The notes under the pieces were generated by a model that was given only the letters and a program-made list of their open reading frames with translations, made no database searches and was not told the DNA's origin. Positions 1-64,000 of a DNA stretch of 64,000 bases are shown here, piece by piece. Numbering within the stretch: the stretch's first letter is position 1; the number at the start of each line of letters is the position of its first letter. Both the position numbers and the translations under genes were made by a program. Source of the stretch: Bacteroidia bacterium (GTDB taxonomy: Bacteria > Bacteroidota > Bacteroidia > UKL13-3). Where the stretch lies: the NCBI GenBank assembly GCA_040403075.1, contig JBBALJ010000001.1:18731-82730 (forward strand), read 5' to 3'.

Positions 1-2801
1 CGAAGTCCATCTGTAATTGGAACTCCTATAATTTCATATTGCTGACCTCTGTTATTATATACATCTTCAATTACAGGCCATGCTTGAGCTCCAACAGATT
101 CAATTTTGCGCTTGTAGTGGTCAAACAATTCATCAAATAATTTATCAGCTACTGTATCATGTTTGCCATTTAACAATTCATTTTCAGTAATAGCAGTTTC
201 ATGAGAAAATAGTCTGATTAATTCTAATGTAAATTCAGAATAACTTCTTAAATCTTGGTAAGTTGAAATCAATTCATCACAGATATCGGACATCATATTT
301 TGAATATCTAATTCCAATTTATCTCCATAAAGCGCATTACGTCTTTTCGAATAAATAACTTCTCTTTGAGAATTCATCACATCATCATACTCCAACAATC
401 TTTTACGAATTCCAAAGTTATTTTGCTCCACTTTTCGTTGAGCTCTTTCAATATTTTTAGTAATTAATGAGTGTTCAATGTTTTCGCCTTCTTTCATTCC
501 CAACTTATCCATCACACTAGCTATACGCTCACTACCAAACAATCGCATCAAATCATCTTCAAGTGACACATAAAAACGACTGCTTCCAGGATCACCTTGT
601 CTACCTGCACGTCCTCGAAGCTGTCTATCTACACGTCTTGACTCATGTCTTTCTGTACCTATAATAGCCAAACCACCAGAGTTTTTAACTCCTTCGCCAA
701 GCTTAATATCCGTACCACGACCAGCCATATTGGTAGCAATGGTTACTGTACTTTTTTGACCAGCTTCTGCTACAATATCGGCCTCTCTTTGGTTTTGTTT
801 TGCGTTTAATACGTTGTGCTTAATTTTACGTTGAGATAACATTCTGCTTAACAATTCTGAAACCTCAACAGAAGTTGTACCTACTAAAACAGGTCGACCT
901 GCTTCCGCCAATGCACTTACTTCATCAATTACAGCATTATATTTTTCTCTTCTGGTTTTATATATTACATCATTTTCATCCTTACGAGATATCTTTTGAT
1001 TTGTCGGAATTTCAATAACATCTAACTTATAAATTTCCCACAACTCACCAGCTTCGGTAATTGCAGTACCTGTCATACCAGCGAGTTTATGGTACATCCT
1101 GAAAAAATTCTGTAAGGTTATAGTAGCATACGTTTGCGTTGCGGCCTCTACTTTTACATTTTCTTTTGCCTCAATGGCTTGATGTAATCCATCAGAATAT
1201 CTTCTACCATCAAGCACACGGCCTGTCTGTTCATCTACAATTTTAATCTTGCCCTCTTGTATGATATATTCAACGTCTCTGTCAAACATACAATATGCTT
1301 TTAATAATTGATTGATGGTATGAATCCTTTCAGATTTGATAGTAAAATCAATCATCAATTGTTCTTTTGATTTGATTTTATCTTCATCTGAAATTTCTGC
1401 GCTTTCTATCTGTGCAATGGCACTTCCTACATCAGGAATAATAAAGAAATGAGGATCTTCACCTGAACTGGTAATTAGTTCAACACCTTTTTCTGATAAA
1501 TCTACAGAGTTTTGTTTTTCATCAATTACAAAATACAAGTCAGCATCCACTTTGTGCATTTCCTTCTGCTGATCTTGCAAATAGTAAGACTCTGTTTTTA
1601 ATAGTATTTGTCTAACACCTTGCTCACCTAGATATTTAATTACCGCACTATTCTTAGGTAAACCTCTATGAGCTTGTAACAATTTAAATCCGCCATTTTT
1701 TTCATCACCTGCTGCTAATAATCTTTTAGCATCAGCCAAGGCTGTATTTACAAAGGCTTTTTGTGCATTTACCAATCTTTCTATTCTTGGTTTTAAAGCA
1801 TAAAACTGCTGCTCATCTCCTTTTGGAATAGGTCCTGAAATAATCAAAGGGGTTCTGGCATCATCCACTAAAACTGAATCCACCTCATCCACCATGGCAT
1901 AATGATGTTTGCGTTGCACCAACTCTTCCAAATTGCTGCTCATGTTATCACGCAAGTAATCAAAACCAAATTCATTATTTGTTCCGTATGTAATATCGGC
2001 CAAATAGGCATTTCTTCTTTCAGCAGAGTTAGGTTGATGATAATCAATACAATCAACCCTAAGGCCATGAAATTCAAACAATGGTCCATTCCATTCACAA
2101 TCCCTTCTAGCCAAATAGTCATTCACAGTTACGATATGAACCCCTTGTCCAGCAATAGCATTTAAATAGGCTGGCAAGGTTGAAACCAATGTTTTACCCT
2201 CACCTGTTGCCATCTCCGATATTTTACCACTATGCAGTACCATGCCACCAATAAGCTGCACATCGTAGTGCACCATATTCCAATTAACAGTAGTACCTGC
2301 AGCCTCCCAACTATTTGCCCAAATGGCTTTATCACCTTGAATGGTAACTGGTTTCACAGGTTTGGTAAGGGTTGCCATTTTCTTGTCAAAATCATTGGCA
2401 GTTACTTCAATCGTTTTATTTTCAGAAAATCTTCTTGCAGTTTCTTTCACCACGGCAAATGCTTGCGGAAGCAATTCGTCTAAAACCTCTTCTAACTTAG
2501 CATCTCTATCTTTCTTAAGTTTGTCAATCTCCTTGAACAATGCTTCTTTATCAGAAAGTTTGGTTTCTTCACTTTCTGTTTGAGATTTAACTTCCGCAAT
2601 CTCTTCATCTATGCTAGCAAGTCTCTCAGCAATGATGGCTTTAAACTCAATCGTTTTAGCCCTAAGTTCATCATTACTTAAACTACTTAGTTTTCTATAC
2701 TCTGCATTTATAGCCTCAACTCTAGGGTATAAGGGTTTCAAGTCTCTTTCAGACTTACTACCAAAAATCTTTGTTAATCCTTTAAATAAACTATCTAACA
2801 T
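1..2801 (-). CDS. secA: Preprotein translocase ATPase SecA (partial; C-terminal end lies beyond the left window edge)
   Basis: Minus-strand frame is open from the window edge to an ATG at 2799-2801. It is missing from the ORF track because the stop is off-window. My translation starts [22 protein letters not shown] and contains SecA motor signatures [61 protein letters not shown] and [14 protein letters not shown]. Confidence 0.95.
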
Positions 2802-2975
2802 ATCTAATTATTTTGTCTTGAAAACGTATTAAAATCAAGGGCGGTAAAAATAAGGTTTTTGCCCAATTTACCTAAGTATTTATTGAAGATTTAGCTCAAT
2901 AAAACTTTCTCGTAGAGTCATAAATAAAGCCAAAAGCAATTTATAGACAGTTTGGCAGAAGGAGATGAATAATTA

Positions 2976-3599
2976 TTAATTTATAGGTTCAGTAGGTTTG
3001 TTAAGAAGAAATTTTATACCGAACATCAATATCTCGGGGTTTGCCAAACTAAAAAAATCAAATGATTTATAAGAAAAGTCTGGTCCTGATACTGTTGCAA
3101 ATTGAAAAGTATTTACTTTTAAATTTAATGCAATACTTGGTTTAATAAAATAGCTAGCACCACAATTTATCGAAAAACTATTGTGCGAAAAATCATACGC
3201 ATCTGTAAAACTTGAAGTAGCTGAAACATACTTATAGTTACCAGAATTAATTGAAATCTGTGGCATCAAATATAACAAGACCTTAGGGGAAATTGTAAAA
3301 TACCTTTTGAAAAATAAAGATGCTCCATACTTGCTTTGGTTTCTGGTATAATTATTAGTTATTAATGTGGAGTTATTAGCATAATTAATCCCAAGCCCAA
3401 AGCTAATATTTTGATTAAAAGAATACTCATAAGTAGGCTCTATTTTATAACCTGATTGAATAATACTCGTCATCTTATCCGAAGAGTATAAATAGGTAAA
3501 TATTCCATCAAGATTGATAATACTTGAGCCTTTGTTTATTTGGGCATTAAGCATTCTTAAGCCAAACATAAATACCAATAAAAATAATAAGCTTCTCAT
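2976..3599 (-). CDS. Small outer-membrane beta-barrel (porin-family) protein
   Basis: Track ORF 2976..3764 overlaps the proS 3' end. An internal ATG at 3597-3599 gives a signal peptide MRSLLFLLVFMFGLRMLNAQ, followed by alternating aromatic/hydrophilic strand-like segments and a C-terminal aromatic-rich end (FGIKFLL). Confidence 0.6.
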   Translation of the reverse strand: MRSLLFLLVFMFGLRMLNAQINKGSSIINLDGIFTYLYSSDKMTSIIQSGYKIEPTYEYSFNQNISFGLGINYANNSTLITNNYTRNQSKYGASLFFKRYFTISPKVLLYLMPQISINSGNYKYVSATSSFTDAYDFSHNSFSINCGASYFIKPSIALNLKVNTFQFATVSGPDFSYKSFDFFSLANPEILMFGIKFLLNKPTEPIN

Positions 3600-3615
3600 A
3601 AGTGAAACATTCCTT

Positions 3616-5097
3616 TTAGTATGCCTTAGCAAACAATACCCTTTGTTTTGAAGGGTTTCCCGTATAAACACAATTACCGTCTTCCAACGCACTATCCAAA
3701 GGTATACAACGAATGGTAGCCTTGGTTTCTTCTTTAATTTTGGTCTCAGTTTCACTCGTTCCATCCCAATGAGCCAAGATGAATCCTGGTTTATTTTCTA
3801 GAACATGTTTGAACTCGTCCCAAGAATTAACGGGCGTTATATTCTCGCTTCTGAAGTCCAATGCTTTTTGATAGATGTTTTGCTGTATTTGGGTCAACAA
3901 ATGTTCAATTTTATGTGCTAAATCCACCTCTGCCATCACTTGTTTTTCCTTGGTATCTCTTCTTGCCACTTCCACAGTTTGATTTTGAACATCTCTTGGA
4001 CCAATGGCTATTCTAACAGGCACACCTTTCAATTCATATTCTGCAAATTTAAACCCTGGAGATTGTCCTTCTCTATCATCTAACTTCACTGAAATTCCTT
4101 TTGACTTAAGTACTTTGGCATACTCTCTTGCTTTTTCAAGCACAGCAATTTTCTCTTCTTCTTTTCTAAAAATAGGCACAATTACGACTTGGATAGGCGC
4201 CAATTTAGGAGGTAACACCAACCCCTCATCATCACTATGACTCATAATTAGGGCTCCCATCAAACGAGTTGAAACGCCCCAACTTGTTGCCCACACGTAA
4301 TCTTTTTTATTCTCTTTGCTAACAAATTTCACATCAAAAGCCTTGGCAAAATTTTGCCCTAAAAAGTGAGAAGTCCCCATTTGCAAAGCCTTTCCATCCT
4401 GCATCAATCCTTCGATACAAAAGGTTTCATCTGCACCCGCAAATCTTTCATTTTCAGTTTTAACTCCTTTTATTACAGGCACGGCCATAAAATTTTCCGC
4501 AAAATCAGCATATACTTCAAGCATTTGCTTGGTTTCAGCAAGTGCTTCTTCTTTGGTGGCATGGGCTGTATGTCCCTCTTGCCAAAGAAACTCCGCAGTT
4601 CTTAAAAACAACCTGGTTCTCATTTCCCATCTTACCACATTGGCCCATTGGTTAATCAAAATTGGCAAGTCACGATAAGATTGAATCCAATCTCTATAGG
4701 TATTCCAAATAATGGCCTCACTAGTGGGTCTTACAATTAGCTCCTCTTCTAGTTTAGCCTCTGGGTCAACCATAAGTTTACCCTTATTATCAGGGTCAGT
4801 TTTCAAACGATAATGCGTAACAATAGCACATTCCTTGGCAAAGCCCTCTGCATTTTTTTCTTCGGCTTCAAACAAACTTTTTGGCACAAACAATGGGAAA
4901 TATGCATTTTGATGTCCTGTTTCTTTAAACTGTCTATCAAGCTCTGCTTGCATTTTCTCCCAAATAGCGTATCCATAAGGCTTAATAACCATGCAACCTT
5001 TTACAGCAGAATGCTCTGCCAAATCAGCTTGCTTTACCAAATTATTATACCATTCAGAATAATTTTCGCTACGTTTTACTTTTTTTACTTCGACCAT
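3616..5097 (-). CDS. proS: Proline--tRNA ligase (archaeal/eukaryote-like class II type typical of Bacteroidota)
   Basis: 493 aa. N-terminus [39 protein letters not shown] and downstream [45 protein letters not shown] are characteristic ProRS motifs. Confidence 0.95.
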
Positions 5098-5257
5098 ATC
5101 AGGCGCAAATTAATTGAATTCTTGATGAATTTAAAGCCTATTTACTATTAGTATATTTAAGTATTCGAAAAATTAAAAAATGGAACGGTATTTGTATTTT
5201 GATATACAATTAAAAATCAGTATTAATTTTTTACACCAATTATGCTGAAATATCGTT

Positions 5258-5265
5258 TATTTTTG
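5258..5265 (+). promoter_or_regulatory. Candidate Bacteroidota -7 promoter box (TAnnTTTG) for the lipoprotein gene
   Basis: TATTTTTG lies 21 nt upstream of the ATG at 5287. No convincing -33 TTTG/TTG at the expected spacing, so only half of the consensus is present. Confidence 0.2.
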
Positions 5266-5286
5266 AAAGTATAAAATTATAGCACC

Positions 5287-6531
5287 ATGAATAATTTACG
5301 AATTTTATCAATTGTATTATTTACAAGCGTTTTAGCAGCTTGCGGTACTGTGCAAAATAAATACCAATTAGAAGATGATGATGCCTATTTTTCAAGAAAA
5401 CAATCTGGCAAACAAGCTATCATTACTCCTGATGTAGATATTAATAAAATCATGCAACAATACCCTTCAAAAGTCAACGAAGGAACCTTTGACAACAGAC
5501 CGACTGATGTAAATCCAAATGCTGCGATGGCTTATGGAAAATACAGAGCAGATACAGACTCTTTGTATAAGAAAAATCCGCAATTAGCCACAAATTACAA
5601 TCCTTACAAAGCTCCTGTATTTGATGAGCGTGAAGAAGCAAGACGTTTAAGAAGATTAAATAATTTATACAATAACAATTACTCAAATTCATATTGGGGA
5701 TATAACAATTACGGCTGGAATAACTATGGATACAGCAGATGGAATAGTTACTCTCCTAGTTGGAGTTTTGGTTTTGGGTTGAGTCCATTTAACAATTTCA
5801 ACTATGGATTTGGATATAACTTAGGCTGGGGTAATAACAATTTCTGCAACCCGTTTAACAATTTTGGATGGGGGAGCTCATACTACAATAATTGGGGTTA
5901 TTGTCCATTTTATGGTTCAAATAACCCTTATTATGGTGGTTATAATCCATATTATGGCTCAAATTACCCATATTATAACCCAGTAATTATTGATAATAAA
6001 CCAAATGCACCCGCACCCATCAATCGCCCAAGGGTTATGAGTGGTTCAGACATACCACCCACAAGCAATGGAGTTGTTGGCGGTGTTAACGCAACACCCA
6101 GACCAGGACAACTATTGGAAAGAGGTTCCGTGCCTGCTACAGATGTAAATACCATGCCATCTCAATCATTTAACAATGGAGGAGCAACTTTAAAAAGGGA
6201 CGAGTCCGGCACCTACCAATATAATCCTCCAGCTAATTACAACAGAGCAACCGGTGCAACAGAAACACCAAATTACAGTAATTATTCTGGATATAGCAGA
6301 GACAATCAACCTAGCGCACCCTCATTTCGTAGTGATAATAATGTAACACCTAGTGAACAAAGGAATAATAACTACCAAAATAATCAACAACAAACCCCTA
6401 CCTATAATAGACAATACCAACAACCTGAAAATAATTTTTCTCGACCAAGTTACAGTACTCCATCATTTTCAGCTCCATCGGCACCAAGAAATGGCGGTGG
6501 AGGAGGCGGAGGTTCAAGACCTAGAATGTAA
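5287..6531 (+). CDS. Lipoprotein with extreme Asn/Tyr/Gly/Trp-rich and Pro/Ser/Asn/Gln-rich low-complexity regions
   Basis: Lipobox-like signal MNNLRILSIVLFTSVLAAC. The central block is NNNYSNSYWGYNNYGWNNYGYSRWNSY...GYNPYYGSNYPYYNP. The C-terminal half is P/S/T/N/Q-rich and ends in GGGGGGGSRPRM. Confidence 0.7.
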   Translation: MNNLRILSIVLFTSVLAACGTVQNKYQLEDDDAYFSRKQSGKQAIITPDVDINKIMQQYPSKVNEGTFDNRPTDVNPNAAMAYGKYRADTDSLYKKNPQLATNYNPYKAPVFDEREEARRLRRLNNLYNNNYSNSYWGYNNYGWNNYGYSRWNSYSPSWSFGFGLSPFNNFNYGFGYNLGWGNNNFCNPFNNFGWGSSYYNNWGYCPFYGSNNPYYGGYNPYYGSNYPYYNPVIIDNKPNAPAPINRPRVMSGSDIPPTSNGVVGGVNATPRPGQLLERGSVPATDVNTMPSQSFNNGGATLKRDESGTYQYNPPANYNRATGATETPNYSNYSGYSRDNQPSAPSFRSDNNVTPSEQRNNNYQNNQQQTPTYNRQYQQPENNFSRPSYSTPSFSAPSAPRNGGGGGGGSRPRM

Positions 6532-6545
6532 AAATTAATAATTAT

Positions 6546-8012
6546 ATGAAAAAGTTAGTAGTAGCAATCACTTTATTAATAGCTACATGGAAGGGCTTCG
6601 CCCAAAATGTAGAAGACATTGTAAGAATATCAAAAACTGATGCAATTGGCTCAGCCAGGGTACTAGGAGCTGGGGGAGCATGGGGTGCAGTAGGTGCAGA
6701 TTTATCTTCAGCATCAATCAACCCAGCAGGTCTTGGTTTTTATAGAAGAAACGAACTTTTAGGTTCGATGGCTGTTACAGCTAATTATGCAGATGCCTCT
6801 TTTTTGGGTAGCCTCAGAAATGATAGTAGAACAAATTTCAACATTCCCAATATTGGTGCTGTTTTTAGTTATGTAAATCAAGAAAGAGGTAAAGATGCCA
6901 AAACGGGTTGGATTAGCGCCTCATTTGCAGTTGGAATGAATCGACTTGCTGATTTCCAGCAAAACACTTACTATTCTGGAGTTAGCAAAAACAATTCCTA
7001 TGGAGATTACATAGCATTGCAAGCATACGGCAAGGATTCCAATAATTTAAATGATATTCAAAATTTGGCATGGAATACATACCTCATTAATAATACGCCC
7101 AATAAAAGTGATAGTTTTGATTCGTGGTTCGGAAGAAATAACGACAAAAACTATTCTGTAAATCAAATAAAATCCACTCAATTAAGAGGAAATATGAATG
7201 AATGGTATTTTGGTATGGGCAGTAATATCAGCAACTTTTTATACCTAGGTGCAAGTGTGGTTCTAAATACCACTAACATAACAACCAATTCAACATTCAC
7301 CGAGGAGGTAAAAACCAAGTCGATATCCTCAAATCCTTATGTCAATAATGTATATACAACATCAGTAAATACAACAGGTTATGGTGTTGGTGGTAGATTT
7401 GGTATTATCATAAGTCCAATTGACTATTTTAGATTTGGTTTATCATATCAAACTCCAATTAGGGTAAATTTAACCGATGTTTACAGTTCATCAAACACAA
7501 CAAATTTCAGCACAAAATCTTATTCAGCCACAACAGGAGATATTAATAGTACTTATCAAATAATTACGCCAGGCAAGTTAACCTTGAGCGGGGTAATAAT
7601 GATACCTCAGCACGGCTTTATTTCAGCTGATTATGAAATGATTGATTATAGAGATGGACAAATTAAATCAACTGAATTTCAGAATTACTTTGATCCAATT
7701 AATGCGAGTGCCAGACAAAATTTAACGCAAGCAAATAATTTAAGAATTGGAGGTGAATATCGTTGGGATAATTATAGGTTCAGAGCTGGGTACAATTTGT
7801 ATAATTCTCCATATTCAGATGACCATAAAAGCATAAAACAACAATCAATATCTGCAGGATTAGGAATGCTATGGGGCAATGGATACTTCATTGATGCAGC
7901 TTGCGTTAGATCTATGAGTACTATATACAATAGTCCATATGATAAAATTAATTATGCTCAAATTGACTTAACAAAATATACATTTATGTTATCGGGTGGA
8001 ATTAGATTCTAG
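6546..8012 (+). CDS. FadL/PorV-like outer-membrane beta-barrel protein
   Basis: Signal peptide MKKLVVAITLLIATWKGFAQ. N-terminal motif SARVLGAGGAWGAVGADLSSASINPAGLGF is typical of FadL/OMPP1/PorV-like barrels. The terminal residue is Phe (LSGGIRF). It starts 15 nt after the upstream lipoprotein gene. Confidence 0.7.
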   Translation: MKKLVVAITLLIATWKGFAQNVEDIVRISKTDAIGSARVLGAGGAWGAVGADLSSASINPAGLGFYRRNELLGSMAVTANYADASFLGSLRNDSRTNFNIPNIGAVFSYVNQERGKDAKTGWISASFAVGMNRLADFQQNTYYSGVSKNNSYGDYIALQAYGKDSNNLNDIQNLAWNTYLINNTPNKSDSFDSWFGRNNDKNYSVNQIKSTQLRGNMNEWYFGMGSNISNFLYLGASVVLNTTNITTNSTFTEEVKTKSISSNPYVNNVYTTSVNTTGYGVGGRFGIIISPIDYFRFGLSYQTPIRVNLTDVYSSSNTTNFSTKSYSATTGDINSTYQIITPGKLTLSGVIMIPQHGFISADYEMIDYRDGQIKSTEFQNYFDPINASARQNLTQANNLRIGGEYRWDNYRFRAGYNLYNSPYSDDHKSIKQQSISAGLGMLWGNGYFIDAACVRSMSTIYNSPYDKINYAQIDLTKYTFMLSGGIRF

Positions 8013-8030
8013 AAATCAAAGAAGATCCAT

Positions 8031-8061
8031 AAAAAAGCCATTCATTTTGAATGGCTTTTTT
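8031..8061. terminator. Bidirectional rho-independent terminator between convergent genes
   Basis: AAAAAAGCCATTCATTTTGAATGGCTTTTTT. The stem is GCCATTC/GAATGGC with a 5-nt loop, an A-run on one side and a T-run on the other. It sits between the stops at 8012 (+) and 8081 (-). Confidence 0.65.
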
Positions 8062-8080
8062 AATTTAATCTCTTTAATGA

Positions 8081-10057
8081 TTAAGATTGATTTGACAGCA
8101 AATTTTCAACAGTAGTTTTTGAAAGCTCAATTTTTTTGTCAAGGCTCTCGTATACTGAATTTTTGCTTTGAAATTCAGGAACAATCTCTTTCATTTTAGC
8201 AACAATTGCCATTTGATTTTGTTTGTTATAAAGTCCCAACAAGTCATTAGTAGAGTTTTGCACTTCCTGAAAATTATACAACCTTACTTTACCAATCATT
8301 ATTTTAGGGTGATGGGTAGGTAATGTATTTTCACCATCATTTAGCAACTCCTCATATATTTTTTCACCCGGACGTAAACCAGTATAAGCTATATTAATAT
8401 CCTTGCCCAATGTTAAACCTGATAGTTTAACCATTTTCTTGGCCAAGTCTATAATTTTAACAGACTTACCCATATCAAACACAAAAATCTCACCTCCTTT
8501 ACCCATATATCCTGCCTCAAGAACTAATTGGCAAGCCTCAGGTATGGTCATAAAATATCTAGTTATTTCTGGATGTGTAACCGTAATGGGTCCACCTTCA
8601 TTTATTTGTTTACGGAACTTTGGTATAACAGAGCCACTTGAGCCTAAAACATTTCCAAAACGAGTTGTAATAAATTTGGTATTTGCTTTTTGATTTAATA
8701 GTAATTCATTATTCAAAGATTGGACATAAATTTCAGCTATACGCTTAGATGCGCCCATCACATTTGTTGGATTAACTGCCTTATCAGTAGAAACCATAAC
8801 AAACTTTTCAACGCCAAAGTCAATTGATAAATCGGCTATATTTTTAGTCCCCCCTACATTTGTCTTAATAGCTTCCGAAGGATTACTTTCCATCAAAGGA
8901 ACATGTTTATAGGCAGCAGCATGATAAACTATCTCTGGTCTGAATTTCTCGAAAATATTTCGCATTCTGTTCTCGTTTCCAATATCAGCCAATATTAATT
9001 CAGTACACCTTAAAAACTCGTTTTTGTGCTTATCCAATAGCTCATGCTCCAAATCGTATAATTTTATTTCCGAGCTATCAATGGCAACCAATTTCTTTGG
9101 CCTAAAATTAAGTATTTGATTAACCAGTTCGCTACCAATTGAACCTGCGGCTCCGGTTACCATAACAACCTTTCCATCTAATTGGTTGCTAATACCCTGC
9201 TTATCCAATTCAATTGTATCACGTTCAATCAAATCTTCTATGTTAACATTTTTAATCTGATTGAAACTCAATTCTCCATTAATCCATTTCTCTACAGGCG
9301 GAACTGTTCGTACATTCACATTAAAGTTTAAGCACTTTTCTATAATTTCTTGTTTTCTATTTTTACTAAGATTGGTAGGTGTTAGGATAAGTGTATCTAA
9401 ATTGAATTTATTAATTACATTTTCAAAATCATTATCAAAATTATATATCTCAATTCCATCAATTGATTTACGAATTTTCTTTGGGTTATCATCAAAAAAA
9501 GCTGCAACCTTCGTATTTATAGCTCTATATTGATCCAATTTCTTTTTAGTTGTAATTCCAGCCTCACCAGCACCAAATATGGCATAGGTAATTTGTTCGC
9601 CTTTTGCAGATTGATAGGATATTTTCAAGAAGGCAACTTTTACAGCCATTCTAAAAGCGGCAAGTAAAAATGCACTTATAATAAAATCGAGAACAACAAT
9701 TGAAAGTGGAATATAGGCAGTTTTGTCTGGGCTAAATGACCTATAAAAGAAATCAATAGTAATTAATGCTATAGAACTTAAAAGAGTGGTATATAATATT
9801 TTGATGCCATCTTGAACACCTGTATGTCTAACTATACCTGAATACAACCTAAAATAGGTCATAAAGAGCGTTTTGACAATAATCACAACCGGTAAAACTC
9901 TGAAAACAGCCTCAACTAATCTTGAATCAAATTTAAAACTATATCTAAGTACAACAGATAAAATAAAGGCTGCTGCACAGATTCCTAAATCAAAAGCAAA
10001 TATTAGCCATCTAGGAATACTATTCGAGTGATTAAATAATAATTTTAAATACTTCAT
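8081..10057 (-). CDS. Membrane-anchored UDP-HexNAc 4,6-dehydratase (CapD/WbpM/PglF family)
   Basis: 658 aa with an N-terminal region of about 4 TM segments. Two Rossmann regions are present (AIFGAGEAG; VMVTGAAGSIGSEL), plus HAAAYKHVPLMESNP and the VSTDKAVNPTNVMGASKR catalytic region. Confidence 0.9.
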   Translation of the reverse strand: MKYLKLLFNHSNSIPRWLIFAFDLGICAAAFILSVVLRYSFKFDSRLVEAVFRVLPVVIIVKTLFMTYFRLYSGIVRHTGVQDGIKILYTTLLSSIALITIDFFYRSFSPDKTAYIPLSIVVLDFIISAFLLAAFRMAVKVAFLKISYQSAKGEQITYAIFGAGEAGITTKKKLDQYRAINTKVAAFFDDNPKKIRKSIDGIEIYNFDNDFENVINKFNLDTLILTPTNLSKNRKQEIIEKCLNFNVNVRTVPPVEKWINGELSFNQIKNVNIEDLIERDTIELDKQGISNQLDGKVVMVTGAAGSIGSELVNQILNFRPKKLVAIDSSEIKLYDLEHELLDKHKNEFLRCTELILADIGNENRMRNIFEKFRPEIVYHAAAYKHVPLMESNPSEAIKTNVGGTKNIADLSIDFGVEKFVMVSTDKAVNPTNVMGASKRIAEIYVQSLNNELLLNQKANTKFITTRFGNVLGSSGSVIPKFRKQINEGGPITVTHPEITRYFMTIPEACQLVLEAGYMGKGGEIFVFDMGKSVKIIDLAKKMVKLSGLTLGKDINIAYTGLRPGEKIYEELLNDGENTLPTHHPKIMIGKVRLYNFQEVQNSTNDLLGLYNKQNQMAIVAKMKEIVPEFQSKNSVYESLDKKIELSKTTVENLLSNQS

Positions 10058-10161
10058 AATTAAACTATGTCTGCAAAATTAATTACTTATGTATGAATTT
10101 TTCTTTTCACAATAAAATTTTACATTACAAATATAGTATTCTCTTATTCTATTTGACAATT

Positions 10162-11832
10162 TTAGTGTTTTATTAGCCGAAATCCTTGTTTTAAAGAACT
10201 TCCAATAGGAAAAATTTGTAAATGAAAATTCTCAAACAAAATTTTCTCATAACTAGAAGACATACATGGTAAATTTGTGTTCCAACAATATCTATTTTGG
10301 GTCGGATGGTAATAGAACTTATTATTCACAAGAATGCTATCAATACTTTCAAAATAATATTGATTGGACGGAAAAACAAGTCTTTCGGAAGTTAACTTAT
10401 CTATCTGTCCTAATTCTTTACTTGTATTAGTAGATAAAACATTTATACCAACCAAACCAATAAAAAACATGATGGAATAAATTCCTATCAAAAAGTTAGT
10501 TACCCAATTATTATTTTTGATGTTTTGTTTATTGAAAGCATTATAAATAAGTAGTGCTATAAAAAAAATGAATACGGGCAGGATAAATCTATATTGAGGA
10601 GCAAACAATAACCAAATAATAAAATTTAAGAAACCGAAGATTAGCATTATTGATTCGCTAATTGTTATTGTTTTTCGAATTCCCTCTCGAATAAATAAAA
10701 TCAATGAAATTAAGACTGTACCAAAGATGAATTTATTTATTAAGCCCTTTGCACCTCCCCTACTTAGTAACATTAATAATTGACTAATTATATCCTTCTG
10801 GTATTCATTTTCAACCAAAAAGGGCTTGTATTCATCAGAATAGGACCAAGATTTAATGCCATGTATAAAATAATCAAGAAGAGGTTCAGGCGTTTTCCAT
10901 TCTAATTGATTTACTGAAAAAGCTTTTATTGGATATAATGGATAGCCCGTTTGAAAAATATTTTTAGAAATATAAAGAGTGAAAATTACTAAAATAACTA
11001 AAAGTAATAAAGGACTTTCTAGTACTTTTTTTCGCTCGATAAAAAAACAATATCCGCCTAAACATAATAATAAAATAGCTGAGATTTTTATGGTGATAAC
11101 AAAGCAAGCAATTAAGATTATTCCTTTAAAATTCTCTTTACAAATAAAAAAATCCAATCCAATGGCTGTAAATACAATCACAGGAAAGTCAGGATTGGGT
11201 GCAGAAAGAAATGGCACTGATAAAAAAAGTACCAAAGAATATTGGGTTATAGAAAATAGTGTGATTGTTTTATTTGCAATTCTTGACACAATAAGAAAGG
11301 TATATATTAAAAAAACAAAACCATTCAAGTCATTGGTGTAAACGGAATCTGAAAAGATATATACCGATTGAAGAATATGCCATGCAGAGGATAGCCCTAA
11401 AGAAACATGGAGGTTTGATATACCATGCACAAATCCGTACTCTCTAACCCATTTAATGGTTTGTGTATAATACAAACCATCATCATTTATTTTAGATGAA
11501 GCGGAAGAATATATAGCTAAAACTGTAGATGCTAATAAAAGGAAAAAGGATTGTTTAAGAATCAGCTTTTCCTTAAGTGATTGAAATATTTTTTTATAAT
11601 AGGGAAATTCAAGAGCAATAAGAGAAATATTCAAGAAACAGAGTCCATAAAGGACATTAGAATAAATTGGCAAAAAAAATGCCAATGCGGTCAAAACACT
11701 TGAGTTGATTATCAAACCAACAATTACATTTTGTATTAGGTTTTGATCATTCTTAATCTGAATATTGATTGCTCTGCCCAATGGATAGTTGGTAAAAAAA
11801 ATCAATAGCCAATTAAACAATACCACTAACAT
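10162..11832 (-). CDS. Large polytopic membrane protein, GT-C / O-antigen-polymerase-like (function unassigned)
   Basis: 556 aa and hydrophobic throughout, with many TM segments by eye. It has an acidic loop motif KINDDGLYYTQTIKW after the early TM segments and a roughly 90-aa Cys-containing soluble C-terminal tail. Its start lies 5 nt after the stop of the XrtF-partner gene. Confidence 0.5.
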   Translation of the reverse strand: MLVVLFNWLLIFFTNYPLGRAINIQIKNDQNLIQNVIVGLIINSSVLTALAFFLPIYSNVLYGLCFLNISLIALEFPYYKKIFQSLKEKLILKQSFFLLLASTVLAIYSSASSKINDDGLYYTQTIKWVREYGFVHGISNLHVSLGLSSAWHILQSVYIFSDSVYTNDLNGFVFLIYTFLIVSRIANKTITLFSITQYSLVLFLSVPFLSAPNPDFPVIVFTAIGLDFFICKENFKGIILIACFVITIKISAILLLCLGGYCFFIERKKVLESPLLLLVILVIFTLYISKNIFQTGYPLYPIKAFSVNQLEWKTPEPLLDYFIHGIKSWSYSDEYKPFLVENEYQKDIISQLLMLLSRGGAKGLINKFIFGTVLISLILFIREGIRKTITISESIMLIFGFLNFIIWLLFAPQYRFILPVFIFFIALLIYNAFNKQNIKNNNWVTNFLIGIYSIMFFIGLVGINVLSTNTSKELGQIDKLTSERLVFPSNQYYFESIDSILVNNKFYYHPTQNRYCWNTNLPCMSSSYEKILFENFHLQIFPIGSSLKQGFRLIKH

Positions 11833-11836
11833 AAAA

Positions 11837-12289
11837 CTACGAATTCTGGGATTTAAAAAAGTAGGAAACTCCTAATACGAAAGGTACTATTGGATTCAAT
11901 AATATTATATTTAACTTTTGGTAGAGTTGCCTAAGAATTATTGGTTCTGAAAATGCAAAGTAGAAATAAAATGGAAAGAAAATAATTAGTACAAGCGTCT
12001 GTATCAGGATTACAGCTTTAGAAAATTTGATATCCAAAAATAACATATGGATAATTATGACGGCTGAAACATTATTTATAATGTACCTGAGCAATTTGTT
12101 TATTGCAAAATTTACTTCATTGTGATGGCTATGATTGAATTCGTAAAACCCATTCAGATTAATACAAAAACATAATACATCAAAATTCTGAAACAGAAAG
12201 GCTACGGCCAAACCTATTGAAGCTAGTGTGCCTAATGAAAATCTTAAGGAATTATTTAGTAGCATCCTCTTTAAAATTTGATGCACCAT
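11837..12289 (-). CDS. Exosortase F system-associated 4-TM membrane protein (TIGR04127-like)
   Basis: 150 aa with four hydrophobic segments. It overlaps the 3' end of the XrtF-like gene by 38 nt (14 nt if the second ATG at 12265 is used). The segment LLRYIINNVSAVIIIHMLFLD matches my recollection of this family. Assigned mainly from its position next to XrtF. Confidence 0.6.
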   Translation of the reverse strand: MVHQILKRMLLNNSLRFSLGTLASIGLAVAFLFQNFDVLCFCINLNGFYEFNHSHHNEVNFAINKLLRYIINNVSAVIIIHMLFLDIKFSKAVILIQTLVLIIFFPFYFYFAFSEPIILRQLYQKLNIILLNPIVPFVLGVSYFFKSQNS

Positions 12290-12785
12290 AATTATTTACC
12301 CAAAAAATAAATAATAGAAATACCAGTGAATAAATAAGTGCAGTAAAGGCATACTCATGGAGAAAAGAAAACCATTCGTGATGATTCAAGGCCACATAAA
12401 ATAAGGTGGAAACACGCATTACATTTAATAAAAAAACACCCAATAGTCCAATGGATAAAAATAGAACTTTTGATTTTATTGCTCCTTTAAATGATAAGAT
12501 GGATGCAAAAAAAGTAATCATGACACTTACTCCATTGCAACCTTCACTTACTGTAATATAATTTACCTTGTTTAAGTAAAACAATACTCGTGGGTGTAAA
12601 TCTGAGTATATCAGCGAAACATCATAACCAATTGAAATCAATATTCTTTGAGAAACGATAGCAACTAAATTTGATATCCCATCAATTTGATTACCCAAAT
12701 AATTTATCCAAAGTAGATAAAGTAGGTTTAAGAAAAGGTACAATCCTACAAATTTGGTGGCAAAAACTATAAGTTTCTTTTGCAT
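12252..12785 (-). CDS. xrtF: Exosortase family protein, XrtF-like (minimal exosortase)
   Basis: 177 aa and polytopic. The ordered Cys/Arg/His signature of exosortases/archaeosortases is present: VSEGCNGVSVM, LLNVMRVSTL, FLHEYAF. Size and pairing with a small partner gene fit the Flavobacteriia XrtF type. Confidence 0.75.
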   Translation of the reverse strand: MQKKLIVFATKFVGLYLFLNLLYLLWINYLGNQIDGISNLVAIVSQRILISIGYDVSLIYSDLHPRVLFYLNKVNYITVSEGCNGVSVMITFFASILSFKGAIKSKVLFLSIGLLGVFLLNVMRVSTLFYVALNHHEWFSFLHEYAFTALIYSLVFLLFIFWVNNYGASNFKEDATK

Positions 12786-12796
12786 TGTGTAAACAA

Positions 12797-13945
12797 TTAT
12801 GAAATACCTTGAGACCTAAGTCCCCCTATTAATGTCTCACAAATTTCTTTTAACAATTTTTCATTCATCTCTGTGTGAATAGGCAATGAAAAAACAGTTT
12901 GACTTGCGAGTTCAGACATAGGAAAATCATTAATACTATTAGCATCTGATGAGTATGCCAACTGATTGCATGCAACTGTCGGGTAATATACCATGGTTTG
13001 TATGCCACTTTCCAATAAATATTTTCTTAATTTATTCCTGTCAATTCTTTGCGATAATCTAATAGTATACTGATGAAAAACATGACTAGAGAAAACACTT
13101 CTAAAGGGGATTATTAAGTCTTGATATTTTCCCAAATATGTATCATAATAATGAGCTGCTGTATTTCTTTTGGATTCATAAGAATTCAAATATTTAAGCT
13201 TAACTCTTAGTATAGCAGCTTGTATACTATCAAGTCTCGAATTAACTCCTATTAGCTCATGCACATATAGCTCTCTTTGGCCATGATTTGCTATCATTCT
13301 TATTTTTAGGGCTAATTCATCATCATTTGTCATAATAGCTCCTCCATCTCCCATGCAACCTAAGTTTTTAGATGGAAAAAAAGAAGTGATGCCTATATGA
13401 CCTATCGTCCCAGTTCGCTTTTTATCACCATCAGAAAATGTATATATCGCACCCAAAGATTGAGCATTATCTTCAATAATAAATAGATTGTGCTTTTTTG
13501 CCATTTGAACAATTGACTTCATCTCAGCACTCTGACCAAATAAATGCACTGGAATGATGGCCTTAGTCTTATGTGTTATTTTCGATTCAATTTTGCTTAC
13601 ATCTAAATTGAATGATTCAATATCAATATCAACCATAATTGGATTTAAACCCAATAAAACAATAACTTCGATGGCTGCGGGATAAGTAAATGCAGGTACA
13701 ATAACTTCATCACCTTTTTCTAAACCCAACGCCATCAATGCAATTTGAATGGCATCTGTCCCATTACCACATCCTATAACATGTTTAACTCCTAAATATG
13801 CGGCCAATTCATTTTCAAAACATGCAACCTCATTCCCTTTTACAAAAACTGAACTTTCTATCACCTTTTGGATAGCATTGTCTAGTTCGGATTTTATTTT
13901 TGCATGCTGACTTTTAAGGTCAACCATTTGAATTTTCAAACTCAT
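12797..13945 (-). CDS. wbpE: DegT/DnrJ/EryC1-type PLP sugar aminotransferase, WbpE-like (3-aminotransferase of the 2,3-diacetamido-uronic acid pathway)
   Basis: 382 aa. QMVDLKSQHAKIKSELDNAI..., GNGTDAIQIALMALG and a PSKNLG region (PLP lysine). Operon context with WbpD-like and WbpB-like genes. Confidence 0.8.
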   Translation of the reverse strand: MSLKIQMVDLKSQHAKIKSELDNAIQKVIESSVFVKGNEVACFENELAAYLGVKHVIGCGNGTDAIQIALMALGLEKGDEVIVPAFTYPAAIEVIVLLGLNPIMVDIDIESFNLDVSKIESKITHKTKAIIPVHLFGQSAEMKSIVQMAKKHNLFIIEDNAQSLGAIYTFSDGDKKRTGTIGHIGITSFFPSKNLGCMGDGGAIMTNDDELALKIRMIANHGQRELYVHELIGVNSRLDSIQAAILRVKLKYLNSYESKRNTAAHYYDTYLGKYQDLIIPFRSVFSSHVFHQYTIRLSQRIDRNKLRKYLLESGIQTMVYYPTVACNQLAYSSDANSINDFPMSELASQTVFSLPIHTEMNEKLLKEICETLIGGLRSQGIS

Positions 13946-14523
13946 CTATTTAGCTTAATTACCTTTCCATCTTCTAACAAATACTTTGAAGAAGTTTCTT
14001 TGCATAAAGCAATTCCATTTTCATCAAATCGCAACTTATTACCGTATTCACTAACCCATCCTATTTGCCTTGCAGGATTGCCAATTAATAATTCAAAATC
14101 TTTAACATTTTTGGTAACAACTGCTCCTGCTCCAATCATGGCATAAGAGCCAATTTCAACTCCACAAATAATGGTTGCATTTGCCCCTATACTTGCCCCT
14201 TTTTTAATTAGAGTTCTTTTATATTCTTCTTTCCTATTAACAGTACTTCTAGGATTAATAACGTTAGTGAATACCATGGAAGGACCCAAAAACACATCGT
14301 CTTCACACTCTACACCTGTATATATTGATACGTTATTCTGAACTTTATTATTGTGACCAATTATAACACCATCGGCAATAAATACATTCTGTCCAATATT
14401 GCAATTGGAACCTATAACAGCCGAACCCATTATATGCGAAAAATGCCAGACTTTTGTTCCGGCACCTATATTACAGCCATGTTCTACTATGGCTGTATTG
14501 TGTATAAAAATTTCTAAATTCAT
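13942..14523 (-). CDS. wbpD: Left-handed beta-helix N-acetyltransferase, WbpD/WlbB-like
   Basis: 193 aa with hexapeptide repeats (IGAGTKVWHFSHIMGSAVIGSNCNIGQNVFIADGVIIG...). 4-nt ATGA overlap with the WbpE-like gene. Confidence 0.8.
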   Translation of the reverse strand: MNLEIFIHNTAIVEHGCNIGAGTKVWHFSHIMGSAVIGSNCNIGQNVFIADGVIIGHNNKVQNNVSIYTGVECEDDVFLGPSMVFTNVINPRSTVNRKEEYKRTLIKKGASIGANATIICGVEIGSYAMIGAGAVVTKNVKDFELLIGNPARQIGWVSEYGNKLRFDENGIALCKETSSKYLLEDGKVIKLNR

Positions 14524-14553
14524 TGATTACATTTTATGGAAAATTTCAATTCG

Positions 14554-15069
14554 TTAATACAATAAAATTGGCACATTCTTAAAATAAAAATCCACTCCAA
14601 TATTAATATTAATAAGTTTTTCATAATTAACTCTTGAATCGGGGTAACCAATATGACTGCTAAGAAAAAAACCAAGCCTACTAGTAAATGGTTTAATTAA
14701 TTTTATATTCATTCCAAACTGGTTAATTTTTTTTCCATCGTCTTTAGGTTGTACCTGCAATAAACTTAATCCAATTTGACTACAAAGATTTTTATTCAAT
14801 ATTCTATTTTTTTGATAACCTATTGAAAAAAAAGAAGAATATTTTCTAGTTTCACCTGGTTCAATAAAAACATCAAGATATACTTTATCATAAAATTTCA
14901 TTCCTAGGTTGATGAATGGAATTGTTGGGTAACCTGCACTAAGACCAATATTTATTCGTTGACGCCAAACTTCAAATTGATTGATTGATGAGGTATCGGC
15001 AGACTGTGCTTTTAACTTAATCGAAATTGAGCAAAGTGCGAAAATAAAACTTAAAAAAAATAATTTCAA
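14554..15069 (-). CDS. Small secreted protein, probable 8-strand-size outer-membrane beta-barrel
   Basis: 171 aa. Signal peptide MKLFFLSFIFALCSISIKLKAQ. Alternating hydrophobic strand-like pattern with aromatic girdle residues, ending ...FKNVPILLY. It sits between the WbpB-like and WbpD-like genes. Confidence 0.5.
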   Translation of the reverse strand: MKLFFLSFIFALCSISIKLKAQSADTSSINQFEVWRQRINIGLSAGYPTIPFINLGMKFYDKVYLDVFIEPGETRKYSSFFSIGYQKNRILNKNLCSQIGLSLLQVQPKDDGKKINQFGMNIKLIKPFTSRLGFFLSSHIGYPDSRVNYEKLININIGVDFYFKNVPILLY

Positions 15070-15084
15070 TTTTGAATTTCTTAA

Positions 15085-16101
15085 TTAATAAATTTCACTA
15101 TCATAAATTCTTTCAATAATCTCAACCACTTTCATTCCTTCTTCAGCAGAGGTTTTAATATCTTCAACTCCATTTAGAACATCAATAACATTTTGAATTA
15201 CATATTGATGATTAGCTGCACTCCCTTTATAATTTCCATAATCATTGGCAGCATTCGTTTCAGATAACATAGGCATAACATAATTTTTGATATCACAATG
15301 CAGCACTTTGTCCATGTACTGACCCCCAACTTTTACAGAACCCTTCTCCCCTATCACAGTTATACTACTTTCTAAATTCTTATTCCAAACACTTGTACTA
15401 TAACTAATTGTTCCAGACCCGCCTTTTACTAAATCAAAATTAATTAAACCAGTATCTTCAAACTCAATTGAATCATTGTGATTATAGTTATAGAATCGAG
15501 TTCGTACATTTTTTATGTCACCAAAAATCCAATACAAAGTATCTACAAAATGACTGAACTGAGTAAACAATGTACCACCATCCAATTGCTTTTTGCCCTT
15601 CCACGAAGTATTTAAATAATAATGATTATCTCTATTCCAAAAACAATTGATTTGAACATGATAAATGGCACCTAACAAATCAGTTTCAACAATCGATTTT
15701 AGCCAAGATGAAGGAGGCGAATAACGATTTTGCATAACGCAAAATACATTTCTATTATTACTTTTTGCTGTATCAATAACCAATTGGCACTCTTGACTAG
15801 TCAAGCCCATTGGTTTTTCAATTACTACATGAATTCCTTGATTCAAAAAAAATGTTGCCTGTTCACAATGCAAATAATTGGGTGTGGCAATACAAACAAC
15901 ATCTATTGAATCTTGATGTTTTACTAAATCATGAATGTCTGAATAAATTGGACAACTATAGGCATTCTTTAAACTCGAATGCAAATCATGATTAATTTCA
16001 ACCATCGCTACTATTTTTGCATCCTCTCTAACTTGAATTAAATCAGCATAGCGTTTACCAATATGTCCTAAGCCAACAATTGCAAATGTAATTTTGCTCA
16101 A
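15085..16101 (-). CDS. wbpB: Gfo/Idh/MocA NAD-dependent oxidoreductase, WbpB-like (UDP-GlcNAcA 3-dehydrogenase type)
   Basis: 338 aa. N-terminal Rossmann FAIVGLGHIGKRY and the EKPM motif (VVIEKPMGLT). Context with the WbpE/WbpD-like genes. Confidence 0.8.
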   Translation of the reverse strand: MSKITFAIVGLGHIGKRYADLIQVREDAKIVAMVEINHDLHSSLKNAYSCPIYSDIHDLVKHQDSIDVVCIATPNYLHCEQATFFLNQGIHVVIEKPMGLTSQECQLVIDTAKSNNRNVFCVMQNRYSPPSSWLKSIVETDLLGAIYHVQINCFWNRDNHYYLNTSWKGKKQLDGGTLFTQFSHFVDTLYWIFGDIKNVRTRFYNYNHNDSIEFEDTGLINFDLVKGGSGTISYSTSVWNKNLESSITVIGEKGSVKVGGQYMDKVLHCDIKNYVMPMLSETNAANDYGNYKGSAANHQYVIQNVIDVLNGVEDIKTSAEEGMKVVEIIERIYDSEIY

Positions 16102-16110
16102 ACCTAATAT

Positions 16111-17247
16111 CTATTTTTGATTTAAGACTTCAAGAATTATAGAAACTACAAGCTCCAAATCGGAGGTTGAAAGATTAGATCCTGAAGGCAAACAAAGACC
16201 ATTATCAAAAAGTTTGGCCGAGGTTCCATCACCATAAAATGGATACTTTTCGAATATGGGTTGCAAGTGCATTGGTTTCCACAATGGTCGGGACTCAATA
16301 TTCTTTTTATCTAAAGCTAACCTGATATCTTCACGCGTCACTCCATTGGTTTCGCTTGGATTAACTATTATACAAGTCAACCATCTGTTACTAAAAGAGC
16401 CTTCAGATTCATTATGAAAACTGACTCCCTTTATGTTTGACAATTTGGATTTATAAAACTCAAAATTTGATCTTCTTTGCGCAACCCTATCATTTAATAC
16501 AGTCATTTGGCCACGGCCAATTCCGGCACAAACATTACTCATTCTATAATTATATCCTATATGTGAATGTTGATAATGTGGAGCATTATCCCTTGCTTGT
16601 GTTGCTAGAAAACGTGCCTTATTAATATGAGCCTCATTGTTTGAAATCAAGGCTCCACCACCAGAAGTGGTAATTATTTTATTTCCATTAAATGACAATA
16701 CACCCAATTCTCCAAATGTACCACAAGCTTGTCCATTTAATGTGGATCCTAAACCTTCAGCTGCATCTTCAATTATTGGAATTTCATATTCATTAGCAAT
16801 GGCTACTATTTCATCCATCTTTGCTGGCATTCCATAGAGATGAACTGGTATTATTGCTTTTGGTTTCTTGCCATTCTTAATTCTATCTTCGATAGCTAAG
16901 CGAAGATGTTTTGGGCACATATTCCAAGTGTCTTCTTCCGAATCAATAAAAATAGGAATAGCTCCTTGATAAGCTATTGGATTCGCAGAAGCAGAGAATG
17001 TGAAACTTTGACACAATACTTCATCACCAGCAACCACACCCAACATTATTAAAGCCAAATGAATAGCAGATGTACCTGAACTTAAAGCAGCAGCGTATCC
17101 AGATTTTGTATATGTTACTAAATCTTTTTCAAAACCATCTACATGTGGACCTAGAGGGGCAATCCAATTCGTATCGAAAGCTACTTTTACATTTTCAAAT
17201 TCTTTACCACACATATGTGGCGATGAAAGCCAAATTTTATTGTTCAT
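16111..17247 (-). CDS. DegT-family PLP aminotransferase, PglE/EpsN-like (4-aminotransferase for 4-keto-6-deoxy-HexNAc)
   Basis: 378 aa. IWLSSPHMCGKEFENVKVAFDTNWIAPLGPHVDGFE, SGTSAIHLAL and SFNGNKIITTSGGG (PLP lysine region). Confidence 0.85.
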   Translation of the reverse strand: MNNKIWLSSPHMCGKEFENVKVAFDTNWIAPLGPHVDGFEKDLVTYTKSGYAAALSSGTSAIHLALIMLGVVAGDEVLCQSFTFSASANPIAYQGAIPIFIDSEEDTWNMCPKHLRLAIEDRIKNGKKPKAIIPVHLYGMPAKMDEIVAIANEYEIPIIEDAAEGLGSTLNGQACGTFGELGVLSFNGNKIITTSGGGALISNNEAHINKARFLATQARDNAPHYQHSHIGYNYRMSNVCAGIGRGQMTVLNDRVAQRRSNFEFYKSKLSNIKGVSFHNESEGSFSNRWLTCIIVNPSETNGVTREDIRLALDKKNIESRPLWKPMHLQPIFEKYPFYGDGTSAKLFDNGLCLPSGSNLSTSDLELVVSIILEVLNQK

Positions 17248-17250
17248 TGA

Positions 17251-17763
17251 TTATTTTTGTTTTGATATAGTTTTAAATTTATCGGATAAACTTTTATTGA
17301 AAATGAAAATCAGGAATGGCATTGAAGGGAAAAACAACAAAAAGTTGTAAACGTGCGAAGCACGAGTCATAATATTTGTCCCAATCCATATCATGATGTT
17401 ATCGTCACTTAAACAAAATAATTTTCCTATGTGTTTTAGGAAAAAAATTAAAATCAATGCAGTAAGCAGCAATTTTAAACTAGAATCCCCATTAAGGAAT
17501 AAAGATATTCTGCACTGGATTAGTAAGCAGATTAAAAAAACATGGAAATTTAAACTGAATATAAAATAATTGACTTTTGTTTTCAAAACATCAAACTGGA
17601 ATAATACCTCATTTCCATTTTTTTTAAAGTCTGACTTTTCTCTAATAAAAGCCAAATTGTTGTCTATAAAATCAAATTTGTAAACATAGCCAAGATAATT
17701 TACTAATGCATAAAGCAACACCAATATTATAATAAATAGTTTATTTTTCGGAGTCATTTTCAT
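17251..17763 (-). CDS. Small 4-TM membrane protein, partner of the second exosortase-like gene
   Basis: 170 aa with four hydrophobic segments and a loop of about 35 aa after TM1. This is the same architecture as the XrtF partner at 11837..12289. 23-nt overlap with the upstream exosortase-like ORF. Confidence 0.5.
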   Translation of the reverse strand: MKMTPKNKLFIIILVLLYALVNYLGYVYKFDFIDNNLAFIREKSDFKKNGNEVLFQFDVLKTKVNYFIFSLNFHVFLICLLIQCRISLFLNGDSSLKLLLTALILIFFLKHIGKLFCLSDDNIMIWIGTNIMTRASHVYNFLLFFPSMPFLIFIFNKSLSDKFKTISKQK

Positions 17764-18316
17764 TTGAAGGAGCTTGAATTATTGTCCATCTATGCCAAAG
17801 CCATATAATATATCCATATACTATAAACATAAAGGTATAATGATGGTGAAAATCTGCATATTCTCTACTAAACATTGATATCCATGCAATTATGAATATT
17901 CTAATGTTATTGAGAAGGAAAATACTTAAAAGCCCAAATATAAGAAACTCGAAAAATCGTTTTCTGCCCCCAAAGGCTATCAAAAAACCAAAAAACATGG
18001 CAAATAGTTCTAAACCATTGCAAGCTGTAGCAATTCCTATAATTGGCTTACCATTTACTAAAATATATTGCTTTGTACGTATTGCTTTATCTTCTCCTTC
18101 AATATTTCGGTATTTAGTTACAAAATTATCCGACAATCTCACATCATAACCCATCCATACAAACACTTGAGCTGTTATTTTAGCCTCAATAAGCGTAATA
18201 GGATCATTTATCTCTTCCTCTTTAAATACTACTTTGTATAAAAGAGTCCAAATCAACCAAATTGCGATGGCTTTTAATAGAAAAAAAAATAGAGGATGTT
18301 TAATATTTAGTAACAT
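17741..18316 (-). CDS. Divergent minimal exosortase/archaeosortase-family protein
   Basis: 191 aa and polytopic. Ordered signature IGIATACNGLELF (Cys), LLNNIRIFII (Arg), DFHHHYTF (His), with spacing like the XrtF-like ORF at 12252..12785. Confidence 0.65.
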   Translation of the reverse strand: MLLNIKHPLFFFLLKAIAIWLIWTLLYKVVFKEEEINDPITLIEAKITAQVFVWMGYDVRLSDNFVTKYRNIEGEDKAIRTKQYILVNGKPIIGIATACNGLELFAMFFGFLIAFGGRKRFFEFLIFGLLSIFLLNNIRIFIIAWISMFSREYADFHHHYTFMFIVYGYIIWLWHRWTIIQAPSNENDSEK

Positions 18317-18322
18317 ATAATT

Positions 18323-18916
18323 TTATATTTTTTCTTTAGCAGGAACTCCTAAACATGTTTTGCCGTCATTAATATCCTTTGTCACAACTGCACCTGCGCC
18401 TACTGTGCACCATTTGCCAATTTTGATGTTTTGTAACACCACTGCTCCACTGCCGATAAAACTCCCTTCACCAACATGCACATTACCTGAAAGATGAACT
18501 CCTGACATAATTGATACATAATCTTCGATAATCGTATCATGTCCAATAGTACTATTTGAATTTATGATAACATGGTTACCTATTTTAATATCAACGGATA
18601 TTACAACTCCTTTTGAAATAATATTTCCAACGCCAATTATATTGCTTTTATGAAAACTCAATTTATGGTGTAAAACATTCACAAAATTTAATGATTCATT
18701 TAGTGAGATTTTCTTTCTAGTTTTAGAATCAGCTATTGCAATTACGCAACTTACTTCATTTCCAATGGTATTAATAACTGGCTTATCATGCAACCTATTT
18801 AATGTTTTATAATCATCAATAAAACCAATGACATTATTATACATTGAATCTTCTATAAGCCAAAGTGTTTCTTTGCCCATGCCACCTGCACCATATATCC
18901 ATAATGGTTCTTGCAT
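18323..18916 (-). CDS. NeuD/PglD-family sugar N-acetyltransferase
   Basis: 197 aa. N-terminal Rossmann-like IYGAGGMGKE followed by hexapeptide repeats (IGNHVIINSNSTIGHDTIIEDYVSIMSGVHLSGNVHVGEGSFIGSGAVV). Confidence 0.85.
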   Translation of the reverse strand: MQEPLWIYGAGGMGKETLWLIEDSMYNNVIGFIDDYKTLNRLHDKPVINTIGNEVSCVIAIADSKTRKKISLNESLNFVNVLHHKLSFHKSNIIGVGNIISKGVVISVDIKIGNHVIINSNSTIGHDTIIEDYVSIMSGVHLSGNVHVGEGSFIGSGAVVLQNIKIGKWCTVGAGAVVTKDINDGKTCLGVPAKEKI

Positions 18917-18921
18917 TTTAT

Positions 18922-19980
18922 TTATTTTAAAAGTTCACTCTCCTTCATCAAAATTGGCAGCGAATCAACATCTCTTAGGAATATTAAATCTTTTTCGAAT
19001 TCGTACATTTTATAGCTTTTGTCAAAGTTCAAATCCTCATCAAGTAATCTTATGGTATCAGAAGCAAAATTGGCTCCACCAGCTGCAAAACACTGGGTGA
19101 AGGCAACATGTCTAACATTTATTTCCGTAATATATGGTTTACCGTTTTCATCTTCTTTGAAGTCAACTGTATAAAATCCATGTTTAGTAGATTTGCTATT
19201 TTCAAATAAAAATTCTAGAGAATTTATAGCCAATTTAACCAATTCGGGTTCATTAATCAACCTACCAAATGATGTATTTCCAGTGATACCTGAAGGTGCC
19301 ACTTTTGACATAATGTAATTAACCCTTTCGCCACAAGCTGATCTAATTATGTTTCCTTCGAAATATAATAATTTACACGCCAAATTACGACCAGAAAGAA
19401 ACTTACTAGCTAAAAAGGTTTTAACATTTGGATTTATTTGAATCCAGTTTTGAAGTGATTCCATTGAATCAATCCTAAGTGAGCCCAATCCACTAGTTCC
19501 GCTGCTACTTCTTACCCAAAAATCACTTCCAAGCTTTTCAAAAACACCTCCAAGATTGGTTTCATTTCGACTAAATTCAACTGAGGGAGGAACAACACCC
19601 AAAGGATTTAACAATTCTGTCATTTGCGCCTTATCCACTAAAAGTTCAGCCATCTTTGATGATGGGAGCAAAGCTTTACAGGGCAATTCACCTTTTTCAC
19701 TCTTTTTACTCCATTCCATCACTTCCAATTCTGGCAAAATAACGGCATAATCAATATTATTCTCTAAAACAATTTTGCTTATCACTTCCCAATAATTTGC
19801 ATCAGTACATCTTGGTATTACATAAGATTTACTGAATAACTCGCTCTGATATAGTCCAATTGAAAGTGGATTAATATCAGTGGCAATAAGTTCAAATCTT
19901 TTGTAAAAGCTGTACTTTTTGAGTGCAATTGCAAAACTTCTTGGTGTAGGTCCACCTACTCCTGTAATTAATATTTTCAT
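18922..19980 (-). CDS. ATP-grasp domain ligase (carbamoyl-phosphate-synthase-like fold)
   Basis: The track ORF extends to 20022, but the ATG at 19978-19980 (MKILITGVGGPTPRS...) removes the overlap with the upstream gene. ATP-grasp-like core with YITEINVRH near the C-terminus. Confidence 0.65.
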   Translation of the reverse strand: MKILITGVGGPTPRSFAIALKKYSFYKRFELIATDINPLSIGLYQSELFSKSYVIPRCTDANYWEVISKIVLENNIDYAVILPELEVMEWSKKSEKGELPCKALLPSSKMAELLVDKAQMTELLNPLGVVPPSVEFSRNETNLGGVFEKLGSDFWVRSSSGTSGLGSLRIDSMESLQNWIQINPNVKTFLASKFLSGRNLACKLLYFEGNIIRSACGERVNYIMSKVAPSGITGNTSFGRLINEPELVKLAINSLEFLFENSKSTKHGFYTVDFKEDENGKPYITEINVRHVAFTQCFAAGGANFASDTIRLLDEDLNFDKSYKMYEFEKDLIFLRDVDSLPILMKESELLK

Positions 19981-19984
19981 ATTC

Positions 19985-20590
19985 TTAATTCTTTCCGTTA
20001 AATGGTAACATTGGCCTATCAATACTTTGATTTACTCCCTCAGACATAATAACCTTTAAAAAGGTAAGCCACAGTATTTTAATATCAAGCCACATACTAA
20101 GATTTTCAACATAATACACATCCAGATTAAATTTTTCTGTCCAACTAATGCTATTACGCCCGTTAACTTGGGCCCAACCTGTAATACCAGGTTTTGCAAG
20201 ATGTCGTTTTTTTTGTTCTTCAGAGTATAAAGGTATGTATTTAAATAAAAGTGGGCGAGGGCCAACCAAGCTCATATCACCCTTTAATACATTAATGAGT
20301 TGAGGCAGTTCATCAATTGAGGTTTTTCTAATAAATCGGCCTATGGGGGTTAAACGAATATTATCGGGCATCAGCATACCATTTTTATCTTTATTATTGT
20401 TCATAGAGCGAAATTTAATCACTTTGAATGGTCGCTCTTTAAAACCTGGTCTTTCCTGTAGGAAAAATGGTTCTCCTTTATTAATAAAAGATAGAATAAT
20501 CGTAAAAAGAAAAAGAATTGGACTTACAATTAGCAAAATTACAATACTAAAAAATAAGTCAATTAATCGTTTCAAAAATATTCTATACAT
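19985..20590 (-). CDS. Initiating undecaprenyl-phosphate sugar-phosphate transferase (small PglC/WecP-type bacterial sugar transferase)
   Basis: 201 aa. One N-terminal TM, then FLQERPGFKERPFKVIKFRSM, DELPQLINVLKGDMSLVGPRP and KPGITGWAQVNGR. Confidence 0.9.
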   Translation of the reverse strand: MYRIFLKRLIDLFFSIVILLIVSPILFLFTIILSFINKGEPFFLQERPGFKERPFKVIKFRSMNNNKDKNGMLMPDNIRLTPIGRFIRKTSIDELPQLINVLKGDMSLVGPRPLLFKYIPLYSEEQKKRHLAKPGITGWAQVNGRNSISWTEKFNLDVYYVENLSMWLDIKILWLTFLKVIMSEGVNQSIDRPMLPFNGKN

Positions 20591-20591
20591 C

Positions 20592-21593
20592 TTATCTTAA
20601 TAAGTTCTTTAAACCTCGATTAATAGGTAACTGCCATAATAATTTGCACCAATCGTGATTTCCTTCAATCAACCCTGGTCCCTTTTCTGTAATTACAACA
20701 TCCCATCCTATTGAGCGATTTGAGGTATTATATAACGCGGCCTTTTTAACCAATTCAATTGTTTCATTCCACATTGGCACCTTAAATCCAGTGATTCTTA
20801 CACCTGTGACAGGATGAATTTCCGAAGCCTCTTTTGTAATATCACTATAGACTGCTGCCCTAATTGCAATACCCGATTTTTCATCCAATTCTACAGCCAT
20901 GTTGCCCGCTGCCAAATTATCAACTGGAGAATTCACTGAAATTCGCAACCTACAACCCAAAATTTCAACTTGGTTATCATTTGTCAATTGAGTAAAAATC
21001 CTAACTGTATTTACTGCAGAAGGTGATAATCTGTTAATGTCTGGATGTTGGATGATAAACTCTTCAACCAAATCAAATCCATCATTTTCTATTTCGTTTA
21101 AAAATGTTTTATCAGATATATTTTTAGTTTCTATGATTTTAACCCCTTTACCACACTTACCATCTGCAGTTTTTAAAACTAATTTCCCAGATGGGCTATC
21201 CAACAATTGTTTTAATAATTCAGGATTAGACATTAACTCAACCAAATCTGCGACCTTATGAACAAAAAAAGGATGATATGCTTTGTAAAACTTAGTTTTG
21301 TCATCCAATACATCTCTATTTCCTTTGGGATTCATTCGAAGTTGATATTCGTACATATGTCCTGTGCCAGCCCATTCCAACTTCTGTAATTTTGTTTTCT
21401 CAAAGAATCTAAATTGAAAATATTCTAAAATACTTATGTTATACTTTAAACTGTTAAAGATTATTTTAAACAATAAAGAAATTCTATTATCTCCGCTGAA
21501 ACTTATCAAATAATTAGAAAATTTCATAAAGAGCACTTTATCTAAATTGTTAAAGTAATAGCCCAAATATATTATACGATTTAAATATCTCAT
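20592..21593 (-). CDS. Sugar-transfer-associated ATP-grasp protein (ATPgrasp_ST-like)
   Basis: 333 aa. It lies immediately upstream of the phosphoglycosyltransferase gene (1-nt gap). Features include KLVLKTADGKCGKGV, IEGNHDW and an N-terminal helical region typical of this family as I recall it. Confidence 0.6.
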   Translation of the reverse strand: MRYLNRIIYLGYYFNNLDKVLFMKFSNYLISFSGDNRISLLFKIIFNSLKYNISILEYFQFRFFEKTKLQKLEWAGTGHMYEYQLRMNPKGNRDVLDDKTKFYKAYHPFFVHKVADLVELMSNPELLKQLLDSPSGKLVLKTADGKCGKGVKIIETKNISDKTFLNEIENDGFDLVEEFIIQHPDINRLSPSAVNTVRIFTQLTNDNQVEILGCRLRISVNSPVDNLAAGNMAVELDEKSGIAIRAAVYSDITKEASEIHPVTGVRITGFKVPMWNETIELVKKAALYNTSNRSIGWDVVITEKGPGLIEGNHDWCKLLWQLPINRGLKNLLR

Positions 21594-22717
21594 TTTTCTT
21601 TGCTAATAATATCAATTAAATCAGAAGCTGAAATAAATTCAACCTCTGGCCATTTCATAACTATTTTAGTTAGTAGTATTTTTAAATTGCTCAACCCAAT
21701 TTTTCTATTTTCCTCACTAATAAATCCACTAAAGTTTATTCTATGTGAGCTAATATTAGCGACACGATTCAGATTAAAAGCTATTTCTATTTGATTCATA
21801 GCAAGATTCACAGGATCATAGCTAGTTTTCTCTGATGGCTCAAAAACCACATTTCTAACAATATTGAAAATATTATTTCTTTTGTTAAATTTGGTTGTCG
21901 TAAAACTTTTTTCAAATTTTCCGTTACCCAAATGCACCTTAGCATAAAATGGTTTATCAATGGCCTTTAAACCATATTTAAATAAGTTCGCCTCCAAGAA
22001 AGGAGGAAATTGTTGAGATGGGGGCGTGAAAACAAAAGCTTTTTTATGAAAAACTTTTTCAAATTCTTCTAGTCCGGTTGAAATTACACTATCAAATTCT
22101 GATGTTTCTATAAAATCATTAAAGGAGAATGCGGCTGTGTATATTCTATTACCATTTAATTCAGGCAAAAATGAATATGTTCTATTTTCAAATAATAACT
22201 TTAGGAGTTTGAAATTATTGTTACGTTGATACTTAAATTCCTCTATGTTTACATGTTCTCTGCCGTGAAATTCTGGAGATAATAATTTCATTTTTATACC
22301 CTCTTGCCATAAGTTCCATGTATTTTGATAATAATTAGGGTAAAGTTGTGCAAGTTTTTCAAAAGTTACAGGCAATTGCTCATAAGAATATTCTTCAAAA
22401 TTACTTTTTAAAATCGCTTCATAATTTAAATTACATGGAAGAGCATAACAAGTAAAAATAGGATAATTGCCGAATTTATCCTTTACAGATGTTAATGCTT
22501 CATAAAGCATGGATAAATCTTCAGTAGTTTCTAAACTGTCATACATATCAAATCTAGAATTGATACCAATACCTAATTTCTCAATTTGATTAATTATTTC
22601 TTTAGAACCAATCCTTAAATTTCCATAATCGTCAATTGAAAGAACAATAAGTTTTCTATTTGTTTTCCAACCATTAATATTCTTTAAATTATCAATTATT
22701 TTGGTTTTTATACTCAT
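21590..22717 (-). CDS. CE4/NodB-like polysaccharide deacetylase-fold protein (paralog A)
   Basis: 375 aa. LIVLSIDDYG (Asp-Asp), FHGREHVN (H-x3-H) and SSHRINF. Clear paralog of 32963..34078 along its full length. Confidence 0.5.
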   Translation of the reverse strand: MSIKTKIIDNLKNINGWKTNRKLIVLSIDDYGNLRIGSKEIINQIEKLGIGINSRFDMYDSLETTEDLSMLYEALTSVKDKFGNYPIFTCYALPCNLNYEAILKSNFEEYSYEQLPVTFEKLAQLYPNYYQNTWNLWQEGIKMKLLSPEFHGREHVNIEEFKYQRNNNFKLLKLLFENRTYSFLPELNGNRIYTAAFSFNDFIETSEFDSVISTGLEEFEKVFHKKAFVFTPPSQQFPPFLEANLFKYGLKAIDKPFYAKVHLGNGKFEKSFTTTKFNKRNNIFNIVRNVVFEPSEKTSYDPVNLAMNQIEIAFNLNRVANISSHRINFSGFISEENRKIGLSNLKILLTKIVMKWPEVEFISASDLIDIISKEK

Positions 22718-23912
22718 CGTTACTATTTAACACTTTAATAATTATTGCATAGGCAATTTGAGGGGTTAGATGCTTTTCAAAATAAAGTCTACCATTCGCA
22801 CCAATTTGCTTTCTTGATGTGGCATTTTGGTACAATTTATCAAAGTTGTTTTTATACGCTTCATGATCGCCAGCATAGCTCCAATAGCCCGCTTTTGCTT
22901 GATCTAAAATTTCATTATAATCTGTAGATTTATCAATAGATGCCAAAACAGGTATACCAACATTGAAATAGTCTAAGGTTTTACTTGGTATATTGGGTAT
23001 TGTAAAACTTTCGTGCAAACTAATAAGTCCAACATCACAAATTCTAATTAAATCTTGATATTCTTCTTTAGGAATGGTTTTTTGAATTTGAATATTTGTT
23101 ATTCCAAGTCTTAAAATGTCTTGTTCTAGTTTATTCATATGAACACCTTCTCCTAAAAGCAAAAAAACAACATCTTTATAAATTTGGCAAGACTTGGCTA
23201 GTACTAAAACATTTTCTAATTGTTGTGCTTTACCCATGTTGCCACCAAATACTACAACAAACTTGTCCTCTAATTGATATTTTCTGCGAAGTTCAAAATT
23301 GGCCTTTTTCTCTATATCATAGAGTATTTGGTAATTACTCAATACATGTAGTTTCTTGTGGTCTAAAAATGGATTATGATCCTCAATGTATTTAATATTT
23401 CCCACTGACATACATCCAATGTAATCGGCTGTATTATAAAGCAAAATTTCCTTTTTCTTAAAATAATTATAAAGAAATCCATCCTTCTTCATAAAACCTA
23501 AATCAACCGCATTTTGAGGAAAAATATCTCTTAAAATTAAATAGAACTTAGAATTGTATTTCAGCTTTAATTTTTTTGTTACATCTACTAGGGTGATAGG
23601 TGGTGTAGGCGATATGATTAAATCGAATTTTATGTTCGGATAGAACTTATTCAAGGCATTGTTATATTGATAAGGTAAAAGCAAATTGGCAAATCCTTTC
23701 AAGACATTTGGAACGTTTTTAATTGGAAGCGTTTTAACACGTAAAATATCGATACCGGCCTCATTACTAATGAAAGTTCTTTCGTTTTTATTATCAGGTG
23801 CCAATACAAAAACTTCATGACCGTTTTCATGAAATTGTTGAACAATGGTTGTAAACATATTGAACGACTTATTAAGGTCTGGAAAGGCAAACATTAAAAA
23901 AAGTACTTTCAT
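22692..23912 (-). CDS. GT4 glycosyltransferase, WbuB-like (L-FucNAc/FucNAm transferase type)
   Basis: 406 aa with a two-Rossmann GT-B layout. The N-terminus MKVLFLMFAFPDLNKSFNMFTTIVQQFHENGHEV resembles the WbuB subgroup. It is adjacent to the WbuXYZ-like genes. Confidence 0.7.
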   Translation of the reverse strand: MKVLFLMFAFPDLNKSFNMFTTIVQQFHENGHEVFVLAPDNKNERTFISNEAGIDILRVKTLPIKNVPNVLKGFANLLLPYQYNNALNKFYPNIKFDLIISPTPPITLVDVTKKLKLKYNSKFYLILRDIFPQNAVDLGFMKKDGFLYNYFKKKEILLYNTADYIGCMSVGNIKYIEDHNPFLDHKKLHVLSNYQILYDIEKKANFELRRKYQLEDKFVVVFGGNMGKAQQLENVLVLAKSCQIYKDVVFLLLGEGVHMNKLEQDILRLGITNIQIQKTIPKEEYQDLIRICDVGLISLHESFTIPNIPSKTLDYFNVGIPVLASIDKSTDYNEILDQAKAGYWSYAGDHEAYKNNFDKLYQNATSRKQIGANGRLYFEKHLTPQIAYAIIIKVLNSNDEYKNQNN

Positions 23913-23913
23913 T

Positions 23914-24693
23914 TTACTGTTGAGGAAAATTAAGCCTTATCAAATCATCCTTCACATCTGGATTTGGATAGTTAATTAATACAGCTTTGTAAACCCCTTT
24001 GAATACAAACAAACTTCCAGCAGATGCCCCAATTATGCCAAATTTATTAATCAATTTTCCAATATCATCTATAGAGCCAGCACCACCTATAACAGTTAGT
24101 GGCAAAGTAATTTCTTTTCTAATTTTTTCAACTAAATCAAAGTCAAAACCTTTCATTACTCCATCTTGGTCGATAGAATTAATTACTATTTCACCTGCTC
24201 CCATTTCTTGAAATAATCGTGCCATCTCAAAAGGATTTTTTCCTGTTCCTTTTTTACCATTATGGGTATATATTTCATATCCACCCAACAATTTCTTCTT
24301 AACATCCAAAACCACAACAGCACTCTGAGTGCCAACTCTTTCGGCAATCTTACTAACCAATTCAGGATTTTCTATGGCTGCAGAACTTAATGCAACTTTT
24401 TCAACACCAAGCGAGAAAATTCTTTGTGCTTGCTCTACATTTTTAATCCCTCCACCATAGCATAATGGCATTCTGCATTCAGAAGCTAATTTTTCGATTA
24501 TTTGATAGTCTGGCTCCGTATTATTAACGCTAGCGTCTATATCAAGAACCATTAATTCATCAGATTCTTTCTCATTAAATATCCTTACTGCATTAATAGG
24601 ATCTCCAACATACTTATGGTTCTTAAAATTTACTGTTTTTACCAATCCTTTTTCATGAATCAGTAAACAGGGTATAATTCGAGGTCTTAACAT
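23914..24693 (-). CDS. wbuZ: HisF-like cyclase subunit of acetamidino-sugar synthesis (WbuZ/AglZ-HisF2 type)
   Basis: 259 aa. MLRPRIIPCLLI...GLVKTV.F, CYGGGI, GAGEIVINSIDQDG and IGGAGS are (beta/alpha)8 HisF motifs. Confidence 0.85.
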   Translation of the reverse strand: MLRPRIIPCLLIHEKGLVKTVNFKNHKYVGDPINAVRIFNEKESDELMVLDIDASVNNTEPDYQIIEKLASECRMPLCYGGGIKNVEQAQRIFSLGVEKVALSSAAIENPELVSKIAERVGTQSAVVVLDVKKKLLGGYEIYTHNGKKGTGKNPFEMARLFQEMGAGEIVINSIDQDGVMKGFDFDLVEKIRKEITLPLTVIGGAGSIDDIGKLINKFGIIGASAGSLFVFKGVYKAVLINYPNPDVKDDLIRLNFPQQ

Positions 24694-24694
24694 T

Positions 24695-25309
24695 TTAAAT
24701 TTTTGAAAAATTTTCTAGAAGTTGAATACCAAAACGGTGGCTTTTCTCTGGATGAAATTGAACTCCATACACATTATCATTATTAACGGCACAAGTAAAT
24801 TTGATTCCATATTCAGAAGTAGCAATCGTATCTTGAGCATTATTACATAAAAAATAATATGAATGAAGAAAATAAAATTTCGGACTACCGCTAAAGTCTT
24901 TCAAAATTGAATTTGGTCTTTCAATATGGATATCATTCCAACCCATATGAGGCAAGTGTGTCGCAAAAGTAATTTTAGATTCATCAAAACGCTTTACATC
25001 ACCATCAATCCAACCAAGACCTTTTAATTTACCTTCATCACTTGAGTGGGCAAGCATTTGCATTCCCACACAAATTCCAAGCACAGGTACTTTTCTATTC
25101 AATACCATATCTTCAGCCACTTCTCTCATTCCTGATGTATTGAAAGTATTCATTGCATGATCAAAAGCACCTACACCAGGTAAAATCAATTTAGAAATAC
25201 CTTCAAAATCTTCCGATTCCTTCAAAATTCTAACTCGAATATGTAGCTTTCTATAAATATTTTCGAAAGCTTTGATATTACCCAATCCATAGTCAATTAT
25301 TCCTATCAT
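24695..25309 (-). CDS. wbuY: HisH-like glutamine amidotransferase subunit (WbuY type)
   Basis: 204 aa. IGIIDYGLGNI, LILPGVGAF, GICVGMQML (catalytic Cys) and FHPEKS. Confidence 0.9.
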   Translation of the reverse strand: MIGIIDYGLGNIKAFENIYRKLHIRVRILKESEDFEGISKLILPGVGAFDHAMNTFNTSGMREVAEDMVLNRKVPVLGICVGMQMLAHSSDEGKLKGLGWIDGDVKRFDESKITFATHLPHMGWNDIHIERPNSILKDFSGSPKFYFLHSYYFLCNNAQDTIATSEYGIKFTCAVNNDNVYGVQFHPEKSHRFGIQLLENFSKI

Positions 25310-26457
25310 CTCATTAATCTATTTTCCAGTCCTAATGCAGTTAATACTTTTGTTCCAAGGCTAATTATGTGCCTTTTATTTTTATAGTCTTTAAAAGTTT
25401 TATTTACTCCTTCAAACAACTTTTGAAGTTCAGCCACCGTTAAGTCTAACTTATGAGCAACGTATTCAAATTCATTCTTTAATGTTTGCTCATCAAGTTC
25501 TGGTCTGGAAATTCTATCTAAAGCCTCTTCTCTTGTCATCTGACCTGTTAAAATTAAGCTTGAGAAATGCGCTCTTCTTTTTTCAAAACCAAATTTCCTT
25601 GGAAGCCAATAATCTTCATAAAATCTAGTAAATCTAGATTCATGATGTTTATGTTGGAATTTTTGCCATCCAAATTTTTTTTCTAATAATTCTTCAGCAT
25701 CCTTCTTAATGAATGGTACGTTATTCAAAGGTTTGAAGACCGTCATTCCCAATAATTTTTGATAATAAACCTTATAAGTCAAAATATCTACAATTGGAAA
25801 AGTTTTCAATTCTCTCTTTCCAAATTTTTTGTGAATATCTAAAACCATAATTTTATCAATTCCTGGATAAGCGCCCCATTCCTGAGGTTCCCTGCAACAC
25901 TCAGTTGAGTAATTTGAACCAGTTAACACATACTTAATTCTATTTTTTCTGGCAAATTTGTAAAGAGCTGAAAAAAAGGCAATATCCTGAGGGGCATCCT
26001 GCCCAGGAATTTGCGCTTTTAAATATGCTACCTGCAAATCCTTCATTTCCTCCCAGTTAATTACCTCTGTAAACAACTCAAGTCCTAGACCATTGCAGAG
26101 TTTCTCAATGTTACTAACAGCCTGTTCTGTATTCCATCCTGCATCAACATGAAATAAAAGGGGTCTTAAACCTAAGATTTCTTTCGCAATGTAAGTAGTG
26201 TAGGAACTATCTAACCCCCCACTTAAACCAATTATACAATCAAAGTCCTTTCCCACTCCTTCCATTTTTATTTTATCAGCAATTGCCCTAATTTCATTTA
26301 ATCCACTTTCATCTGGATGCCAATTAGGAAGTATACTTTTATGAAAATTGTGATAATAATCACTTATTCCATCTTCATCAAAAACAATGTTCGGATCACT
26401 AGTATCCATAATTGTTTTGGTACAAATTTGATATTTCATTTTGTAATTATTTTTCAT
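25306..26457 (-). CDS. wbuX: N-acetyl sugar amidotransferase (WbuX/WbpG/PseA-like PP-loop ATPase)
   Basis: 383 aa. CTKTIMDTSDPNIVFDEDG, then the PP-loop IIGLSGGLDSS. Operon order X-Y-Z matches acetamidino modules. Confidence 0.85.
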   Translation of the reverse strand: MKNNYKMKYQICTKTIMDTSDPNIVFDEDGISDYYHNFHKSILPNWHPDESGLNEIRAIADKIKMEGVGKDFDCIIGLSGGLDSSYTTYIAKEILGLRPLLFHVDAGWNTEQAVSNIEKLCNGLGLELFTEVINWEEMKDLQVAYLKAQIPGQDAPQDIAFFSALYKFARKNRIKYVLTGSNYSTECCREPQEWGAYPGIDKIMVLDIHKKFGKRELKTFPIVDILTYKVYYQKLLGMTVFKPLNNVPFIKKDAEELLEKKFGWQKFQHKHHESRFTRFYEDYWLPRKFGFEKRRAHFSSLILTGQMTREEALDRISRPELDEQTLKNEFEYVAHKLDLTVAELQKLFEGVNKTFKDYKNKRHIISLGTKVLTALGLENRLMR

Positions 26458-27670
26458 TTAGTGCTGATAAATTTTGATACAATTTTATGTATTCTAGACA
26501 CTGAATGTCCTTGTTGAAAAATTTAATAGCTGTATTTCTGCAAATTAATGAATATGTTTCCTTTCCTGCGTCAAGAATAACATTAATTTTTTTTAAAATT
26601 TCAGATAATTGCCCTGCATCAACTACAAATCCGCAACCTTCTTTAACTAACTCAGGTGTAGCAGTTGAATTATATGCTACTATTGGAGTCCCACAAGCTA
26701 GGGATTCGGCTGTTACTAAACCAAAAGATTCAGCCAATGATGTGCTAACAAATACATCTGCAAGTGAATAATAGTGTGACAAATCAATTTGATTTTCCGT
26801 GCGTTGAATTCCAATAATATTAGGAGGTAAATTTGCTATTTGACTTTTATCTAAACCAATCAAAATTATTATTTCATTGTTACTTATCAATTTAGATAAC
26901 TTATGGAAATCATTCAATCCTTTAATATCGCTCCATATATTGGCCACCCCAAGAATTACTTTTTTACTTCCTATTTTATGCTTTAGCCTTAAATCATTGC
27001 TTTCACGATTTCGGAAAATATCCAAATCAACTCCATTGTAAATGACATTTCTGTTTGTTTCTTTTAAAAATGATTCAGAGACCAATCTATCCATCCAATT
27101 AGAAACAGAAACAATTGTTAAATTTTTTCCAAGCGATGAGAAGAATTCTTTTTTCTTAAGAAAATTATTTTTCGAATTATCCACAGCTATACTTTTAGGA
27201 TAATAATTGATTAAAGGACAATGATTACATTCTGTTTTCCATTTTACACAATTCACTCTTACAAAGTAACAACAATGACCTGTGAAAGCCCAACAATCAT
27301 GAAAAGTCCAAACAACTTTTTTATTTGACTGAGCGAGGTAAGTAAAAAACAATTCGTAATTTAAATAATAGCCATGTATCTGATGCAGATGGATAATATC
27401 TGGGTTTATTTTTTCAATTTTTTTAATTAGTGACTTAGTGGCTAGTTTTGAGCCAAGGCCTTGTTGGTCAAGCAATCTAGATTTAGCTACATGTAAAAAG
27501 TAACTAAATAAGCCTCCAATTTTGAAAAATTTAGAATTCCCTAATTTATCTCCTCTACCAAATGCTATAAAACTTTCAAATTTATTTCTATTTAATGTTA
27601 ATCCTATCTCCTGCACTATTTTACCAGTACTTCCTTTTTTTAAAGTTACATTTACCTGTAAAATCTTCAT
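26447..27670 (-). CDS. GT4 glycosyltransferase with Cys-rich insert (tandem paralog 1)
   Basis: 407 aa. HLHQIHGYY, HDCWAFTGHCCYFVRVNCVKWKTECNHCP, and a C-terminal ESFGLVTAESLACGTP E-x7-E region. Confidence 0.85.
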   Translation of the reverse strand: MKILQVNVTLKKGSTGKIVQEIGLTLNRNKFESFIAFGRGDKLGNSKFFKIGGLFSYFLHVAKSRLLDQQGLGSKLATKSLIKKIEKINPDIIHLHQIHGYYLNYELFFTYLAQSNKKVVWTFHDCWAFTGHCCYFVRVNCVKWKTECNHCPLINYYPKSIAVDNSKNNFLKKKEFFSSLGKNLTIVSVSNWMDRLVSESFLKETNRNVIYNGVDLDIFRNRESNDLRLKHKIGSKKVILGVANIWSDIKGLNDFHKLSKLISNNEIIILIGLDKSQIANLPPNIIGIQRTENQIDLSHYYSLADVFVSTSLAESFGLVTAESLACGTPIVAYNSTATPELVKEGCGFVVDAGQLSEILKKINVILDAGKETYSLICRNTAIKFFNKDIQCLEYIKLYQNLSALNEK

Positions 27671-28884
27671 GTTTTATTTCCCTCCTTATAAAGAGTAATA
27701 TACTTTGTTACTTGAGTTTGGAAATTATAGTTTTCAGTCACATTATTAACACAATCTTTACTGTATTTATTTTTTCCAGTTTCAATTACTAATTTAGTTT
27801 TTTCAAAAAGTTCGTTAATGTCATTTGATTCAACAATAAACCCGGTATTCTCTTTAACTAATTCTGGGGAAGCTGTATTATTGAACACAATTACGGGCGT
27901 TCCACATGCCTGGGCTTCCAATGTAACCAATCCAAACGATTCGGCAATTGAAGGATTTACAAATACATCAGCAATAGTGTAAAAATAAACTAATTCTTCT
28001 TCATTTTCCGTTCTCTTTATACCTACAATATTTTTAGGTAACAATTTTATTTGCCTTTCATTTAAACCAATCAAAACAATTTTATAATTTTCTGGAATTA
28101 ACTTAGAAAGTTCAAAAAAAACTGCCAATCCTTTTAAATCACTCCAAATATTAGCAACCCCTAAAATTATTTTTTTATCTTGAAGTTGGTATTTTAATAA
28201 AATGTCACTAAAATTTTTTTCTACTTTTCTAAAAACATCAACATTAATTCCGTTGTGGATGGTTACTATAGATTTGTTTTTAAAAAAAGAATCCTGAGTC
28301 ATCTTCATCATCCAATCGGAAACTGGAACTATTGTTAATTTTTTTAGGTTAGTAAATAATTCTTTCTTTAACCTAAAGTTTCTTTTCGAATTATCTATAA
28401 AAAGTGATTTGGGATAATATTTAGTCAATTCACAATCATAACACTCAGTTTTCCATTTTTTGCAATTCACACGCTCAAAATGACAGCAATGACCTGTAAA
28501 TGGCCAGCAATCATGAAAAGTCCATACAATTGGCTTATTTAACTTTTCTAAATATGTAAATAGAACTTCTAGATTAATGTAATAACCATGAATTTGATGT
28601 AAATGAATAACATCTGGATTTAATCCTTCAATATACTTTATTAATTTGTTCGTTGCACTTTTGGATCCATATCCATGCAAATCGAATATTCTTGTAAGTA
28701 TTAGATGATAAAGTTGTTCAAACCTATTTCCAATTTTAAATACTTTAGATTCGCTTTTTCTGAAATTCCTTCCGAAAGCAATATAACTTTCAAAATTATT
28801 TTTAATAAGTTCCTTTCCTATTCCCTCAGCTATTTTACCTGTACTTCCAGTATTGACAGAAATATCTATTTGTAAAACTCTCAT
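27667..28884 (-). CDS. GT4 glycosyltransferase with Cys-rich insert (tandem paralog 2)
   Basis: 405 aa and collinear with 26447..27670. HDCWPFTGHCCHFERVNCKKWKTECYDCE and ESFGLVTLEAQACGTP. Confidence 0.85.
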   Translation of the reverse strand: MRVLQIDISVNTGSTGKIAEGIGKELIKNNFESYIAFGRNFRKSESKVFKIGNRFEQLYHLILTRIFDLHGYGSKSATNKLIKYIEGLNPDVIHLHQIHGYYINLEVLFTYLEKLNKPIVWTFHDCWPFTGHCCHFERVNCKKWKTECYDCELTKYYPKSLFIDNSKRNFRLKKELFTNLKKLTIVPVSDWMMKMTQDSFFKNKSIVTIHNGINVDVFRKVEKNFSDILLKYQLQDKKIILGVANIWSDLKGLAVFFELSKLIPENYKIVLIGLNERQIKLLPKNIVGIKRTENEEELVYFYTIADVFVNPSIAESFGLVTLEAQACGTPVIVFNNTASPELVKENTGFIVESNDINELFEKTKLVIETGKNKYSKDCVNNVTENYNFQTQVTKYITLYKEGNKT

Positions 28885-29136
28885 ATTTAAATAAATAAAC
28901 TTAAACCTTTCTTTGCCAATTTTTCAATATTAAAACTAATTCTTGGGATATTCAACTTTAATTCTAATACAACAAATCGATTTATTTGTTTGTAAGTTCG
29001 AATTTGTTTTTTTCTAATCAAATTGCAAAATTTAATTTCTAAACAGATTTAGCATTTTGTATGTACTCCCATTGCAATTATCATTAAAAAATCAACTCTT
29101 ACTTTTAACATATAGGCACAATTAATTCTAATCGAT

Positions 29137-30210
29137 TTATTGTAATCCCTTTTCAAATACGAAATATTCAAAATCTTTATAACTTCTTTCTAAGGTATAT
29201 TTTTCTCTGATTTTAAAAGCCTCTGTTTTTATTTTGGTTCTTAATTCTTCATTTTCTATAAGCTCATTTAAGCATTGAACCAATTCCTCAACATTTCCAG
29301 GCTGAAAAAGCAATCCATTTATTTTATGTTCAATTATTTCGCGTGGTCCTGCCACACAATCACTGCTTATACAAGGTATTGGAACTGACATGGCTTCGAT
29401 TAATGCATTAGGGAATCCCTCATAAAAAGAAGGAAGCACAAACACCGATGCTGATGCCAAATGTGATCTAAAATCAAGCAAATGTCCTAAAAAACTAACA
29501 TCCTTTTCAATACACAGGTTTTTGGATTGTTCAATTAAATTATCTAGCTCTAGTCCATCACCTATAATTATTAATTTCCATCCTTTTTTCTCTTTAATTC
29601 TGGAGAATGCTTCTATTAATATTTTATGGCCTTTTTCTCTTGAAAGCCTGCCGATAGAAATAATTTGTTTTTGGGGATTCAATTCCGCTATGTCGATAGG
29701 ATTCAGTATGTTTGGAATAACTTCTATATTTTTTATTCTAAACCTATTACTCAACAAGCTTTTTGCCCTTTCAGTTTGAACAATCAATCCATCAGCCAGA
29801 GGGTATGTTAATTTATTAAAAAAGTTTAGAAATAATCCATACCCTAACTCAGGCCCCATTCTGTTTGTTATGAATACTCTCACCTTTAATAGAAGGGTAG
29901 CTACAACAGTATAAGAGTTATACCAATCCCCAAAAGAAATAACAACTTCAGCTTTAATATCCTTTACTTCTCTTCTGATAAATGGAATTAATTTTAAAGC
30001 GTATATATATTTACTATTTTTTTCTCTATCTACATTGGGCCAAATTATTACTATACTTTTATCTAAAGTAAAAAAAACATCTGTTTTAAATAAACAAATA
30101 ATTACTACCTCATAACCATTCCTTGCAAATTCATTTGCATAATTTGTTAATGCCCTTTCCTGACCACCTCCTGAAAGTCCACCTGAAACAAAGCAAATTT
30201 TTTTAGTCAT
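29137..30210 (-). CDS. GT4 glycosyltransferase
   Basis: 357 aa. KICFVSGGLSGGGQERA at the N-terminus, and SFYEGFPNALIEAMSVPIPCISSD as the E-x7-E region. Confidence 0.85.
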   Translation of the reverse strand: MTKKICFVSGGLSGGGQERALTNYANEFARNGYEVVIICLFKTDVFFTLDKSIVIIWPNVDREKNSKYIYALKLIPFIRREVKDIKAEVVISFGDWYNSYTVVATLLLKVRVFITNRMGPELGYGLFLNFFNKLTYPLADGLIVQTERAKSLLSNRFRIKNIEVIPNILNPIDIAELNPQKQIISIGRLSREKGHKILIEAFSRIKEKKGWKLIIIGDGLELDNLIEQSKNLCIEKDVSFLGHLLDFRSHLASASVFVLPSFYEGFPNALIEAMSVPIPCISSDCVAGPREIIEHKINGLLFQPGNVEELVQCLNELIENEELRTKIKTEAFKIREKYTLERSYKDFEYFVFEKGLQ

Positions 30211-31132
30211 TCTTCAAGTTTATTAGCTCGCCATATTTATAATCGAAATGAATGGGTTTTATTTGATCAAATCCCCCACCGTGGTGTTGGGTAATTTCGC
30301 CAAAATAAATTTTACCATCTACATCGTAAAAATCTATTCTTACATATGGAAATAATTTCCCGATTTCTTCGGCTATTTCAATCATTTTATCCATAGTATA
30401 TGGCTTTTCTATTTCATCCCCCCTCAACTCTTGAGTATTTTTATTTTTATTAGCCCAAGTAAAATATAATGGTTCCCAATTTCTATTATAAATATTTCTT
30501 TTGTTGGCATTTTCTCTATCAACAGAAACATAAATGAATTCAGTTTTCCCATTGATAACGTTTATTTTGTAGTCAAAAGGAATAATACCAGCCTTTGTTA
30601 TTAACAACTTTTCAACGATTATTCGAGGTTTAATATTTTTATATTGCCACTCTCTATCAAACCAATAATAATTATTGCTCATCCACCAACGACAGTCTAG
30701 TCGTAATTTATTCCAATCTACCTTGTTTTTATCTTTAACTATCAAATAACTACCTGAGTCATGATTTGCCTTGATAATAAAAGGAAAGTCAGGCATATTT
30801 TCAGGTTTCACATCGTAATAATTCGTAGTTGTGTATACCAGTGGCACCAAATATTCTTCTCCAATTTTTTCTTTAATGAATTCCCGAATAGCATATTTAT
30901 CAGCTAATTGTGTATGAAATTCAGCCCTATTATGAATTTTCAACCACTGGATTTTTTCGTTTAAAGTTTTTGGTTCGTTTAAATTTAATTTATATCCTTG
31001 TCGTTTAAAAAATAATTCACTCAAGTATTTTTCATCAGATTTGTGGTCGTATTTTAAATACCTACCTACTTTATAAATAATTTTATAAATAATAAATCCT
31101 AATTCGCCTCTATACTTTAAATTGTTAAGCAT
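30203..31132 (-). CDS. TupA-like ATP-grasp amidoligase
   Basis: 309 aa. NLNEPKTLNEKIQWLKIHN, LADKYAIREFIKEKIGEEYLVPL, FIIKANHDSG and FGEITQHHGGGF are hallmarks of the ATPgrasp_TupA family as I recall it. Confidence 0.75.
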   Translation of the reverse strand: MLNNLKYRGELGFIIYKIIYKVGRYLKYDHKSDEKYLSELFFKRQGYKLNLNEPKTLNEKIQWLKIHNRAEFHTQLADKYAIREFIKEKIGEEYLVPLVYTTTNYYDVKPENMPDFPFIIKANHDSGSYLIVKDKNKVDWNKLRLDCRWWMSNNYYWFDREWQYKNIKPRIIVEKLLITKAGIIPFDYKINVINGKTEFIYVSVDRENANKRNIYNRNWEPLYFTWANKNKNTQELRGDEIEKPYTMDKMIEIAEEIGKLFPYVRIDFYDVDGKIYFGEITQHHGGGFDQIKPIHFDYKYGELINLKND

Positions 31133-31811
31133 TTCTATTAATTATTAATTCGTTAAAGTTATGTTGTTTAACCCAGTTTTGACTTTTATTATATGAAATT
31201 ACAAATCTTTCTTTTGCCCAATTAAATAATGGTAAATCAGTAATGCTATCTGAGTATACAATTGTATTTTCAAAATCTAATTTCTCATCCAATATTAACT
31301 TATTCAGCAGTAATACCTTTTGTTCAAACATACAGTCTTTTCCATCTAGAAATCCTGAGGCTTTATTATCCATAATTTTTATTTTACTACTCAAGAGATA
31401 ATTGATTCCAAATTCTTCACAAAACAACTTTAGGTAAAAATCATACCCCCCAGAAATAATCAACACAATATTTTTCTTTTTAATATCTTGTTGAAGTCTT
31501 TCTAAAATGAGGCTGTTGAAATTTGGTTTTATTAAACCTTCATAGTACTTGACAGCCAGCCCATTTAATTGCAATTCACTTACATTTCTTATTTTTAGGA
31601 GGTTTATTTTTTTTGACAAATTTAATTTAGGGTTTATCAAATTAATTATGGCAAAAAATCTAGATTTAATCAAAATTTTTTCTAGTGAGGATATAAAACT
31701 ATTAGGGTTTATGCTATCTGAACAATAGTTAATAAATCTGTCGGCAGTTTGAATTGAAACAATTGTTTCACAAAAATCATAAATTACCAAATTAGGCTTT
31801 GTATTATTCAT
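31125..31811 (-). CDS. HAD-superfamily (subfamily IB-like) phosphatase
   Basis: 228 aa. N-terminal LVIYDFCETI (DxC/DxD-like nucleophile motif), ISGGYD, and YSDSITDLPL (terminal acidic motif). Confidence 0.65.
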   Translation of the reverse strand: MNNTKPNLVIYDFCETIVSIQTADRFINYCSDSINPNSFISSLEKILIKSRFFAIINLINPKLNLSKKINLLKIRNVSELQLNGLAVKYYEGLIKPNFNSLILERLQQDIKKKNIVLIISGGYDFYLKLFCEEFGINYLLSSKIKIMDNKASGFLDGKDCMFEQKVLLLNKLILDEKLDFENTIVYSDSITDLPLFNWAKERFVISYNKSQNWVKQHNFNELIINRNA

Positions 31812-32970
31812 ATATACTTTTCAACGCCTCTAAAATGATAATATTCTCTTCAAACGAACGAGAAGCAATACGCAAAAACTGACCTTCTAAGCCTATTTTA
31901 TCAGAACATTCTCTAACATAAACTCCATACGAGTATAATAATTTAATCATTACTTCTGTGGCATTGGAACCATCTGTCAACTCAACTAATGCGAAATTAG
32001 CCCTTGATGGGTATACTTTAATGTTTGGTATTCTATTTAATTCATTTAGAAACATCAATGTATTCATGATGTATTTTTTACGAACTACATCATACTTTTT
32101 TTGAAAATCAGGTCTAGAATACAATTTAAAAAAATAATCAGTTAAACCAGAAACATTCCATAAATAACCTGTATCTAAAAGTTGTTTTACTTTATTACTA
32201 TCCATTATTCCATATCCAGCCCTAATACCCGCTATACCAAAATCTTTAGCCATGCTTTTCACAATAATTAGGTTTGGATATTCTTTTAACCAATTATAGG
32301 TATCAATCATTGATAAATCAAGATTTTCATAAGCAAAGTGAATAAAGCTTTCATCAAGAATTATATTATTCACAAAACTTAATTCTTTTAATAAACGATT
32401 GATGCTATCTTTATTAATATAATCCCCATTTGGATTATTTGGATTAATAAGAACTATGGTATCCGGTTTCTCTTGTTTTACAAAATCAATATAATTATCA
32501 ATATCTAGGACATAATTGTTTTCCTTTTTTAATTGATAAAAAATAATGTCTTCTTTATTTTTTACATATTCATAATAAGAAGAAAAAGTGGGAATATTCA
32601 CAATTATTTTGCCATTTAAAAAATTGTGAAGGATGGCTTGGATGATTTCTATGGCTCCATTTCCAATAAAAATATTTTCATCAGGAATATTTATATTTTG
32701 GGATAAGTATAATGCTATTTCCTTATTTTGAGGAGGATAGGCTTCGATTATATGATGCAATTTTTTAGTTGAAACCAGTTCTTTTTCAAAAAAATCTATA
32801 AAAACTTGTGTAGCATATGGATTTGATAAAAAACAAGCATCAACTTTTATCCCAGTACCTCCTATTTCTTCCATCAATGAAATGATACTAGGGGAGTGGC
32901 TTCCGCTTTTTGATTTTAGTTCTTTAAATTTATTATAAAAAACTGCTTCTTCTTTATTTAATCTAATCAT
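31804..32970 (-). CDS. Class I/II PLP enzyme, HisC/CobD-like aminotransferase or phospho-amino-acid decarboxylase
   Basis: 388 aa. LINPNNPNG, LDESFIHF and KSMAKDFGIAGIRAGY (PLP lysine context). Confidence 0.8.
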   Translation of the reverse strand: MIRLNKEEAVFYNKFKELKSKSGSHSPSIISLMEEIGGTGIKVDACFLSNPYATQVFIDFFEKELVSTKKLHHIIEAYPPQNKEIALYLSQNINIPDENIFIGNGAIEIIQAILHNFLNGKIIVNIPTFSSYYEYVKNKEDIIFYQLKKENNYVLDIDNYIDFVKQEKPDTIVLINPNNPNGDYINKDSINRLLKELSFVNNIILDESFIHFAYENLDLSMIDTYNWLKEYPNLIIVKSMAKDFGIAGIRAGYGIMDSNKVKQLLDTGYLWNVSGLTDYFFKLYSRPDFQKKYDVVRKKYIMNTLMFLNELNRIPNIKVYPSRANFALVELTDGSNATEVMIKLLYSYGVYVRECSDKIGLEGQFLRIASRSFEENIIILEALKSIYE

Positions 32971-34078
32971 TATTATTTAATTTAATTATTTTTCCAATAT
33001 TATCGGATGTAGTAAACTCAACTTCAGGCCATTTTATTAAAATTCTTTTTATTAGATTTTCAAGTCCTTTTAAATTTATTGTTCTATTATCCTCTAGGAG
33101 TTCTCCAATAAAATTAATACGGTGTGAACTTATTATGGCTGGCTTGTTCCATAAGAAGGCATTATTGATTTCGTGCAGGGTTTTATAATAATCTGTTTTG
33201 TCAATTGATGGTTCAAAACTGCAATTTCGAATTAAATAATATTGATCCAAATTATTTTTTATCCCTAAATGGTGTCTAATTAATTTTCTCTTATTGTTGT
33301 CCGTTTTAGGTAATATTTGATATTTCATACCTTGTAAAAATTCTATACCATTTGAGGACAAAGTATAATTTAGTGTTGAATTCCAAATAAAATTATTAGC
33401 AATGAAAGATTTAGATCTATATCCAAAAAGTTTTTCAAATAATTTTAAACCATCAACAATATTATTTGATAACAATTCATCATTTAATGAGTCAAAAGTT
33501 GCCTGAATACTCTTTGATAAATTTGGAAAAACGTCATTGCTCAAACCCCAAAGATTATTTTCAAACGCTATTTGAAAATGATTGTTAGTTTTAAGTAAAT
33601 CAAGCCACATTTCAATATTTACATGTTCACGACCATGAAACTGTGGATAAAATATTTTTTCTTTAATTCCTTGTTGGTAATACTCAAATACCTTATCATG
33701 GTTTGGATAATGCTTTAAAGTTTCGGTAAATGGTTCAAAATGGTATTCATTGAATTTAGATTCCTTTATTTTTTCAAAATTCGGATTTGCTACCACTGTA
33801 TTTGCCGTTATTACTGGGTGATTTCCATTTTGATCTTTATATTTTAATAAAACTTCAAAAAGCAACTCTAAATCTTTATTCGATTCTAAAGAATCAAATT
33901 TACAATATGCACTTTTTTCAACGGGAATACCTGCATCTTTAAGTCTATTGAATACTGTTAATGATGGCATTCTAATACTTCCCCAATCATCAGATTCAAA
34001 AACCACTATTTTTCTATTGGTATTAAAACCTTTGTAATTAATTAAACTGTTACTTATAAATTGTTTAAACGAATTCAC
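32963..34078 (-). CDS. CE4/NodB-like polysaccharide deacetylase-fold protein (paralog B)
   Basis: 371 aa. IVVFESDDWG, FHGREHVN, SSHRINF and C-terminal KWPEVEF. Same motif order as paralog A. Confidence 0.5.
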   Translation of the reverse strand: MNSFKQFISNSLINYKGFNTNRKIVVFESDDWGSIRMPSLTVFNRLKDAGIPVEKSAYCKFDSLESNKDLELLFEVLLKYKDQNGNHPVITANTVVANPNFEKIKESKFNEYHFEPFTETLKHYPNHDKVFEYYQQGIKEKIFYPQFHGREHVNIEMWLDLLKTNNHFQIAFENNLWGLSNDVFPNLSKSIQATFDSLNDELLSNNIVDGLKLFEKLFGYRSKSFIANNFIWNSTLNYTLSSNGIEFLQGMKYQILPKTDNNKRKLIRHHLGIKNNLDQYYLIRNCSFEPSIDKTDYYKTLHEINNAFLWNKPAIISSHRINFIGELLEDNRTINLKGLENLIKRILIKWPEVEFTTSDNIGKIIKLNNND

Positions 34079-35237
34079 TCCAAACTACTCTTTTAATATA
34101 ATCAGTATAACTAATAATAATACGTACCATTTTATCAGAAACATTTGGCATACTGTAATCATTTATAGGTCTAAATTTGCGTTGTTCTGACTTGCTATCA
34201 AACTCCAATTGCAAAAGGCCTTGCATAATTCTTTCTGTATTCAAACCCACCATCATAACAGCTGTTTCCTCCATAGCTTCTGGTCTTTCATGTGCTTCTC
34301 TAATATTTAAAGCAGGGAAATTAAGTATAGATGATTCTTCAGAAATTGTTCCACTATCAGATAAAACTGCAAACGAATGCATTTGCAAAGCATTGTAATC
34401 GCTAAAACCCATTGGTTTTAAAAATTGCACTTCTGATCTCACTTCAATCGATTTACTTTCAATCATTTTTCGAGTACGAGGGTGCGTGCTCACAATGATT
34501 GGGTAATGGTATTTATCTGCAATGGCATTTAAAGTATTAATTAAACCTAAAAAGTTCTTTTCACTATTTATGTTCTCTTCTCTATGTGATGAAACCACAA
34601 AGTACTTCTTTTCTTTTAGCCCTAATTTTGAAAGTATATCAGAAGCTTCAATTTTTTCTTTATAAAAATTCAAAACCTCAAACATTGGAGAACCTGTTTT
34701 AATAATTCTATCGGCAGGCAAACCTTCCCTTAGTAAATACTCTCTAGCAATATCGCTATAAGTCAAATTAATATCAGCAATATGATCTACTATTTTTCTA
34801 TTTGTTTCCTCAGGCACCCTTTGGTCAAAACACCTATTTCCTGCTTCCATGTGAAAAATGGGTATGTGTCGTTTTTTGGCTGGAATGGCACACAAACATG
34901 AGTTTGTATCTCCCAAAACCATAAATGCATCAGGATTAATTTCACCTAATAATGCATCAATTTTTATTAAAATCTGTCCAACCGTTTCAGTAGCTGTTTT
35001 ACCTGCTGCATTCAGAAAATGATCTGGCTTCCTAATTCCCATATCATCAAAAAATATTTGATTCAATTCATAATCATAATTTTGTCCAGTATGAACTATT
35101 ATATGATCGATTGAAGGAGATTCATCTAATTTGGCCATTACCCTAGAAAGTCTAATTATTTCTGGTCTAGTGCCAACCACAGTCATTACTTTTAGTTTGG
35201 TTACGGGTATTTGGTGATTGGTGATTGGTGTATTCAT
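34065..35237 (-). CDS. fnlC: UDP-N-acetylglucosamine 2-epimerase, non-hydrolysing (FnlC/CapG/WbjD type)
   Basis: 390 aa. MTVVGTRPEIIRLS, HTGQNYD, LVLGDTNS, HMEAGNRCFD and SDSGTISEE. Confidence 0.9.
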   Translation of the reverse strand: MNTPITNHQIPVTKLKVMTVVGTRPEIIRLSRVMAKLDESPSIDHIIVHTGQNYDYELNQIFFDDMGIRKPDHFLNAAGKTATETVGQILIKIDALLGEINPDAFMVLGDTNSCLCAIPAKKRHIPIFHMEAGNRCFDQRVPEETNRKIVDHIADINLTYSDIAREYLLREGLPADRIIKTGSPMFEVLNFYKEKIEASDILSKLGLKEKKYFVVSSHREENINSEKNFLGLINTLNAIADKYHYPIIVSTHPRTRKMIESKSIEVRSEVQFLKPMGFSDYNALQMHSFAVLSDSGTISEESSILNFPALNIREAHERPEAMEETAVMMVGLNTERIMQGLLQLEFDSKSEQRKFRPINDYSMPNVSDKMVRIIISYTDYIKRVVWSEFV

Positions 35238-35373
35238 TGTGTTTTATTTTTTTGTGATTATGGCTTACAGCTTTCAATTAGTGGTTTAAAATCAAATGTA
35301 TTGCTAAAATATTTATTCAATTTTAATACTCTTTTATTAAACTAATTGCCGAAAGCTAGCGGCCGATAATCTA

Positions 35374-36504
35374 TTAAACATTCTCAAAAAAAGTATCTGG
35401 ATCTGCAGGATCGTAAAATTCATTTATCCAAAATATGGTATATAATTCTTCTTCTCCATTGTTTTTAATATTGTGTGTGTACCATATCGGCATATCTACA
35501 TAGGCTGGCTCTTGTCCATCTAAATAAAAATCCAAAACTTCATCAGTCCCAATTTGCCTTAATTGAATTAATGCCTTTCCCTTAATAACAGCAAATCTCT
35601 CAATCTTACGGGTGTGAAAATGATTTCCTCGCGTGATTTGCGGCAGAGTTGTTGAAAATGAAACCTGACCCCCCACATTTAGCCTTATTATTTCAGTAAA
35701 AGCACCTCTTGGATCTTTATGACTTACAAACTTAACAGGGAAATGGGTTTTTAAAGGCATATAGCACCTAAAAGTATTGAACAACAAATAATCTAAACTT
35801 GATTTCAATTCAGGAATAATTCCACTTTTTTGATACTCGTTATAAAAAATACTAATCTTATCTAATAATTCAAGTACAGTGATTTCGTGGTTATGCTTAA
35901 CAAAATAAGTATTGGCAAAACTGCTCTTACTGGTAGCTTCATCAATATGCTTAATAAATTCGGTAACAAGTTCTCCTACATAAATTAAATTGATATTTCC
36001 ATTTGAATCAACTTTTGGTGTTTCACCATGAGATATTTGATGACAAAAAGTGGCCACCACAGAATTGTAATAAGGGTGTCCAAAAGGCCCAAAAACATTT
36101 GGTATGACTAAACCTGTAAATTGAGCATCATTTTTTTTAGCCCAATTAACAAATAATTCTCTTCCTTCCTTTTTGGATTTACCGTAAAGATTGTCTCTTT
36201 CTTCCTGAGTAGATGATGAGAACAACACATGTGCTTTCGAAGAAGTTCTTTCAAGTGATGCAATAAGTTTAGTGACCAAGTCAACATTGGTATCATAAAT
36301 AACATTTGCATCATTATGTCTGTTCATAGCAGCCAAATGAATTATTACATCACAGTTTTCAACAAAAGAATCCATTTTTGAGTCATCATCAAAAAATGAT
36401 TTTTCAAAAGGTATTCTTTCGTACTTATCTGCAAAAAGTCCTAGTGTGTTATAGATATGTTTACCAACAAAACCTGCTTGTCCTGTTATTCCAATTTTTA
36501 TCAT
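35374..36504 (-). CDS. fnlB: CapF/FnlB/WbjC-type bifunctional reductase (SDR domain + C-terminal cupin)
   Basis: 376 aa. N-terminal IGITGQAGFVGKH Rossmann and a C-terminal cupin segment (GNHFHTRKIERFAVIKGKA...). This is the domain pair characteristic of CapF. Confidence 0.85.
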   Translation of the reverse strand: MIKIGITGQAGFVGKHIYNTLGLFADKYERIPFEKSFFDDDSKMDSFVENCDVIIHLAAMNRHNDANVIYDTNVDLVTKLIASLERTSSKAHVLFSSSTQEERDNLYGKSKKEGRELFVNWAKKNDAQFTGLVIPNVFGPFGHPYYNSVVATFCHQISHGETPKVDSNGNINLIYVGELVTEFIKHIDEATSKSSFANTYFVKHNHEITVLELLDKISIFYNEYQKSGIIPELKSSLDYLLFNTFRCYMPLKTHFPVKFVSHKDPRGAFTEIIRLNVGGQVSFSTTLPQITRGNHFHTRKIERFAVIKGKALIQLRQIGTDEVLDFYLDGQEPAYVDMPIWYTHNIKNNGEEELYTIFWINEFYDPADPDTFFENV

Positions 36505-36545
36505 ATGTTTTAAATTATATACCTATCATCATTAGCCAATTGGTT

Positions 36546-36965
36546 TTATAACGCCCAAGTATTTATATCAAATTTAATATTATCAGTAGCTGCTTTTTCA
36601 ATATCAAAATCCGAAAAAACCAACAATTTAGATTCTTTTTCTAATGAAACGATACCATTGGCATATCCAGGAGGTATATGCAAAATTTCACTTTTAGATT
36701 CGAATAATGTCAAAGTTTCTACTTTTAATTGTTTGGATGGATTCTCCCAATTATCAGGCTGAACCAAACCAACAGCGAAACTACCTTTCAAACAATAGAA
36801 CCATTTGGATTCGAATTGATGTCCTTGCCAAGCTCTCTTTGGGTTTTCTTCAGAGTTCTCTATCACATAAAACCTCCTAACCTTATCCATGTCAAAATCA
36901 TTTACATGAAAAAGGCTCCCCCTATTTTCTGTAAAAATCCCACCTATAATGATTGAGTAAGTCAT
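36546..36965 (-). CDS. WxcM/FdtA-like cupin (sugar ketoisomerase-like) protein
   Basis: 139 aa. ENRGSLFHVNDFD, RFYVI, AWQGHQFE and LHIPPGYANG. It lies between the FnlA-like and FnlB-like genes. Confidence 0.65.
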   Translation of the reverse strand: MTYSIIIGGIFTENRGSLFHVNDFDMDKVRRFYVIENSEENPKRAWQGHQFESKWFYCLKGSFAVGLVQPDNWENPSKQLKVETLTLFESKSEILHIPPGYANGIVSLEKESKLLVFSDFDIEKAATDNIKFDINTWAL

Positions 36966-36976
36966 AATAAATTGGC

Positions 36977-38017
36977 TTATTCTGCAAGATGACCAATCGA
37001 CATATCGCCTAAAACTTCTCGTTTGATAAAAGGCAATTTTAAGAGTAATTTTTTCATCCCTTCTACACCTTGCTGGGTGGTATTATGCGAATGATAATCC
37101 TCTACTTTAGAAATATCCTGCTCTCCTTCAGAGAAATATTGGGCATAATTTAAATCCCTATTATCAGCGGGAATTCTGTAAAAATCGCCCATATCTTCCG
37201 CTTTCATCATCTCTTCTCTGGTGCATAAAGTCTCATATAATTTTTCACCATGTCTGGTACCAATAATCTTGATTTCATTATCAACATTACATAATTCTTT
37301 CATGGCTTGTGCAAGGTCTCGAATAGTTCCCGCAGGTGCTTTATTCACAAATAAATCACCTGAATTACCATGTTCAAAAGCAAACAAAACTAGTTCTACG
37401 GCCTCTTCTAATGACATCAGGAAACGGGTCATATTGGGATCAGTTATAGTAAGTGGCTCACCTTTTTTTATCTGCTTTAAAAACAAGGGTATAACAGAAC
37501 CTCTTGAAGCCATAACATTACCATATCGCGTTAAACAAACCGTAGTTTCTGATAAATTTCTGGCAGCAGCAATGGCTACTTTTTCCATAAGGGCTTTCGA
37601 TATTCCCATGGCATTAATGGGATATGCAGCTTTATCAGTGCTTAAGCATATTACTTTCTTTACTTTGTTAGCTGCAGCAGCATCAATTACATTTTGTGTA
37701 CCTAAAACATTTGTTTTAGTTGCTTCTAATGGAAAAAATTCACAAGATGGAACTTGTTTTAAAGCAGCAGCATGAAATACATAATCGACATCACGCATAG
37801 CGCGTTCTATACTTGAATAGTCTCTTACATCACCAATATAATATTTTATCTTATCATTTTTTAATTGGTTGCGCATGTCATCTTGTTTTTTTTCATCACG
37901 TGAAAAAATTCGAATTTCGCTAAAGTAGTCAGTAGGTAAAAAATGATTTAAAACCGCATTGCCAAATGATCCTGTACCTCCAGTTATTAGTAAAGTTTTT
38001 CTAGTAATATTGCTCAT
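36977..38017 (-). CDS. fnlA: UDP-GlcNAc 4,6-dehydratase/5-epimerase (CapE/FnlA/WbjB type)
   Basis: 346 aa. LLITGGTGSFGNAV, IRIFSRDEKKQ, FHAAALKQVPSCEFFP and LSTDKAAYPINAMGISKA. Confidence 0.9.
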   Translation of the reverse strand: MSNITRKTLLITGGTGSFGNAVLNHFLPTDYFSEIRIFSRDEKKQDDMRNQLKNDKIKYYIGDVRDYSSIERAMRDVDYVFHAAALKQVPSCEFFPLEATKTNVLGTQNVIDAAAANKVKKVICLSTDKAAYPINAMGISKALMEKVAIAAARNLSETTVCLTRYGNVMASRGSVIPLFLKQIKKGEPLTITDPNMTRFLMSLEEAVELVLFAFEHGNSGDLFVNKAPAGTIRDLAQAMKELCNVDNEIKIIGTRHGEKLYETLCTREEMMKAEDMGDFYRIPADNRDLNYAQYFSEGEQDISKVEDYHSHNTTQQGVEGMKKLLLKLPFIKREVLGDMSIGHLAE

Positions 38018-38022
38018 ACTTT

Positions 38023-39267
38023 TTATTTAATCAAGTTTAGAATAGATATGTTATTTTCTATAAACAATGGTGTTCCGACAAAAGGTAAAAATAAATTAAC
38101 GCTCATGTAAGGGATACCGTATCTTACTTGCACAATTGCTAATGTCATCAGAGCACCAAACCCCAATAATGTTGTAAAATGAGTACGCTTCATTTTATAA
38201 TAGCTAAAAAGTTGAATCAAAGTTAAACAAGCTGCCACTTGATACAAAAGCAAGAATCTTGAATTAAATGAATGTATATCACTACCTAAATTGGTAATAG
38301 ACAAAACAAAAATTGAAAATAAAAATATGTTGTTTAGCTTTTCGGTATTGATGTATTTTTTATAGTCAAGAAAAATAAGCACAAATAATAGAATATACTT
38401 ACATATCTTTTGGTATTGAAGAAGAATAAATAAGCCAGTTTCCGTTTCCTCTTTAATTAAGTCTTTATAATAATCATCAGAATAGGTTAAAGCCCTCTGT
38501 TGCACAGAACCGCTTAGCGAATCACCATAAGCATTGATATATTGAGAAAGGACACCTTCGATTATAAACGAAGCTATGAGTATGGAATAATAAACCTTTT
38601 TGTTCTTGGGTAAATAATGAAACAGCAATATTAAAGCTATAAAAATAAAGAAGCTAAAATGAATTAGACCTGAGAAAATGCAAATAAATAGGTATTTTCT
38701 CTCTCCCTTAATCAGCAATCCAAACATCCCTAAAATAAATGTCATAAAGGCCACATACCATCTAAAATGATTAATGTCAAATATTGGTATTAAAAGGGCT
38801 ACATAAAACAAATATATTCTGGAATTGATATTTGGAAATTCATTAAAAATATTTATTAAGAATTTAAAAATTAACACGATATAGGTGCTAAAAATTAGAG
38901 AAAAAACAACAAACAAAAAATCTTTGTTATCAGTAAATCTAGATAGAATAAAATATAGAGTGGGTAAAAACAAATCTGCGGCATCATCATTCCCTTCAGT
39001 TTCTTTGACGAAAATTGCCATGATATAGTTTATGAAATCACCAAAGTCTCTTTTATGCATTTGTTGAAACATTTCTATATATGAATTGGCGTCAGCAAAT
39101 TCATCGGGGACAATAAAAGAGTAACCAAAAAGCATCGAAAATAAAATTACGATTAGTCTTGCGCCTTTATTTTCAATATTTGAGTATGCCTTGGATAATC
39201 CAAAAACTGGCCAAAATACAAAGAGAACTAAATTTTCTTTAAAATCGTAATTTTTTTTTAAATTCAA
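38023..39267 (-). CDS. wzy: O-antigen/capsule repeat-unit polymerase (Wzy, EpsG-like)
   Basis: 414 aa with more than 10 hydrophobic segments and no soluble domain. It lies near wzx, separated only by the putative transferase gene 39264..40289. Confidence 0.65.
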   Translation of the reverse strand: MNLKKNYDFKENLVLFVFWPVFGLSKAYSNIENKGARLIVILFSMLFGYSFIVPDEFADANSYIEMFQQMHKRDFGDFINYIMAIFVKETEGNDDAADLFLPTLYFILSRFTDNKDFLFVVFSLIFSTYIVLIFKFLINIFNEFPNINSRIYLFYVALLIPIFDINHFRWYVAFMTFILGMFGLLIKGERKYLFICIFSGLIHFSFFIFIALILLFHYLPKNKKVYYSILIASFIIEGVLSQYINAYGDSLSGSVQQRALTYSDDYYKDLIKEETETGLFILLQYQKICKYILLFVLIFLDYKKYINTEKLNNIFLFSIFVLSITNLGSDIHSFNSRFLLLYQVAACLTLIQLFSYYKMKRTHFTTLLGFGALMTLAIVQVRYGIPYMSVNLFLPFVGTPLFIENNISILNLIK

Positions 39268-40289
39268 AATATTATTTGATTAATTGATGTAATGGTTTTT
39301 ATGTGTTGGGTTGGATTATACGGATTTAATTGTTTAATAGCAAAATTCCATGGCATTAAATTCATGGTATAGTAAAATTTACAATCCAAATTGTTATTTA
39401 ATAATGCAGTAGACCAAGCGCTCAATACAATGCTTTTCTTTAGCTGCAAAATATAAAGTTCAGCAGGTATCATGTTTTCAATTATTTCAGCATTTAATTC
39501 TCGAACAAAGCTATTTTTCACATCAATATTGGCAAGCGGGTGTATTTTTATATACATCTTACAATTTTCACCCATTTTAATCCTCAAATCTTTTAAAAGA
39601 TTCATTTCCTCAACTTTAAATTCATCGTATGGCAAAGCTTGGTGCACATAAAAAATAACATTGGAAGTATAACCTAATGCCTTTTCAGAATTTAATTTAA
39701 ATATATTAAAAAGTTCAATCTTAGTATTTTCATTACTTAAAACGGGAATAGTTTTGATAAATTTGTTAAATTTATTCTCGAACGATTCAGGATTGGTTAA
39801 CCATATTTCAGTAATTTGTTTGCTTGATGCATATTTATATATTTCGAACAAATACAAGGAATTTAACATCAATCCAAACTTAAACAATGATTTATATCCA
39901 CTTATTGTATTTCTAATGGTTGATATAAATTCATGTTTTTTATTTACTTTGGTATAAGGCTTAAGTCCATCTTGCACCAAGGCAATTTTCGTTTTTTTGA
40001 GTTTTACCATTAAATATACCATCAATGGTTCATCTTCATTGAAAATAAAAACTTTTTCTACTCCTACATTTATCGTTTTATTTACAATATCAACTAATTC
40101 TGCAGAGTCCATTTTGACAGAAATTATTTCACAATTATTTGATTGGTAATTACAATCGAAATTCAACCTTTTCTCAGAAGCAATTGCGTATATTTTTATC
40201 AAGTCATACTGCTTGGCTATTTCCTTTTGGATAATATAGGAAGTGAGCAAATGATATTCGGTGTATGTAAAAAAAACTGCTTTTTTCAT
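39264..40289 (-). CDS. Candidate nonulosonic-acid (legionaminic/sialic-type) transferase
   Basis: 341 aa and soluble. Ordered motifs resemble bacterial sialyltransferase D/E-D/E-G, HP and S-S/T motifs: LVQDGLKPY, YIKIHPLAN, SAWSTALL. It lies between wzy and wzx, next to the CMP-nonulosonate genes. Confidence 0.4.
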   Translation of the reverse strand: MKKAVFFTYTEYHLLTSYIIQKEIAKQYDLIKIYAIASEKRLNFDCNYQSNNCEIISVKMDSAELVDIVNKTINVGVEKVFIFNEDEPLMVYLMVKLKKTKIALVQDGLKPYTKVNKKHEFISTIRNTISGYKSLFKFGLMLNSLYLFEIYKYASSKQITEIWLTNPESFENKFNKFIKTIPVLSNENTKIELFNIFKLNSEKALGYTSNVIFYVHQALPYDEFKVEEMNLLKDLRIKMGENCKMYIKIHPLANIDVKNSFVRELNAEIIENMIPAELYILQLKKSIVLSAWSTALLNNNLDCKFYYTMNLMPWNFAIKQLNPYNPTQHIKTITSINQIIF

Positions 40290-41572
40290 TACGTTTTGAA
40301 AATTACTTTTCTAATAAAAATTAAATTCAACCAGAATAATACAAATTGACTTAAAACAAAACCTGCAGCAACATTAGATAGTAAATCAAACACATTTAAA
40401 TAAATAAATAAAACTGGTAAACCATAGGAAAGAATAAGTTCGATTGCAATGTAAGCATATGCAATTTTATAAGACTTTAAACTGTAAATTACTGTATGTG
40501 ATACCAAAGTTCCTGAAAATAAAAAAGCGCATGAAAAAAATTTAATAGCAAGCACAGAATTAGTATAATTAGGGAAATAGGAGAAAATTAAATCATAAGC
40601 AACTAAATTAATAATCAAAACAATAGGAATACCAAGTAATAATAAAGAGAAGTTGATTTTCAAAACAGATGGCCATAATACTTTTGGATTATTATTTTTC
40701 CCTAATTCATAATTAAATTTAGGAAATAAAAAATTACCCAAAACACCAGGTACAATATTGATGAGTGTGTTTACCGACTGAACAGGTGTAAATAACCCAA
40801 CCGAAATTACACCCCCATATTTTAGTAATATTATTCGATTAAAAGATTGAAGGATACCTCGCAGGTAATTAATAATAAATATAGGAAGACCCGTTTTTAT
40901 TAATTCTTTAAATAAAATGATATTAAATAGGGGTTTGTTTAAAATAGGCCTATTCACATGCATGATTAATGTTAATAATAACATACAAAATATCGTATAC
41001 AGCAACAAACCATAATAATTAAAAAAATACACCAATGGAAATAATACAACTTGAATTAAACAGTAGTATAAATAAACTTTAGAAAGATTAATAAATGATT
41101 GATTTGACCTAAATGTTACCATCAGGTATCTTTGATAAGCATTTATTGATAATAAAATACCAACAGAAAAAACCCCAGCAATCGTATTTATTTCATAAGA
41201 CAATAGTTGCAATGTTATAACAGCAAACACGGTAAAAATAAAAAATAATACAGCCACAGCAATCATAAAGTACTGTGAAGTTTGTGCCAATGCATTGGCT
41301 CTGTTTATGTTATTTTTTCCATATTCATATGGTAATTCCCTATTCAATCCATTGGGGATGCCCATTTCTAATATGGGAACATATAATTGAATAATAGATA
41401 TACTTTGCCACAAACCTAGTTCAGATGGTTTAATCCATTTTATCATCATTATGCCTACAATCATTGTAATGAATGAGGATATTGTGGTTGAAGAACCGTA
41501 ATAGAAAGCCACCTTATGTTTTCTTACATCTGGAAGAAAACTTAAAATTTTTGTAATTATTTGTATTTTCAA
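40289..41572 (-). CDS. wzx: Wzx-type oligosaccharide flippase (MOP superfamily)
   Basis: 427 aa with about 12 hydrophobic segments. Typical polysaccharide-locus position. Confidence 0.8.
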   Translation of the reverse strand: MKIQIITKILSFLPDVRKHKVAFYYGSSTTISSFITMIVGIMMIKWIKPSELGLWQSISIIQLYVPILEMGIPNGLNRELPYEYGKNNINRANALAQTSQYFMIAVAVLFFIFTVFAVITLQLLSYEINTIAGVFSVGILLSINAYQRYLMVTFRSNQSFINLSKVYLYYCLIQVVLFPLVYFFNYYGLLLYTIFCMLLLTLIMHVNRPILNKPLFNIILFKELIKTGLPIFIINYLRGILQSFNRIILLKYGGVISVGLFTPVQSVNTLINIVPGVLGNFLFPKFNYELGKNNNPKVLWPSVLKINFSLLLLGIPIVLIINLVAYDLIFSYFPNYTNSVLAIKFFSCAFLFSGTLVSHTVIYSLKSYKIAYAYIAIELILSYGLPVLFIYLNVFDLLSNVAAGFVLSQFVLFWLNLIFIRKVIFKT

Positions 41573-41576
41573 TTAT

Positions 41577-42254
41577 TTAGTTTTTAAGCAGAGTTTCTGC
41601 TAATTTCCAATCTAAATCATTATCAATATCAAGTGAGCTAGTTTCATCCATCTCATATTTCTTTATCTTCATAAAATCGGAAATAGGGCTATTCTTTAGT
41701 GATTCAACATTAATTATGTAAATGGCGCCATTAAACTCCCACACCCTAGGACAGTCTTGCCTTCTAGTAAACGCTGATTCTTTTGATTTTTTCAAATAAC
41801 CCATTTCGTTTTCTTCATATAGCAGGTAATATGGATTTGATTTGGTTTCCTTTACGGAAACTAACATATCTAATGATATATCATATAGACTTAAAGCTTC
41901 GTTAATTTGCTCACTCCTTCTAAAGGGAGAAGTGGGTTGTAAAAGAATGATTGTATTAGCTAAGTACCCTTTTGCTTCGTAAAATGAAACTGCATGCAAT
42001 AATACTTCTCTTGTTCCTGAGTGGTCTGTTGCCAATTCAGCTGGTCTGATAAAAGGAATATTTAATCCTGTTTGTTCAGCAATACTTTTTATTTCAAAAT
42101 CATCGGTTGATACACAAATAATATCATTTGAAAATAAATTTTGAGCAGCCTCAATTGTATAATGAATTAAAGGTTTACCATTTAATAACTTAATATTTTT
42201 TCTTGGAACACCTTTACTTCCTCCTCTGGCTGGAATTACTATTAGTGGCTTCAT
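41577..42254 (-). CDS. legF: CMP-nonulosonic acid synthetase (NeuA/LegF cytidylyltransferase family)
   Basis: 225 aa. IVIPARGGSKGVPRKNIKLLNGKPLIHYTIEAA and LQPTSPFR. Confidence 0.85.
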   Translation of the reverse strand: MKPLIVIPARGGSKGVPRKNIKLLNGKPLIHYTIEAAQNLFSNDIICVSTDDFEIKSIAEQTGLNIPFIRPAELATDHSGTREVLLHAVSFYEAKGYLANTIILLQPTSPFRRSEQINEALSLYDISLDMLVSVKETKSNPYYLLYEENEMGYLKKSKESAFTRRQDCPRVWEFNGAIYIINVESLKNSPISDFMKIKKYEMDETSSLDIDNDLDWKLAETLLKN

Positions 42255-43306
42255 TAAAACTTTAGTTGTTTAATATCTAGTTGCGCTTTTTCAAAGTCTT
42301 CGTGTTTGCCAATATCTAACCAATATCCAACTAGGGGATAAGCAACCACTTTCTTCCCTTCTTGGATTAACTGTTCCATTAAATCAGTGGCATTAAATGG
42401 AAGATTTTTAGGAACTGTATTAATCACTTCTTTTTTCATTAAATATATACCAGCATTGGAATAATGGGTATAAGTTGGTTTTTCTTTAAAACCAGTTACC
42501 ACCTTATCTTGAGTTTCCATAACAGCATAGGGCACATTTACTTGATAAGGAATACAAGCCACTGCAAAATCAGCTTCCTGTTCTTCAAAGAATAAAAATA
42601 AATCTTCAAAATCTATATTGGTAAGCAAATCAGAGTTCATTAATAAAACATGATCATGTATAAAACCATCAACCAATGCCAATGCCCCTGCAGTACCTAG
42701 AGCATTTTCCTCCCAAACATAATTAATACGTAAAGCCTTTTCACTGCCATCTTTGAAATATTCTACTAATTGGTTACCCAAATATCGAAGTGAAATCCAT
42801 ATATCATCAATACCATAAGTATTTAATCGATCTATATTATATTCAATGATGGGTTTATCTCCAACCTTTAATAAAGGTTTAGGTGTAGTATCAGTTAACG
42901 GTTTTAAGCGCTCACCTCTGCCGCCTGCCATAATTAAAGCATCTATTGGTAAATACGACTTTTGATGTCTGAAATTCACTACATTGATTACTTGCATTTC
43001 AGCATTAACAACTGGGAATATTGTAAAGAATTTTTCGCGTAATCCAATTATTTCTTTAAGGTTATATTTTCCTTGTTGTATAAATTTTGGATTGGGTTGA
43101 ATAAACTGATTTAAATGTTCATCAAACCCCAAACCTTTAATGAATCCTCGTCTCAAATCTCCATCGGTTAAGGAACCTAATAATTTATTTTCATCATCTA
43201 CTAAAAATAATATGGCATCAGATGCCAAATTATCAAGTATTTGAAGTGCTTGGCGCACAGTAGCATTGATGTGGGTTATATGTTTATTGAATGGATGCAT
43301 ATTCAT
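42254..43306 (-). CDS. ptmE: CBS-domain nucleotidyltransferase, PtmE-like (GlcN-1-P guanylyltransferase type)
   Basis: 350 aa. N-terminal CBS pair (LLGSLTDGDLRRGF...) followed by the NTP-transferase core IMAGGRGERLKPLTDTTPKPLL. Confidence 0.75.
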   Translation of the reverse strand: MNMHPFNKHITHINATVRQALQILDNLASDAILFLVDDENKLLGSLTDGDLRRGFIKGLGFDEHLNQFIQPNPKFIQQGKYNLKEIIGLREKFFTIFPVVNAEMQVINVVNFRHQKSYLPIDALIMAGGRGERLKPLTDTTPKPLLKVGDKPIIEYNIDRLNTYGIDDIWISLRYLGNQLVEYFKDGSEKALRINYVWEENALGTAGALALVDGFIHDHVLLMNSDLLTNIDFEDLFLFFEEQEADFAVACIPYQVNVPYAVMETQDKVVTGFKEKPTYTHYSNAGIYLMKKEVINTVPKNLPFNATDLMEQLIQEGKKVVAYPLVGYWLDIGKHEDFEKAQLDIKQLKF

Positions 43307-44405
43307 TTTTTAAGACCTCAATTATTGCTTTGGAAGGATTTGGTTTAAAATAGAGATTCTCCCCTAAATATTCTTTTTGAATATAATCGTTAACTTTTTG
43401 AATAATCACTTTTGAATCAAAAGAAATGTGAATTACATTTTCTCCACTTAGTCGTCCTTTCTGCCTATCCCCTAAATTCAAAACATATTTTTTGAATGTT
43501 GCTGCTTCAACTATACCACTTGATGTGTTACCTATCATCAATTTGGAATATTTCATGCAGGTAAAATAAGATTGTGTGCCAAAATTTTCAATAATCTTAA
43601 TATTAGTTTTTTTGCTAGCAAGATTTAAAAAAGACTCTCTGAATAGAATTCCTGCGGTATCTGCATTTGGCATAGTAATAATTATCTGATAGTTATTCGA
43701 TAAGTTATCTAACGCTTGGTTTATTTCTTCACAATAAACGGAATTCAACTTATATTCAACTGTTTCAGGATGAACAGTAACTAATATGGAAGGTATATTG
43801 AGGTCAATTTGCCACTTATCAAAAAATTCTTCTTTACTTAACAAGCGAAGGTTTTGTAAATTTTCCAAACTTAACGAACCTATATGGTACACATTTGTAA
43901 AATTGTCTAATAACTGTTTTAATCTATCTGAAAAAGCTTGTGCCGAAACAAAATGTAATGAGCTTGCTAAGCTAATGTTATGTCTATAAATATTATCTAT
44001 TGCACCTAAAGTGGTTTCTCCTCCATGTAGATGCCCAATTTTGATTCCAAATGGAATACTAGCAGCAACAGCTGCTGCCATTTCAAAACGGTCACCTAAG
44101 GCTAAAATAAAATCAAAATTATCATGCTCTTGTTCCCAATAATCTGCAAATTTTTGAACTGTTAATGCGTATGATGTGGCTATTGCATTGGGTGTATCAC
44201 CAATAAGAAGCGATTCTATTTTTTTAGTAATTTTAAAACCATCATTTTCAATTTGATTCACAGTATATCCGTGAAATTTTGAAAGATGTGTTCCAAAAAC
44301 AATTACTTTTAATTGAAAACTGTTATCTTCATTCAAAGCTTTAAGTAAAGGAAGATAAATCCCATAATCAGCTCTAGAACTTGTTAAAACACCAATTCTA
44401 ATCAT
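43284..44405 (-). CDS. legG: Hydrolysing NDP-HexNAc 2-epimerase (NeuC/LegG family)
   Basis: 373 aa. IGVLTSSRADYGIYLPLLKAL, LGDRFEMAAAVAA and GHLHGGE. Confidence 0.85.
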   Translation of the reverse strand: MIRIGVLTSSRADYGIYLPLLKALNEDNSFQLKVIVFGTHLSKFHGYTVNQIENDGFKITKKIESLLIGDTPNAIATSYALTVQKFADYWEQEHDNFDFILALGDRFEMAAAVAASIPFGIKIGHLHGGETTLGAIDNIYRHNISLASSLHFVSAQAFSDRLKQLLDNFTNVYHIGSLSLENLQNLRLLSKEEFFDKWQIDLNIPSILVTVHPETVEYKLNSVYCEEINQALDNLSNNYQIIITMPNADTAGILFRESFLNLASKKTNIKIIENFGTQSYFTCMKYSKLMIGNTSSGIVEAATFKKYVLNLGDRQKGRLSGENVIHISFDSKVIIQKVNDYIQKEYLGENLYFKPNPSKAIIEVLKNEYASIQ

Positions 44406-45427
44406 GCAAAATCATTTATATGAATTTTATGTCCTTTAGGTAAATCACTATGAATCTTTTTACCTATAATATCATCAATTAGCATAGGGGTAATACCATC
44501 ACCTGGTCTTAATGCAATCAAATCATCGCTTTTTAATATATGTTCTTTTTTTAAATCTTTTTTTACATGCAAACTTTTTCGCGCTATATCAATATTTTTT
44601 TTCTCACTATTACTAGGTTCTTTAACACCACTTCCTGAAATAGCTTCTTCAATATTTCTGATTGCCTGAACCATAGCTGTTAACTCATTTGGTTCTAGTG
44701 ATGCCGCGTGATCAGGTCCGGGTAATGTTCTATCTAAAGTAAAATGCTTTTCAATAACACAAGCACCTAATGCAACAGCAGCTATTGGAACTTCGATGCC
44801 TAAAGTATGGTCCGAATAGCCAACTTTAACCTTTAACTCATTTGCTATTTGATTCATGGCTAAAAGATTTACATCTTTCAAAGGTGTAGGATATTCAGTA
44901 TTACAATGTAAGACTGTAATTCTGTTTCTGTCAATTCCCTCGTTCTCAATTATTTCAATAGCGTCTTTTACCTCGTCTAAATAAGCCATTCCAGTAGATA
45001 AAATGATATCTCTCCCTTTAGATGCAATATGTTGCAAATAAGGTTTATTAGTTATTTCTCCTGATGGAATTTTATAGAATGGAAAATCTAACTTATTTAA
45101 AAAATCTATGCTATCCAAATCAAACCCTGTTGAAAGAAAATTAATTCCTTTTTCTTTACATCTTTTTATTAATCCATCGTACCAATCATCTCCCATCTCA
45201 AGCTTTTTAAGCATTTCAAACTGTGTGTCACTTTCACCAGCCATATTGTTGATTTGATAATCAGCTTTTTTTGCTGTAGGATTTACAATTTTTTCGGCCT
45301 TAAAAGTTTGAAATTTAACATAATCTGCGCCCGCAGTAGCAGCTGCATCAATAAGTTCTATTGCTTTTTGGTATTCACCATTGTGATTCACTCCAGCCTC
45401 TGCAATTATTACAACTTTATTTTTCAT
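44402..45427 (-). CDS. legI: Nonulosonic acid synthase (NeuB/LegI family)
   Basis: 341 aa. IIAEAGVNHNGEYQKAIELIDAAATAGADYVKFQTF, YKIPSGEITN and a C-terminal SAF/antifreeze-like domain. Confidence 0.9.
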   Translation of the reverse strand: MKNKVVIIAEAGVNHNGEYQKAIELIDAAATAGADYVKFQTFKAEKIVNPTAKKADYQINNMAGESDTQFEMLKKLEMGDDWYDGLIKRCKEKGINFLSTGFDLDSIDFLNKLDFPFYKIPSGEITNKPYLQHIASKGRDIILSTGMAYLDEVKDAIEIIENEGIDRNRITVLHCNTEYPTPLKDVNLLAMNQIANELKVKVGYSDHTLGIEVPIAAVALGACVIEKHFTLDRTLPGPDHAASLEPNELTAMVQAIRNIEEAISGSGVKEPSNSEKKNIDIARKSLHVKKDLKKEHILKSDDLIALRPGDGITPMLIDDIIGKKIHSDLPKGHKIHINDFA

Positions 45428-46047
45428 AACTCCCTCCCAGGATTTCCTACAATTTTTAAATTATCATCAATATCTTTTACAATTACACTTCCTGCACCAA
45501 CTATAACATTGTTTCCAATCTTTATACCTTGTCTTATAACTGAATTAGCACCTATAAATGAGTTTTCTCCAACACTTACATTTCCAGCTAATACAGCACC
45601 AGGCGCTATGTGAGAAGCTCTCCCGATTTTACACTCATGTTCAATAATACAACCTGTATTGAGAATTACATAGTCACTAATTTCCGTTAAAACATTAACA
45701 CAAACTTTTTTAGAAATAAATACACCATTACCAATAATTGCTATTTTAGAAATGCTTGCAGTATTGTCAATTACATTAATTAATTTTTGATTTTTTGAAA
45801 TAACTAGGTCACCAATTTTTTTTCTTAACTTATTATCTCCAATACCAAGCGTAAATTCAAAACCTTTATCCCAGCCAATAAACTTTTCATCACCTTCAAA
45901 ACCTAAATAAATTAAATCAAAAGGATTATATCTTGATTCTGTAATTTCAGTATAATGGATTAAATTCAAACCACTATTTATTGCCGCATCAGCTACAACA
46001 AAACCATGTCCCGAATATCCAATAATAACAACTTCTTTACCTAACAC
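45424..46047 (-). CDS. legH: NeuD/PglD/LegH-family N-acetyltransferase
   Basis: 207 aa. VIIGYSGHGFVVADAA N-terminal domain plus hexapeptide repeats. Confidence 0.8.
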   Translation of the reverse strand: MLGKEVVIIGYSGHGFVVADAAINSGLNLIHYTEITESRYNPFDLIYLGFEGDEKFIGWDKGFEFTLGIGDNKLRKKIGDLVISKNQKLINVIDNTASISKIAIIGNGVFISKKVCVNVLTEISDYVILNTGCIIEHECKIGRASHIAPGAVLAGNVSVGENSFIGANSVIRQGIKIGNNVIVGAGSVIVKDIDDNLKIVGNPGREL

Positions 46048-47173
46048 TGCTTGGAATATTTACAATTCTTTCTTCTAAAAATATAGCATTTTTTTGGTCA
46101 TCTCTAAAACAATGCTGATACATTGGTAAACGATACATTAATTGCCAAATTGGCCTTGTCATAGTTTTTCCATTATTAGTTTCTTTTAAAAATGCATTTC
46201 GTTCCTCAAGGTTTTGTAATTCAACGCACATCAACCAATAATTTACTTTTGTATGTTCATTTTCTTTTCTGAATTTTATACCAATTCCGTCAAAAAATGA
46301 TGAATATTCATTTGCAAGTGCTCTTTTGTTTTCAAGAAATTTATCTAGTTGTTCAAGTTGGGCGCAAACCAAAGCCGCATTTAAGTTTGGCATTCTAAAA
46401 TTATAACCTATTTGGTCGTGAACGTATTCATAAGGATGAGGCACTTTAGCTGTTGTTGTTAAATATTTTCCTTTAATACCAAGTTCAGTATCATCGGTAA
46501 CAATCATGCCTCCTCCGCCACACGTTACTATTTTATTACCGTTAAACGAAAAAATACCTAATTTACCAAACGAACCTGTGTGTTTACCTTTATAATAACT
46601 GCCGAGTGATTCGGCAGCATCTTCAACAATAGGAATATTCCATTCTTGACAAATTGAAACTAATTCATCTAAATGAACAGGAAATCCAAAAGTATGCATT
46701 GGAACGCAAGCTGAAATTCTTTTTCCAGTTTTTTTATTATAAGTACCTTCTGTCCTTTGTTCACCATATTCAGTTAAGAATTTAGCTACTGCTATAGGAG
46801 ATAGACCCATTGTATCATAATCAACATCTAAAAAGACAGGTTCAGCACCTGTATAACTAATTGCATTTGCAGTTGCTACAAAGGTTAGTGCTTGTGTAAG
46901 TACTTCATCCCCTTTTTGAACTCCAGCTAATTGCATTGCTATCTGTAAAGCAGAAGTTCCATTCACAACTGCAACAGCTTTTTGTGTTCCACTTATCTCA
47001 GATATTAATTTTTCAGATAAATCAACATATGCTCCAACAGAAGATACAAAAGTTGATTCTAATGTATCCATTACATACTTTCGCTCATTTCCTAAAAAAA
47101 CAGGAGCGTGCAAAGGTATAAACTCTTTGGTTTTGAATTTATCCCTAATAAAATCAATTACATTGTTATACAT
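46037..47173 (-). CDS. legC: LegC-type DegT-family aminotransferase
   Basis: 378 aa. FIPLHAPVFLGNERKYVMDTLESTFVSSVGAYV, NGTSALQIAM and SFNGNKIVTCGGGG. Confidence 0.85.
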   Translation of the reverse strand: MYNNVIDFIRDKFKTKEFIPLHAPVFLGNERKYVMDTLESTFVSSVGAYVDLSEKLISEISGTQKAVAVVNGTSALQIAMQLAGVQKGDEVLTQALTFVATANAISYTGAEPVFLDVDYDTMGLSPIAVAKFLTEYGEQRTEGTYNKKTGKRISACVPMHTFGFPVHLDELVSICQEWNIPIVEDAAESLGSYYKGKHTGSFGKLGIFSFNGNKIVTCGGGGMIVTDDTELGIKGKYLTTTAKVPHPYEYVHDQIGYNFRMPNLNAALVCAQLEQLDKFLENKRALANEYSSFFDGIGIKFRKENEHTKVNYWLMCVELQNLEERNAFLKETNNGKTMTRPIWQLMYRLPMYQHCFRDDQKNAIFLEERIVNIPSSVR

Positions 47174-48171
47174 TAGTAGTTAATTTGATAGTTTCCGTAT
47201 TTATTTTTATTTTTTAAAGAGTCACTATAAACACCTATTTTAAAAGCATTTATTAACTCTTCAATTCCATTTTTCACAGTGTATTTAGGCACAAATCCTA
47301 AAGTTTCTTTCACCTTTTTAAAGGAAACTTTATAATTTCTAGGATCAGTTCCATTTGCACCATATTTGATTTTTGCATCAGGAATGTATGAGGCAATAGT
47401 ATCTACAATCATTTTTTTTGTAAAGTTATTGACCTCACCTCCAGCGTTAAATACTTCAAAATTAACTTTTTCACTGTCTGCATCAATAACTAATTCAATA
47501 AGTCTTGCAAAATCTCTTACATGACAATAAGGTCTCCAAGTATGTTCATCAAAAACTACTAATTCTTCACCAAAATATAAATCACGAACGAATTCGCTCA
47601 CGCTTAAATCAAATCTCATTCTTGGCGATAAACCAAATGCGGTTGCAAATCTTAACACTGTTCCTGTATAAGAAACTTTCCCTTTTTTAGACATTAAGTG
47701 CAATTCCGCTGCAACTTTTGCCTTTGCATATAATGAGAGGGGGTTAAGCTCAAAATTTTCATCAGCAAGTTCATTTTCTTTTATCAAACCATAATTTGAA
47801 CATGTTGATATTAAGATTAATTTATTTAATTTTTTATCATCAAAAAAGTCAATACAATTTTGAACTCCTATATCGTTAATTGCATTTGATGCTTCTGGGT
47901 AACTTTTTGTAATAGGGTCACCAACTAAACCACCCAAAATTACTACATTTTCAATCCCTTCTGCTGCTCTTGCAAGTGTGTTAGTATCACCTAGGTCACC
48001 AGAAACAAATTCATAATTTTCATCACCTAAATAGGCTTGAATTGCTTCCTGATTATCATAAACAAAATTATCTAGAGCCCTTACCTTGAAACCCAATTTT
48101 AAAAAGTGAGAGGTAATAACGGTGCCTACATATCCAGCACCTCCAATTAATAATACATTCTTTGTTTTCAT
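47173..48171 (-). CDS. legB: NAD-dependent NDP-HexNAc 4,6-dehydratase (LegB-like SDR)
   Basis: 332 aa. LLIGGAGYVGTV Rossmann and YAKAKVAAE (YxxxK). First gene of the Leg-type block. Confidence 0.75.
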   Translation of the reverse strand: MKTKNVLLIGGAGYVGTVITSHFLKLGFKVRALDNFVYDNQEAIQAYLGDENYEFVSGDLGDTNTLARAAEGIENVVILGGLVGDPITKSYPEASNAINDIGVQNCIDFFDDKKLNKLILISTCSNYGLIKENELADENFELNPLSLYAKAKVAAELHLMSKKGKVSYTGTVLRFATAFGLSPRMRFDLSVSEFVRDLYFGEELVVFDEHTWRPYCHVRDFARLIELVIDADSEKVNFEVFNAGGEVNNFTKKMIVDTIASYIPDAKIKYGANGTDPRNYKVSFKKVKETLGFVPKYTVKNGIEELINAFKIGVYSDSLKNKNKYGNYQINY

Positions 48172-48179
48172 TTTTTTAT

Positions 48180-49367
48180 TTAAATATAATTTTCAATAAT
48201 ATAATCTGCAATAGATAAAGAAGCAGTGGCGCCAGGTGATGGGGCATTTAATACATGGATTTGATTTTGATGTTTATAAATTTTAAAGTCCATAATTAAA
48301 TTACCACTGTTATCCATAGCCTGAGCTCTAACACCTGCAGTTCCTGATTTTAGCATATAATCTTCAACATCAGGAATTAACTTTTTGGCTTTTTTTACAA
48401 ATGAACTTTTAAATATTGAACTGGCAAATTCGTTAACTGCAAATCCGAAATTTTTGTATAAAAATTTATAAAAACCTTTGTAAGTAAAGGTGTCAATACT
48501 ATCTGCTAATGATATTTGTGTATTTTTATAACCTTCCCTTTTTAAAGCTAAAACGGCATTGGGTCCTACTTCTCTTCCTCCATTAATCATTCTAGTAAAA
48601 TGAACTCCTAAAAATGGATATTGTGGATCGGGAACAGGATATATAAGATGATTAACTAGTGTTTTATATTCATGTTTTATTTCCATATATTCACCTCTAA
48701 AAGGTATTATACGTAAAGGTCTTATATTTTTTGTTAGCTTTCTATAGGTTAAGTCTGAGTGAAGCCCTGTACAATTAATTATTAAATCAAATTTCGCACT
48801 AAAAGATTTAGTTTCAACTATTATTCCATCGTTTTTCTCCGAAATTTTTAGTATTTCGTCATTAAAATGAAAGTTACCGTCATTACCTTTTATTAAGTCT
48901 GCCATTTTATTCATGACCATATGATAATCAACAATTCCTTCCTCTGGAACTAGTAATGATTTTTCAGCTCTAACATTTGGTTCTCTTTCATTTAATTGTT
49001 GTTTGGTTAAAATTTTTAGTCCTTTTAAACCATTTAATTCTCCTCTTTTCGCAAGAGAATCTAACAAAGTTATTTCTCTTGTATTGCTAGCTACTACTAT
49101 TTTACCACAAACATCATGTTCAATTTTATTGTCTTGGCAAAAGGAAATCATTTGCCTTATCCCATCAACAGCTAATTTAGCTTTCAACGAGCCAGGTTCA
49201 TAGTATAATCCACAATGTAATACACCACTATTATTACCAGATTGATGTTTTCCTAATTTATCCTCTTTTTCAATTAATGTAATTTCATTATTTTTAATTT
49301 TTGATAATTTATAACCTACAGCAAGGCCTAAAATTCCTCCTCCAACAACTAGTATTTTTTTACTCAT
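48180..49367 (-). CDS. lhgO: L-2-hydroxyglutarate oxidase-family FAD oxidoreductase
   Basis: 395 aa. VVGGGILGLAVG, HQSGNNSGVLHCGLYYEPGSLKA, PFRGEY, NHLIYPVPDPQYPFLGVHFTRMINGGREVGPNAVLALKREGY, GVRAQA and NAPSPGATAS track E. coli LhgO closely, from memory. Confidence 0.85.
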   Translation of the reverse strand: MSKKILVVGGGILGLAVGYKLSKIKNNEITLIEKEDKLGKHQSGNNSGVLHCGLYYEPGSLKAKLAVDGIRQMISFCQDNKIEHDVCGKIVVASNTREITLLDSLAKRGELNGLKGLKILTKQQLNEREPNVRAEKSLLVPEEGIVDYHMVMNKMADLIKGNDGNFHFNDEILKISEKNDGIIVETKSFSAKFDLIINCTGLHSDLTYRKLTKNIRPLRIIPFRGEYMEIKHEYKTLVNHLIYPVPDPQYPFLGVHFTRMINGGREVGPNAVLALKREGYKNTQISLADSIDTFTYKGFYKFLYKNFGFAVNEFASSIFKSSFVKKAKKLIPDVEDYMLKSGTAGVRAQAMDNSGNLIMDFKIYKHQNQIHVLNAPSPGATASLSIADYIIENYI

Positions 49368-49375
49368 TTGTTATT

Positions 49376-49819
49376 TTAATTATAGGTTTTATTAGTATTA
49401 AATATATTTACATTAATCATTCTCATTAATGTAAAAGGATCTTTTTCTGAACGAACATGTTTTAATGCCGATAAATTTAGAACATAGTCATATCTTCCGT
49501 CTGACTCAATAAATGCGTCATACTCGTTTGATCCAATATCTAACGCAAAAGTCTGAAAATCACCTTCAATGTAACCATATGTGCTTCTAATATCTCTTAC
49601 CAATTCAACCATGTTATTTTCAGAGATATCAACAACATGGAGCTTTTTGGGATTGCGTTTGAAAATTTCTTTTGTAACTGCTTGCCCAATAGATCCAGCT
49701 CCACCTATTACCAAAAACGAAGATGTATTAACAACTTCTTGAAGTTTTATTTCATTTAACTTAATATCTTCAGTAAATAAGAAATTATTCCTTCCAATTA
49801 AATTTAATGTATCCATCAT
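49376..49819 (-). pseudogene. Truncated CapD/Polysacc_synt_2-like dehydratase (N-terminal Rossmann part only)
   Basis: 147 aa. LVIGGAGSIGQAVTKEIFKRNPKKLHVVDISENN and LSALKHVRSEKDP align with the first part of the catalytic domain of 8081..10057. The ORF stops before the catalytic S/T...YxxxK region, and the next gene starts 9 nt later. Confidence 0.5.
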
Positions 49820-49827
49820 ATATTAAA

Positions 49828-50967
49828 TTACTCAAAAAAATTGTACGTTTTATATCCTTCATCACGAAGGAATTTATCTTTTTGCATAAGTCTAAAATCA
49901 CTTTTCACCATGTCTTCAACCAAAGATTTTAGGTCATACTTGGGTTTCCAACCTAGTTGTGACATCGATTTTGTAGGGTCACCTACCAATAAATCTACCT
50001 CGGTTGGTCTGTAATATCTTGGGTCAACTGCAATAATATCGTCACCTATTTTTAGTTTACAAACTTCAGATAGTTTCAATTGATCCATTTTATTTTTATC
50101 AAAACCAATTATATATCCAATTTCATTTTCATCACTGCCTTTGAAATCTAGCATGACTCCCAATTCATTAAATGCCATGCGTACAAATTCTCTAACATGT
50201 GTAGTAATGCCTGTTGCAATAACAAAATCTTCCGCTTTTTCTTGCTGCAAAATCAACCACATTGCTTCAACATAATCTTTTGCATGTCCCCAATCTCTTT
50301 GGGCATTTAGATTACCTAGGAATACTTTGTCTTGCAGACCTAATGCTATTTTAGCAGCAGCTCTTGTAATTTTTCTAGTAACAAATGTTTCTCCTCTAAT
50401 TGGACTTTCGTGATTAAAGAGGATTCCATTTGAAGCAAACATATTATAGGCTTCTCTATAGTTTACTGTAATCCAATATGCATATAATTTAGCCACTGCA
50501 TATGGAGATCTAGGGTAAAAAGGTGTGGTTTCAGATTGAGGTACAGCTTGAACCAAACCATAAAGCTCAGAAGTGGAAGCTTGGTAAATCTTGGTTTTAT
50601 GAGTCAACCCACATATTCTTATGGCTTCTAATATTCTTAGTGTGCCAATACCGTCTGCATTGGCTGTATATTCAGGCATCTCGAAACTTACATGCACATG
50701 ACTCATGGCAGCTAAATTGTAAATTTCATCTGGCTGCGTTTCTTGTATAATTCTAATGAGATTACTACTATCCGTTAAATCACCATAGTGTAGTTTAAGG
50801 TTCACATTTTTCTCATGTGGATCTTGGTAAAGATGGTCAATTCTATCCGTATTAAACGAAGAACTTCTTCTTTTTAATCCATGCACCATGTAGCCTTTTT
50901 TCAATAAAAACTCAGCTAAATAGGCTCCATCTTGACCTGTAATACCAGTGATTAAAGCTACTTTCAT
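49828..50967 (-). CDS. gmd: GDP-mannose 4,6-dehydratase
   Basis: 379 aa. [56 protein letters not shown] and [17 protein letters not shown]. Confidence 0.95.
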
Positions 50968-51022
50968 TTTCTACTATTTGTCACCTTCAATTTGTGGAAG
51001 GGATTTATTTTTTATTTTGTTT

Positions 51023-51050
51023 GTCACCCTGAGCCTGTCGAATGGGTGAA
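51023..51050 (+). repeat. Hairpin-forming intergenic repeat, forward copy (left arm flanking the GIY-YIG gene)
   Basis: GTCACCCTGAGCCTGTCGAATGGGTGAA with internal stem CACCC/GGGTG. It is the inverted partner of 51386..51413 (1 mismatch in 28 nt). A degenerate copy is also visible at about 50979-51003. Confidence 0.8.
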
Positions 51051-51060
51051 CCAGTTAAAA

Positions 51061-51348
51061 TTAATTCTTACTTTTAGACAAGTTTTTCAATTTAACTATA
51101 TCATTATTTACAAGAGCTTCTTTTTTTACTCTCGACCATTTTTTCAATTGTTTCTCTCTTTCAATAGCTTGTTTAACATCAATAAACTCTTCAAAATAAA
51201 CTAAATTTAATGGTCTCTTTTTAAATGTATATGATCCTGAATAAAAACCATTTTGATGCTGTAATACCCTTTCCTCAAGATTATTAGTAACACCAATGTA
51301 ATACGAATTATCAGAACATAATAAGATATAAATATAATAAGTATTCAT
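51061..51348 (-). CDS. GIY-YIG nuclease-family protein (UPF0213-like, about 95 aa)
   Basis: YYIYILLCSDNSYYIGVTNNLEERVLQHQNG...KQAIEREKQLKKWSR. GIY/YIG, R, and E...K-W elements are in canonical order. Confidence 0.85.
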   Translation of the reverse strand: MNTYYIYILLCSDNSYYIGVTNNLEERVLQHQNGFYSGSYTFKKRPLNLVYFEEFIDVKQAIEREKQLKKWSRVKKEALVNNDIVKLKNLSKSKN

Positions 51349-51385
51349 TTCAGAATGACCTTGTCAAACCAAACGTTCATGCACA

Positions 51386-51413
51386 TTCACCCATTCGGCA
51401 GGCTCAGGGTGAC
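51386..51413 (-). repeat. Hairpin-forming intergenic repeat, reverse copy (right arm flanking the GIY-YIG gene)
   Basis: TTCACCCATTCGGCAGGCTCAGGGTGAC is the reverse complement of the 51023 copy except for one base. It is preceded by a degenerate forward half-copy at about 51351-51371 (TGACCTTGTCAAAC). Confidence 0.8.
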
Positions 51414-51471
51414 AACAATATTGTTTCATAATTAGCAACTGTATTTACTGTAATAGTGAGACTTTCTAATT

Positions 51472-51565
51472 GTCATGGTGAGCCTTTCATCATTGTCATG
51501 ATGAGCTTGTCGAATCCATATCCAGTTAATCTTTAGTTCACCCATTCGGCAGGCTCAGGATGACA
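51472..51565. repeat. Further copies of the same repeat: two forward copies and one reverse copy
   Basis: The copies are GTCATGGTGAGCCTTTCATC (51472-), GTCATGATGAGCTTGTCGAATCCATA (51495-51520) and TTCACCCATTCGGCAGGCTCAGGATGAC (51538-51565, reverse orientation). The forward copies at 51023 and 51495 are both followed by CCAGTTAA. Confidence 0.75.
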
Positions 51566-51570
51566 AGGCT

Positions 51571-52524
51571 TTAAATCTTCACCTCTTTTACCTTATCTAC
51601 ATTTTCAAGAAACCAACTATAGGTTTGTTCAATCCCATCAGCTAATTCAATCTCATGCCTCCAACCTAGATTATGAAGTTTTGAAATATCCATTAATTTT
51701 CGTGGAGTGCCATCAGGTTTAGATGAATCCCAAAGAATATTACCATTATGACCCACTACTTTTTGAATGGTCTCAGCTAGATGTTTAATAGTCAAATCAA
51801 GGCCAGTTCCCACATTATATAAATGCTCTGGGAGAACATTTTCTAGCGCGTGAACCACTGCTGTAGCCAAATCATCTACATGCAAAAATTCGCGCATAGG
51901 AGAACCACTGCCCCATAGAAGTACATCCTGATTATTATTTAATTTAGCCTCATGAAATTTTCTAATCATGGCAGGTAGTACATGAGAAGTTTCTAAATCA
52001 AAATTATCAAACGGGCCATAAAGATTGGTTGGCATTAAACTAACAAAATCTTTATTGTATTGTGCTCTTATAGCTTCACAAGCTTTCACACCAGCTATTT
52101 TAGCGATGGCATACCATTCATTTGTAGGCTCTAAACTTGCTGTTAATAAATACTCTTCACGGAGCGGTTGTTCGGCAAATTTTGGGTAAATACATGAACT
52201 GCCAAGGAAAATAAACTTCTTCACATCATTTTCATGCGAAGCACTAATTAAGCTGTTTTGAATCTGTAAATTATCCATCAAGAATTGGTATGGATAGTTT
52301 TTATTTGCCATAATACCTCCTACCCTAGCTGCAGCATCAATAACAATATCAAAATTATTTTGCTTAAAATAAGAATACACTGACTCTTGGTATCTCAAAT
52401 CCAGTTCTTTACTGGTCTTAAAAAACAAATTATTGTATTCTTTAGATTTTAGCGCTCGACAGATGGCTGATCCAACCATTCCTTTGTGTCCAGCAATAAA
52501 TATTTTGGAATTTTTATCTATCAA
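51571..52524 (-). CDS. fcl: GDP-L-fucose synthase (GDP-4-keto-6-deoxymannose 3,5-epimerase/4-reductase)
   Basis: 317 aa. IFIAGHKGMVGSAI, AAARVGGIMAN, FLGSSCIYPK, YAIAKIAG and NLYGPFDNF. Confidence 0.95.
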   Translation of the reverse strand: MIDKNSKIFIAGHKGMVGSAICRALKSKEYNNLFFKTSKELDLRYQESVYSYFKQNNFDIVIDAAARVGGIMANKNYPYQFLMDNLQIQNSLISASHENDVKKFIFLGSSCIYPKFAEQPLREEYLLTASLEPTNEWYAIAKIAGVKACEAIRAQYNKDFVSLMPTNLYGPFDNFDLETSHVLPAMIRKFHEAKLNNNQDVLLWGSGSPMREFLHVDDLATAVVHALENVLPEHLYNVGTGLDLTIKHLAETIQKVVGHNGNILWDSSKPDGTPRKLMDISKLHNLGWRHEIELADGIEQTYSWFLENVDKVKEVKI

Positions 52525-52527
52525 AAA

Positions 52528-53547
52528 TTATTTAGATTTATACCAATCGAAAACAATTTCGAGGCCTTTGTTAAATCTGTATTGAGGGGTATAGCCCAAT
52601 AAATTGCTTATTTTTTCTATGCTTGCTTTTGAATGCTTAACATCTCCTTTTCTTTCGGGTCCATATATTGGCTTCAAATTATTGCCACTTAGTTTGCATA
52701 AAATTTCTATCATTTCATTCAAACTGACTTGATCACCACAAGCCATATTCATTACTTCATGCTTATTTAAATCATCCAACAACATGGCTCTAATATTAGC
52801 CTGTACCGCATTCTCAACAAATGTAAAGTCTCTACTTGTTAGCCCATCACCATTTATGGTAGGAGCTGTATTTTCAATAAATGCCTTACAAAATATGGGT
52901 ATCACAGCCGCATACGGATTATTAGGGTTTTGTTTAGGACCAAACACATTGAAATACCTTAGTCCTATTGTATGGGCGCCATAAACCTTACTAAAAACAT
53001 CTGCATAAACCTCATTTACCAATTTCGTTACAGCATAAGGTGATAATGGATTTCCTTCATTTCCCTCCACTTTTGGTAAGTCAGGGCTATCACCATACGT
53101 AGAAGATGACGCAGCATAAACCATTCTTTTTACGGAAGGATTATCCTTAACTACACAAAGCATATTAAGAAATCCACCTACATTCACACTATTTGAGGTA
53201 ATCGGATCGGCTATTGAGCGAGGAACGGAGCCTAAAGCTGCTTGATGACTAACGAAGTCAATTCCAGCCACGGCTTTAGAACAAGTATCAAAATCACGAA
53301 TATCTCCTAATACAAACTCAAAGTTGGGTAAACCCATGAAATCCTTAATATTTTCAAAATACCCATTAGATAAATTGTCTAGGACTCTTACATGTCCAGC
53401 ATTATACTTTAGTAAATACTCAACAATGTTACTTCCTATAAATCCTGCCCCACCTGTCACCAAAAATTTATAGTTTGATAAATCTTTTTTATGGTAAGGT
53501 ATATTATATAAATTTAGATTAAACATTTTTACGTTTGAAGGTTGCAT
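52528..53547 (-). CDS. SDR UDP-HexNAc(A) 4-epimerase, WbpP/TviC-like
   Basis: 339 aa. FLVTGGAGFIGSN, YAASSSTYG, YAVTKLVNE and RYFNVFGP. Paired with the upstream sugar dehydrogenase, as in Vi/WbpOP systems. Confidence 0.8.
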   Translation of the reverse strand: MQPSNVKMFNLNLYNIPYHKKDLSNYKFLVTGGAGFIGSNIVEYLLKYNAGHVRVLDNLSNGYFENIKDFMGLPNFEFVLGDIRDFDTCSKAVAGIDFVSHQAALGSVPRSIADPITSNSVNVGGFLNMLCVVKDNPSVKRMVYAASSSTYGDSPDLPKVEGNEGNPLSPYAVTKLVNEVYADVFSKVYGAHTIGLRYFNVFGPKQNPNNPYAAVIPIFCKAFIENTAPTINGDGLTSRDFTFVENAVQANIRAMLLDDLNKHEVMNMACGDQVSLNEMIEILCKLSGNNLKPIYGPERKGDVKHSKASIEKISNLLGYTPQYRFNKGLEIVFDWYKSK

Positions 53548-53587
53548 TACTCCAAGAAATTAATTCATTTTGTTATGATAAACCAGT

Positions 53588-53674
53588 GTCATGGTGAGCT
53601 TGTCAAATATGCTCAATTGACATGGTGAGCTTGTCGAATCAACTCCAATGTCATGGTGAGCTTGTCGAATCCAT
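53588..53674 (+). repeat. Three tandem copies of the intergenic repeat with exact 31-bp period
   Basis: Copies start at 53588, 53619 and 53650: GTCATGGTGAGCTTGTCAAAT, GACATGGTGAGCTTGTCGAATC, GTCATGGTGAGCTTGTCGAATCCAT. Each has a roughly 22-nt conserved core followed by about 9 variable nt. Confidence 0.8.
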
Positions 53675-53753
53675 AAATGTTATCCTAAATTGAACCCTAT
53701 AGCAAACACGCATTGCGATCTTTAGCAGGTTGATAAGAATGCACTAATACTAA

Positions 53754-55019
53754 TTACAAATTCCCATCAACAATACTTCTATCCAACAACCCTTTTACAT
53801 CAAAAATGACGTGGTTAGTATTTAAGTATTCAAGAACATTGATTGGTTTAAATTCGTTATGAGCAACTGCTAATACAAGAGCATCATACTTTGCATTGCT
53901 AGGGATTTCTTTTACTGTATGTAAATTATATTCATGATGCACTTCTTTAGGCTCTGCCCAAGGGTCAACAACAGTTAGGTTAACATTGTATGTATTAAGT
54001 TCATTAATTATATCAATTACCTTTGTATTTCTAACATCTGGACAGTTTTCCTTAAAAGTAAAACCTAATACCAAAATATTAGCATTCTTTACTTTAATAT
54101 CTTTCTTAATCATTAACTTAATAGTTTCGGTAGCCACATAGGCCCCCATACTATCGTTAAGTCTTCTTCCGGCTAAAATAATTTCAGGATGGTAGCCAAC
54201 CTCTTGGGCTTTTTGAGCCAAATAGTATGGATCAACTCCAATACAATGACCGCCAACCAAACCTGGTTTGAATTTCAAAAAATTCCATTTTGTACCAGCT
54301 GCTTCCAAAACATCATGGGTATTGATACCCATCAAATTGAAGATTTTAGCCAATTCGTTCACAAAAGCTATGTTAATGTCGCGTTGAGAATTCTCGATAA
54401 CTTTAGCAGCCTCTGCAACCTTAATTGATGAAGCTTTGTGTGTGCCTGCAACAATTATACTTCTATATAATGAATCAACCTTATCAGCTACTTCAGGAGT
54501 AGAGCCAGATGTGACTTTAAGAATTTTTGTAACCGTATGTTCCTTATCCCCTGGATTAATTCTTTCAGGAGAGTATCCGCAATAAAAATCTACGTTGAAT
54601 TTTAAACCGGAAACTCTTTCCAAAACAGGTACACACTCATCTTCTGTAACTCCCGGATAAACAGTAGATTCGTAAATTACTATGTCGCCCTTCTTAAGCA
54701 CCTTTCCCACCGTTTCACTAGCCTTGTATAAAGGAGTTAAATCTGGTCGGTTATTTTTATCTGTAGGCGTGGGCACAGTAACAATGAAATAATTACATTG
54801 TTCAATTTCTTCAATTTTTGAAGTATAGGTAATTAACGAAGATAACTTCATGTTTTCATCACTTACTTCCAAGGTTCTATCGTGCCCCGATTTTAACTCT
54901 TCAATTCTACTTTGGTTGATATCAAAACCTACTGTCTTGATTTTTTTTCCAAACTCAACAGCAAGGGGTAGACCAACATAACCTAAACCTATTACGGCAA
55001 TGTACTGATTTGTGTTCAT
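53754..55019 (-). CDS. UDP-HexNAc 6-dehydrogenase (WbpO/TviB/WbpA-type nucleotide-sugar dehydrogenase)
   Basis: [40 protein letters not shown] and [14 protein letters not shown]. The track ORF extends to 55088, but the ATG at 55017-55019 ([16 protein letters not shown]) gives the usual N-terminus. Confidence 0.9.
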
Positions 55020-55182
55020 ATTTTGAATAAATTTATAGGGTGTAGAATCACTAATAATTGATGTAACATGCTGATTATCATCCAACATTGATATATAGCT
55101 TCGCTAGGTGAGTCCCATTGGGCCAAAAATCTATAAATATTTTATATAAAAAAACTTAGCGAAAAATCACTTGGATGGTAAT

Positions 55183-57672
55183 TTATAATCCAAGTATTCG
55201 TTTCCACAATGGTTTCTTACTTACATCCAAATTATCACCATATCCATACTGATTACCGTAGCCATAGCCATAACCATAACCGTAGCCGTAGCCATAACCA
55301 TAGCCGTAACCATAACCGTAGCCATACGCTCCATAACCATATCCATAAACAGCTGCAAAATTGATATCATTAAATACCAAACCAATCTTCTGTTCTGAAG
55401 AGTTTTTGTATAGTTCGTTTACAATATTTAAGTAATTGTTTTTACTTACTTTCTGACGTACCACGTATAGAAACAGATCTGAATATTTCATGATATCTAG
55501 AGCATCGGCTACCAACCCTATTGGTGGCGTATCCAGTATAATGTAATCATACTTATCTTTTAAAGACGTCAATAATTCTGAGAATTTTTCTGACATAATC
55601 AACTCGGAAGGATTAGGAGGAGTTGGACCAGCAGTAATAATATCTAAGTTAGTTAATAAACTATGCTGAATAATTTCATCTTCATTTAATTTTCCAATAA
55701 GATAATTTGTTAAGCCATAAGAGTTATCCAATTTAAAATCTTGGAAAATTTTAGGCTTACGTAAATCGAGACCTATAAGCAATGTCCTATATCCACCAAT
55801 GGCAAGAACAGAACTTAAGTTCATAGACACAAAAGTCTTACCCTCACCGCTGACAGTAGAACTTACAATAATAATTTTGTTGGGTTTATCTGTAATAAAG
55901 TAATTCAAATTACTCCTTAAATTTCTAAATGACTCGGCAATGGCCGATTTAGGGTGATCGGCAATAACAAGCGAAGAAGATTTGTCATTATGAGTAATGT
56001 TCCCTACTAATGGAATGGTCGTTAATGACAATAATTGACTATGGTTATTTATAGAATTACTAAAAAAATCCATAATGAAGATAACAATAATTGGAAACAT
56101 CAAACCAATTGATAATGCAACCAAAAAATTGGCTGAAGTATTCGGATATGTTTGATTAATCAAAACAGCCTCATCAACAATTTTATTATCTGAAATATTT
56201 GAAGCCCCTGCAATTCCTGCCTCAGCCCTCTTTTCCAAAAGATAGTTATATAGCTTGTCACTTAGCTTATACTTTCTTTCGATATTTAATAACTGTTGCT
56301 CCGTTTTAGGCAGTTTACTCAGTTCTTTTTCAATTTCATTAATCCTTTCACTAATGTCTCTAACAACAATGTTCGAACTTTCTTTGATGTTCCTGACATT
56401 CTCAACCAAGGTTCTCTTTAAAGTTTGTATATTATTATCTATCTCAATAAGTAATGGATTTTTATCTTTTAATGAAAGCTCAAGAACTGATTTTTTTCCA
56501 TACAAATCAGCCAACTTTAAAATCAAGGTATTTAACAATGGATCTGCTATACCAATGGTACTTGGTGCAATGATTTCATTAAATTTCTTATTTTTATCAA
56601 TATATTCTTGTAGATAAGAATAATACTTAAATTTTAATTCTTCTTGAGCCTTGGTATTTTCTAAACCATTTAAGTTAATAACAATGCTTCTACCTTCGTC
56701 ACTTAAATTGAAAATTCTGTTTTCCCTTCTAAAATCTTGTCTATTTGATTCATAAAAAGTCAAAGAATCGCTTATGCCTACTAACTGTTCATCAATAAAA
56801 TTGATTGTATTTTTAGTAACAATATTTTTATCCTCTAAACCACTATTCACGTATGTACGCATCAACTCGTTTAGAAATTTCATATCCTTTTTAGGGGAAT
56901 TTCCTTCCTTAGTTATTTCAACAATACTTGACTGTTTATTAATTGCTTTAATATTGTACATATTAACATACCTCTTAAACAATTTCTCGTTAGAATTTAA
57001 TATGAAAGAGTATATGTTATTCTTATCTATAGCATTTACATCCAAAATTTGAACTTTAAATTTAAAGAATTCAGTTTCGATGTAATCGTCAATTTTAAAT
57101 GCTAATTTTTCTATTTTCTTTGTTCTTACGTTATACGCCTCCTCGGTGGCAGGAAGTCTTACTGAAATACCTTTATTATCAGTTATACTTAAGATAATCG
57201 ATGTATCATCCTTAAATTGAATATGAAATTCAGTATCATAGCTTTGCAAATGAGTGCTATCAATAACCACAATAAATGGTGACATTCCATATAAATCATT
57301 TCTTTTTACAGAACCGATTTCAAAATAATCAATCTTAAAATCAAGATATGCCAAGGTTTTTTTTACCATGTTTTTTGACTTCAAGATTCCAATTTCATTT
57401 TCCAAATTTTTCGAAGTATTTAATAGAGACATACCAGAAAGGAAATTATCAGCTCCATCAAAACTCTTAGCACCACCTTTCTCTTTTATCAAAATGGTTG
57501 ACCTCACCAAATAACGCGCAGTTGAGTATCTGTTAACCAAAAACGCAATAAATAAGCTTAGTAAAAGACAAACTAGAACATAGGGTAAAAAAGCTAATAA
57601 TTTACCTATGATAATTTTAAAACTAAGCTGAGAATTTAATGTTTCTGTAATTTTATTAGTTGATTCGCTCAT
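55183..57672 (-). CDS. wzc: Wzc-like chain-length determinant / BY-kinase (polysaccharide co-polymerase + tyrosine autokinase)
   Basis: 829 aa. TM, a long coiled periplasmic domain, a second TM (FLVALSIGLMFPIIVIFIM), Walker A VSSTVSGEGKTFV, Walker A'/B regions (ILDTPP), and a C-terminal Tyr cluster. Confidence 0.9.
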   Translation of the reverse strand: MSESTNKITETLNSQLSFKIIIGKLLAFLPYVLVCLLLSLFIAFLVNRYSTARYLVRSTILIKEKGGAKSFDGADNFLSGMSLLNTSKNLENEIGILKSKNMVKKTLAYLDFKIDYFEIGSVKRNDLYGMSPFIVVIDSTHLQSYDTEFHIQFKDDTSIILSITDNKGISVRLPATEEAYNVRTKKIEKLAFKIDDYIETEFFKFKVQILDVNAIDKNNIYSFILNSNEKLFKRYVNMYNIKAINKQSSIVEITKEGNSPKKDMKFLNELMRTYVNSGLEDKNIVTKNTINFIDEQLVGISDSLTFYESNRQDFRRENRIFNLSDEGRSIVINLNGLENTKAQEELKFKYYSYLQEYIDKNKKFNEIIAPSTIGIADPLLNTLILKLADLYGKKSVLELSLKDKNPLLIEIDNNIQTLKRTLVENVRNIKESSNIVVRDISERINEIEKELSKLPKTEQQLLNIERKYKLSDKLYNYLLEKRAEAGIAGASNISDNKIVDEAVLINQTYPNTSANFLVALSIGLMFPIIVIFIMDFFSNSINNHSQLLSLTTIPLVGNITHNDKSSSLVIADHPKSAIAESFRNLRSNLNYFITDKPNKIIIVSSTVSGEGKTFVSMNLSSVLAIGGYRTLLIGLDLRKPKIFQDFKLDNSYGLTNYLIGKLNEDEIIQHSLLTNLDIITAGPTPPNPSELIMSEKFSELLTSLKDKYDYIILDTPPIGLVADALDIMKYSDLFLYVVRQKVSKNNYLNIVNELYKNSSEQKIGLVFNDINFAAVYGYGYGAYGYGYGYGYGYGYGYGYGYGYGYGNQYGYGDNLDVSKKPLWKRILGL
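55237..55347 (-). repeat. Coding (Tyr-Gly)n repeat at the Wzc C-terminus
   Basis: 17 YG dipeptides arranged 3 + 12 + 2 (VYGYGYGAYG(YG)11NQYGYGDN). They are encoded by mixed synonymous codons (TAT/TAC; GGT/GGC/GGA). Confidence 0.9.
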
Positions 57673-57675
57673 AAT

Positions 57676-58485
57676 TTACTTTGATCCAAAAATAATGTAA
57701 GTACTAAGTACAAAAAATAAAGTATTGGCAATAGTAGCTATTGTGGTTAAGGTGCTGGTGGCTGAACTCAGGTTACCCAATTCACGCATCCTTAGAGGTT
57801 CCACGTAAATTACGTCATTTGGTTTTAAATAAAAATAAGGTGATTCTAATAAATGAACGTCCAATATATTGACTTGGTGAATTTTTATACCTTCAGGATA
57901 TTGTCTAACAATACTTATTTTAGATCTATTGGCTAATGGAGTTAAATCCCCAACATAAGCTAGGGCTTCTAAAATATTAACTTGGCCCTGCATAAATGCA
58001 TATTTCCCTGGTCTATTTACCTCACCTAAAACACTGTACCTGAATTCAGCAAATTGGACGCTTAAATGATAATTTTTAAAATATTTATTTAATTCTGTTC
58101 TTATAGATAAACTAGCTTCTTGAATTGTTTTTCCCAACAAATTAACTTTACCAATTATAGGTAGCATAATATTACCAGAATCATTTATACTATAGCCAGT
58201 ATAATATAGCATTCCCCCAGCACCACCACTGGTCATTGACATGGTTGCCCCAGTTGATGGGGCAGAGTTAAATATTTTCGTAATTGATTCATCTTCAGAT
58301 GCGATATTTATTGCTAAGATATCATTAACTTGTAACCTATAATTTGGTTTATTAATTTTTATATAATCAGTTGAACTATCAACTTTGTGATTGCTATTCT
58401 GAAGATATACGTATTTTCGATTGCTAATGCAAGAGGACAAATACAATATTCCGATACCTAAAAACAATAATAATTTCGATTTCAT
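57676..58485 (-). CDS. wza: Wza-like polysaccharide export outer-membrane lipoprotein (short Bacteroidota type)
   Basis: 269 aa. Lipobox LYLSSC, Poly_export-like YRLQVNDILAINI, an SLBB-like segment (GEVNRPGKY...ILEALAYVGD) and a C-terminal hydrophobic helix. Confidence 0.8.
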   Translation of the reverse strand: MKSKLLLFLGIGILYLSSCISNRKYVYLQNSNHKVDSSTDYIKINKPNYRLQVNDILAINIASEDESITKIFNSAPSTGATMSMTSGGAGGMLYYTGYSINDSGNIMLPIIGKVNLLGKTIQEASLSIRTELNKYFKNYHLSVQFAEFRYSVLGEVNRPGKYAFMQGQVNILEALAYVGDLTPLANRSKISIVRQYPEGIKIHQVNILDVHLLESPYFYLKPNDVIYVEPLRMRELGNLSSATSTLTTIATIANTLFFVLSTYIIFGSK

Positions 58486-58497
58486 TTTTTTACACTA

Positions 58498-59016
58498 TCA
58501 ATTTAACAATTTTAAACTATTCAATGGTAAATTTACAATCACATTCTGCTTAATACTGTTAAAATTAACCATAACTTGTTTAACACTTCTATATTCAACT
58601 ATTTGCCCTTTAATTCCAATCATGGGACCAGAAATAATTTCAACATTATCACCAACAGCTACATCCTCAAAAAGCACATTTAATTCAAAATTAGAACCTA
58701 GCATTTTCCTTATAAAAGCTATATCCTTTTCACTTACAACCACAGGTGACTTTTCAAAGTTTACAAATTTAACAATTCCATTCACATTTAATATGTCATA
58801 ATAATAACTTATACTAGTGTTAATGAATAAATAACTTTTAAACAAGGGCTCCTCAACCCATTTTTTCCTATCACTCCATTGTTTCAATGTTCTATTCAAT
58901 GGCAAATACGTCTCAAAACCAAGTAATTGAAGTTCGGCATCAACCTTTTTCTCGTATCGAGGCTTGGTATACAATAAGTACCATTTTTTGTTTTTATCTT
59001 TTATGTTAATAAACAA
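58498..59016 (-). CDS. UpxY-family (NusG/RfaH-like) transcription antiterminator, first gene of the locus
   Basis: 172 aa. KWYLLYTKPRYEKKV NGN-domain start and a C-terminal KOW-like GDNVEIISGPMIGIKGQIVE. The annotated start is TTG (59014-59016), an in-frame TGA lies two codons upstream, and there is no in-frame ATG before the KWY motif. Confidence 0.8.
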   Translation of the reverse strand: MFINIKDKNKKWYLLYTKPRYEKKVDAELQLLGFETYLPLNRTLKQWSDRKKWVEEPLFKSYLFINTSISYYYDILNVNGIVKFVNFEKSPVVVSEKDIAFIRKMLGSNFELNVLFEDVAVGDNVEIISGPMIGIKGQIVEYRSVKQVMVNFNSIKQNVIVNLPLNSLKLLN

Positions 59017-59046
59017 CTTTCAGAAAACTAATTGAGCACCTACTTT

Positions 59047-59054
59047 CAAATTTA
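59047..59054 (-). promoter_or_regulatory. Candidate -7 promoter box (TAAATTTG = TAnnTTTG) for the polysaccharide locus
   Basis: The plus strand reads CAAATTTA 31-38 nt upstream of the TTG start. TTG triplets (plus-strand CAA at 59068-59073) lie only 13-16 nt further upstream, which is shorter than the usual spacing. Confidence 0.2.
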
Positions 59055-59263
59055 AATATCTACAAATCAACAACTAATAACATTACATTTTATACTAAAG
59101 TAATAAATTTAAAGTTAAAAAATTTTTAATCTCGTTCGCGAATATGAACAAATAATATCATCTCTGCAAATTTGATTTTTCAATATATTAAATGTAAACC
59201 GCTGTAAAATTAGGGTGAATATATAAAAAATCAATTTAAAACCTACTATCAAAACCTTAGCTA

Positions 59264-60895
59264 TCAGAGATTTTCTTTCAATATATTATTTAACCATTTC
59301 AACAAGATAAACATTACAAAAGCAGCAAAACAAAGTAAAACAAAGTTAACTAGAAAAAAGTTTGCTTTGTTCTCATAACCATCCCACAAGGTTGCCAAAA
59401 TACCCGAAAGTTTATTACCTATCGAAGTTGAAAGGAACCAGCCACCCATCATTAATGCTGTCAATCGCTTTGGACTTAACTTAGAAACCAAAGAAAGGCC
59501 CATTGGGCTCAAAAACAATTCACCAATTGTAACGACACCATAGCAACTAATCAGCCATAATGGAGAGGCCTTTTCAGCACCATTATCACAATAATATACA
59601 GCAGCCACCATGACTAATGTACTCAACGAAGAGACGAGCAATCCAAATGCAATTTTCGTTGCGGTACTTGGCTCAACTTTTCGTTTTTTTAACAATGCGA
59701 AAAAAGAAACAACAACTGGAGTCAAAATTATGACCCACAGAGGATTAATAGATTGAAATAACTCCGTATTAAACAAAAAAACTTCAGAATTTTCAGGCGG
59801 AACTAAGTCTGCTTGCAAGTTTCTAAAATATACGGGTCTATCCCATACCTTTTTTGCTTTGCCGTTTTCCTTAATTAGAGAAAATTTATCTGTATAGGCC
59901 TCGACAGAATCAACACGATATACAAGCTTCTCTGCTTGGTAAAGATTTTCTGCTACTGGTTTTATAGTTGTTGGTACTTCTCTATCGGTGTAATATTGAG
60001 CCCAAGTTGTGAGTGCTGTTCCATTTTGTTTGAATACAGCCCAAAACATAACAGAAACTAGCATGATTGCCAAAAGTGCAGCTAAAGGTTTTTTGTCTGA
60101 AGTATTAGCCTTTACATACAATCCAACATAAAAAATAATGATAGGAATAGTTGCAAAAATAAAGGCATCTGTACTATCACTTCCAAAGATATTTCCAGGT
60201 ATTGTCCAAGCGCCTATACCAACCACAATAGCTGGTAAAAACACAGTGGCAAATATTTTTGATAAAGGCATATCTTCCTTCTGAACGGGCTTTAAAACAT
60301 CAGCATGTTTATAATGACGAAGACCTATAAAATAAACAATTAGTCCAACAAACATTCCTATACCGGCAGTAGCAAATGCATAACTCCAACCATATTTATT
60401 TCGCATGAATGCTGCGATAAATGTGCAACTTGCCGCACCAATATTTATCCCTGAATAGAAAATATTATATCCAGAATCTTTTAATTGTTTATACTTTTCA
60501 TCATTATATAAATTGCCAAGTAAAGTGGATATATTTGGTTTAAAAAAACCATTTCCCAATACAATAAGAAATAATGATAAATAAAAATAACTAGTTCCAG
60601 GAATAGCCAATCCAAGATAACCAATTCCCATTAATGCTCCACCGATAAATATCGATTTGCTATATCCTAAAATTCGGTCAGCCAAAAGACCGCCTAGAAA
60701 TGGAGTTAAAAATACAAATGCAATAAAAGTTCCATAAATATCCGCTGCATCTTTTCTATCCATTCCAAGACCTCCCTTCTCAACTGAGGTGGTTAGATAT
60801 AATTGAAAAATACCAATCATTAAATAGTAGCCAAAACGCTCCCACATTTCGGTGAAAAATAGGAATGGCAGTCCTAGAGGGTGTTTGTTTTTCAT
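59264..60895 (-). CDS. POT/PTR2-family di-/tripeptide:proton symporter
   Basis: 543 aa. HPLGLPFLFFTEMWERFGYYLM and GNGFFKPNISTLLG (PTR2 signatures), with a large central loop. Confidence 0.9.
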   Translation of the reverse strand: MKNKHPLGLPFLFFTEMWERFGYYLMIGIFQLYLTTSVEKGGLGMDRKDAADIYGTFIAFVFLTPFLGGLLADRILGYSKSIFIGGALMGIGYLGLAIPGTSYFYLSLFLIVLGNGFFKPNISTLLGNLYNDEKYKQLKDSGYNIFYSGINIGAASCTFIAAFMRNKYGWSYAFATAGIGMFVGLIVYFIGLRHYKHADVLKPVQKEDMPLSKIFATVFLPAIVVGIGAWTIPGNIFGSDSTDAFIFATIPIIIFYVGLYVKANTSDKKPLAALLAIMLVSVMFWAVFKQNGTALTTWAQYYTDREVPTTIKPVAENLYQAEKLVYRVDSVEAYTDKFSLIKENGKAKKVWDRPVYFRNLQADLVPPENSEVFLFNTELFQSINPLWVIILTPVVVSFFALLKKRKVEPSTATKIAFGLLVSSLSTLVMVAAVYYCDNGAEKASPLWLISCYGVVTIGELFLSPMGLSLVSKLSPKRLTALMMGGWFLSTSIGNKLSGILATLWDGYENKANFFLVNFVLLCFAAFVMFILLKWLNNILKENL

Positions 60896-60913
60896 AAATT
60901 TTAAGGGTTATTA

Positions 60914-60947
60914 AACAAAAAATAAGTCTTGCCAAGACAAGACTTAT
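60914..60947 (-). terminator. Rho-independent terminator after the upstream POT gene
   Basis: 11-bp perfect stem AATAAGTCTTG/CAAGACTTATT (60920-60930 / 60937-60947) with a 6-nt loop. On the minus strand it is followed by a T-run (plus-strand CAAAAAA at 60914-60920). Confidence 0.7.
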
Positions 60948-60973
60948 TTTAATTATTTTGTTAAGGAAGATGG

Positions 60974-62497
60974 TTAAACACCATGCATCATTTTTTGTAA
61001 GGTCTTAGTTAATCCAAATAAAATTACTGAAGCAATACCAGACAATACCACAAAAATCATGAAGAATTCAAACAAACCTGTGATTTCGAATCCCATAAAT
61101 GATGGATGCATTGCCAAGGTTGGATCAGGGTACAATCCGCTTAAAGTACCAGCAAATTTATTAGCTGCAGCGGTTGATAAAAACCAAACGCCCATAAGTA
61201 GAGATGCAAACTTAGCTGGAGCCAATTTTACTACCATAGCTAAACCAATTGGTGATAAACATAATTCACCGATGGTATGAAGCAGGTACAAACTGAAAAG
61301 CCACATGATACTAACTTTGATATTAGGGTCTAATCCCTTTACTCCAAAGGCAATTACTAAGTAACCTATCGATAAAAACATCAAGCCAAATGCTTGCTTA
61401 GTAGGAGATGCAGGTTCCATATTTTTGTTCCCCAAAAAGGTCCAAAACATAGCAAATAAAGGAGCCAGAATTACAATTAGCACAGCATTGATTGATTGGA
61501 AGAAACTTGCAGGTACCTCTGTACCTAATATATTTCTATCAGTTTGTTCTTCAGCAAAGAAGGTTAAAGATGCCCCAGCTTGCTCAAATGCTGCCCAGAA
61601 GAAAATAACAAAAAAAGCTAGAATATAAATCACCCAAATTCTTTGCTTTTCAATTGGAGTAATGGTTTTATCAGTAATAATAGCCGCTGGACCTATAATC
61701 GTAATTGAGAATATAGCTGAACCAATTAATCCCAAATCCATAACATTAAAGAATAATACAAATAAGCCAATTGAAGCTCCAGCCCAAATAAACATTTGAG
61801 ATATTGGCATCTTTGGGGCTTTCTTTTCATGGGCTTCCACTACTTTTTTCTTAGGAACCATACCAATACCATGGCCTTCAGGAGTTACTATATACTTATT
61901 TTTAAGTAATTCAAATGAAATCATACTTACCACCATACCAATACAAGCTGCAAGAAATCCCCATTTAAAGTCAGCTGCGTTTCCAGTATCACCAAATCCA
62001 CCACAAACCAAAGGAGCAATAAAAGCACCTAAATTGATACCCATGTAAAATATGGTAAAAGCTGAATCTACTCTTTTATCGCCCTCAGGATATAATTGAC
62101 CAACCATTGTAGAAATATTTGGTTTGAAAAATCCATTTCCGAAAATCAAGAAGCCGAGACCTAGAAACAACATTGGTTGAGCAAAACCAATATTTGTATA
62201 GTTTGAAGCAGAAATAAACATACATAATTGGCCAAGGGCCATCAAAACCCCACCAAACAAAATTGATTTTCTATTACCCCAGTATCTATCGGCTACATAG
62301 CCTCCAATAAGTGGTGTTAAGTATACCAAACCAGTATAACTACCATATACTTCTGAGGTAAATGCTTTATCAAATAATAATGCTTTTACCATGTATAAAG
62401 TAAAAATAGCGCGCATGCCATAGTAGCTGAAACGTTCCCACATTTCAGTAAAAAACAAAAGGTATAAACCCTTAGGATGTTTTTGTTGTGTACTCAT
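60974..62497 (-). CDS. POT/PTR2-family di-/tripeptide:proton symporter (paralog)
   Basis: 507 aa. HPKGLYLLFFTEMWERFSYYGMRAIF and GNGFFKPNISTMVGQLY. Confidence 0.9.
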   Translation of the reverse strand: MSTQQKHPKGLYLLFFTEMWERFSYYGMRAIFTLYMVKALLFDKAFTSEVYGSYTGLVYLTPLIGGYVADRYWGNRKSILFGGVLMALGQLCMFISASNYTNIGFAQPMLFLGLGFLIFGNGFFKPNISTMVGQLYPEGDKRVDSAFTIFYMGINLGAFIAPLVCGGFGDTGNAADFKWGFLAACIGMVVSMISFELLKNKYIVTPEGHGIGMVPKKKVVEAHEKKAPKMPISQMFIWAGASIGLFVLFFNVMDLGLIGSAIFSITIIGPAAIITDKTITPIEKQRIWVIYILAFFVIFFWAAFEQAGASLTFFAEEQTDRNILGTEVPASFFQSINAVLIVILAPLFAMFWTFLGNKNMEPASPTKQAFGLMFLSIGYLVIAFGVKGLDPNIKVSIMWLFSLYLLHTIGELCLSPIGLAMVVKLAPAKFASLLMGVWFLSTAAANKFAGTLSGLYPDPTLAMHPSFMGFEITGLFEFFMIFVVLSGIASVILFGLTKTLQKMMHGV

Positions 62498-62593
62498 ATT
62501 ATCAAGTAAATTTTTATAATGTTTGATTGCAATATAAAAGTTGACATTGCAAATACAAGGTTTTGTAAAAACATTTTATTAAGATTGCCCTAA

Positions 62594-63370
62594 ATGAAGA
62601 AATTAATTTTATCAGCCTGCACCATTGGAATACTTTCAATACTAAGTGGATGTGACTCTTTACAGCAGTTATCTCAGCAAAATGGATTACCGAAATTCCC
62701 AAATACTACTAGTATTCCTGGTTTAAATTTACCTTTAAGCAATGAAGAAGTAATTAAAGGACTTAAAAGTGCTCTAAGCGTTGGTACCGATACATCAATC
62801 TCGATACTAGGGAGAACAAATGGCTACTTTAGTGATGCATTAATTAAATTAGCATTACCGCCCGAGGCACAGCCCATTGTTAATAATATCACTAAAATCC
62901 CAGGTGGTCAAAAACTATTAAATGATGCCATACTTGCTATTAACAGAGCAGCTGAAGATGCCGCACCTCAAGCAAAAACCATTTTTGTAAATGCTATTAC
63001 AGGAATAAGCATTGCTGATGGATTCAATATTCTAAATGGAGGTAATAATGCTGCTACTACTTATTTAAAAAACCAAACTTATAACCAACTTACGGATGCT
63101 TTTGCCCCAAGAATCAGAACATCTTTAAGCAAACCTTTGGTTTTAGGTATTTCTGCAGAGTCAGCCTATAAAACATTAATTGATGGATATAATACTGCCT
63201 CTATGAATGGACTATTATTCCAACAAGTAAAGCAAAATTCATTGGCAACTTATACCACCCAAAAAGCTTTGGATGGTTTGTTTTTAAAGGTTGCAAATGA
63301 AGAGACAAAAATTCGTCAAGATGTTTCTCATAGAATTAATGACATCTTGAAGAGGGTATTTGGTAAGTAA
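62594..63370 (+). CDS. DUF4197-like lipoprotein
   Basis: 258 aa. Lipobox ILSGC. EEVIKGLKSALSVGTDTSISILGRTNGYFSDALIKLALPPEA resembles the DUF4197 N-terminal pattern as I recall it. Confidence 0.6.
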   Translation: MKKLILSACTIGILSILSGCDSLQQLSQQNGLPKFPNTTSIPGLNLPLSNEEVIKGLKSALSVGTDTSISILGRTNGYFSDALIKLALPPEAQPIVNNITKIPGGQKLLNDAILAINRAAEDAAPQAKTIFVNAITGISIADGFNILNGGNNAATTYLKNQTYNQLTDAFAPRIRTSLSKPLVLGISAESAYKTLIDGYNTASMNGLLFQQVKQNSLATYTTQKALDGLFLKVANEETKIRQDVSHRINDILKRVFGK

Positions 63371-63372
63371 CC

Positions 63373-64000
63373 TTATAGTTTTTCTAAAATAAATCGGGTC
63401 ATTCTTTCATAAAGGTGCAATCTGGTTTTACTTCCTCCAATGCCATGGTTCTTGTTTGGATAAAACTCTGAATCATATTTTACACTTTTCTTAATCATGG
63501 CATCTAACATTTCTAAGGTATTTTGAAAATGCACATTATCATCTGCTGTACCATGAATGATTAAGTAATTTCCTTTTATTTTCTCAACATGGTTAATGGG
63601 TGAGTTGCTATCATAACTTTCACCATTCTCTTGAGGTGTGCGCATATAACGTTCGGTATAAATATTATCATAATACCTCCAATTGGTAACGGGTGCTACG
63701 GAAATGGCCGATTTAAACACCTCCGCACCTTTGCTGATGGCCAATCCAGCCATGTATCCTCCAAAGCTCCAACCCCAAAATCCTATGCGACTTGCATCCA
63801 CATATTGCATTTTAGCCAATTCTTTCGCAACATAAATTTGATCTTCAATCTCAAATTTACCCAATTGTTTGTAGGTACATTTCTTAAATTCTTCGCCTTT
63901 GAAACCAGTACCTCTTCCATCTACACAAACTACTATATATCCCTTTTGAGCCAACATCTGATACCAGAAATAATTGCTTCCCATCCAACGGTCAACAGCC
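63373..64000 (-). CDS. S9-family serine peptidase, dipeptidyl-peptidase IV-like (C-terminal catalytic domain; N-terminus off the right edge)
   Basis: GFWGWSFGGYMAG (GxSxGG nucleophile elbow), HGTADDNVHFQN (Asp) and NHGIGG (His). The frame stays open upstream of the track Met (…AVDRW-MGSNYF…) to the window edge. Confidence 0.85.
   Translation of the reverse strand, partial: AVDRWMGSNYFWYQMLAQKGYIVVCVDGRGTGFKGEEFKKCTYKQLGKFEIEDQIYVAKELAKMQYVDASRIGFWGWSFGGYMAGLAISKGAEVFKSAISVAPVTNWRYYDNIYTERYMRTPQENGESYDSNSPINHVEKIKGNYLIIHGTADDNVHFQNTLEMLDAMIKKSVKYDSEFYPNKNHGIGGSKTRLHLYERMTRFILEKL

Follow-up and report, generated by a model that had tools for sequence, protein, structure and literature searches.

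A conserved unit of an XrtF-family exosortase, its small partner and a DUF8201 membrane protein at the distal end of a Bacteroidota polysaccharide operon

A 64,000-nucleotide stretch of Bacteroidia DNA (the window) carries a Wzx/Wzy/Wza/Wzc polysaccharide operon whose distal part, directly after genes of the WbpB/WbpD/WbpE type, encodes three adjacent membrane proteins: an XrtF-family exosortase, its small partner and a LIC_10190/DUF8201 protein with a predicted GT-C fold. The mutual adjacency of the three genes is conserved in other genomes, although their glycan neighbours vary, and linkage of XrtF to amino-sugar genes is recurrent. We give about even odds (roughly 0.5) to a reading in which the trio performs a late surface-glycan step on the periplasmic face, with a GT-C transferase acting beside the exosortase and its obligatory four-helix partner. 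XrtF occurs widely in Bacteroidota, and F. johnsoniae depends on it to form biofilms and colonise surfaces, yet it is poorly understood; the conserved unit provides a testable lead on its function and ties it to DUF8201.

Arrangement and conservation of the trio

The distal part of the operon contains the following features, listed in the direction of transcription.

19985..20590, minus strand: PglC-type small phosphoglycosyl transferase (Bac_transf; TIGR03025 258.8 bits, C-terminal catalytic domain)
18323..18916, minus strand: NeuD/PglD-family N-acetyltransferase, preceding the second exosortase pair (TIGR03570 192 bits, cut-off 160.8)
17741..18316, minus strand: second exosortase paralogue, 191 aa, XrtX-like, triad intact, below every subfamily cut-off
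17251..17763, minus strand: small membrane ORF, 170 aa, overlapping the second exosortase by 23 nt, no family
16111..17247, minus strand: LegC/PglE-like aminotransferase (cluster c3), following the second exosortase pair (TIGR04181 386 bits, cut-off 420)
15085..16101, minus strand: WbpB-like GFO/IDH/MocA oxidoreductase (PF01408 90 bits, PF02894 69.6 bits), with weak similarity to UDP-GlcNAc 3-dehydrogenase
14554..15069, minus strand: 171-aa protein inside the Wbp block, signal peptide and barrel-like C terminus, no family match
13942..14523, minus strand: WbpD-like hexapeptide-repeat N-acetyltransferase (Hexapep 71 bits)
12797..13945, minus strand: WbpE-like DegT/DnrJ/EryC1 sugar aminotransferase, 11 nt upstream of XrtF (PF01041 369 bits)
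12252..12785, minus strand: exosortase, 177 aa, assigned to XrtF as a divergent member (TIGR04128; triad Cys83/Arg124/His143)
11837..12289, minus strand: XrtF-associated small membrane protein, 150 aa, about four TM helices, divergent TIGR04127 homologue (hhalign, BLASTP)
10162..11832, minus strand: LIC_10190/DUF8201 membrane protein, 556 aa, about 14 TM helices, predicted GT-C fold (NF047510, PF26626, Foldseek)
8081..10057, minus strand: PglF/CapD-like membrane-anchored 4,6-dehydratase, last gene of the operon (Polysacc_synt_2 413 bits)
8030..8062, no strand: hairpin with a 15-bp stem between the convergent operon end and a FadL/BamG-like gene, likely a bidirectional terminator

An earlier reading made from the sequence alone (the sequence-only reading) had described the trio with the coordinates and motifs recovered here, packed between an aminotransferase and a dehydratase, and these flanks were borne out, as was a separate EpsG-like Wzy at 38023..39267 (EpsG 54.9 bits, cut-off 30.1). 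Its 38-nt overlap between the exosortase and partner ORFs holds when counted from the first ATG; Met9 is invariant in the clade and is the start codon in 5 of 15 homologues, and a start there would reduce the overlap to 14 nt. The gap between the partner and the 556-aa ORF is 4 nt, not 5 nt as had been given. From position 21593 to 10162 no intergenic gap exceeds 30 nt, with overlaps of 38 and 23 nt included, and this spacing suggests that the trio is probably co-transcribed as a conserved inner-membrane module. A 104-nt gap separates it from the dehydratase gene and holds two matches to TAnnTTTG, a motif that occurs at chance frequency in the region.

The three ORFs are not a product of chance, because each has conserved homologues and the same three-gene arrangement is found in other genomes. 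All seven other sampled loci in which DUF8201 identity to the window protein is at least 38% keep the trio (L008, 75%; L170, 47%; P0033, 44%; L005, 42%; L006, 40%; L088, 39%; L089, 38%), and none of the five loci at 34% or below does so. The arrangement persists although exosortase identity between clades is only about 30%. Six of these seven loci have genes for a hexapeptide transferase and a DegT protein directly upstream of the trio; the DegT-type gene immediately precedes the exosortase in L008, P0033, L088, L089 and L005/L006, with a small Uma2 insert between the two in the last pair. The WbpD-like acetyltransferase gene is also conserved within the module in other genomes, and a WbpB-like gene lies upstream of the trio in L008, L005, L006, P0033 and L088. 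L170, the closest independent relative of the window, carries the trio with radical-SAM and non-glycan or unidentified genes upstream.

Downstream of the trio, the PglF-like gene of the window is replaced in L005-type loci by genes for a GT2, a DUF218 protein and an MsbA/PglK-like ABC exporter. By analogy, the L005-type set may load a sugar on polyprenyl phosphate, flip it and transfer it: as in the ArnC/ArnT and GtrA/GtrB/GtrC systems, a GT-C-fold gene is accompanied by a small GT2 and a lipid-flippase-like exporter. The window differs in that a GT2-ABC set is not adjacent to its trio, and the GT2 is only a putative polyprenyl-phosphate glycosyltransferase.

The exosortase and its partner

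The 177-aa protein scores 110.4 bits against TIGR04128 (XrtF; cut-off 90), which is marginal beside the 200–233 bits of canonical members; the next-best model, XrtX, gives 106.4 bits, under its cut-off of 170. It contains the motifs VSEGCNGVSVM (79–89), LLNVMRVSTL (119–128) and FLHEYAF (141–147). Across 50 family members there is no variation at C83, N84, N121 or R124, and H143 is kept in 90% or more; all five residues are present in each of 14 exosortases compared, including that of the window. In a search of 1.84 billion representatives, only the protein's own 50% cluster fell below 1e-30. The adjacent partner expected of an XrtF is present as the overlapping downstream ORF (hhalign probability 99%). 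By these family-level comparisons, the XrtF call of the sequence-only reading is upheld, for a divergent member with its catalytic residues kept. That reading had treated XrtF as a Flavobacteriia class, but the class is not confined there: the relatives retrieved are mostly from Cytophagales, and the closest to the window are uncultured Bacteroidota MAGs.

Exosortases and archaeosortases are inferred to be proteases that act through Cys/Arg/His and may also be transpeptidases (bioRxiv 10.1101/2023.06.07.544157). The earlier statement that XrtF has neither cognate signal nor function needs amending in its second half, since deletion phenotypes have been published for F. johnsoniae; no XrtF substrate has been defined (PMC10936215). 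Deletion of xrtF (Fjoh_1448) or of the partner gene (Fjoh_1449) abolishes biofilm and zorb formation, a phenotype shared with porU, porZ and a polysaccharide-cluster DegT mutant, and reduces surface colonisation (PMC10936215). The window pair resembles this Bacteroidota pair in its minimal exosortase (about 180 aa) with Cys/Arg/His and in a partner of about 145 aa that overlaps the 3′ end, and is unlike it in its lower model scores for both proteins and in forming a three-gene unit with DUF8201 in a glycan operon, where canonical pairs lie beside purH and mreBCD.

The XrtA/EpsH-PEP-CTERM system of Proteobacteria and others likewise places an exosortase inside an exopolysaccharide locus with Wza/Wzc-type export genes. 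The window enzyme, however, has half the length of XrtA, gives weak scores with EpsH models and comes with a small partner of its own. Nor were PEP-CTERM-like secreted proteins (motif, TM helix and basic cluster) found in the local region, where the 83 ORFs scanned in the window and L008 yielded only two polytopic transporters.

The 150-aa protein reaches 13.3 bits (E 0.067) against TIGR04127, short of the cut-off of 35. It has BLASTP matches to more than 35 XrtF-adjacent partners, and hhalign comparison with a profile of 40 partners, all of which match TIGR04127, gives a probability of 99.0 (E 6.9e-18, 136 columns). The TIGR04127-type partner proposed earlier is thus retained as an overlapping gene and divergent homologue, recognisable through profile–profile comparison alone, and fails the family model itself. 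The partner is the sole constant companion gene of XrtF, present at 50/50 canonical and 59/65 Cytophagales-type loci.

Its C terminus runs from LLNP through 12 uncharged residues to a basic tail, and all four partner clades have a C-terminal [HR][RK]xx[ILV][NQ]P followed by 12–19 uncharged residues and a basic tail. Motif, hydrophobic stretch and basic tail form the tripartite sorting signal of exosortases and archaeosortases (bioRxiv 10.1101/2023.06.07.544157; PMC11980579), and the partner's own C terminus is the only conserved candidate substrate observed. It is conceivable, if unlikely, that XrtF is not a protease of other proteins at all, and that the partner is its sole dedicated substrate or a substrate-like regulatory subunit, cut at the NP motif before its last helix. 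The shared sorting-signal layout, the constancy of the partner beside XrtF and the common phenotype of the two deletions (PMC10936215) would fit such a role. Any polytopic protein ending in a helix and a cytoplasmic tail looks alike, however, and the partner has neither the signal peptide nor the large exported domain that sorted proteins typically carry.

The second exosortase of the operon also bears on this point. It was absent from the sequence-only reading and lies about 5 kb upstream with its own overlapping small ORF. The 191-aa paralogue scores 118.1 bits against XrtX (NF046081; cut-off 170), 54.4 against XrtF (cut-off 90) and 35.6 against the exosortase/archaeosortase signature, above its cut-off of 23, and is 25% identical to the 177-aa protein. 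Its companion, the 170-aa ORF, is conserved in L008 and L037; hhalign detected no homology to XrtF-partner profiles (probabilities of 4.3% and 0.2%), the XrtX-associated partner model NF046082 gave no match, and it contains no NP motif, a point against the partner-as-substrate reading. The ORF is a positional analogue of the XrtF partner, with no detectable homology to it.

Fold and topology of the DUF8201 protein

The 556-aa protein matches NF047510 (LIC_10190) with 263.7 bits (cut-off 100) over residues 2–418, and precomputed annotation assigns PF26626 (DUF8201) to an identical database protein and to every one of 109 homologues. The acidic loop and Cys-containing C-terminal domain noted earlier are both present: KINDDGLYY spans residues 114–122, after four of the roughly 14 TM helices, and the C-terminal domain (462–556) contains two Cys. 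Within NDDGLYY, D117 is conserved at 90% or more. Lys and Arg are unevenly distributed, with 11 in 48 residues on one face and 5 in 82 on the other, and by the positive-inside rule this asymmetry places all three large loops, the D117 loop among them, in the periplasm.

A structure model of the protein has a pLDDT of 91.4 and a pTM of 0.93, and a second model, of a 25%-identical homologue, a pLDDT of 92.4. Foldseek matches the window model to ALG9, EmbA/B and ArnT (probability 0.57–1.0, TM 0.31–0.36), and the top 22 matches of the homologue are all GT-C. Over both models, GT-C matches from six different families reach probabilities of up to 1.0 with TM 0.31–0.38 across about 390–430 columns, whereas non-GT-C matches all stay below a probability of 0.25 with TM of about 0.1. 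Best E-values of 3e-3 to 5e-3 and TM below 0.4 indicate that the absolute similarity to GT-C is modest. A PDB profile search with the protein gave no sequence match, and among 64 DUF8201 members the Pfam GT-C family models hit one with PMT_2 (E 0.011) and nothing else. The models thus predict a GT-C fold for a previously uncharacterised family, by fold alone and without sequence membership in a GT-C family. The protein is like GT-C enzymes (EmbA/B/C, ALG9/ALG3, ArnT, PglB/STT3/AglB, PMT) in its predicted polytopic fold and large periplasmic loops and in a periplasmic C-terminal domain, and the conserved acidic motif of its first large loop is a candidate counterpart of their catalytic site; it is unlike them in sequence, in the low TM values and in having about 14 TM helices, four of them before the acidic loop. 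A transporter fold was set aside, the only coherent Foldseek matches being GT-C.

Of the options raised earlier for this protein, the GT-C transferase agrees with the predicted fold, and a second polymerase or a ligase, functionally like Wzy or WaaL, we consider very improbable. Its size, its many membrane helices and large periplasmic loops, and its place at the end of an operon of the Wzy-dependent kind would suit that role, and membrane-protein fold matches with TM below 0.4 are not decisive. On the other hand, neither model has a Wzy, WaaL or SEDS structure in its 50 best matches, where GT-C proteins of six families are found; the Pfam scan found neither Wzy_C nor EpsG in the protein; the operon already has its EpsG-type Wzy; and distant DUF8201 members occur in non-polysaccharide contexts (ABC ATPase, DUF8201, DUF2400).

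PglB, STT3 and AglB are also among the structural matches. This raises an oligosaccharyltransferase of the PglB/PglL type, which would transfer a whole glycan, linked to Und-PP and starting from a reducing sugar of the diNAcBac type made by the PglC-, PglD-, PglE- and PglF-like proteins encoded in the operon, onto proteins then processed by XrtF. The giant T9SS cargo gene inside the XrtF cassette of Cytophagales would be in keeping with it. The reading is nevertheless decidedly doubtful: Emb and ALG9 outscore the oligosaccharyltransferases, none of the 78 cargo-bearing Cytophagales cassettes contains DUF8201, and the window contains no candidate acceptor protein.

Glycan neighbours and a proposed function

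Glycan genes lie beside XrtF in 63/65 Cytophagales-type loci and in 3/50 canonical loci. In those 63 Cytophagales-type loci XrtF and its partner are flanked by a PglD-like and a PglE-like gene, inside a PglC/D/E/F-like cassette that carries a PorG-like gene and adjoins the gene for the giant T9SS cargo protein. A NeuD/PglD-like gene (cluster c1) is immediately upstream of XrtF in 73 loci, a PglC-type Bac_transf gene (c4) is present in 62, and a PglF/CapD-like dehydratase gene (c6) lies downstream in 45. The remaining 47 canonical pairs neighbour purH, mreBCD, PBP2 and groESL, as well as GAF and TonB receptor genes. The link between XrtF and glycan genes is therefore real but clade-specific. 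The trio is indeed packed as the sequence-only reading described, but the glycan tie is not the unusually direct one it claimed, because such a context is the rule in one large XrtF clade and near-absent in the canonical one. Non-glycan neighbourhoods, which that reading named as a sign of accidental synteny, were found for part of the XrtF family, the canonical clade, and for L170; the three genes nevertheless stay adjacent to one another.

A glycan pathway next door cannot be a strict requirement for XrtF function, because the 47 canonical loci have no such genes and L170 has none upstream of its trio. An autonomous envelope function of the pair, with or without DUF8201, captured in the polysaccharide operons of some lineages and uncoupled from the glycan, is accordingly to be weighed, and the differing downstream neighbours of the window and L005-type trios would agree with it. 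We think it rather unlikely. In dozens of species XrtF pairs have repeatedly and independently joined two amino-sugar pathways at their aminotransferase/acetyltransferase step, a Pgl-like pathway in Cytophagales and a Wbp-like one in the window; the genes are separated by gaps of 11 nt or less or overlap; and the predicted GT-C fold of the third gene itself points to glycan chemistry.

For the favoured late glycan step, we infer donor, acceptor and what XrtF cleaves as follows. The WbpB/WbpD/WbpE-type enzymes would make a 2,3-diamino-2,3-dideoxy uronic sugar. The DUF8201 protein would use a sugar or glycan linked to polyprenyl phosphate and pass it to an acceptor on the periplasmic face, towards which its conserved acidic loop and Cys-pair C-terminal domain are predicted to point. 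XrtF and its partner would carry out a cleavage or transpeptidation that depends on the cysteine and is coupled to the amino-sugar-containing glycolipid. We know of no three-component periplasmic glycosylation system that includes an exosortase.

The Wbp/Vim and PorU system of P. gingivalis and T. forsythia provides a partial parallel. There, the diamino uronic sugar made by enzymes of the WbpB/E/D type is the amine acceptor in sortase-like transpeptidation of protein C-termini onto glycolipid (PMC7468200, PMC13086638), and a link between exosortases and amino-acid-modified Wbp-type sugars has been speculated upon (PMC7468200). The window shares the Wbp-type enzymes, F. johnsoniae xrtF mutants phenocopy porU and porZ (PMC10936215), and the Cytophagales cassettes bear T9SS cargo and PorG-like genes; PorU, however, is outer-membrane-associated and unrelated to exosortases. 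No T9SS genes were identified among the scanned window ORFs, and VimA/FemAB-type proteins gave no match. A more specific version, which we hold to be quite unlikely as it stands, would make XrtF-type enzymes inner-membrane transpeptidases that join a polypeptide C-terminus to the amine, free or amino-acid-bearing, of a lipid-linked amino sugar. The sugar would come from the flanking Wbp/Pgl-type enzymes and be installed or moved by DUF8201, and the polypeptide might be the partner or a T9SS-related surface protein. If true, this would be an inner-membrane counterpart of PorU-mediated A-LPS attachment and would give the orphan XrtF class a substrate and a chemistry.

The position of XrtF pairs at two amino-sugar pathways and, in Cytophagales, beside T9SS cargo and PorG-like genes directs experiments to amino-sugar glycolipids and surface-protein anchoring, a better target than a hunt for PEP-CTERM-like proteins; confirmation would connect exosortase biology with the glycan-anchoring logic of type IX secretion. 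The 171-aa protein of the Wbp block shows no similarity to the PorG-like neighbour of the Cytophagales cassettes; its exact cluster is conserved in several metagenomes.

The three genes and their packing

All three genes lie on the minus strand of the window, and both the positions and the motifs that the sequence-only reading had reported for them were recovered:

12252..12785, minus strand, ORF for the XrtF-family exosortase (177 aa)
11837..12289, minus strand, ORF for the XrtF partner, a small membrane protein (150 aa)
10162..11832, minus strand, ORF for the LIC_10190/DUF8201 protein (556 aa)

The 38-nt overlap described between exosortase and partner holds when counted from the first ATG, but shrinks to 14 nt if the partner starts at Met9, a residue that is invariant within the clade and comes first in 5 of 15 homologues. 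Tight packing against the 556-aa ORF also stands, albeit with a measured gap of 4 nt rather than 5. From 21593 down to 10162, all intergenic distances fall between −38 and +30 nt; unlike all the others, the last operon gene, encoding a PglF-like dehydratase (8081..10057), is separated by a 104-nt gap at 10058..10161. Between the operon end and a convergent gene lies a strong hairpin at 8030..8062, which closes off the operon. Consensus scans returned chance levels for sigma-70 promoters (66 found versus 74 expected), terminators (6 versus 5.3) and the Bacteroidota −7 motif TAnnTTTG (15 versus 12.2 ± 3.3), and an Rfam search of the window gave no match. With no promoter or terminator signal above chance from these scans, it is gene packing that points to co-transcription.

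The trio region (10001..12000) has a G+C content of 0.279, the lowest but one in the window, most of the operon lying at 0.31–0.35, and its GC skew is reversed; the Wzy/Wzx region (38001..42000) shares both properties. Such values are typical of polytopic membrane-protein genes and could also reflect separate acquisition. Converging on the operon end are two plus-strand genes (5287..8012) encoding a 414-aa protein without a family and then a 488-aa FadL/BamG-like outer-membrane barrel (weak matches only). In L008, a sampled locus from another genome, these two genes likewise come after the operon.

The proposed XrtF assignment was upheld: the 177-aa protein scores 110.4 bits against TIGR04128, the XrtF model (cut-off 90), and fails the XrtX model (106.4 bits, cut-off 170). 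Across 50 aligned family members, Cys83 and Arg124 never vary and His143 hardly does; Cys, Arg, and His are the residues regarded as the exosortase/archaeosortase catalytic triad (bioRxiv 10.1101/2023.06.07.544157). By sequence the window XrtF is a fringe member of the family: among 1.84 billion representatives, searched exhaustively, its own cluster alone scored below 1e-30, and the next relatives are at most 44% identical. A sequence search for a solved structure of the exosortase family found none.

The partner, in contrast, misses the model proposed for it, scoring 13.3 bits against TIGR04127 (exosortase F system-associated protein; cut-off 35), and is a non-member by that model. BLASTP with the 150-aa protein nevertheless matched more than 35 XrtF-adjacent partners, and a profile of its clade aligned with a profile of 40 such partners at 99% probability (E 6.9e-18, 136 columns). 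As all 40 match TIGR04127, the profile comparison identifies the 150-aa protein as a divergent homologue of the XrtF-associated protein. In all four clades, the partner C terminus carries [HR][RK]xx[ILV][NQ]P, then an uncharged stretch of 12–19 residues, and lastly a short basic tail; in the window, this ending is encoded at 11837..11935. By analogy, the layout resembles the tripartite sorting signals read by exosortases and archaeosortases, and it may be hypothesised that the partner itself is the one conserved candidate for XrtF cleavage. No PEP-CTERM-like tail on a secreted protein is encoded within the window.

Recurrence of the unit and the glycan context of XrtF

Sampling covered approximately 13 DUF8201 loci and 130 XrtF loci. 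The order exosortase (158–195 aa), small ORF (134–152 aa), DUF8201 was found in all seven sampled loci whose DUF8201 protein is at least 38% identical to that of the window (L008, 75%; L170, 47%; the P0033 locus, 44%; L005, 42%; L006, 40%; L088, 39%; L089, 38%). The exosortases of the window and L005 clades are only around 30% identical, and those of L005, L006, and L088 score 79–85 bits, under the XrtF cut-off. The trio is absent from all five sampled loci with a DUF8201 identity of 34% or less: the Flavobacterium and Mesonia orthologues are flanked by an ABC ATPase and a DUF2400 gene, and the other low-identity genes stand alone. In Flavobacterium granuli and Mesonia (L002/L003, 7307..10467; L004, 7338..10479), ABC-transporter ATPase, DUF8201, and DUF2400 form a tight conserved triplet, which hints at a separate role for this branch, probably in the core envelope. 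The possibility that L171 carries a truncated trio was rejected, its 136-aa ORF being an unrelated secreted protein.

Directly upstream of the trio lie hexapeptide transferase and DegT aminotransferase genes in six of the seven loci, with a GFO/IDH/MocA oxidoreductase gene also upstream in five; the three are the counterparts of WbpD, WbpE, and WbpB in the UDP-GlcNAc(3NAc)A pathway (PMC7468200). At L005-type loci, genes for a small GT2, a DUF218 protein, and an MsbA/PglK-like ABC exporter come after the trio. The closest independent relative, L170 (XrtF 54%, partner 42%), keeps the trio with non-glycan genes upstream; therefore, the conserved element at the core is the three-gene unit, often but not obligatorily set in a Wbp context. 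Small genes for a 23S_rRNA_IVP four-helix-bundle protein and a Uma2-family endonuclease (L005, 3357..3737 and 6477..7064; L006, 4660..5040 and 6436..7023) sit inside the Wbp/exosortase module of several genomes, interrupting otherwise syntenic biosynthetic genes.

The alignment of 50 XrtF sequences proved too diverse for a genome scan, and two narrower alignments, each sampling one XrtF subgroup, were thus used. A scan of species-representative genomes with the 'EGCNG...HKY' subgroup yielded 80 loci, mostly from Cytophagales. Clustering of their neighbours showed a highly regular order, namely a PglC-like Bac_transf gene, one or two PglD/NeuD-like acetyltransferases, XrtF, and partner, then a DegT aminotransferase, a signal-peptide protein of approximately 1,500 aa with a type IX secretion system (T9SS) type A sorting domain, and a PglF-like dehydratase, with a PorG-like outer-membrane barrel on the opposite strand. 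This cassette suggests that XrtF may be connected with type IX secretion or with anchoring at the surface. It recurs across L009–L087 (e.g., L021, 2622..20243; L027, 12160..16944), with GNAT, CE4 deacetylase, and Wzy-like genes upstream. Identification of the GNAT (neighbour cluster c15) as a VimA/FemAB-type enzyme was rejected for want of an NCBIfam match, and the likeness of the CE4 deacetylase (cluster c13) to VimE-type enzymes is generic only.

A scan of metagenomes with 'EGCNA...HD', the other main subgroup, took in the canonical XrtF clade (TIGR04128, 200–233 bits; partner, TIGR04127, 153 bits), and the partner is present in 50 of 50 loci. Its XrtF neighbours are a GAF protein, purH, mreB, mreC, PBP2, a TonB-dependent receptor, and groEL. 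Across L090–L169 (e.g., L093, L118, and L121), one side of XrtF carries the divergent GAF protein, purH, mreB, mreC, a 168-aa ORF, PBP2, and probable rodA; the other carries a 137-aa ORF, the TonB-dependent receptor, an HMA protein, and groEL/groES. The window had been read as giving unusually direct glycan context for XrtF, which is only half borne out. The link is indeed strong and recurrent, with a glycan gene no more than three genes from XrtF in 63 of 65 usable Cytophagales-type loci; however, it is clade-specific—any glycan-type gene occurs in only 3 of 50 canonical loci—and in the clade that shows it such a context is the rule.

The DUF8201 protein and a proposed late periplasmic step

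The 556-aa protein belongs to the LIC_10190 family (NF047510, 263.7 bits versus a cut-off of 100), which corresponds to Pfam DUF8201 (PF26626); a literature search found no functional literature on either. An AlphaFold2 model built with 64 homologues (pLDDT 91.4, pTM 0.93) matched human ALG9 (probability 1.0, TM 0.34), EmbA/EmbB (0.99, TM 0.36), ArnT (0.57, TM 0.31), and AglB (0.30, TM 0.23) in the PDB. Geometrically coherent matches were confined to GT-C glycosyltransferases, with channels and transporters below a probability of 0.2 at a TM of approximately 0.1. As an independent test, a 25%-identical F. granuli homologue from a different genomic context was modelled (pLDDT 92.4), and its best 22 matches were all GT-C (EmbA/B/C, ALG3, ALG9, PglB, Pmt4, STT3, ArnT, and AglB). 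Wzy, WaaL, and SEDS structures were absent from the match lists of both models. The fold matches of the 556-aa protein are modest (best E-value 3e-3, TM below 0.4), and neither Pfam on 64 members nor a PDB profile search gave a sequence-level GT-C link; hence, the earlier 'GT-C-like' description finds support as to fold but not as to family. When the positive-inside rule is applied to the helices of the model (one face has 11 K/R in 48 residues, the other 5 in 82), a nearly invariant NDDGLYY loop (110–168), a loop at 296–359, and a Cys-pair C-terminal domain are all predicted to be periplasmic, as would be expected for a GT-C enzyme.

GT-C enzymes work at the extracytoplasmic face with polyprenyl-phosphate-linked donors, and exosortases and archaeosortases, which read tripartite C-terminal signals, are inferred to be cysteine proteases and possibly transpeptidases. 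WbpB/E/D produce a 2,3-diamino uronic sugar. In P. gingivalis and T. forsythia, it becomes the 'linking sugar', which bears an amine and to which PorU, a sortase, ligates T9SS cargo. On the most economical reading, the trio would act at a late step, on the periplasmic face, on a glycan containing the Wbp sugar, with the DUF8201 protein as the putative transferase of that step and the XrtF pair performing a coupled cleavage or transpeptidation. In a speculation by Veith and colleagues, exosortases join proteins to a sugar that carries an amino-acid modification (PMC7468200). Deletion of F. johnsoniae xrtF (Fjoh_1448) or its partner (Fjoh_1449) puts the strain in the same class of biofilm and zorb phenotypes as mutants of porU, porZ, and a DegT gene from a polysaccharide cluster (PMC10936215), and this shared class fits the periplasmic late-step reading.

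A second exosortase pair and neighbouring sugar genes

A second exosortase lies 5 kb upstream in the same operon; its nearest subfamily is XrtX, and it falls below all subfamily cut-offs:

17741..18316, minus strand, second exosortase (191 aa), triad intact (XrtX, 118 bits versus 170; XrtF, 54 bits)
18323..18916, PglD/NeuD-type acetyltransferase flanking the pair
16111..17247, LegC/PglE-type aminotransferase flanking the pair
19985..20590, PglC-type transferase upstream of the pair

A 170-aa membrane ORF overlaps this exosortase by 23 nt, the pair spanning 17251..18316 on the minus strand. The slot is exactly that of XrtF and partner in Cytophagales; therefore, the operon carries two exosortase systems, each beside an aminotransferase and an acetyltransferase of a different amino-sugar branch. 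L008 and L037 show the same second-pair arrangement. The 170-aa ORF was rejected as a partner homologue, having no detectable homology to that family, and a 171-aa ORF tested as a homologue of the PorG-like neighbour was likewise rejected.

Catalogue entries already exist for XrtF, its partner family, and LIC_10190/DUF8201, and the exosortase family was founded on the observation of its members in EPS loci. Four points appear new, as judged from the searchable literature: the conserved XrtF–partner–DUF8201 unit; the GT-C fold modelled for DUF8201; the systematic placement of XrtF pairs where Pgl-like and Wbp-like cassettes encode their amino-sugar steps, joined in Cytophagales by T9SS cargo and PorG-like neighbours; and the presence of two exosortase systems in one operon. 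The trio finding overturns nothing; rather, it puts XrtF function directly within reach of testing.

Two minus-strand ATP-grasp-type ligase-like genes (18922..20022 and 20592..21593) flank the PglC-like gene, the types being carbamoyl-phosphate-synthase-like/PylC-like and RimK-related glutamate-ligase-like; enzymes of that type could couple amino acids to sugars. In L006, too, a PylC-like gene is found upstream of the trio. Further upstream, 23914..24693 (minus strand) encodes an AglZ/HisF2-family acetamidino-modification protein (384 bits versus a cut-off of 310; also WbuZ-like), and a sugar with an acetamidino modification is probably among the products of the operon as well.

Follow-up and report, generated by a model that had tools for sequence, protein, structure and literature searches.

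Two overlapping genes, here called Xrt1 and partner-1, in the 64-kb stretch of Bacteroidia DNA analyzed (the window) constitute a translationally coupled two-gene inner-membrane module with an intact Cys99/Arg139/His158 set. Judged from its sequences, the pair is an unnamed, fast-changing branch in the Bacteroidota XrtF/XrtX group of exosortases, and it sits among the amino-sugar genes of a Wzx/Wzy capsule locus of roughly 51 kb, where a glycan-linked role is plausible. The reading favored here, to which a probability of roughly 40% is assigned, is that Xrt1 and its partner act as a transpeptidase joining or processing a peptide or protein on a glycan or lipid-linked precursor. The genes of the locus discussed in the text are collected in Table 1.

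Table 1. Features around the Xrt1 pair, in order of position in the window.
Feature	Position	Strand	Remarks
PglF/CapD-like membrane-anchored UDP-GlcNAc 4,6-dehydratase	8081..10057	(-)	last gene of the locus
LIC_10190-family/DUF8201 polytopic membrane protein	10162..11832	(-)	556 aa; NF047510 263.7 bits
Partner-2 membrane protein	11837..12289	(-)	150 aa; 38-nt overlap with Xrt2; alignment A4
Xrt2 exosortase	12252..12785	(-)	177 aa; XrtF 110.4 bits (cut-off 90); XrtX 106.4 bits
WbpB/WbpD/WbpE-like trio	12797..16101	(-)	block separating the two Xrt cassettes
DegT aminotransferase	12797..13945	(-)	member of the trio
Hexapeptide acetyltransferase	13942..14523	(-)	member of the trio
Strain-specific ORF	14554..15069		171 aa; inserted among the trio
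GFO_IDH_MocA oxidoreductase	15085..16101	(-)	member of the trio
DegT/LegC/PglE-like 4-aminotransferase	16111..17247	(-)	opens the conserved 3' portion of the locus
Partner-1	17251..17763	(-)	170-aa polytopic membrane protein
Xrt1 mini-exosortase	17741..18316	(-)	191 aa; five predicted TM helices; beta-sheet loop at residues 59-96
Xrt1 candidate catalytic codon, Cys99	18020-18022	(-)
Xrt1 candidate catalytic codon, Arg139	17900-17902	(-)
Xrt1 candidate catalytic codon, His158	17843-17845	(-)
NeuD/PglB/VioB-family (NeuD/PglD-type) sugar N-acetyltransferase	18323..18916	(-)	TIGR03570 192 bits (cut-off 160.8); PglD_N domain
ATP-grasp enzyme	18922..20022	(-)	upstream context
PglC-type small phosphoglycosyl transferase	19985..20590	(-)	upstream context

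On sequence grounds Xrt1 is a genuine exosortase-family protein, with a match to family models far beyond chance. It passes the generic exosortase/archaeosortase signature TIGR04178 at 35.6 bits (E = 8.3e-9; cut-off 23) and falls below the cut-offs of the specific models, reaching 118.1 bits (E = 3.6e-34) on the NCBIfam XrtX model NF046081, whose whole-protein cut-off is 170 bits, and 54.4 bits on the XrtF model TIGR04128, whose cut-off is 90 bits. The Pfam Exosortase_EpsH model (PF09721, gathering threshold 25.7 bits) gave no Xrt1 match at E ≤ 0.01, and precomputed tables list a weak match only. The translation contains IGIATACNGLELF, LLNNIRIFII and DFHHHYTF; an alignment of 66 sequences from three clades shows no variation at Cys99, Asn100, Asn136 or Arg139 and conservation of 90% or more at His158, and in the 13-sequence Xrt1 alignment A2 63 columns are invariant, as are the catalytic residues. 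The preliminary description, which had recognized the ordered Cys/Arg/His signature in this ORF and had named failure to score on any exosortase or archaeosortase model as the result that would count against it, is borne out by the conservation of these residues and by the TIGR04178 match.

The AF2 model of Xrt1 (pLDDT 88.2, pTM 0.80) has five TM helices, in a layout (pLDDT 88) that places Cys, Arg and His in order on successive helices, with Cys99 opening the helix that comes after the beta loop. The helix order, taken with the GGRKR loop (residues 116-120), suggests that Cys99, Arg139 and His158 would face one side of the membrane. Searched with profiles of the exosortase and of the partner, the PDB yielded nothing meaningful, and Foldseek found no PDB match to the Xrt1 model at E ≤ 0.001.

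The two ORFs overlap by 23 nt and are exact in position and length as first described. The gaps to the flanking genes are 6 nt on the acetyltransferase side and 3 nt on the aminotransferase side, and the pair is therefore co-transcribed with both. Family and domain matches of these neighbors (TIGR03570; DegT/LegC-like) agree with the earlier placement of the pair between a PglD-like acetyltransferase and a PglE-like aminotransferase. At the level of domains and families all four members of a bacillosamine-type set are present, namely a membrane 4,6-dehydratase, a DegT aminotransferase, a NeuD/PglD acetyltransferase and a small PglC-type transferase. The G+C content across the window is about 26-41% per kb.

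Partner-1 matched no family in NCBIfam or Pfam, with no match to NF046082 even at E ≤ 10 (cut-off 75 bits) and none to TIGR04127 (cut-off 35 bits), and only five representative clusters of it occur among 1.84 billion (1.84e9) proteins. Its AF2 model (pLDDT 73.8) comprises TM1, a three-stranded sheet and four helices, and its sequence closes with a basic tail that comes after an invariant F-P-x-x-P-F-L motif in the C-terminal region (alignment A3). When partner-1 (A3), partner-2 (A4), the Puia-type partners (A5) and the L021 partner were compared by BLASTP and hhalign, no homology among the families could be demonstrated (E = 0.033, 0.21, 0.2 and 0.014; probability ≤ 3%), and the only feature common to them is a Pro-rich last hydrophobic segment.

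A second cassette in the same operon, also claimed in the preliminary description, is found 5 kb downstream, where the locus is conserved; it is a weak-XrtF pair paralogous to the first, accompanied by a LIC_10190-family membrane protein. Xrt2 is a marginal XrtF that scores just over the model cut-off, its relatives bear the name XrtF in public sources, it reaches 27 bits on PF09721, and it is 27% identical to Xrt1. Partner-2 scores below the TIGR04127 cut-off of 35 bits (13.3 bits, E = 0.067), and its ortholog in locus L002 scores 17 bits over the same region, so that partner-2 is probably, on these profile matches, a remote relative of the XrtF-associated TIGR04127 family. Wherever a sister locus reaches beyond the Xrt2 pair, the LIC_10190/DUF8201 gene comes next.

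The order PglD-Xrt-partner-DegT is present in all eight sister loci covering the position, including L002, L006, L014, L019, L020 and L034, which argues against the notion of a pair wedged by chance into a sugar sub-operon. The overlap of the Xrt and partner genes is kept in the sister loci, and both ORFs are intact in every covering locus, the Xrt1 gene of L011 being cut by a contig end. The flanking DegT378 and PglF proteins are 94-96% identical in L006 and L014, whereas Xrt1 is 58% and 40% identical, PglD 59% and 50%, and partner-1 37% identical in L006 and undetectable in L014; the pair therefore belongs to the portion of the capsule locus that varies. The divergence breakpoint is sharp: in blastn against L006, 90.4% identity begins exactly at 17248, at the start of the DegT gene, and identity is undetectable across partner-1. 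Xrt1, partner-1 and PglD are thus a fast-diverging, serotype-like block that behaves as structure-specific genes of glycan loci do. If the enzyme acts on the glycan, Xrt1 specificity would shift along with glycan type. Small membrane proteins under weak constraint, or genes that hitch-hike as the region recombines, could also diverge this fast.

Gene neighborhoods were surveyed by genome and metagenome scans, in which exact peptide patterns returned few loci. Genes of the Xrt1 clade always lie within sugar genes, and PID-type relatives often lie beside glycolipid genes. The PID-CTERM/Xrt/partner cassette of L025 and L027 is the first element of a tight same-strand row that also holds a polysaccharide deacetylase (PF01522), GT4, PglC, PglD, PglE and PglF; orf375 of the window (21590..22717) was considered as a counterpart of the L025 deacetylase and rejected, with no similarity between them. 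In Chitinophagaceae the cassette adjoins UbiA, FAD-oxidase, SDR, HAD and GT genes, a domain set that would fit polyprenyl-phospho-sugar metabolism. However, a classical XrtF pair (219 bits) adjoins rpsO, Omp85 and GAF genes with no glycan genes, and none are shown at L029 or L030; glycan linkage is therefore no rule for the family as a whole. Just one Xrt1-like gene belongs to another lineage, that of L021 (44% GC, 36% identity); it stands immediately after a gene assigned from sequence as a mannose-1-phosphate guanylyltransferase, and its locus has no PID gene. With this one exception the Xrt1-clade loci come from one lineage, and conserved synteny is therefore weak evidence of function. For the preliminary argument from two copies in one operon to a role in glycan assembly, attachment or modification, the support is thus uneven: the constant sugar-gene setting of the Xrt1 clade and the glycolipid genes beside PID-type relatives speak for it, the surroundings of the classical XrtF pair against it.

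In a neighbor-joining tree Xrt1 falls in a clade of its own (87% bootstrap), the other members of which score 118-129 bits on XrtX, and it grouped with bona fide XrtX in 0 of 200 bootstraps. The split between enzymes lacking a PID gene (Xrt1, L021 and XrtF) and PID-associated enzymes is supported at 84%. The suggestion of an undescribed exosortase subclass needs narrowing: NCBIfam already curates two such layouts from Bacteroidota, XrtF with TIGR04127 and XrtX with NF046082 and the PID-CTERM family NF046080, and the novelty that stands is that Xrt1 lies below every specific cut-off in a separate clade, with a partner that matches no model. The literature searched makes no mention of XrtX, XrtY, PID-CTERM, LIC_10190 or DUF8201.

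Three six-frame scans of the window, one for a generic C-terminal TM segment with basic tail and two with PID-CTERM HMMs, found no credible ORF with a C-terminal motif, TM segment and basic tail, in agreement with the preliminary description. The PID-CTERM HMM built from all variants, including the 61-aa PID protein of L030, gave a best score of 4.5 bits in the window as against 54-74 bits for positive controls, and no PID-CTERM or PEP-CTERM-like gene was found in 15 same-lineage loci. These scans covered 64 kb of the genome, and a substrate gene elsewhere is entirely possible. It may be, then, that Xrt1 and its partner carry out ordinary sorting of one or more proteins encoded elsewhere, bearing a PID-CTERM variant or an unrecognized motif at the C-terminus, and that the capsule operon provides co-expression with an envelope polymer, as for EPS-linked XrtA, the glycan being neither substrate nor acceptor. 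XrtX is the nearest well-scoring model, XrtX-like relatives at 113-141 bits, the range of Xrt1, have PID-CTERM genes, and exosortase loci are classically linked to EPS (PMC7468200). Nevertheless, all 14 loci of the PID clade hold one to three PID-CTERM genes, with the substrate gene directly upstream in all 14 with enough upstream sequence, and such a gene is absent from every Xrt1-clade and XrtF locus examined. Given also the 84% split in the tree and a cassette that changes in step with variable glycan genes, ordinary sorting is considered somewhat less probable than the reading favored here.

Under the favored transpeptidase reading, Xrt1 and its partner would form a cysteine transpeptidase whose active site, like that of other exosortases, lies on the outer (periplasmic) face of the inner membrane. 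Cys99 would attack a membrane-anchored polypeptide encoded outside the window, and the thioester would be resolved onto an amine of the lipid-linked amino-sugar unit made by the locus itself, the amine coming from a 4-amino-4,6-dideoxyhexose or a 3-amino-uronic type of sugar; the product would be a peptide or protein joined to, or processed on, the glycan or lipid-linked precursor. PglD would acetylate the 4-amine, removing the proposed nucleophile unless another amine serves. To our knowledge no XrtF- or XrtX-type enzyme has a known substrate or product, and the acceptor chemistry is therefore pure inference.

The preliminary description had these minimal exosortases act in glycan assembly, attachment or modification, possibly on a lipid-linked glycan. 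On that line the Cys/Arg/His site would work on the lipid-linked repeat unit itself, without any protein substrate; it might, for example, transfer an acyl, aminoacyl or peptidyl group to an amino sugar or cut one back. The window, devoid of a substrate gene, would suit such an activity, as would the position of the cassette in the variable block with PglD and the wealth of amide-forming chemistry in the locus (at least three ATP-grasp enzymes, a WbuX/HisH/HisF-like amidotransferase set, two DegT aminotransferases and two acetyltransferases). It is nonetheless improbable, since no exosortase, archaeosortase or sortase is known with a non-peptide substrate and the peptide substrates of the closest relatives are clear.

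The partner itself might serve as substrate or pseudo-substrate: if the conserved hydrophobic segment with Pro at its C-terminus, together with the basic tail, docked in the exosortase site, the pair would be self-contained. In every partner family examined, the C-terminal end is a conserved hydrophobic stretch with Pro, after which come charged residues (FPSLPFLI...NK in partner-1, NPxxPFxL...K in partner-2, SPxLY in Puia and FSLPF in L021), and the Xrt1 and partner-1 genes are translationally coupled. The motif lies within the last TM segment and not before it, however, hhalign finds no significant similarity between the families (E = 0.033, 0.2 and 0.014 in the comparison above), and PID-type systems possess a partner plus a separate substrate, all of which make this explanation very unlikely. 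That the pair is a decaying or functionless paralogue of the XrtF pair, a passenger in a capsule locus that recombines, as its very fast divergence and low GC content (26-30%, below the flanking genes) might imply, is hardly credible when both ORFs are intact in every covering locus apart from the truncation by the contig end in L011, the gene overlap is kept and the catalytic residues and 63 columns of alignment A2 are invariant.

A broader extension of the transpeptidase reading is quite doubtful. In it, mini-exosortases without PID genes (the Xrt1 clade, perhaps XrtF generally) would not be classical sorters; they would work on lipid-linked amino-sugar glycans, as ligases or as processing enzymes, and couple a peptide or protein either to the repeat unit of the capsule or to a glycolipid anchor on which T9SS cargo may also draw. 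The small partner would have the task of presenting the substrate on its lipid. If true, it would supply the first function for XrtF-type systems and a new kind of glycan-peptide conjugation in Bacteroidota; if the glycolipid-attachment idea is wrong, the finding is merely a divergent, generically annotated exosortase pair. For the mechanism of XrtF-type enzymes, this locus and those related to it are a practical point of entry: they include a substrate-less clade tied to amino-sugar genes and changing with capsule type, and PID-CTERM relatives in one operon with a minimal deacetylase/GT4/PglCDEF pathway. Together they open the proposed attachment of peptides to an amine-bearing glycolipid to direct study.

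Among known systems, XrtX/PID-CTERM (NF046081, NF046082 and NF046080 or Pfam PF28310) provides the best-scoring specific model for Xrt1. Both enzymes have about 170-200 aa, the same Cys/Arg/His set, an extended loop before the Cys and a small polytopic partner gene overlapping the 3' end, whereas Xrt1 scores below 170 bits, partner-1 does not match NF046082 and no PID-CTERM gene is adjacent or in the window. The XrtF system (TIGR04128 with TIGR04127; Fjoh_1448/1449 in F. johnsoniae) shares the two-gene layout, has no known sorting signal and is placed with Xrt1 in the group without PID genes (84%), but Xrt1 reaches 54 bits against the cut-off of 90 and partner-1 lacks the TIGR04127 match that a control classical XrtF partner makes at 130.7 bits. 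A classical XrtF pair, scoring 219 and 131 bits, is encoded away from glycan loci, and the Xrt1 pair is embedded in sugar genes and varies with them. In F. johnsoniae, deletion of xrtF or of its partner abolishes biofilm formation and surface colonization (PMC10936215).

The XrtA/EpsH-PEP-CTERM system of EPS-producing Proteobacteria has the superfamily signature and the association with polysaccharide loci in common with Xrt1. XrtA/EpsH enzymes serve many PEP-CTERM substrates, and judged by model lengths (254 positions in PF09721, 241 in TIGR02602) they are longer than the 191-aa Xrt1. Archaeosortase ArtA attaches its own substrate to a lipid. Together with T9SS PorU, with its Wbp/Vim linking sugar, and rhombosortase, it provides a conceptual model for the proposed chemistry, the acceptor of the protein C-terminus being an amine of a sugar or lipid; these proteins are unrelated or only distantly related to Xrt1, and the likeness is conceptual. 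Veith et al. 2020 (PMC7468200) propose that exosortases conjugate proteins to an amino-acid-modified sugar of the Wbp/Vim type, and they recount the coupling of protein C-termini by rhombosortase to a moiety that contains glycerophosphoethanolamine. On our reading of the paper, PorU would do likewise with a linking sugar. The WbpB/WbpD/WbpE-like genes between the two Xrt cassettes may be compared with the Wbp/Vim linking-sugar pathway of PorU.

Judged from its sequence, the mini-exosortase Xrt1 is an exosortase. With 35.6 bits against a cut-off of 23, it passes TIGR04178, the generic signature model for exosortases and archaeosortases, its top specific model is XrtX (E = 3.6e-34), and the Cys/Arg/His signature reported in the preliminary description holds up in an alignment of 66 sequences from three clades, which shows no variation at Cys99, Asn100, Asn136, or Arg139 and conservation of 90% or more at His158. 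The AlphaFold2 model built on this alignment (pLDDT 88.2, pTM 0.80) contains five transmembrane helices, and residues 59–96 form a loop with a small beta-sheet; Cys99 is at the start of the next helix. The order of the helices, together with the basic loop GGRKR, suggests that Cys99, Arg139, and His158 lie on a common side of the membrane. PDB profile searches and Foldseek returned no solved structure resembling the model.

Features of the capsule locus, with window coordinates
Feature	Coordinates	Strand	Length	Remarks
NusG/UpxY-like gene	58498..59016			one end of the wider locus
Small ORF	51061..51348	-	95 aa	alone in a 600-nt gap of the capsule locus
NeuD/PglB/VioB-family acetyltransferase	18323..18916	-		192 bits (cut-off 160.8); PglD_N domain
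Xrt1	17741..18316	-	191 aa	mini-exosortase
Partner-1	17251..17763	-	170 aa	small polytopic membrane protein
DegT/LegC-like aminotransferase	16111..17247	-		downstream neighbor of partner-1
Signal-peptide ORF	14554..15069	-	171 aa	27% GC
Xrt2	12252..12785	-	177 aa	second pair
Partner-2	11837..12289	-	150 aa	second pair
LIC_10190-family/DUF8201 polytopic protein	10162..11832	-	556 aa	follows second pair

The ORF listing of the window places Xrt1 and partner-1 in an unbroken minus-strand gene run, between the PglD-like acetyltransferase and the DegT aminotransferase as originally described, and the second cassette claimed for the same operon is also present, followed by the LIC_10190/DUF8201 protein and a PglF-like dehydratase. 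The Xrt1 and partner-1 ORFs share 23 nt, and gaps of 6 nt upstream and 3 nt downstream separate them from the flanking genes; the pair is therefore co-transcribed with the amino-sugar genes, and its members are translationally coupled to each other. The wider locus, extending down to position 8081, encodes Wza, Wzc, Ugd, a MatE/Wzx-like flippase, an EpsG/Wzy-like polymerase, several GT4 glycosyltransferases, at least three ATP-grasp enzymes, and a WbuX/HisH/HisF-like set, and is a Wzx/Wzy capsule or EPS locus of ∼51 kb. The LIC_10190/DUF8201 protein, for which a literature search found no paper, comes after Xrt2/partner-2 in all sister loci reaching that far and is 60–75% identical across them, against 94–96% for the neighboring PglF. 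The signal-peptide ORF has no family match and is missing from sister loci L002, L006, and L014; it is an insertion between WbpB-like and WbpD-like genes. The 95-aa ORF, whose neighbors read by sequence as GDP-mannose-dehydratase-like and epimerase-like genes, seems to us to resemble a GIY-YIG-type nuclease and is possibly a mobile-element remnant.

The proposal of an undescribed subclass stands in part. Xrt1 forms its own clade under the specific cut-offs, but the layout of a mini-exosortase with a small membrane partner has been curated twice for Bacteroidota, as XrtF (TIGR04128) with TIGR04127 and as XrtX (NF046081) with NF046082 and the PID-CTERM sorting domain (NF046080/PF28310). Xrt2 narrowly passes XrtF (110.4 bits, cut-off 90), and partner-2 matches TIGR04127 weakly (13 bits; 17 for its L002 ortholog). 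Xrt1 falls below both cut-offs (XrtX 118 against 170, XrtF 54 against 90), as do its clade mates, at 118–129 bits on XrtX, which are publicly annotated only as "exosortase/archaeosortase family protein". In a 45-taxon, distance-based neighbor-joining tree, in which compositional bias is possible, bootstrap support is 87% for the Xrt1 clade, 84% for its grouping with the Xrt1-like gene of locus L021 and XrtF to the exclusion of all PID-CTERM-associated enzymes, and 0% for its grouping with bona fide XrtX. Partner-1 matches no NCBIfam or Pfam family, and an exhaustive HMMER search among 1.84 billion representatives recovered only five clusters; profile-profile comparison found no significant link between the partner families. 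The architecture itself is known, and what is new is the specific clade, its partner family, the lack of a PID-CTERM gene, and the behavior as a variable capsule gene.

All partner families compared (alignments A3, A4, and A5 of the partner-1, partner-2, and Puia-type families; L021:2739-3200; L025:5616-6035; L030:1851-2315) end in a conserved Pro-containing hydrophobic segment (FPSLPFLI, NPxxPFxL, SPxLY, FSLPF, LPFIL) followed by charged residues. The exosortase at L016:7001-7555 (Flavitalea sp. BT771), named XrtF by NCBI at 94.8 bits, barely over the cut-off, scores 141 bits on XrtX and is preceded by a PID-CTERM gene; as curated, the XrtF/XrtX boundary therefore mislabels some PID-CTERM-associated enzymes.

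Sister loci repeat the order PglD-Xrt1-partner-DegT-GFO-hexapeptide-DegT-Xrt2-partner-DUF8201-PglF. At the amino-acid level the flanking DegT378 and PglF are 95% and 96% identical to the window in L006 and 94% and 96% in L014, against 58% and 40% for Xrt1, 59% and 50% for PglD, and 37% and undetectable for partner-1; at the DNA level, the window and L006 are 90.4% identical as far as 17248, and the identity is lost across partner-1. This places the cassette in the variable, type-specific portion of the locus, where it diverges in step with the PglD block, whereas the Xrt2 pair is located in the conserved part. Locus L021, at 44% GC and so a separate lineage, carries an Xrt1-like gene (36% identical, with the same FHHHYTF and FGG-K motifs) and partner, without a PID gene, directly 3' of a gene assigned as a putative mannose-1-phosphate guanylyltransferase. 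In L025 and L027, PID-CTERM, Xrt, partner, PF01522 polysaccharide deacetylase, GT4, PglC, PglD, PglE, and PglF are tightly packed on the same strand, and the Chitinophagaceae cassette adjoins UbiA, FAD-oxidase, SDR, HAD, GT4, and large polytopic genes, a domain set suggestive of polyprenyl-phospho-sugar functions. A general glycan linkage does not follow, however: Xrt1-clade and several PID-type loci lie among sugar genes, but a classical XrtF pair is beside rpsO, Omp85, and GAF genes, and no glycan genes were seen near the L029 and L030 cassettes.

Relatives in Chitinophagaceae and other lineages have one to three small genes directly upstream of the exosortase, whose PID-CTERM products begin with a signal peptide and a brief low-complexity segment and continue through a P[ILV][DN]G motif and a transmembrane helix to a basic tail. 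An HMM trained on these products finds the gene in all 14 loci of the PID clade and also recovers genes outside the training set (L009, L022, L023, L026). It has no match in the 64-kb window, so the statement that no substrate is evident is correct for that span, nor in 15 window-lineage loci (L001-L006, L011-L015, L019, L020, L034), L021, or three classical XrtF loci; these PID-less loci coincide with the phylogenetic split from PID-associated enzymes. The gene is also missing from L024 and L028, both short contigs. The bona fide XrtX locus L030 (182 bits) encodes a PID-CTERM precursor of only 61 aa (L030:963-1148, +), of which signal-peptide removal and cleavage at PID would leave ∼10 residues (QPPPPPATPID); the product resembles a transferable peptide tag more closely than it does a cargo protein. 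Chitinophagaceae loci L008, L009, L010, and L023 contain tandem module repeats, with two Xrt and two or three PID-CTERM genes in 3 kb, and L010 has an apparent broken Xrt copy at ∼8897-9250.

The original observation is thus confirmed, and its interpretation is only partly supported. Ordinary exosortase sorting of proteins encoded elsewhere in the genome is a possible rival explanation, the search having covered 64 kb; glycan modification without any protein substrate is a second, set beside the same absence of a PID-CTERM match and the sugar-gene surroundings, and a third has the partner serving as a pseudo-substrate. Against a fourth rival, a decaying paralogue, stands the catalytic set of Xrt1, shown by the alignment to be intact. 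Deletions of F. johnsoniae xrtF and Fjoh_1449 eliminate biofilm and zorbs (PMC10936215), indicating that exosortase/partner pairs are functional, although the target of their action is not shown thereby. Most phenotypes of these deletions are common to T9SS mutants (PMC10936215). In six loci of other lineages (L016, L017, L025, L027, L029, L030) the gene immediately preceding the PID-CTERM/Xrt/partner cassette encodes a large surface protein, which has a Por_Secre_tail in L017 and a C-terminus T9SS-like by eye in L025, L027, L029, and L030. A tie of XrtX/XrtF to the anchoring of T9SS cargo is possible.

The main value of the analysis is that the open question of XrtF/XrtX function can be turned into concrete experiments. 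In the mechanism proposed here, Xrt1 would act as a Cys transpeptidase facing the periplasm, with its substrate or acceptor set by the lipid-linked amino-sugar unit; in the preferred version a polypeptide would be transferred onto a sugar amine. In the L025 operon, the deacetylase would provide a free amine. Veith et al. (2020; PMC7468200) proposed such a polypeptide transfer for exosortases generally. PorU with its Wbp/Vim linking sugar and rhombosortase with a glycerophosphoethanolamine-containing moiety would be analogues of such a transfer.

Follow-up and report, generated by a model that had tools for sequence, protein, structure and literature searches.

What do three overlapping genes for a PLP-dependent enzyme, a HAD phosphatase and a TupA-like ATP-grasp ligase contribute to a surface-polysaccharide locus of Bacteroidota? 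The window, by which we mean the whole 64,000-nucleotide stretch analysed here, holds such a locus, with Wzx/Wzy-type parts (a MatE-like flippase and an EpsG-like polymerase). In Campylobacter jejuni NCTC 11168 (HS:2), Cj1436 is an L-serine-phosphate (L-Ser-P) decarboxylase, Cj1435 is a HAD phosphatase, Cj1437 has a published function as an aminotransferase, and the C-terminal domain of Cj1438 (Cj1438C) is an ATP-dependent amidoligase acting on C6 of GlcA (PMC11800397, PMC12409886). We consider it likely that the trio is likewise a cytoplasmic module, adding an amino alcohol in amide linkage to a uronic acid of the locus polysaccharide. The genes concerned, with their immediate neighbours, are as follows.

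29137–30210, minus strand: GT4 glycosyltransferase (PF00534, E = 5e-43; top NCBIfam matches PglH and PglJ)
30203–31132, minus strand: TupA-like ATP-grasp ligase, 309 aa (PF14305 ATPgrasp_TupA, E = 1.9e-49)
31125–31811, minus strand: HAD-IB phosphatase, 228 aa (PF12710, E = 1.1e-14)
31804–32970, minus strand: PLP enzyme, 388 aa (PF00155, E = 2.3e-36)
32963–34078, minus strand: CE4/ArnD/GH57-like barrel protein, 371 aa, unannotated and without a Pfam family
34065–35237: FnlC, part of the overlapping block

A preliminary description of this DNA had spoken of three overlapping genes, and the ORF list of the window indeed contains exactly three minus-strand ORFs here, neighbours overlapping by 8 bp each, which indicates co-translation. 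The overlapping block extends past the trio and comprises FnlC, the 371-aa ORF, the trio and the GT4 gene, with overlaps of 8–14 bp. The translations contain every motif quoted in that description: the PLP enzyme has NPNNPNG and KSMAKDFGIAGIRAGY, the HAD protein DFCET and YSDSITD, and the ATP-grasp protein NEKIQWLKIHN and FIIKANHDSG.

Judged by sequence, the fold-type-I PLP enzyme is of the Cj1436/6OUX decarboxylase type, not the Cj1437 aminotransferase type. Its top PDB match is 6OUX, a 'threonine phosphate decarboxylase-like enzyme' (46% identity over the full length, E = 1e-113). In the comparison Cj1436 was represented by genes taken to be its orthologues from their position in reference loci of Campylobacter and Helicobacter that reproduce the order Cj1438-1437-1436-1435. 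Identity to the Cj1436-position genes of two such loci (L082 and L086) is 50% and 53%, versus 22–26% for the Cj1437-position aminotransferase type. Alignment A2 shows no variation at the Schiff-base lysine K242 (in SMAKDFG), N179 or D206. The enzyme reaches the equivalog cut-off of neither HisC (TIGR01141, 161.6 versus 276.55 bits) nor CobD (TIGR01140, 151.8 versus 290.55 bits), and CobD of S. enterica (1lc5) is a distant match (E = 8e-17). 6OUX is probably SMUL_1544, an L-Ser-P decarboxylase of norcobamide synthesis; its PLP-site residues are conserved in our enzyme, which differs in sitting in a polysaccharide pathway, in a genome without CbiB. The predicted reaction is thus conversion of L-Ser-P to ethanolamine phosphate, the preference for Ser-P over Thr-P being suggested by family membership, not by particular residues. 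SerC is found in the genome with a score above cut-off, so that L-Ser-P is available. Since the enzyme is of the decarboxylase and not the aminotransferase type, ethanolamine is favoured over serinol. The preliminary description had left the amine as ethanolamine, serinol or aminopropanol; the amino-alcohol amide stands, the choice now being narrowed to ethanolamine over serinol, with aminopropanol as a minority possibility.

The second protein matches the HAD-IB profile TIGR01488 at 56.6 bits (cut-off 45) and Cj1435 over residues 4–223, its full length, with 27% identity (BLASTP, E = 5e-23); the Cj1435 and Cj1438C queries were the published sequences, taken from the SI of PMC11800397. HAD motifs I–IV are intact, and their residues are widely conserved among 58 family members: D12 (58/58), C14 (51/58), T16 (58/58), S120 (57/58), K165 (58/58), D188 (57/58) and D192 (58/58). 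The unusual motif I, D-F-C-x-T, is common to this protein and Cj1435, and Cys at Asp+2 occurs in 51 of the 58. The protein is accordingly predicted to be a phosphatase of the Cj1435 type, stripping phosphate from an amide-linked amino-alcohol phosphate.

The ligase covers nearly the whole PF14305 profile (positions 1–240 of 241; 168.8 bits, cut-off 25) and is a full-length homologue of Cj1438C (BLASTP, 29% identity, E = 7e-33, query residues 47–301). Of the positions conserved in at least 90% of the family, it retains all 26, including K121, E161, E174, K189, R265, D267 and E279. Its AF2 model (pLDDT 91.6) matches the ATP-grasp ligases Ddl, LysX, ArgX and RimK in Foldseek with probability 1.0 and TM 0.40–0.47. 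We predict that it is a stand-alone ligase of the Cj1438C type, which uses ATP to form an amide between the carboxyl group of a uronic acid and the amino group of ethanolamine phosphate. It falls in a clade of 28 stand-alone ligases (SH-aLRT 100), every one of which has PLP and HAD neighbours (28/28), and in two clade loci (L012 and L038) PLP and HAD are fused. Together, the conserved neighbourhood and the fusions support the idea that the trio is a functional unit. The clades of Cj1438C and of the window ligase are each supported at 100 and do not come out as sisters in the tree; linkage-free clades lie between them, with backbone support of 25, and no clade-specific signature residues common to the two were found. 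The two may thus differ in the acceptor and the amine that they use. All three correspondences to the C. jejuni HS:2 pathway drawn in the preliminary description hold in direct sequence comparison (29% for Cj1438C, 27% for Cj1435, 50–53% for the Cj1436 position), and the comparison with Cj1435–Cj1438 and CobD that it suggested finds homology to Cj1435, Cj1438C and the Cj1436 position, and a score below the CobD cut-off (151.8 versus 290.55). That the trio consists of stand-alone relatives of the known C. jejuni amidation enzymes is thus well supported at the level of sequence homology, with identity to the characterised ligase and phosphatase of only 27–29%.

Such a module would need a uronic acid, and candidate genes for its synthesis lie elsewhere in the locus.

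12797–16101, minus strand: WbpB/WbpD/WbpE-like set, comprising a GFO/MocA oxidoreductase, a hexapeptide acetyltransferase and a DegT aminotransferase (Pfam and NCBIfam matches, family level only)
52528–53547, minus strand: TviC-like UDP-GlcNAcA 4-epimerase (top NCBIfam match NF011728 TviC, 321 bits, below the equivalog cut-off)
53754–55088, minus strand: TviB-like UDP-GlcNAc 6-dehydrogenase (NF011729, 580 bits, cut-off 592; TIGR03026, 392 bits, above cut-off)

The TviB/TviC-like enzymes would yield UDP-GalNAcA, and the WbpB/WbpD/WbpE-like set may supply an alternative uronic acid of the GlcNAc3NAcA type. The earlier claim that the locus makes two uronic acids is thereby borne out at the family level. 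An NDP-sugar dehydrogenase is found in 25 of 26 clade genomes, and in at least eight it lies on the same-numbered contig, 0–40 kb from the trio; this proximity is weak evidence, because such enzymes are common in loci of this kind.

The following pathway can be proposed. The PLP enzyme would decarboxylate L-phosphoserine, supplied by SerC, to ethanolamine phosphate. The ligase would then activate the C6 carboxylate of the uronic acid with ATP and couple it to the amine of ethanolamine phosphate; GalNAcA from the TviB/TviC-like enzymes is the most plausible acceptor, or else a 2,3-diacetamido uronic acid. Finally, the Cj1435-type HAD enzyme would take off the phosphate to leave an N-(2-hydroxyethyl) uronamide, the product that we predict. 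If C. jejuni is a guide, ligation and dephosphorylation would act on a sugar already in the growing chain, which here is presumably lipid-linked, and would precede flipping by Wzx. The module is supported by homology to characterised enzymes, intact catalytic motifs, the conserved neighbourhood and fusions, the presence of precursor pathways and the absence of competing ones; which amine is attached, which sugar accepts it, and where and in what sequence the steps take place are inferred.

Other readings of the same genes deserve consideration. The module may carry a different amine, if the PLP enzyme is a CobD-like L-threonine-phosphate decarboxylase and the product an (R)-1-amino-2-propanol uronamide. 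The CobD model scores nearly as high as HisC (151.8 versus 161.6 bits), and it was as a threonine-phosphate decarboxylase relative that the PDB depositors named 6OUX. Yet the score lies far under the CobD cut-off of 290.55, the match to CobD itself is far poorer than that to 6OUX (8e-17 versus 1e-113), and Cj1436, the nearest characterised relative by gene order, uses L-Ser-P (PMC11800397, PMC12409886). Moreover, L-Ser-P is a standard SerC metabolite, whereas L-Thr-P needs a dedicated kinase, and none is seen in the locus; we regard this alternative as unlikely. There is also an outside chance that the chemistry is the same and the carboxylate is not that of a hexuronic acid, being for example C1 of a legionaminic-acid-type nonulosonate or part of an acidic N-acyl substituent. 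A complete NeuB/NeuC/CMP-synthetase block in the locus would fit this, as would the separation of the window clade from Cj1438C and the fact that most clade loci have no dehydrogenase within their ±6 kb flanks. Weighing against it are the TviB/TviC-like genes in the locus, the dehydrogenases on the same-numbered contig in at least eight clade genomes, and the sole characterised family member, which amidates C6 of GlcA (PMC11800397, PMC12409886).

Two further readings can be weighed. In one, ethanolamine phosphate ends up as a phosphoethanolamine substituent and the ATP-grasp enzyme couples an unrelated amine, for instance an amino acid, the general prediction for TupA-like enzymes; many polysaccharide loci do carry decarboxylase-type PLP genes without a TupA-like ligase. 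We find this very improbable given the 28/28 linkage within the ligase clade and a dedicated Cj1435-type phosphatase, which makes sense only if phosphate is removed after ligation; even where a Pedobacter PLP gene lacks the TupA ligase, a HAD-motif protein and another ATP-grasp follow. The other would have the PLP and HAD proteins as HisC and histidinol phosphatase, or as cobamide CobD, their place in the locus being a coincidence. No gene in the genome matches hisC better than the PLP gene, whose top NCBIfam match is also hisC, and the HAD protein is matched best by models of histidinol phosphatase or SerB, but all are below cut-off, both genes are translationally coupled to the ligase and glycosyltransferases, and the neighbourhood is kept in 28/28 clade members. 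Furthermore, hisD was not found in the window's genome or in any of the eight same-family genomes searched (8/8), several of them 97–100% complete (control positive in 14/14), nor was CbiB (PF03186) found in the genome (control positive in 7/14). With scores below the cut-offs and both partner genes missing, HisC or CobD identity is effectively refuted, and this last reading has next to no likelihood.

The amidation module proposed here may also involve its neighbours. The 371-aa protein has no Pfam or NCBIfam match; its AF2 model (pLDDT 94) resembles polysaccharide deacetylases, ArnD and GH57 enzymes in Foldseek (TM about 0.45), and D30-D31 and H148-x3-H152 do not vary. All 12 members of a Bacteroidota subclade encode a homologue no more than 6 kb from the trio, and none of the other loci compared does. 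In Flavobacteriia and Chitinophagia, this CE4-like protein may be a fourth component. The GT4 gene, which shares 8 bp with the end of the ligase gene, directly follows the ligase in L001–L007 (30–59% identity), and its product may be the enzyme that transfers the uronic acid or the sugar after it.

For an uncultured lineage of Bacteroidota, these results give a specific prediction that can be put to the test, namely that a GalNAcA-type residue carries ethanolamine in amide linkage. They also suggest a rule for reading amine decoration from genomes, in which a Cj1436-type PLP enzyme would mean ethanolamine and a Cj1437-type serinol. Annotation pipelines at such loci tend to call the PLP gene an HisC-like aminotransferase and the HAD gene a generic hydrolase. 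Amidation of a uronate cancels a negative charge at the surface and probably alters phage and immune recognition.

How does the window compare with known systems? It shares with C. jejuni HS:2 the three enzyme families, the predicted reaction order, the D-F-C-x-T signature of the HAD enzyme and a genetic coupling of ligase to glycosyltransferase. The C. jejuni ligase is joined to a glycosyltransferase domain (PMC12409886) and makes up the C-terminal domain of a 776-aa multidomain protein, whereas that of the window stands alone at 309 aa and falls in a separate clade of the tree. C. jejuni also has the Cj1437-type aminotransferase, where the window has only the decarboxylase; its capsule follows an ABC-transporter/Kdo-linker route, in contrast to the Wzx/Wzy-type parts here; and its acceptor is GlcA, whereas that of the window is probably an N-acetylated uronic acid. 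Proteus WemR and Klebsiella CfmP have the Pfam family (PF14305) and the ATP-grasp core residues in common with our ligase. They differ in lacking PLP and HAD partners and in their predicted roles: for TupA-like enzymes of other bacteria the general prediction is the attachment of amino acids, and one of the family takes part in modifying fimbriae.

The decarboxylase-type trio recurs in five other Bacteroidota species. A second stand-alone cassette, found in Bacteroidota, Lachnospiraceae and others, combines a Cj1437-like aminotransferase with a HAD protein and a TupA-like ligase; its PLP type predicts attachment of serinol. These findings indicate that C. jejuni amidation chemistry occurs widely in Wzx/Wzy-type loci in the form of a stand-alone cassette. 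The serinol-type cassette shares the ligase clade (SH-aLRT 100), the HAD family and the gene order with the window, and differs in its non-orthologous PLP enzyme of the Cj1437 position type (22–26% identity). One such locus, L001, is from the same genus: its FnlB and FnlC are 89–94% identical to ours, and the order CE4-like, PLP, HAD, ligase, GT4 is shared. Identical order with a different PLP type suggests that the PLP gene is a swappable part. It is conceivable, if short of probable, that these genes form a plug-and-play cassette of 4–5 genes in Flavobacteriia and Chitinophagia (CE4/ArnD-like, PLP, HAD, ligase, GT4), in which exchange of the PLP gene toggles between ethanolamine and serinol amides even within one genus, the CE4-like enzyme acts on the lipid-linked intermediate and is needed for amidation, and the same three steps may be carried out elsewhere by HAD and ATP-grasp proteins that are not orthologous, as in Pedobacter. 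If the PLP swap is real, it would amount to a simple and predictable serotype switch.

The trio consists of a PLP enzyme, a HAD phosphatase and a TupA-like ATP-grasp ligase, encoded by genes that overlap by 8 bp at each junction, as judged from ORF coordinates. The preliminary description had quoted motifs for all three proteins; its positions match the ORFs, which lie on the minus strand, exactly, and every quoted motif is found in the translations. Coupling extends beyond the trio, from FnlC through a 371-aa ORF (32963-34078) to a GT4 glycosyltransferase. The window as a whole is a single long minus-strand polysaccharide locus. It comes from a Bacteroidota MAG of 3.6 Mb in 259 contigs, 87% complete, and has the following features.

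30203-31132, minus strand: TupA-like ATP-grasp ligase, 309 aa; Pfam PF14305 (ATPgrasp_TupA), E 1.9e-49
31125-31811, minus strand: HAD phosphatase, 228 aa; Pfam PF12710, E 1.1e-14; NCBIfam subfamily IB
31804-32970, minus strand: PLP enzyme, 388 aa; Pfam PF00155, E 2.3e-36
34065-35237: FnlC, in the coupled block with the trio
29137-30210: GT4, in the coupled block with the trio
Elsewhere in the locus: TviB-like and TviC-like genes, Gmd/Fcl
Elsewhere in the locus: legionaminic-acid-type block
Elsewhere in the locus: MatE-like flippase and EpsG-like polymerase
Elsewhere in the locus: FnlA/B/C and WbuX/HisH/HisF-like genes
Elsewhere in the locus: five GT4s and a PglC-like initiating transferase
Elsewhere in the locus: two ATP-grasps besides the trio ligase
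Elsewhere in the locus: GFO/MocA, acetyltransferase and DegT set

Given this uronic acid gene content, the locus is predicted to supply UDP-GlcNAcA or UDP-GalNAcA, or both, as N-acetylated uronic acid donors, and probably a further uronic acid of the 2,3-diacetamido type. A scan of 28500-38500 for sigma-70 promoters and terminators returned no more than the shuffled expectation.

In Campylobacter jejuni HS:2 capsule synthesis, Cj1436 decarboxylates L-Ser-P to ethanolamine-P, while Cj1437 makes (S)-serinol-P from DHAP by transamination. Cj1438C, the C-terminal domain of Cj1438, then uses ATP to form an amide at C6 of GlcA, once GlcA sits on the growing chain, and Cj1435 removes the phosphate after amide formation (PMC11800397, PMC12409886). 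In BLASTP, the window ligase aligns over its full length with Cj1438C (29% identity, E 7e-33), as does the HAD phosphatase with Cj1435 (27% identity, E 5e-23); both reference sequences come from machine-read PDF text of the PMC11800397 supplement and may contain small errors. No close copy of Cj1438C exists in the genome that represents C. jejuni in the collection, and for this reason Cj1436 and Cj1437 were represented by same-position genes of other Campylobacter and Helicobacter. One such locus, from Campylobacter sp. (L082), has the order Cj1438C-like (61%), Cj1437-type PLP gene (type B), Cj1436-type PLP gene (type A), Cj1435-like (60%). The window PLP enzyme shares 50% identity with the Cj1436-position gene of this locus and 53% with its H. 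equorum counterpart, versus only 22-26% with all Cj1437-position genes compared. It is also 46% identical (E 1e-113) to PDB 6OUX, annotated as a "threonine phosphate decarboxylase-like enzyme", which may be the L-Ser-P decarboxylase SMUL_1544. Sequence searches gave no close match in a Sulfurospirillum MAG or in the genus and family to which it belongs, no identical copy of 6OUX was present among the named genomes scanned, and a literature search on the equation of 6OUX with SMUL_1544 yielded nothing relevant.

The proposal that this trio follows the three-enzyme amidation logic of C. jejuni is supported by homology of the ligase and phosphatase to Cj1438C and Cj1435 and by the match of the PLP enzyme to Cj1436-position genes. 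The type of module stands as part of the earlier suggestion that the product is an amino-alcohol amide; the choice of amine, left among ethanolamine, serinol and aminopropanol, narrows in favor of ethanolamine. Overall, the data support an ethanolamine-type amidation module. SerC is present in the genome, with a score above the cut-off, so L-phosphoserine should be available as the PLP substrate. We regard it as improbable that aminopropanol takes the place of ethanolamine, and there is likewise little likelihood that the ligase targets a carboxylate other than that of a hexuronic acid.

Two other functions were considered for the PLP enzyme, which scores 161.6 bits with the NCBIfam HisC model and 151.8 bits with CobD, both far under the cut-offs. 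The reading of the PLP and HAD genes as HisC and histidinol phosphatase is rejected, because hisD is missing from the window genome and from all eight same-family genomes searched, several of them 97-100% complete; the hisD control was positive in 14 of 14. The best hisC-like match of the genome is the window PLP gene itself, the next matches being aspartate-aminotransferase-like. The lineage appears to lack the histidine pathway and to be a histidine auxotroph. Since hisD is absent, the HisH/HisF-like genes at 23914-25309 are read as WbuY/WbuZ, which partner the amidotransferase WbuX, and not as histidine genes. CobD was rejected on the grounds that CbiB was not found in the genome (control positive in 7 of 14).

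Catalytic residues of the putative ethanolamine-type module are well conserved. In the HAD phosphatase, D12, T16, S120, K165, D188 and D192 each occur in 57-58 of the 58 family members. Cys occupies the Asp+2 position in 51/58, including the experimentally active Cj1435; C14 thus replaces the general acid/base Asp of motif I, and a second cysteine, C160, is kept in 47/58. The ligase retains all 26 positions with at least 90% family conservation. Its AF2 model (pLDDT 91.6) matches the carboxylate-amine ligases Ddl, LysX, ArgX and RimK at probability 1.0, with TM-scores of only 0.40-0.47 because of a family-specific helical N-terminal region; no TupA-like structure was found in the PDB. In the PLP enzyme, K242 (the Schiff-base lysine) and the Asn and Asp that bind PLP show no variation among type-A sequences.

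Conservation of the trio as a unit was assessed with loci retrieved by pattern, at most 80 per scan. With the window ligase as query, 22 of the 80 loci listed have a HAD gene as well as a PLP gene next to the ligase, a count that holds among listed matches of a biased sample. When aligned type-A PLP enzymes served as the query, more than 400 relatives were found, and the type-A trio recurs in five fetched loci (L108-L112), all from Bacteroidota species, with PLP enzymes 74-80% identical to that of the window. A maximum-likelihood tree built from 105 TupA-like domains places the window ligase among 28 stand-alone ligases that form one clade (SH-aLRT 100), and all 28 have PLP and HAD neighbors. 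Two loci (L012, 3143-5872, 909 aa; L038, 4112-5959, 615 aa) encode a Cj1437-type PLP domain fused to a Cj1435-type HAD in one ORF; the L012 fusion has about 300 additional N-terminal residues. Among sampled ligases outside this clade and the Cj1438C clade, both partners accompany only the long-branched outlier L157, and locus L044 has a HAD-like neighbor only. The two clades are not sisters in the tree, but its backbone support of 25 is compatible with either one origin or two for PLP/HAD-linked ligases. No residues were found that are common to both clades yet missing from the others; Y201, S203, E207 and N210 typify the window clade and are not shared by that of Cj1438C.

Several loci show other arrangements of these parts. 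In Pedobacter steynii (L133, 6001-11685), the gene after a decarboxylase-type PLP gene encodes a 200-aa protein that carries canonical HAD motifs (VDIDNTL, FISARS, VCVDDL) but has no BLAST similarity to the window HAD; a RimK-like ATP-grasp comes next, then a GT4 and an asparagine-synthase-like amidotransferase. This locus looks like the three-step logic rebuilt from non-orthologous parts. In many Pedobacter and Chitinophagaceae loci, the PLP gene has no TupA-like ligase with it. At about 9-12 kb in four Helicobacter loci (L083, L085, L086, L100), several short, tandem and inverted partial copies of the C-terminal half of the Cj1438C-like domain (~120-175 aa, 36-52% identity) adjoin the full-length gene; these may be remnants or contingency-type variation.

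The PLP gene appears swappable. In a Flavobacteriia/Chitinophagia subclade of 12 members, type-A and type-B genes are interleaved in the ligase tree. A same-genus genome (G151, to which locus L001 was assigned by coordinates) resembles the window in FnlB (94%), FnlC (89%), the 371-aa protein (63%), HAD (44%), ligase (62%) and GT4 (59%); its PLP gene is type B, with 25% identity to that of the window. The window type-A enzyme shares 79-80% identity with its counterpart in L108, from another genus of the same family, where the adjoining HAD is only 46% identical. Across L108-L112, HAD identity to the window is 33-46% and ligase identity 52-64%, far below the 74-80% of the PLP enzyme. This suggests that the PLP gene alone is under stronger constraint or has spread horizontally more recently. 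The ligase is carried by only 5 of 31 relatives, and such patchy, mosaic occurrence agrees with exchange of a decoration cassette between serotypes.

The 371-aa protein encoded upstream of the PLP gene has no Pfam or NCBIfam family, although it is one of a family with more than 6000 members. Its predicted fold is confident (pLDDT 94) and resembles CE4 deacetylases, ArnD and GH57 barrels (TM ~0.45), and the protein has an invariant DD pair and an invariant H-x3-H motif. All 12 members of the Bacteroidota subclade have a homologue no more than 6 kb from the trio; no other fetched locus does. A paralogue (21590-22717, 34% identity) adjoins the ATPgrasp_ST gene of the locus. Each copy thus sits beside its own ATP-grasp module, one the TupA-like trio and the other an ATPgrasp_ST/PglC-like pair.

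Literature searches found nothing usable on ethanolamine or serinol uronamides in Bacteroidota, or on gene assignments in E. coli O antigens. The main by-products of this analysis are a rule that would predict the amine from the A or B type of the PLP gene, the within-genus swap and the CE4-like partner. The amidation chemistry itself is already known. Compared with C. jejuni, the window trio adds a stand-alone form, set in a Wzx/Wzy-type locus and with the decarboxylase as its only PLP type.
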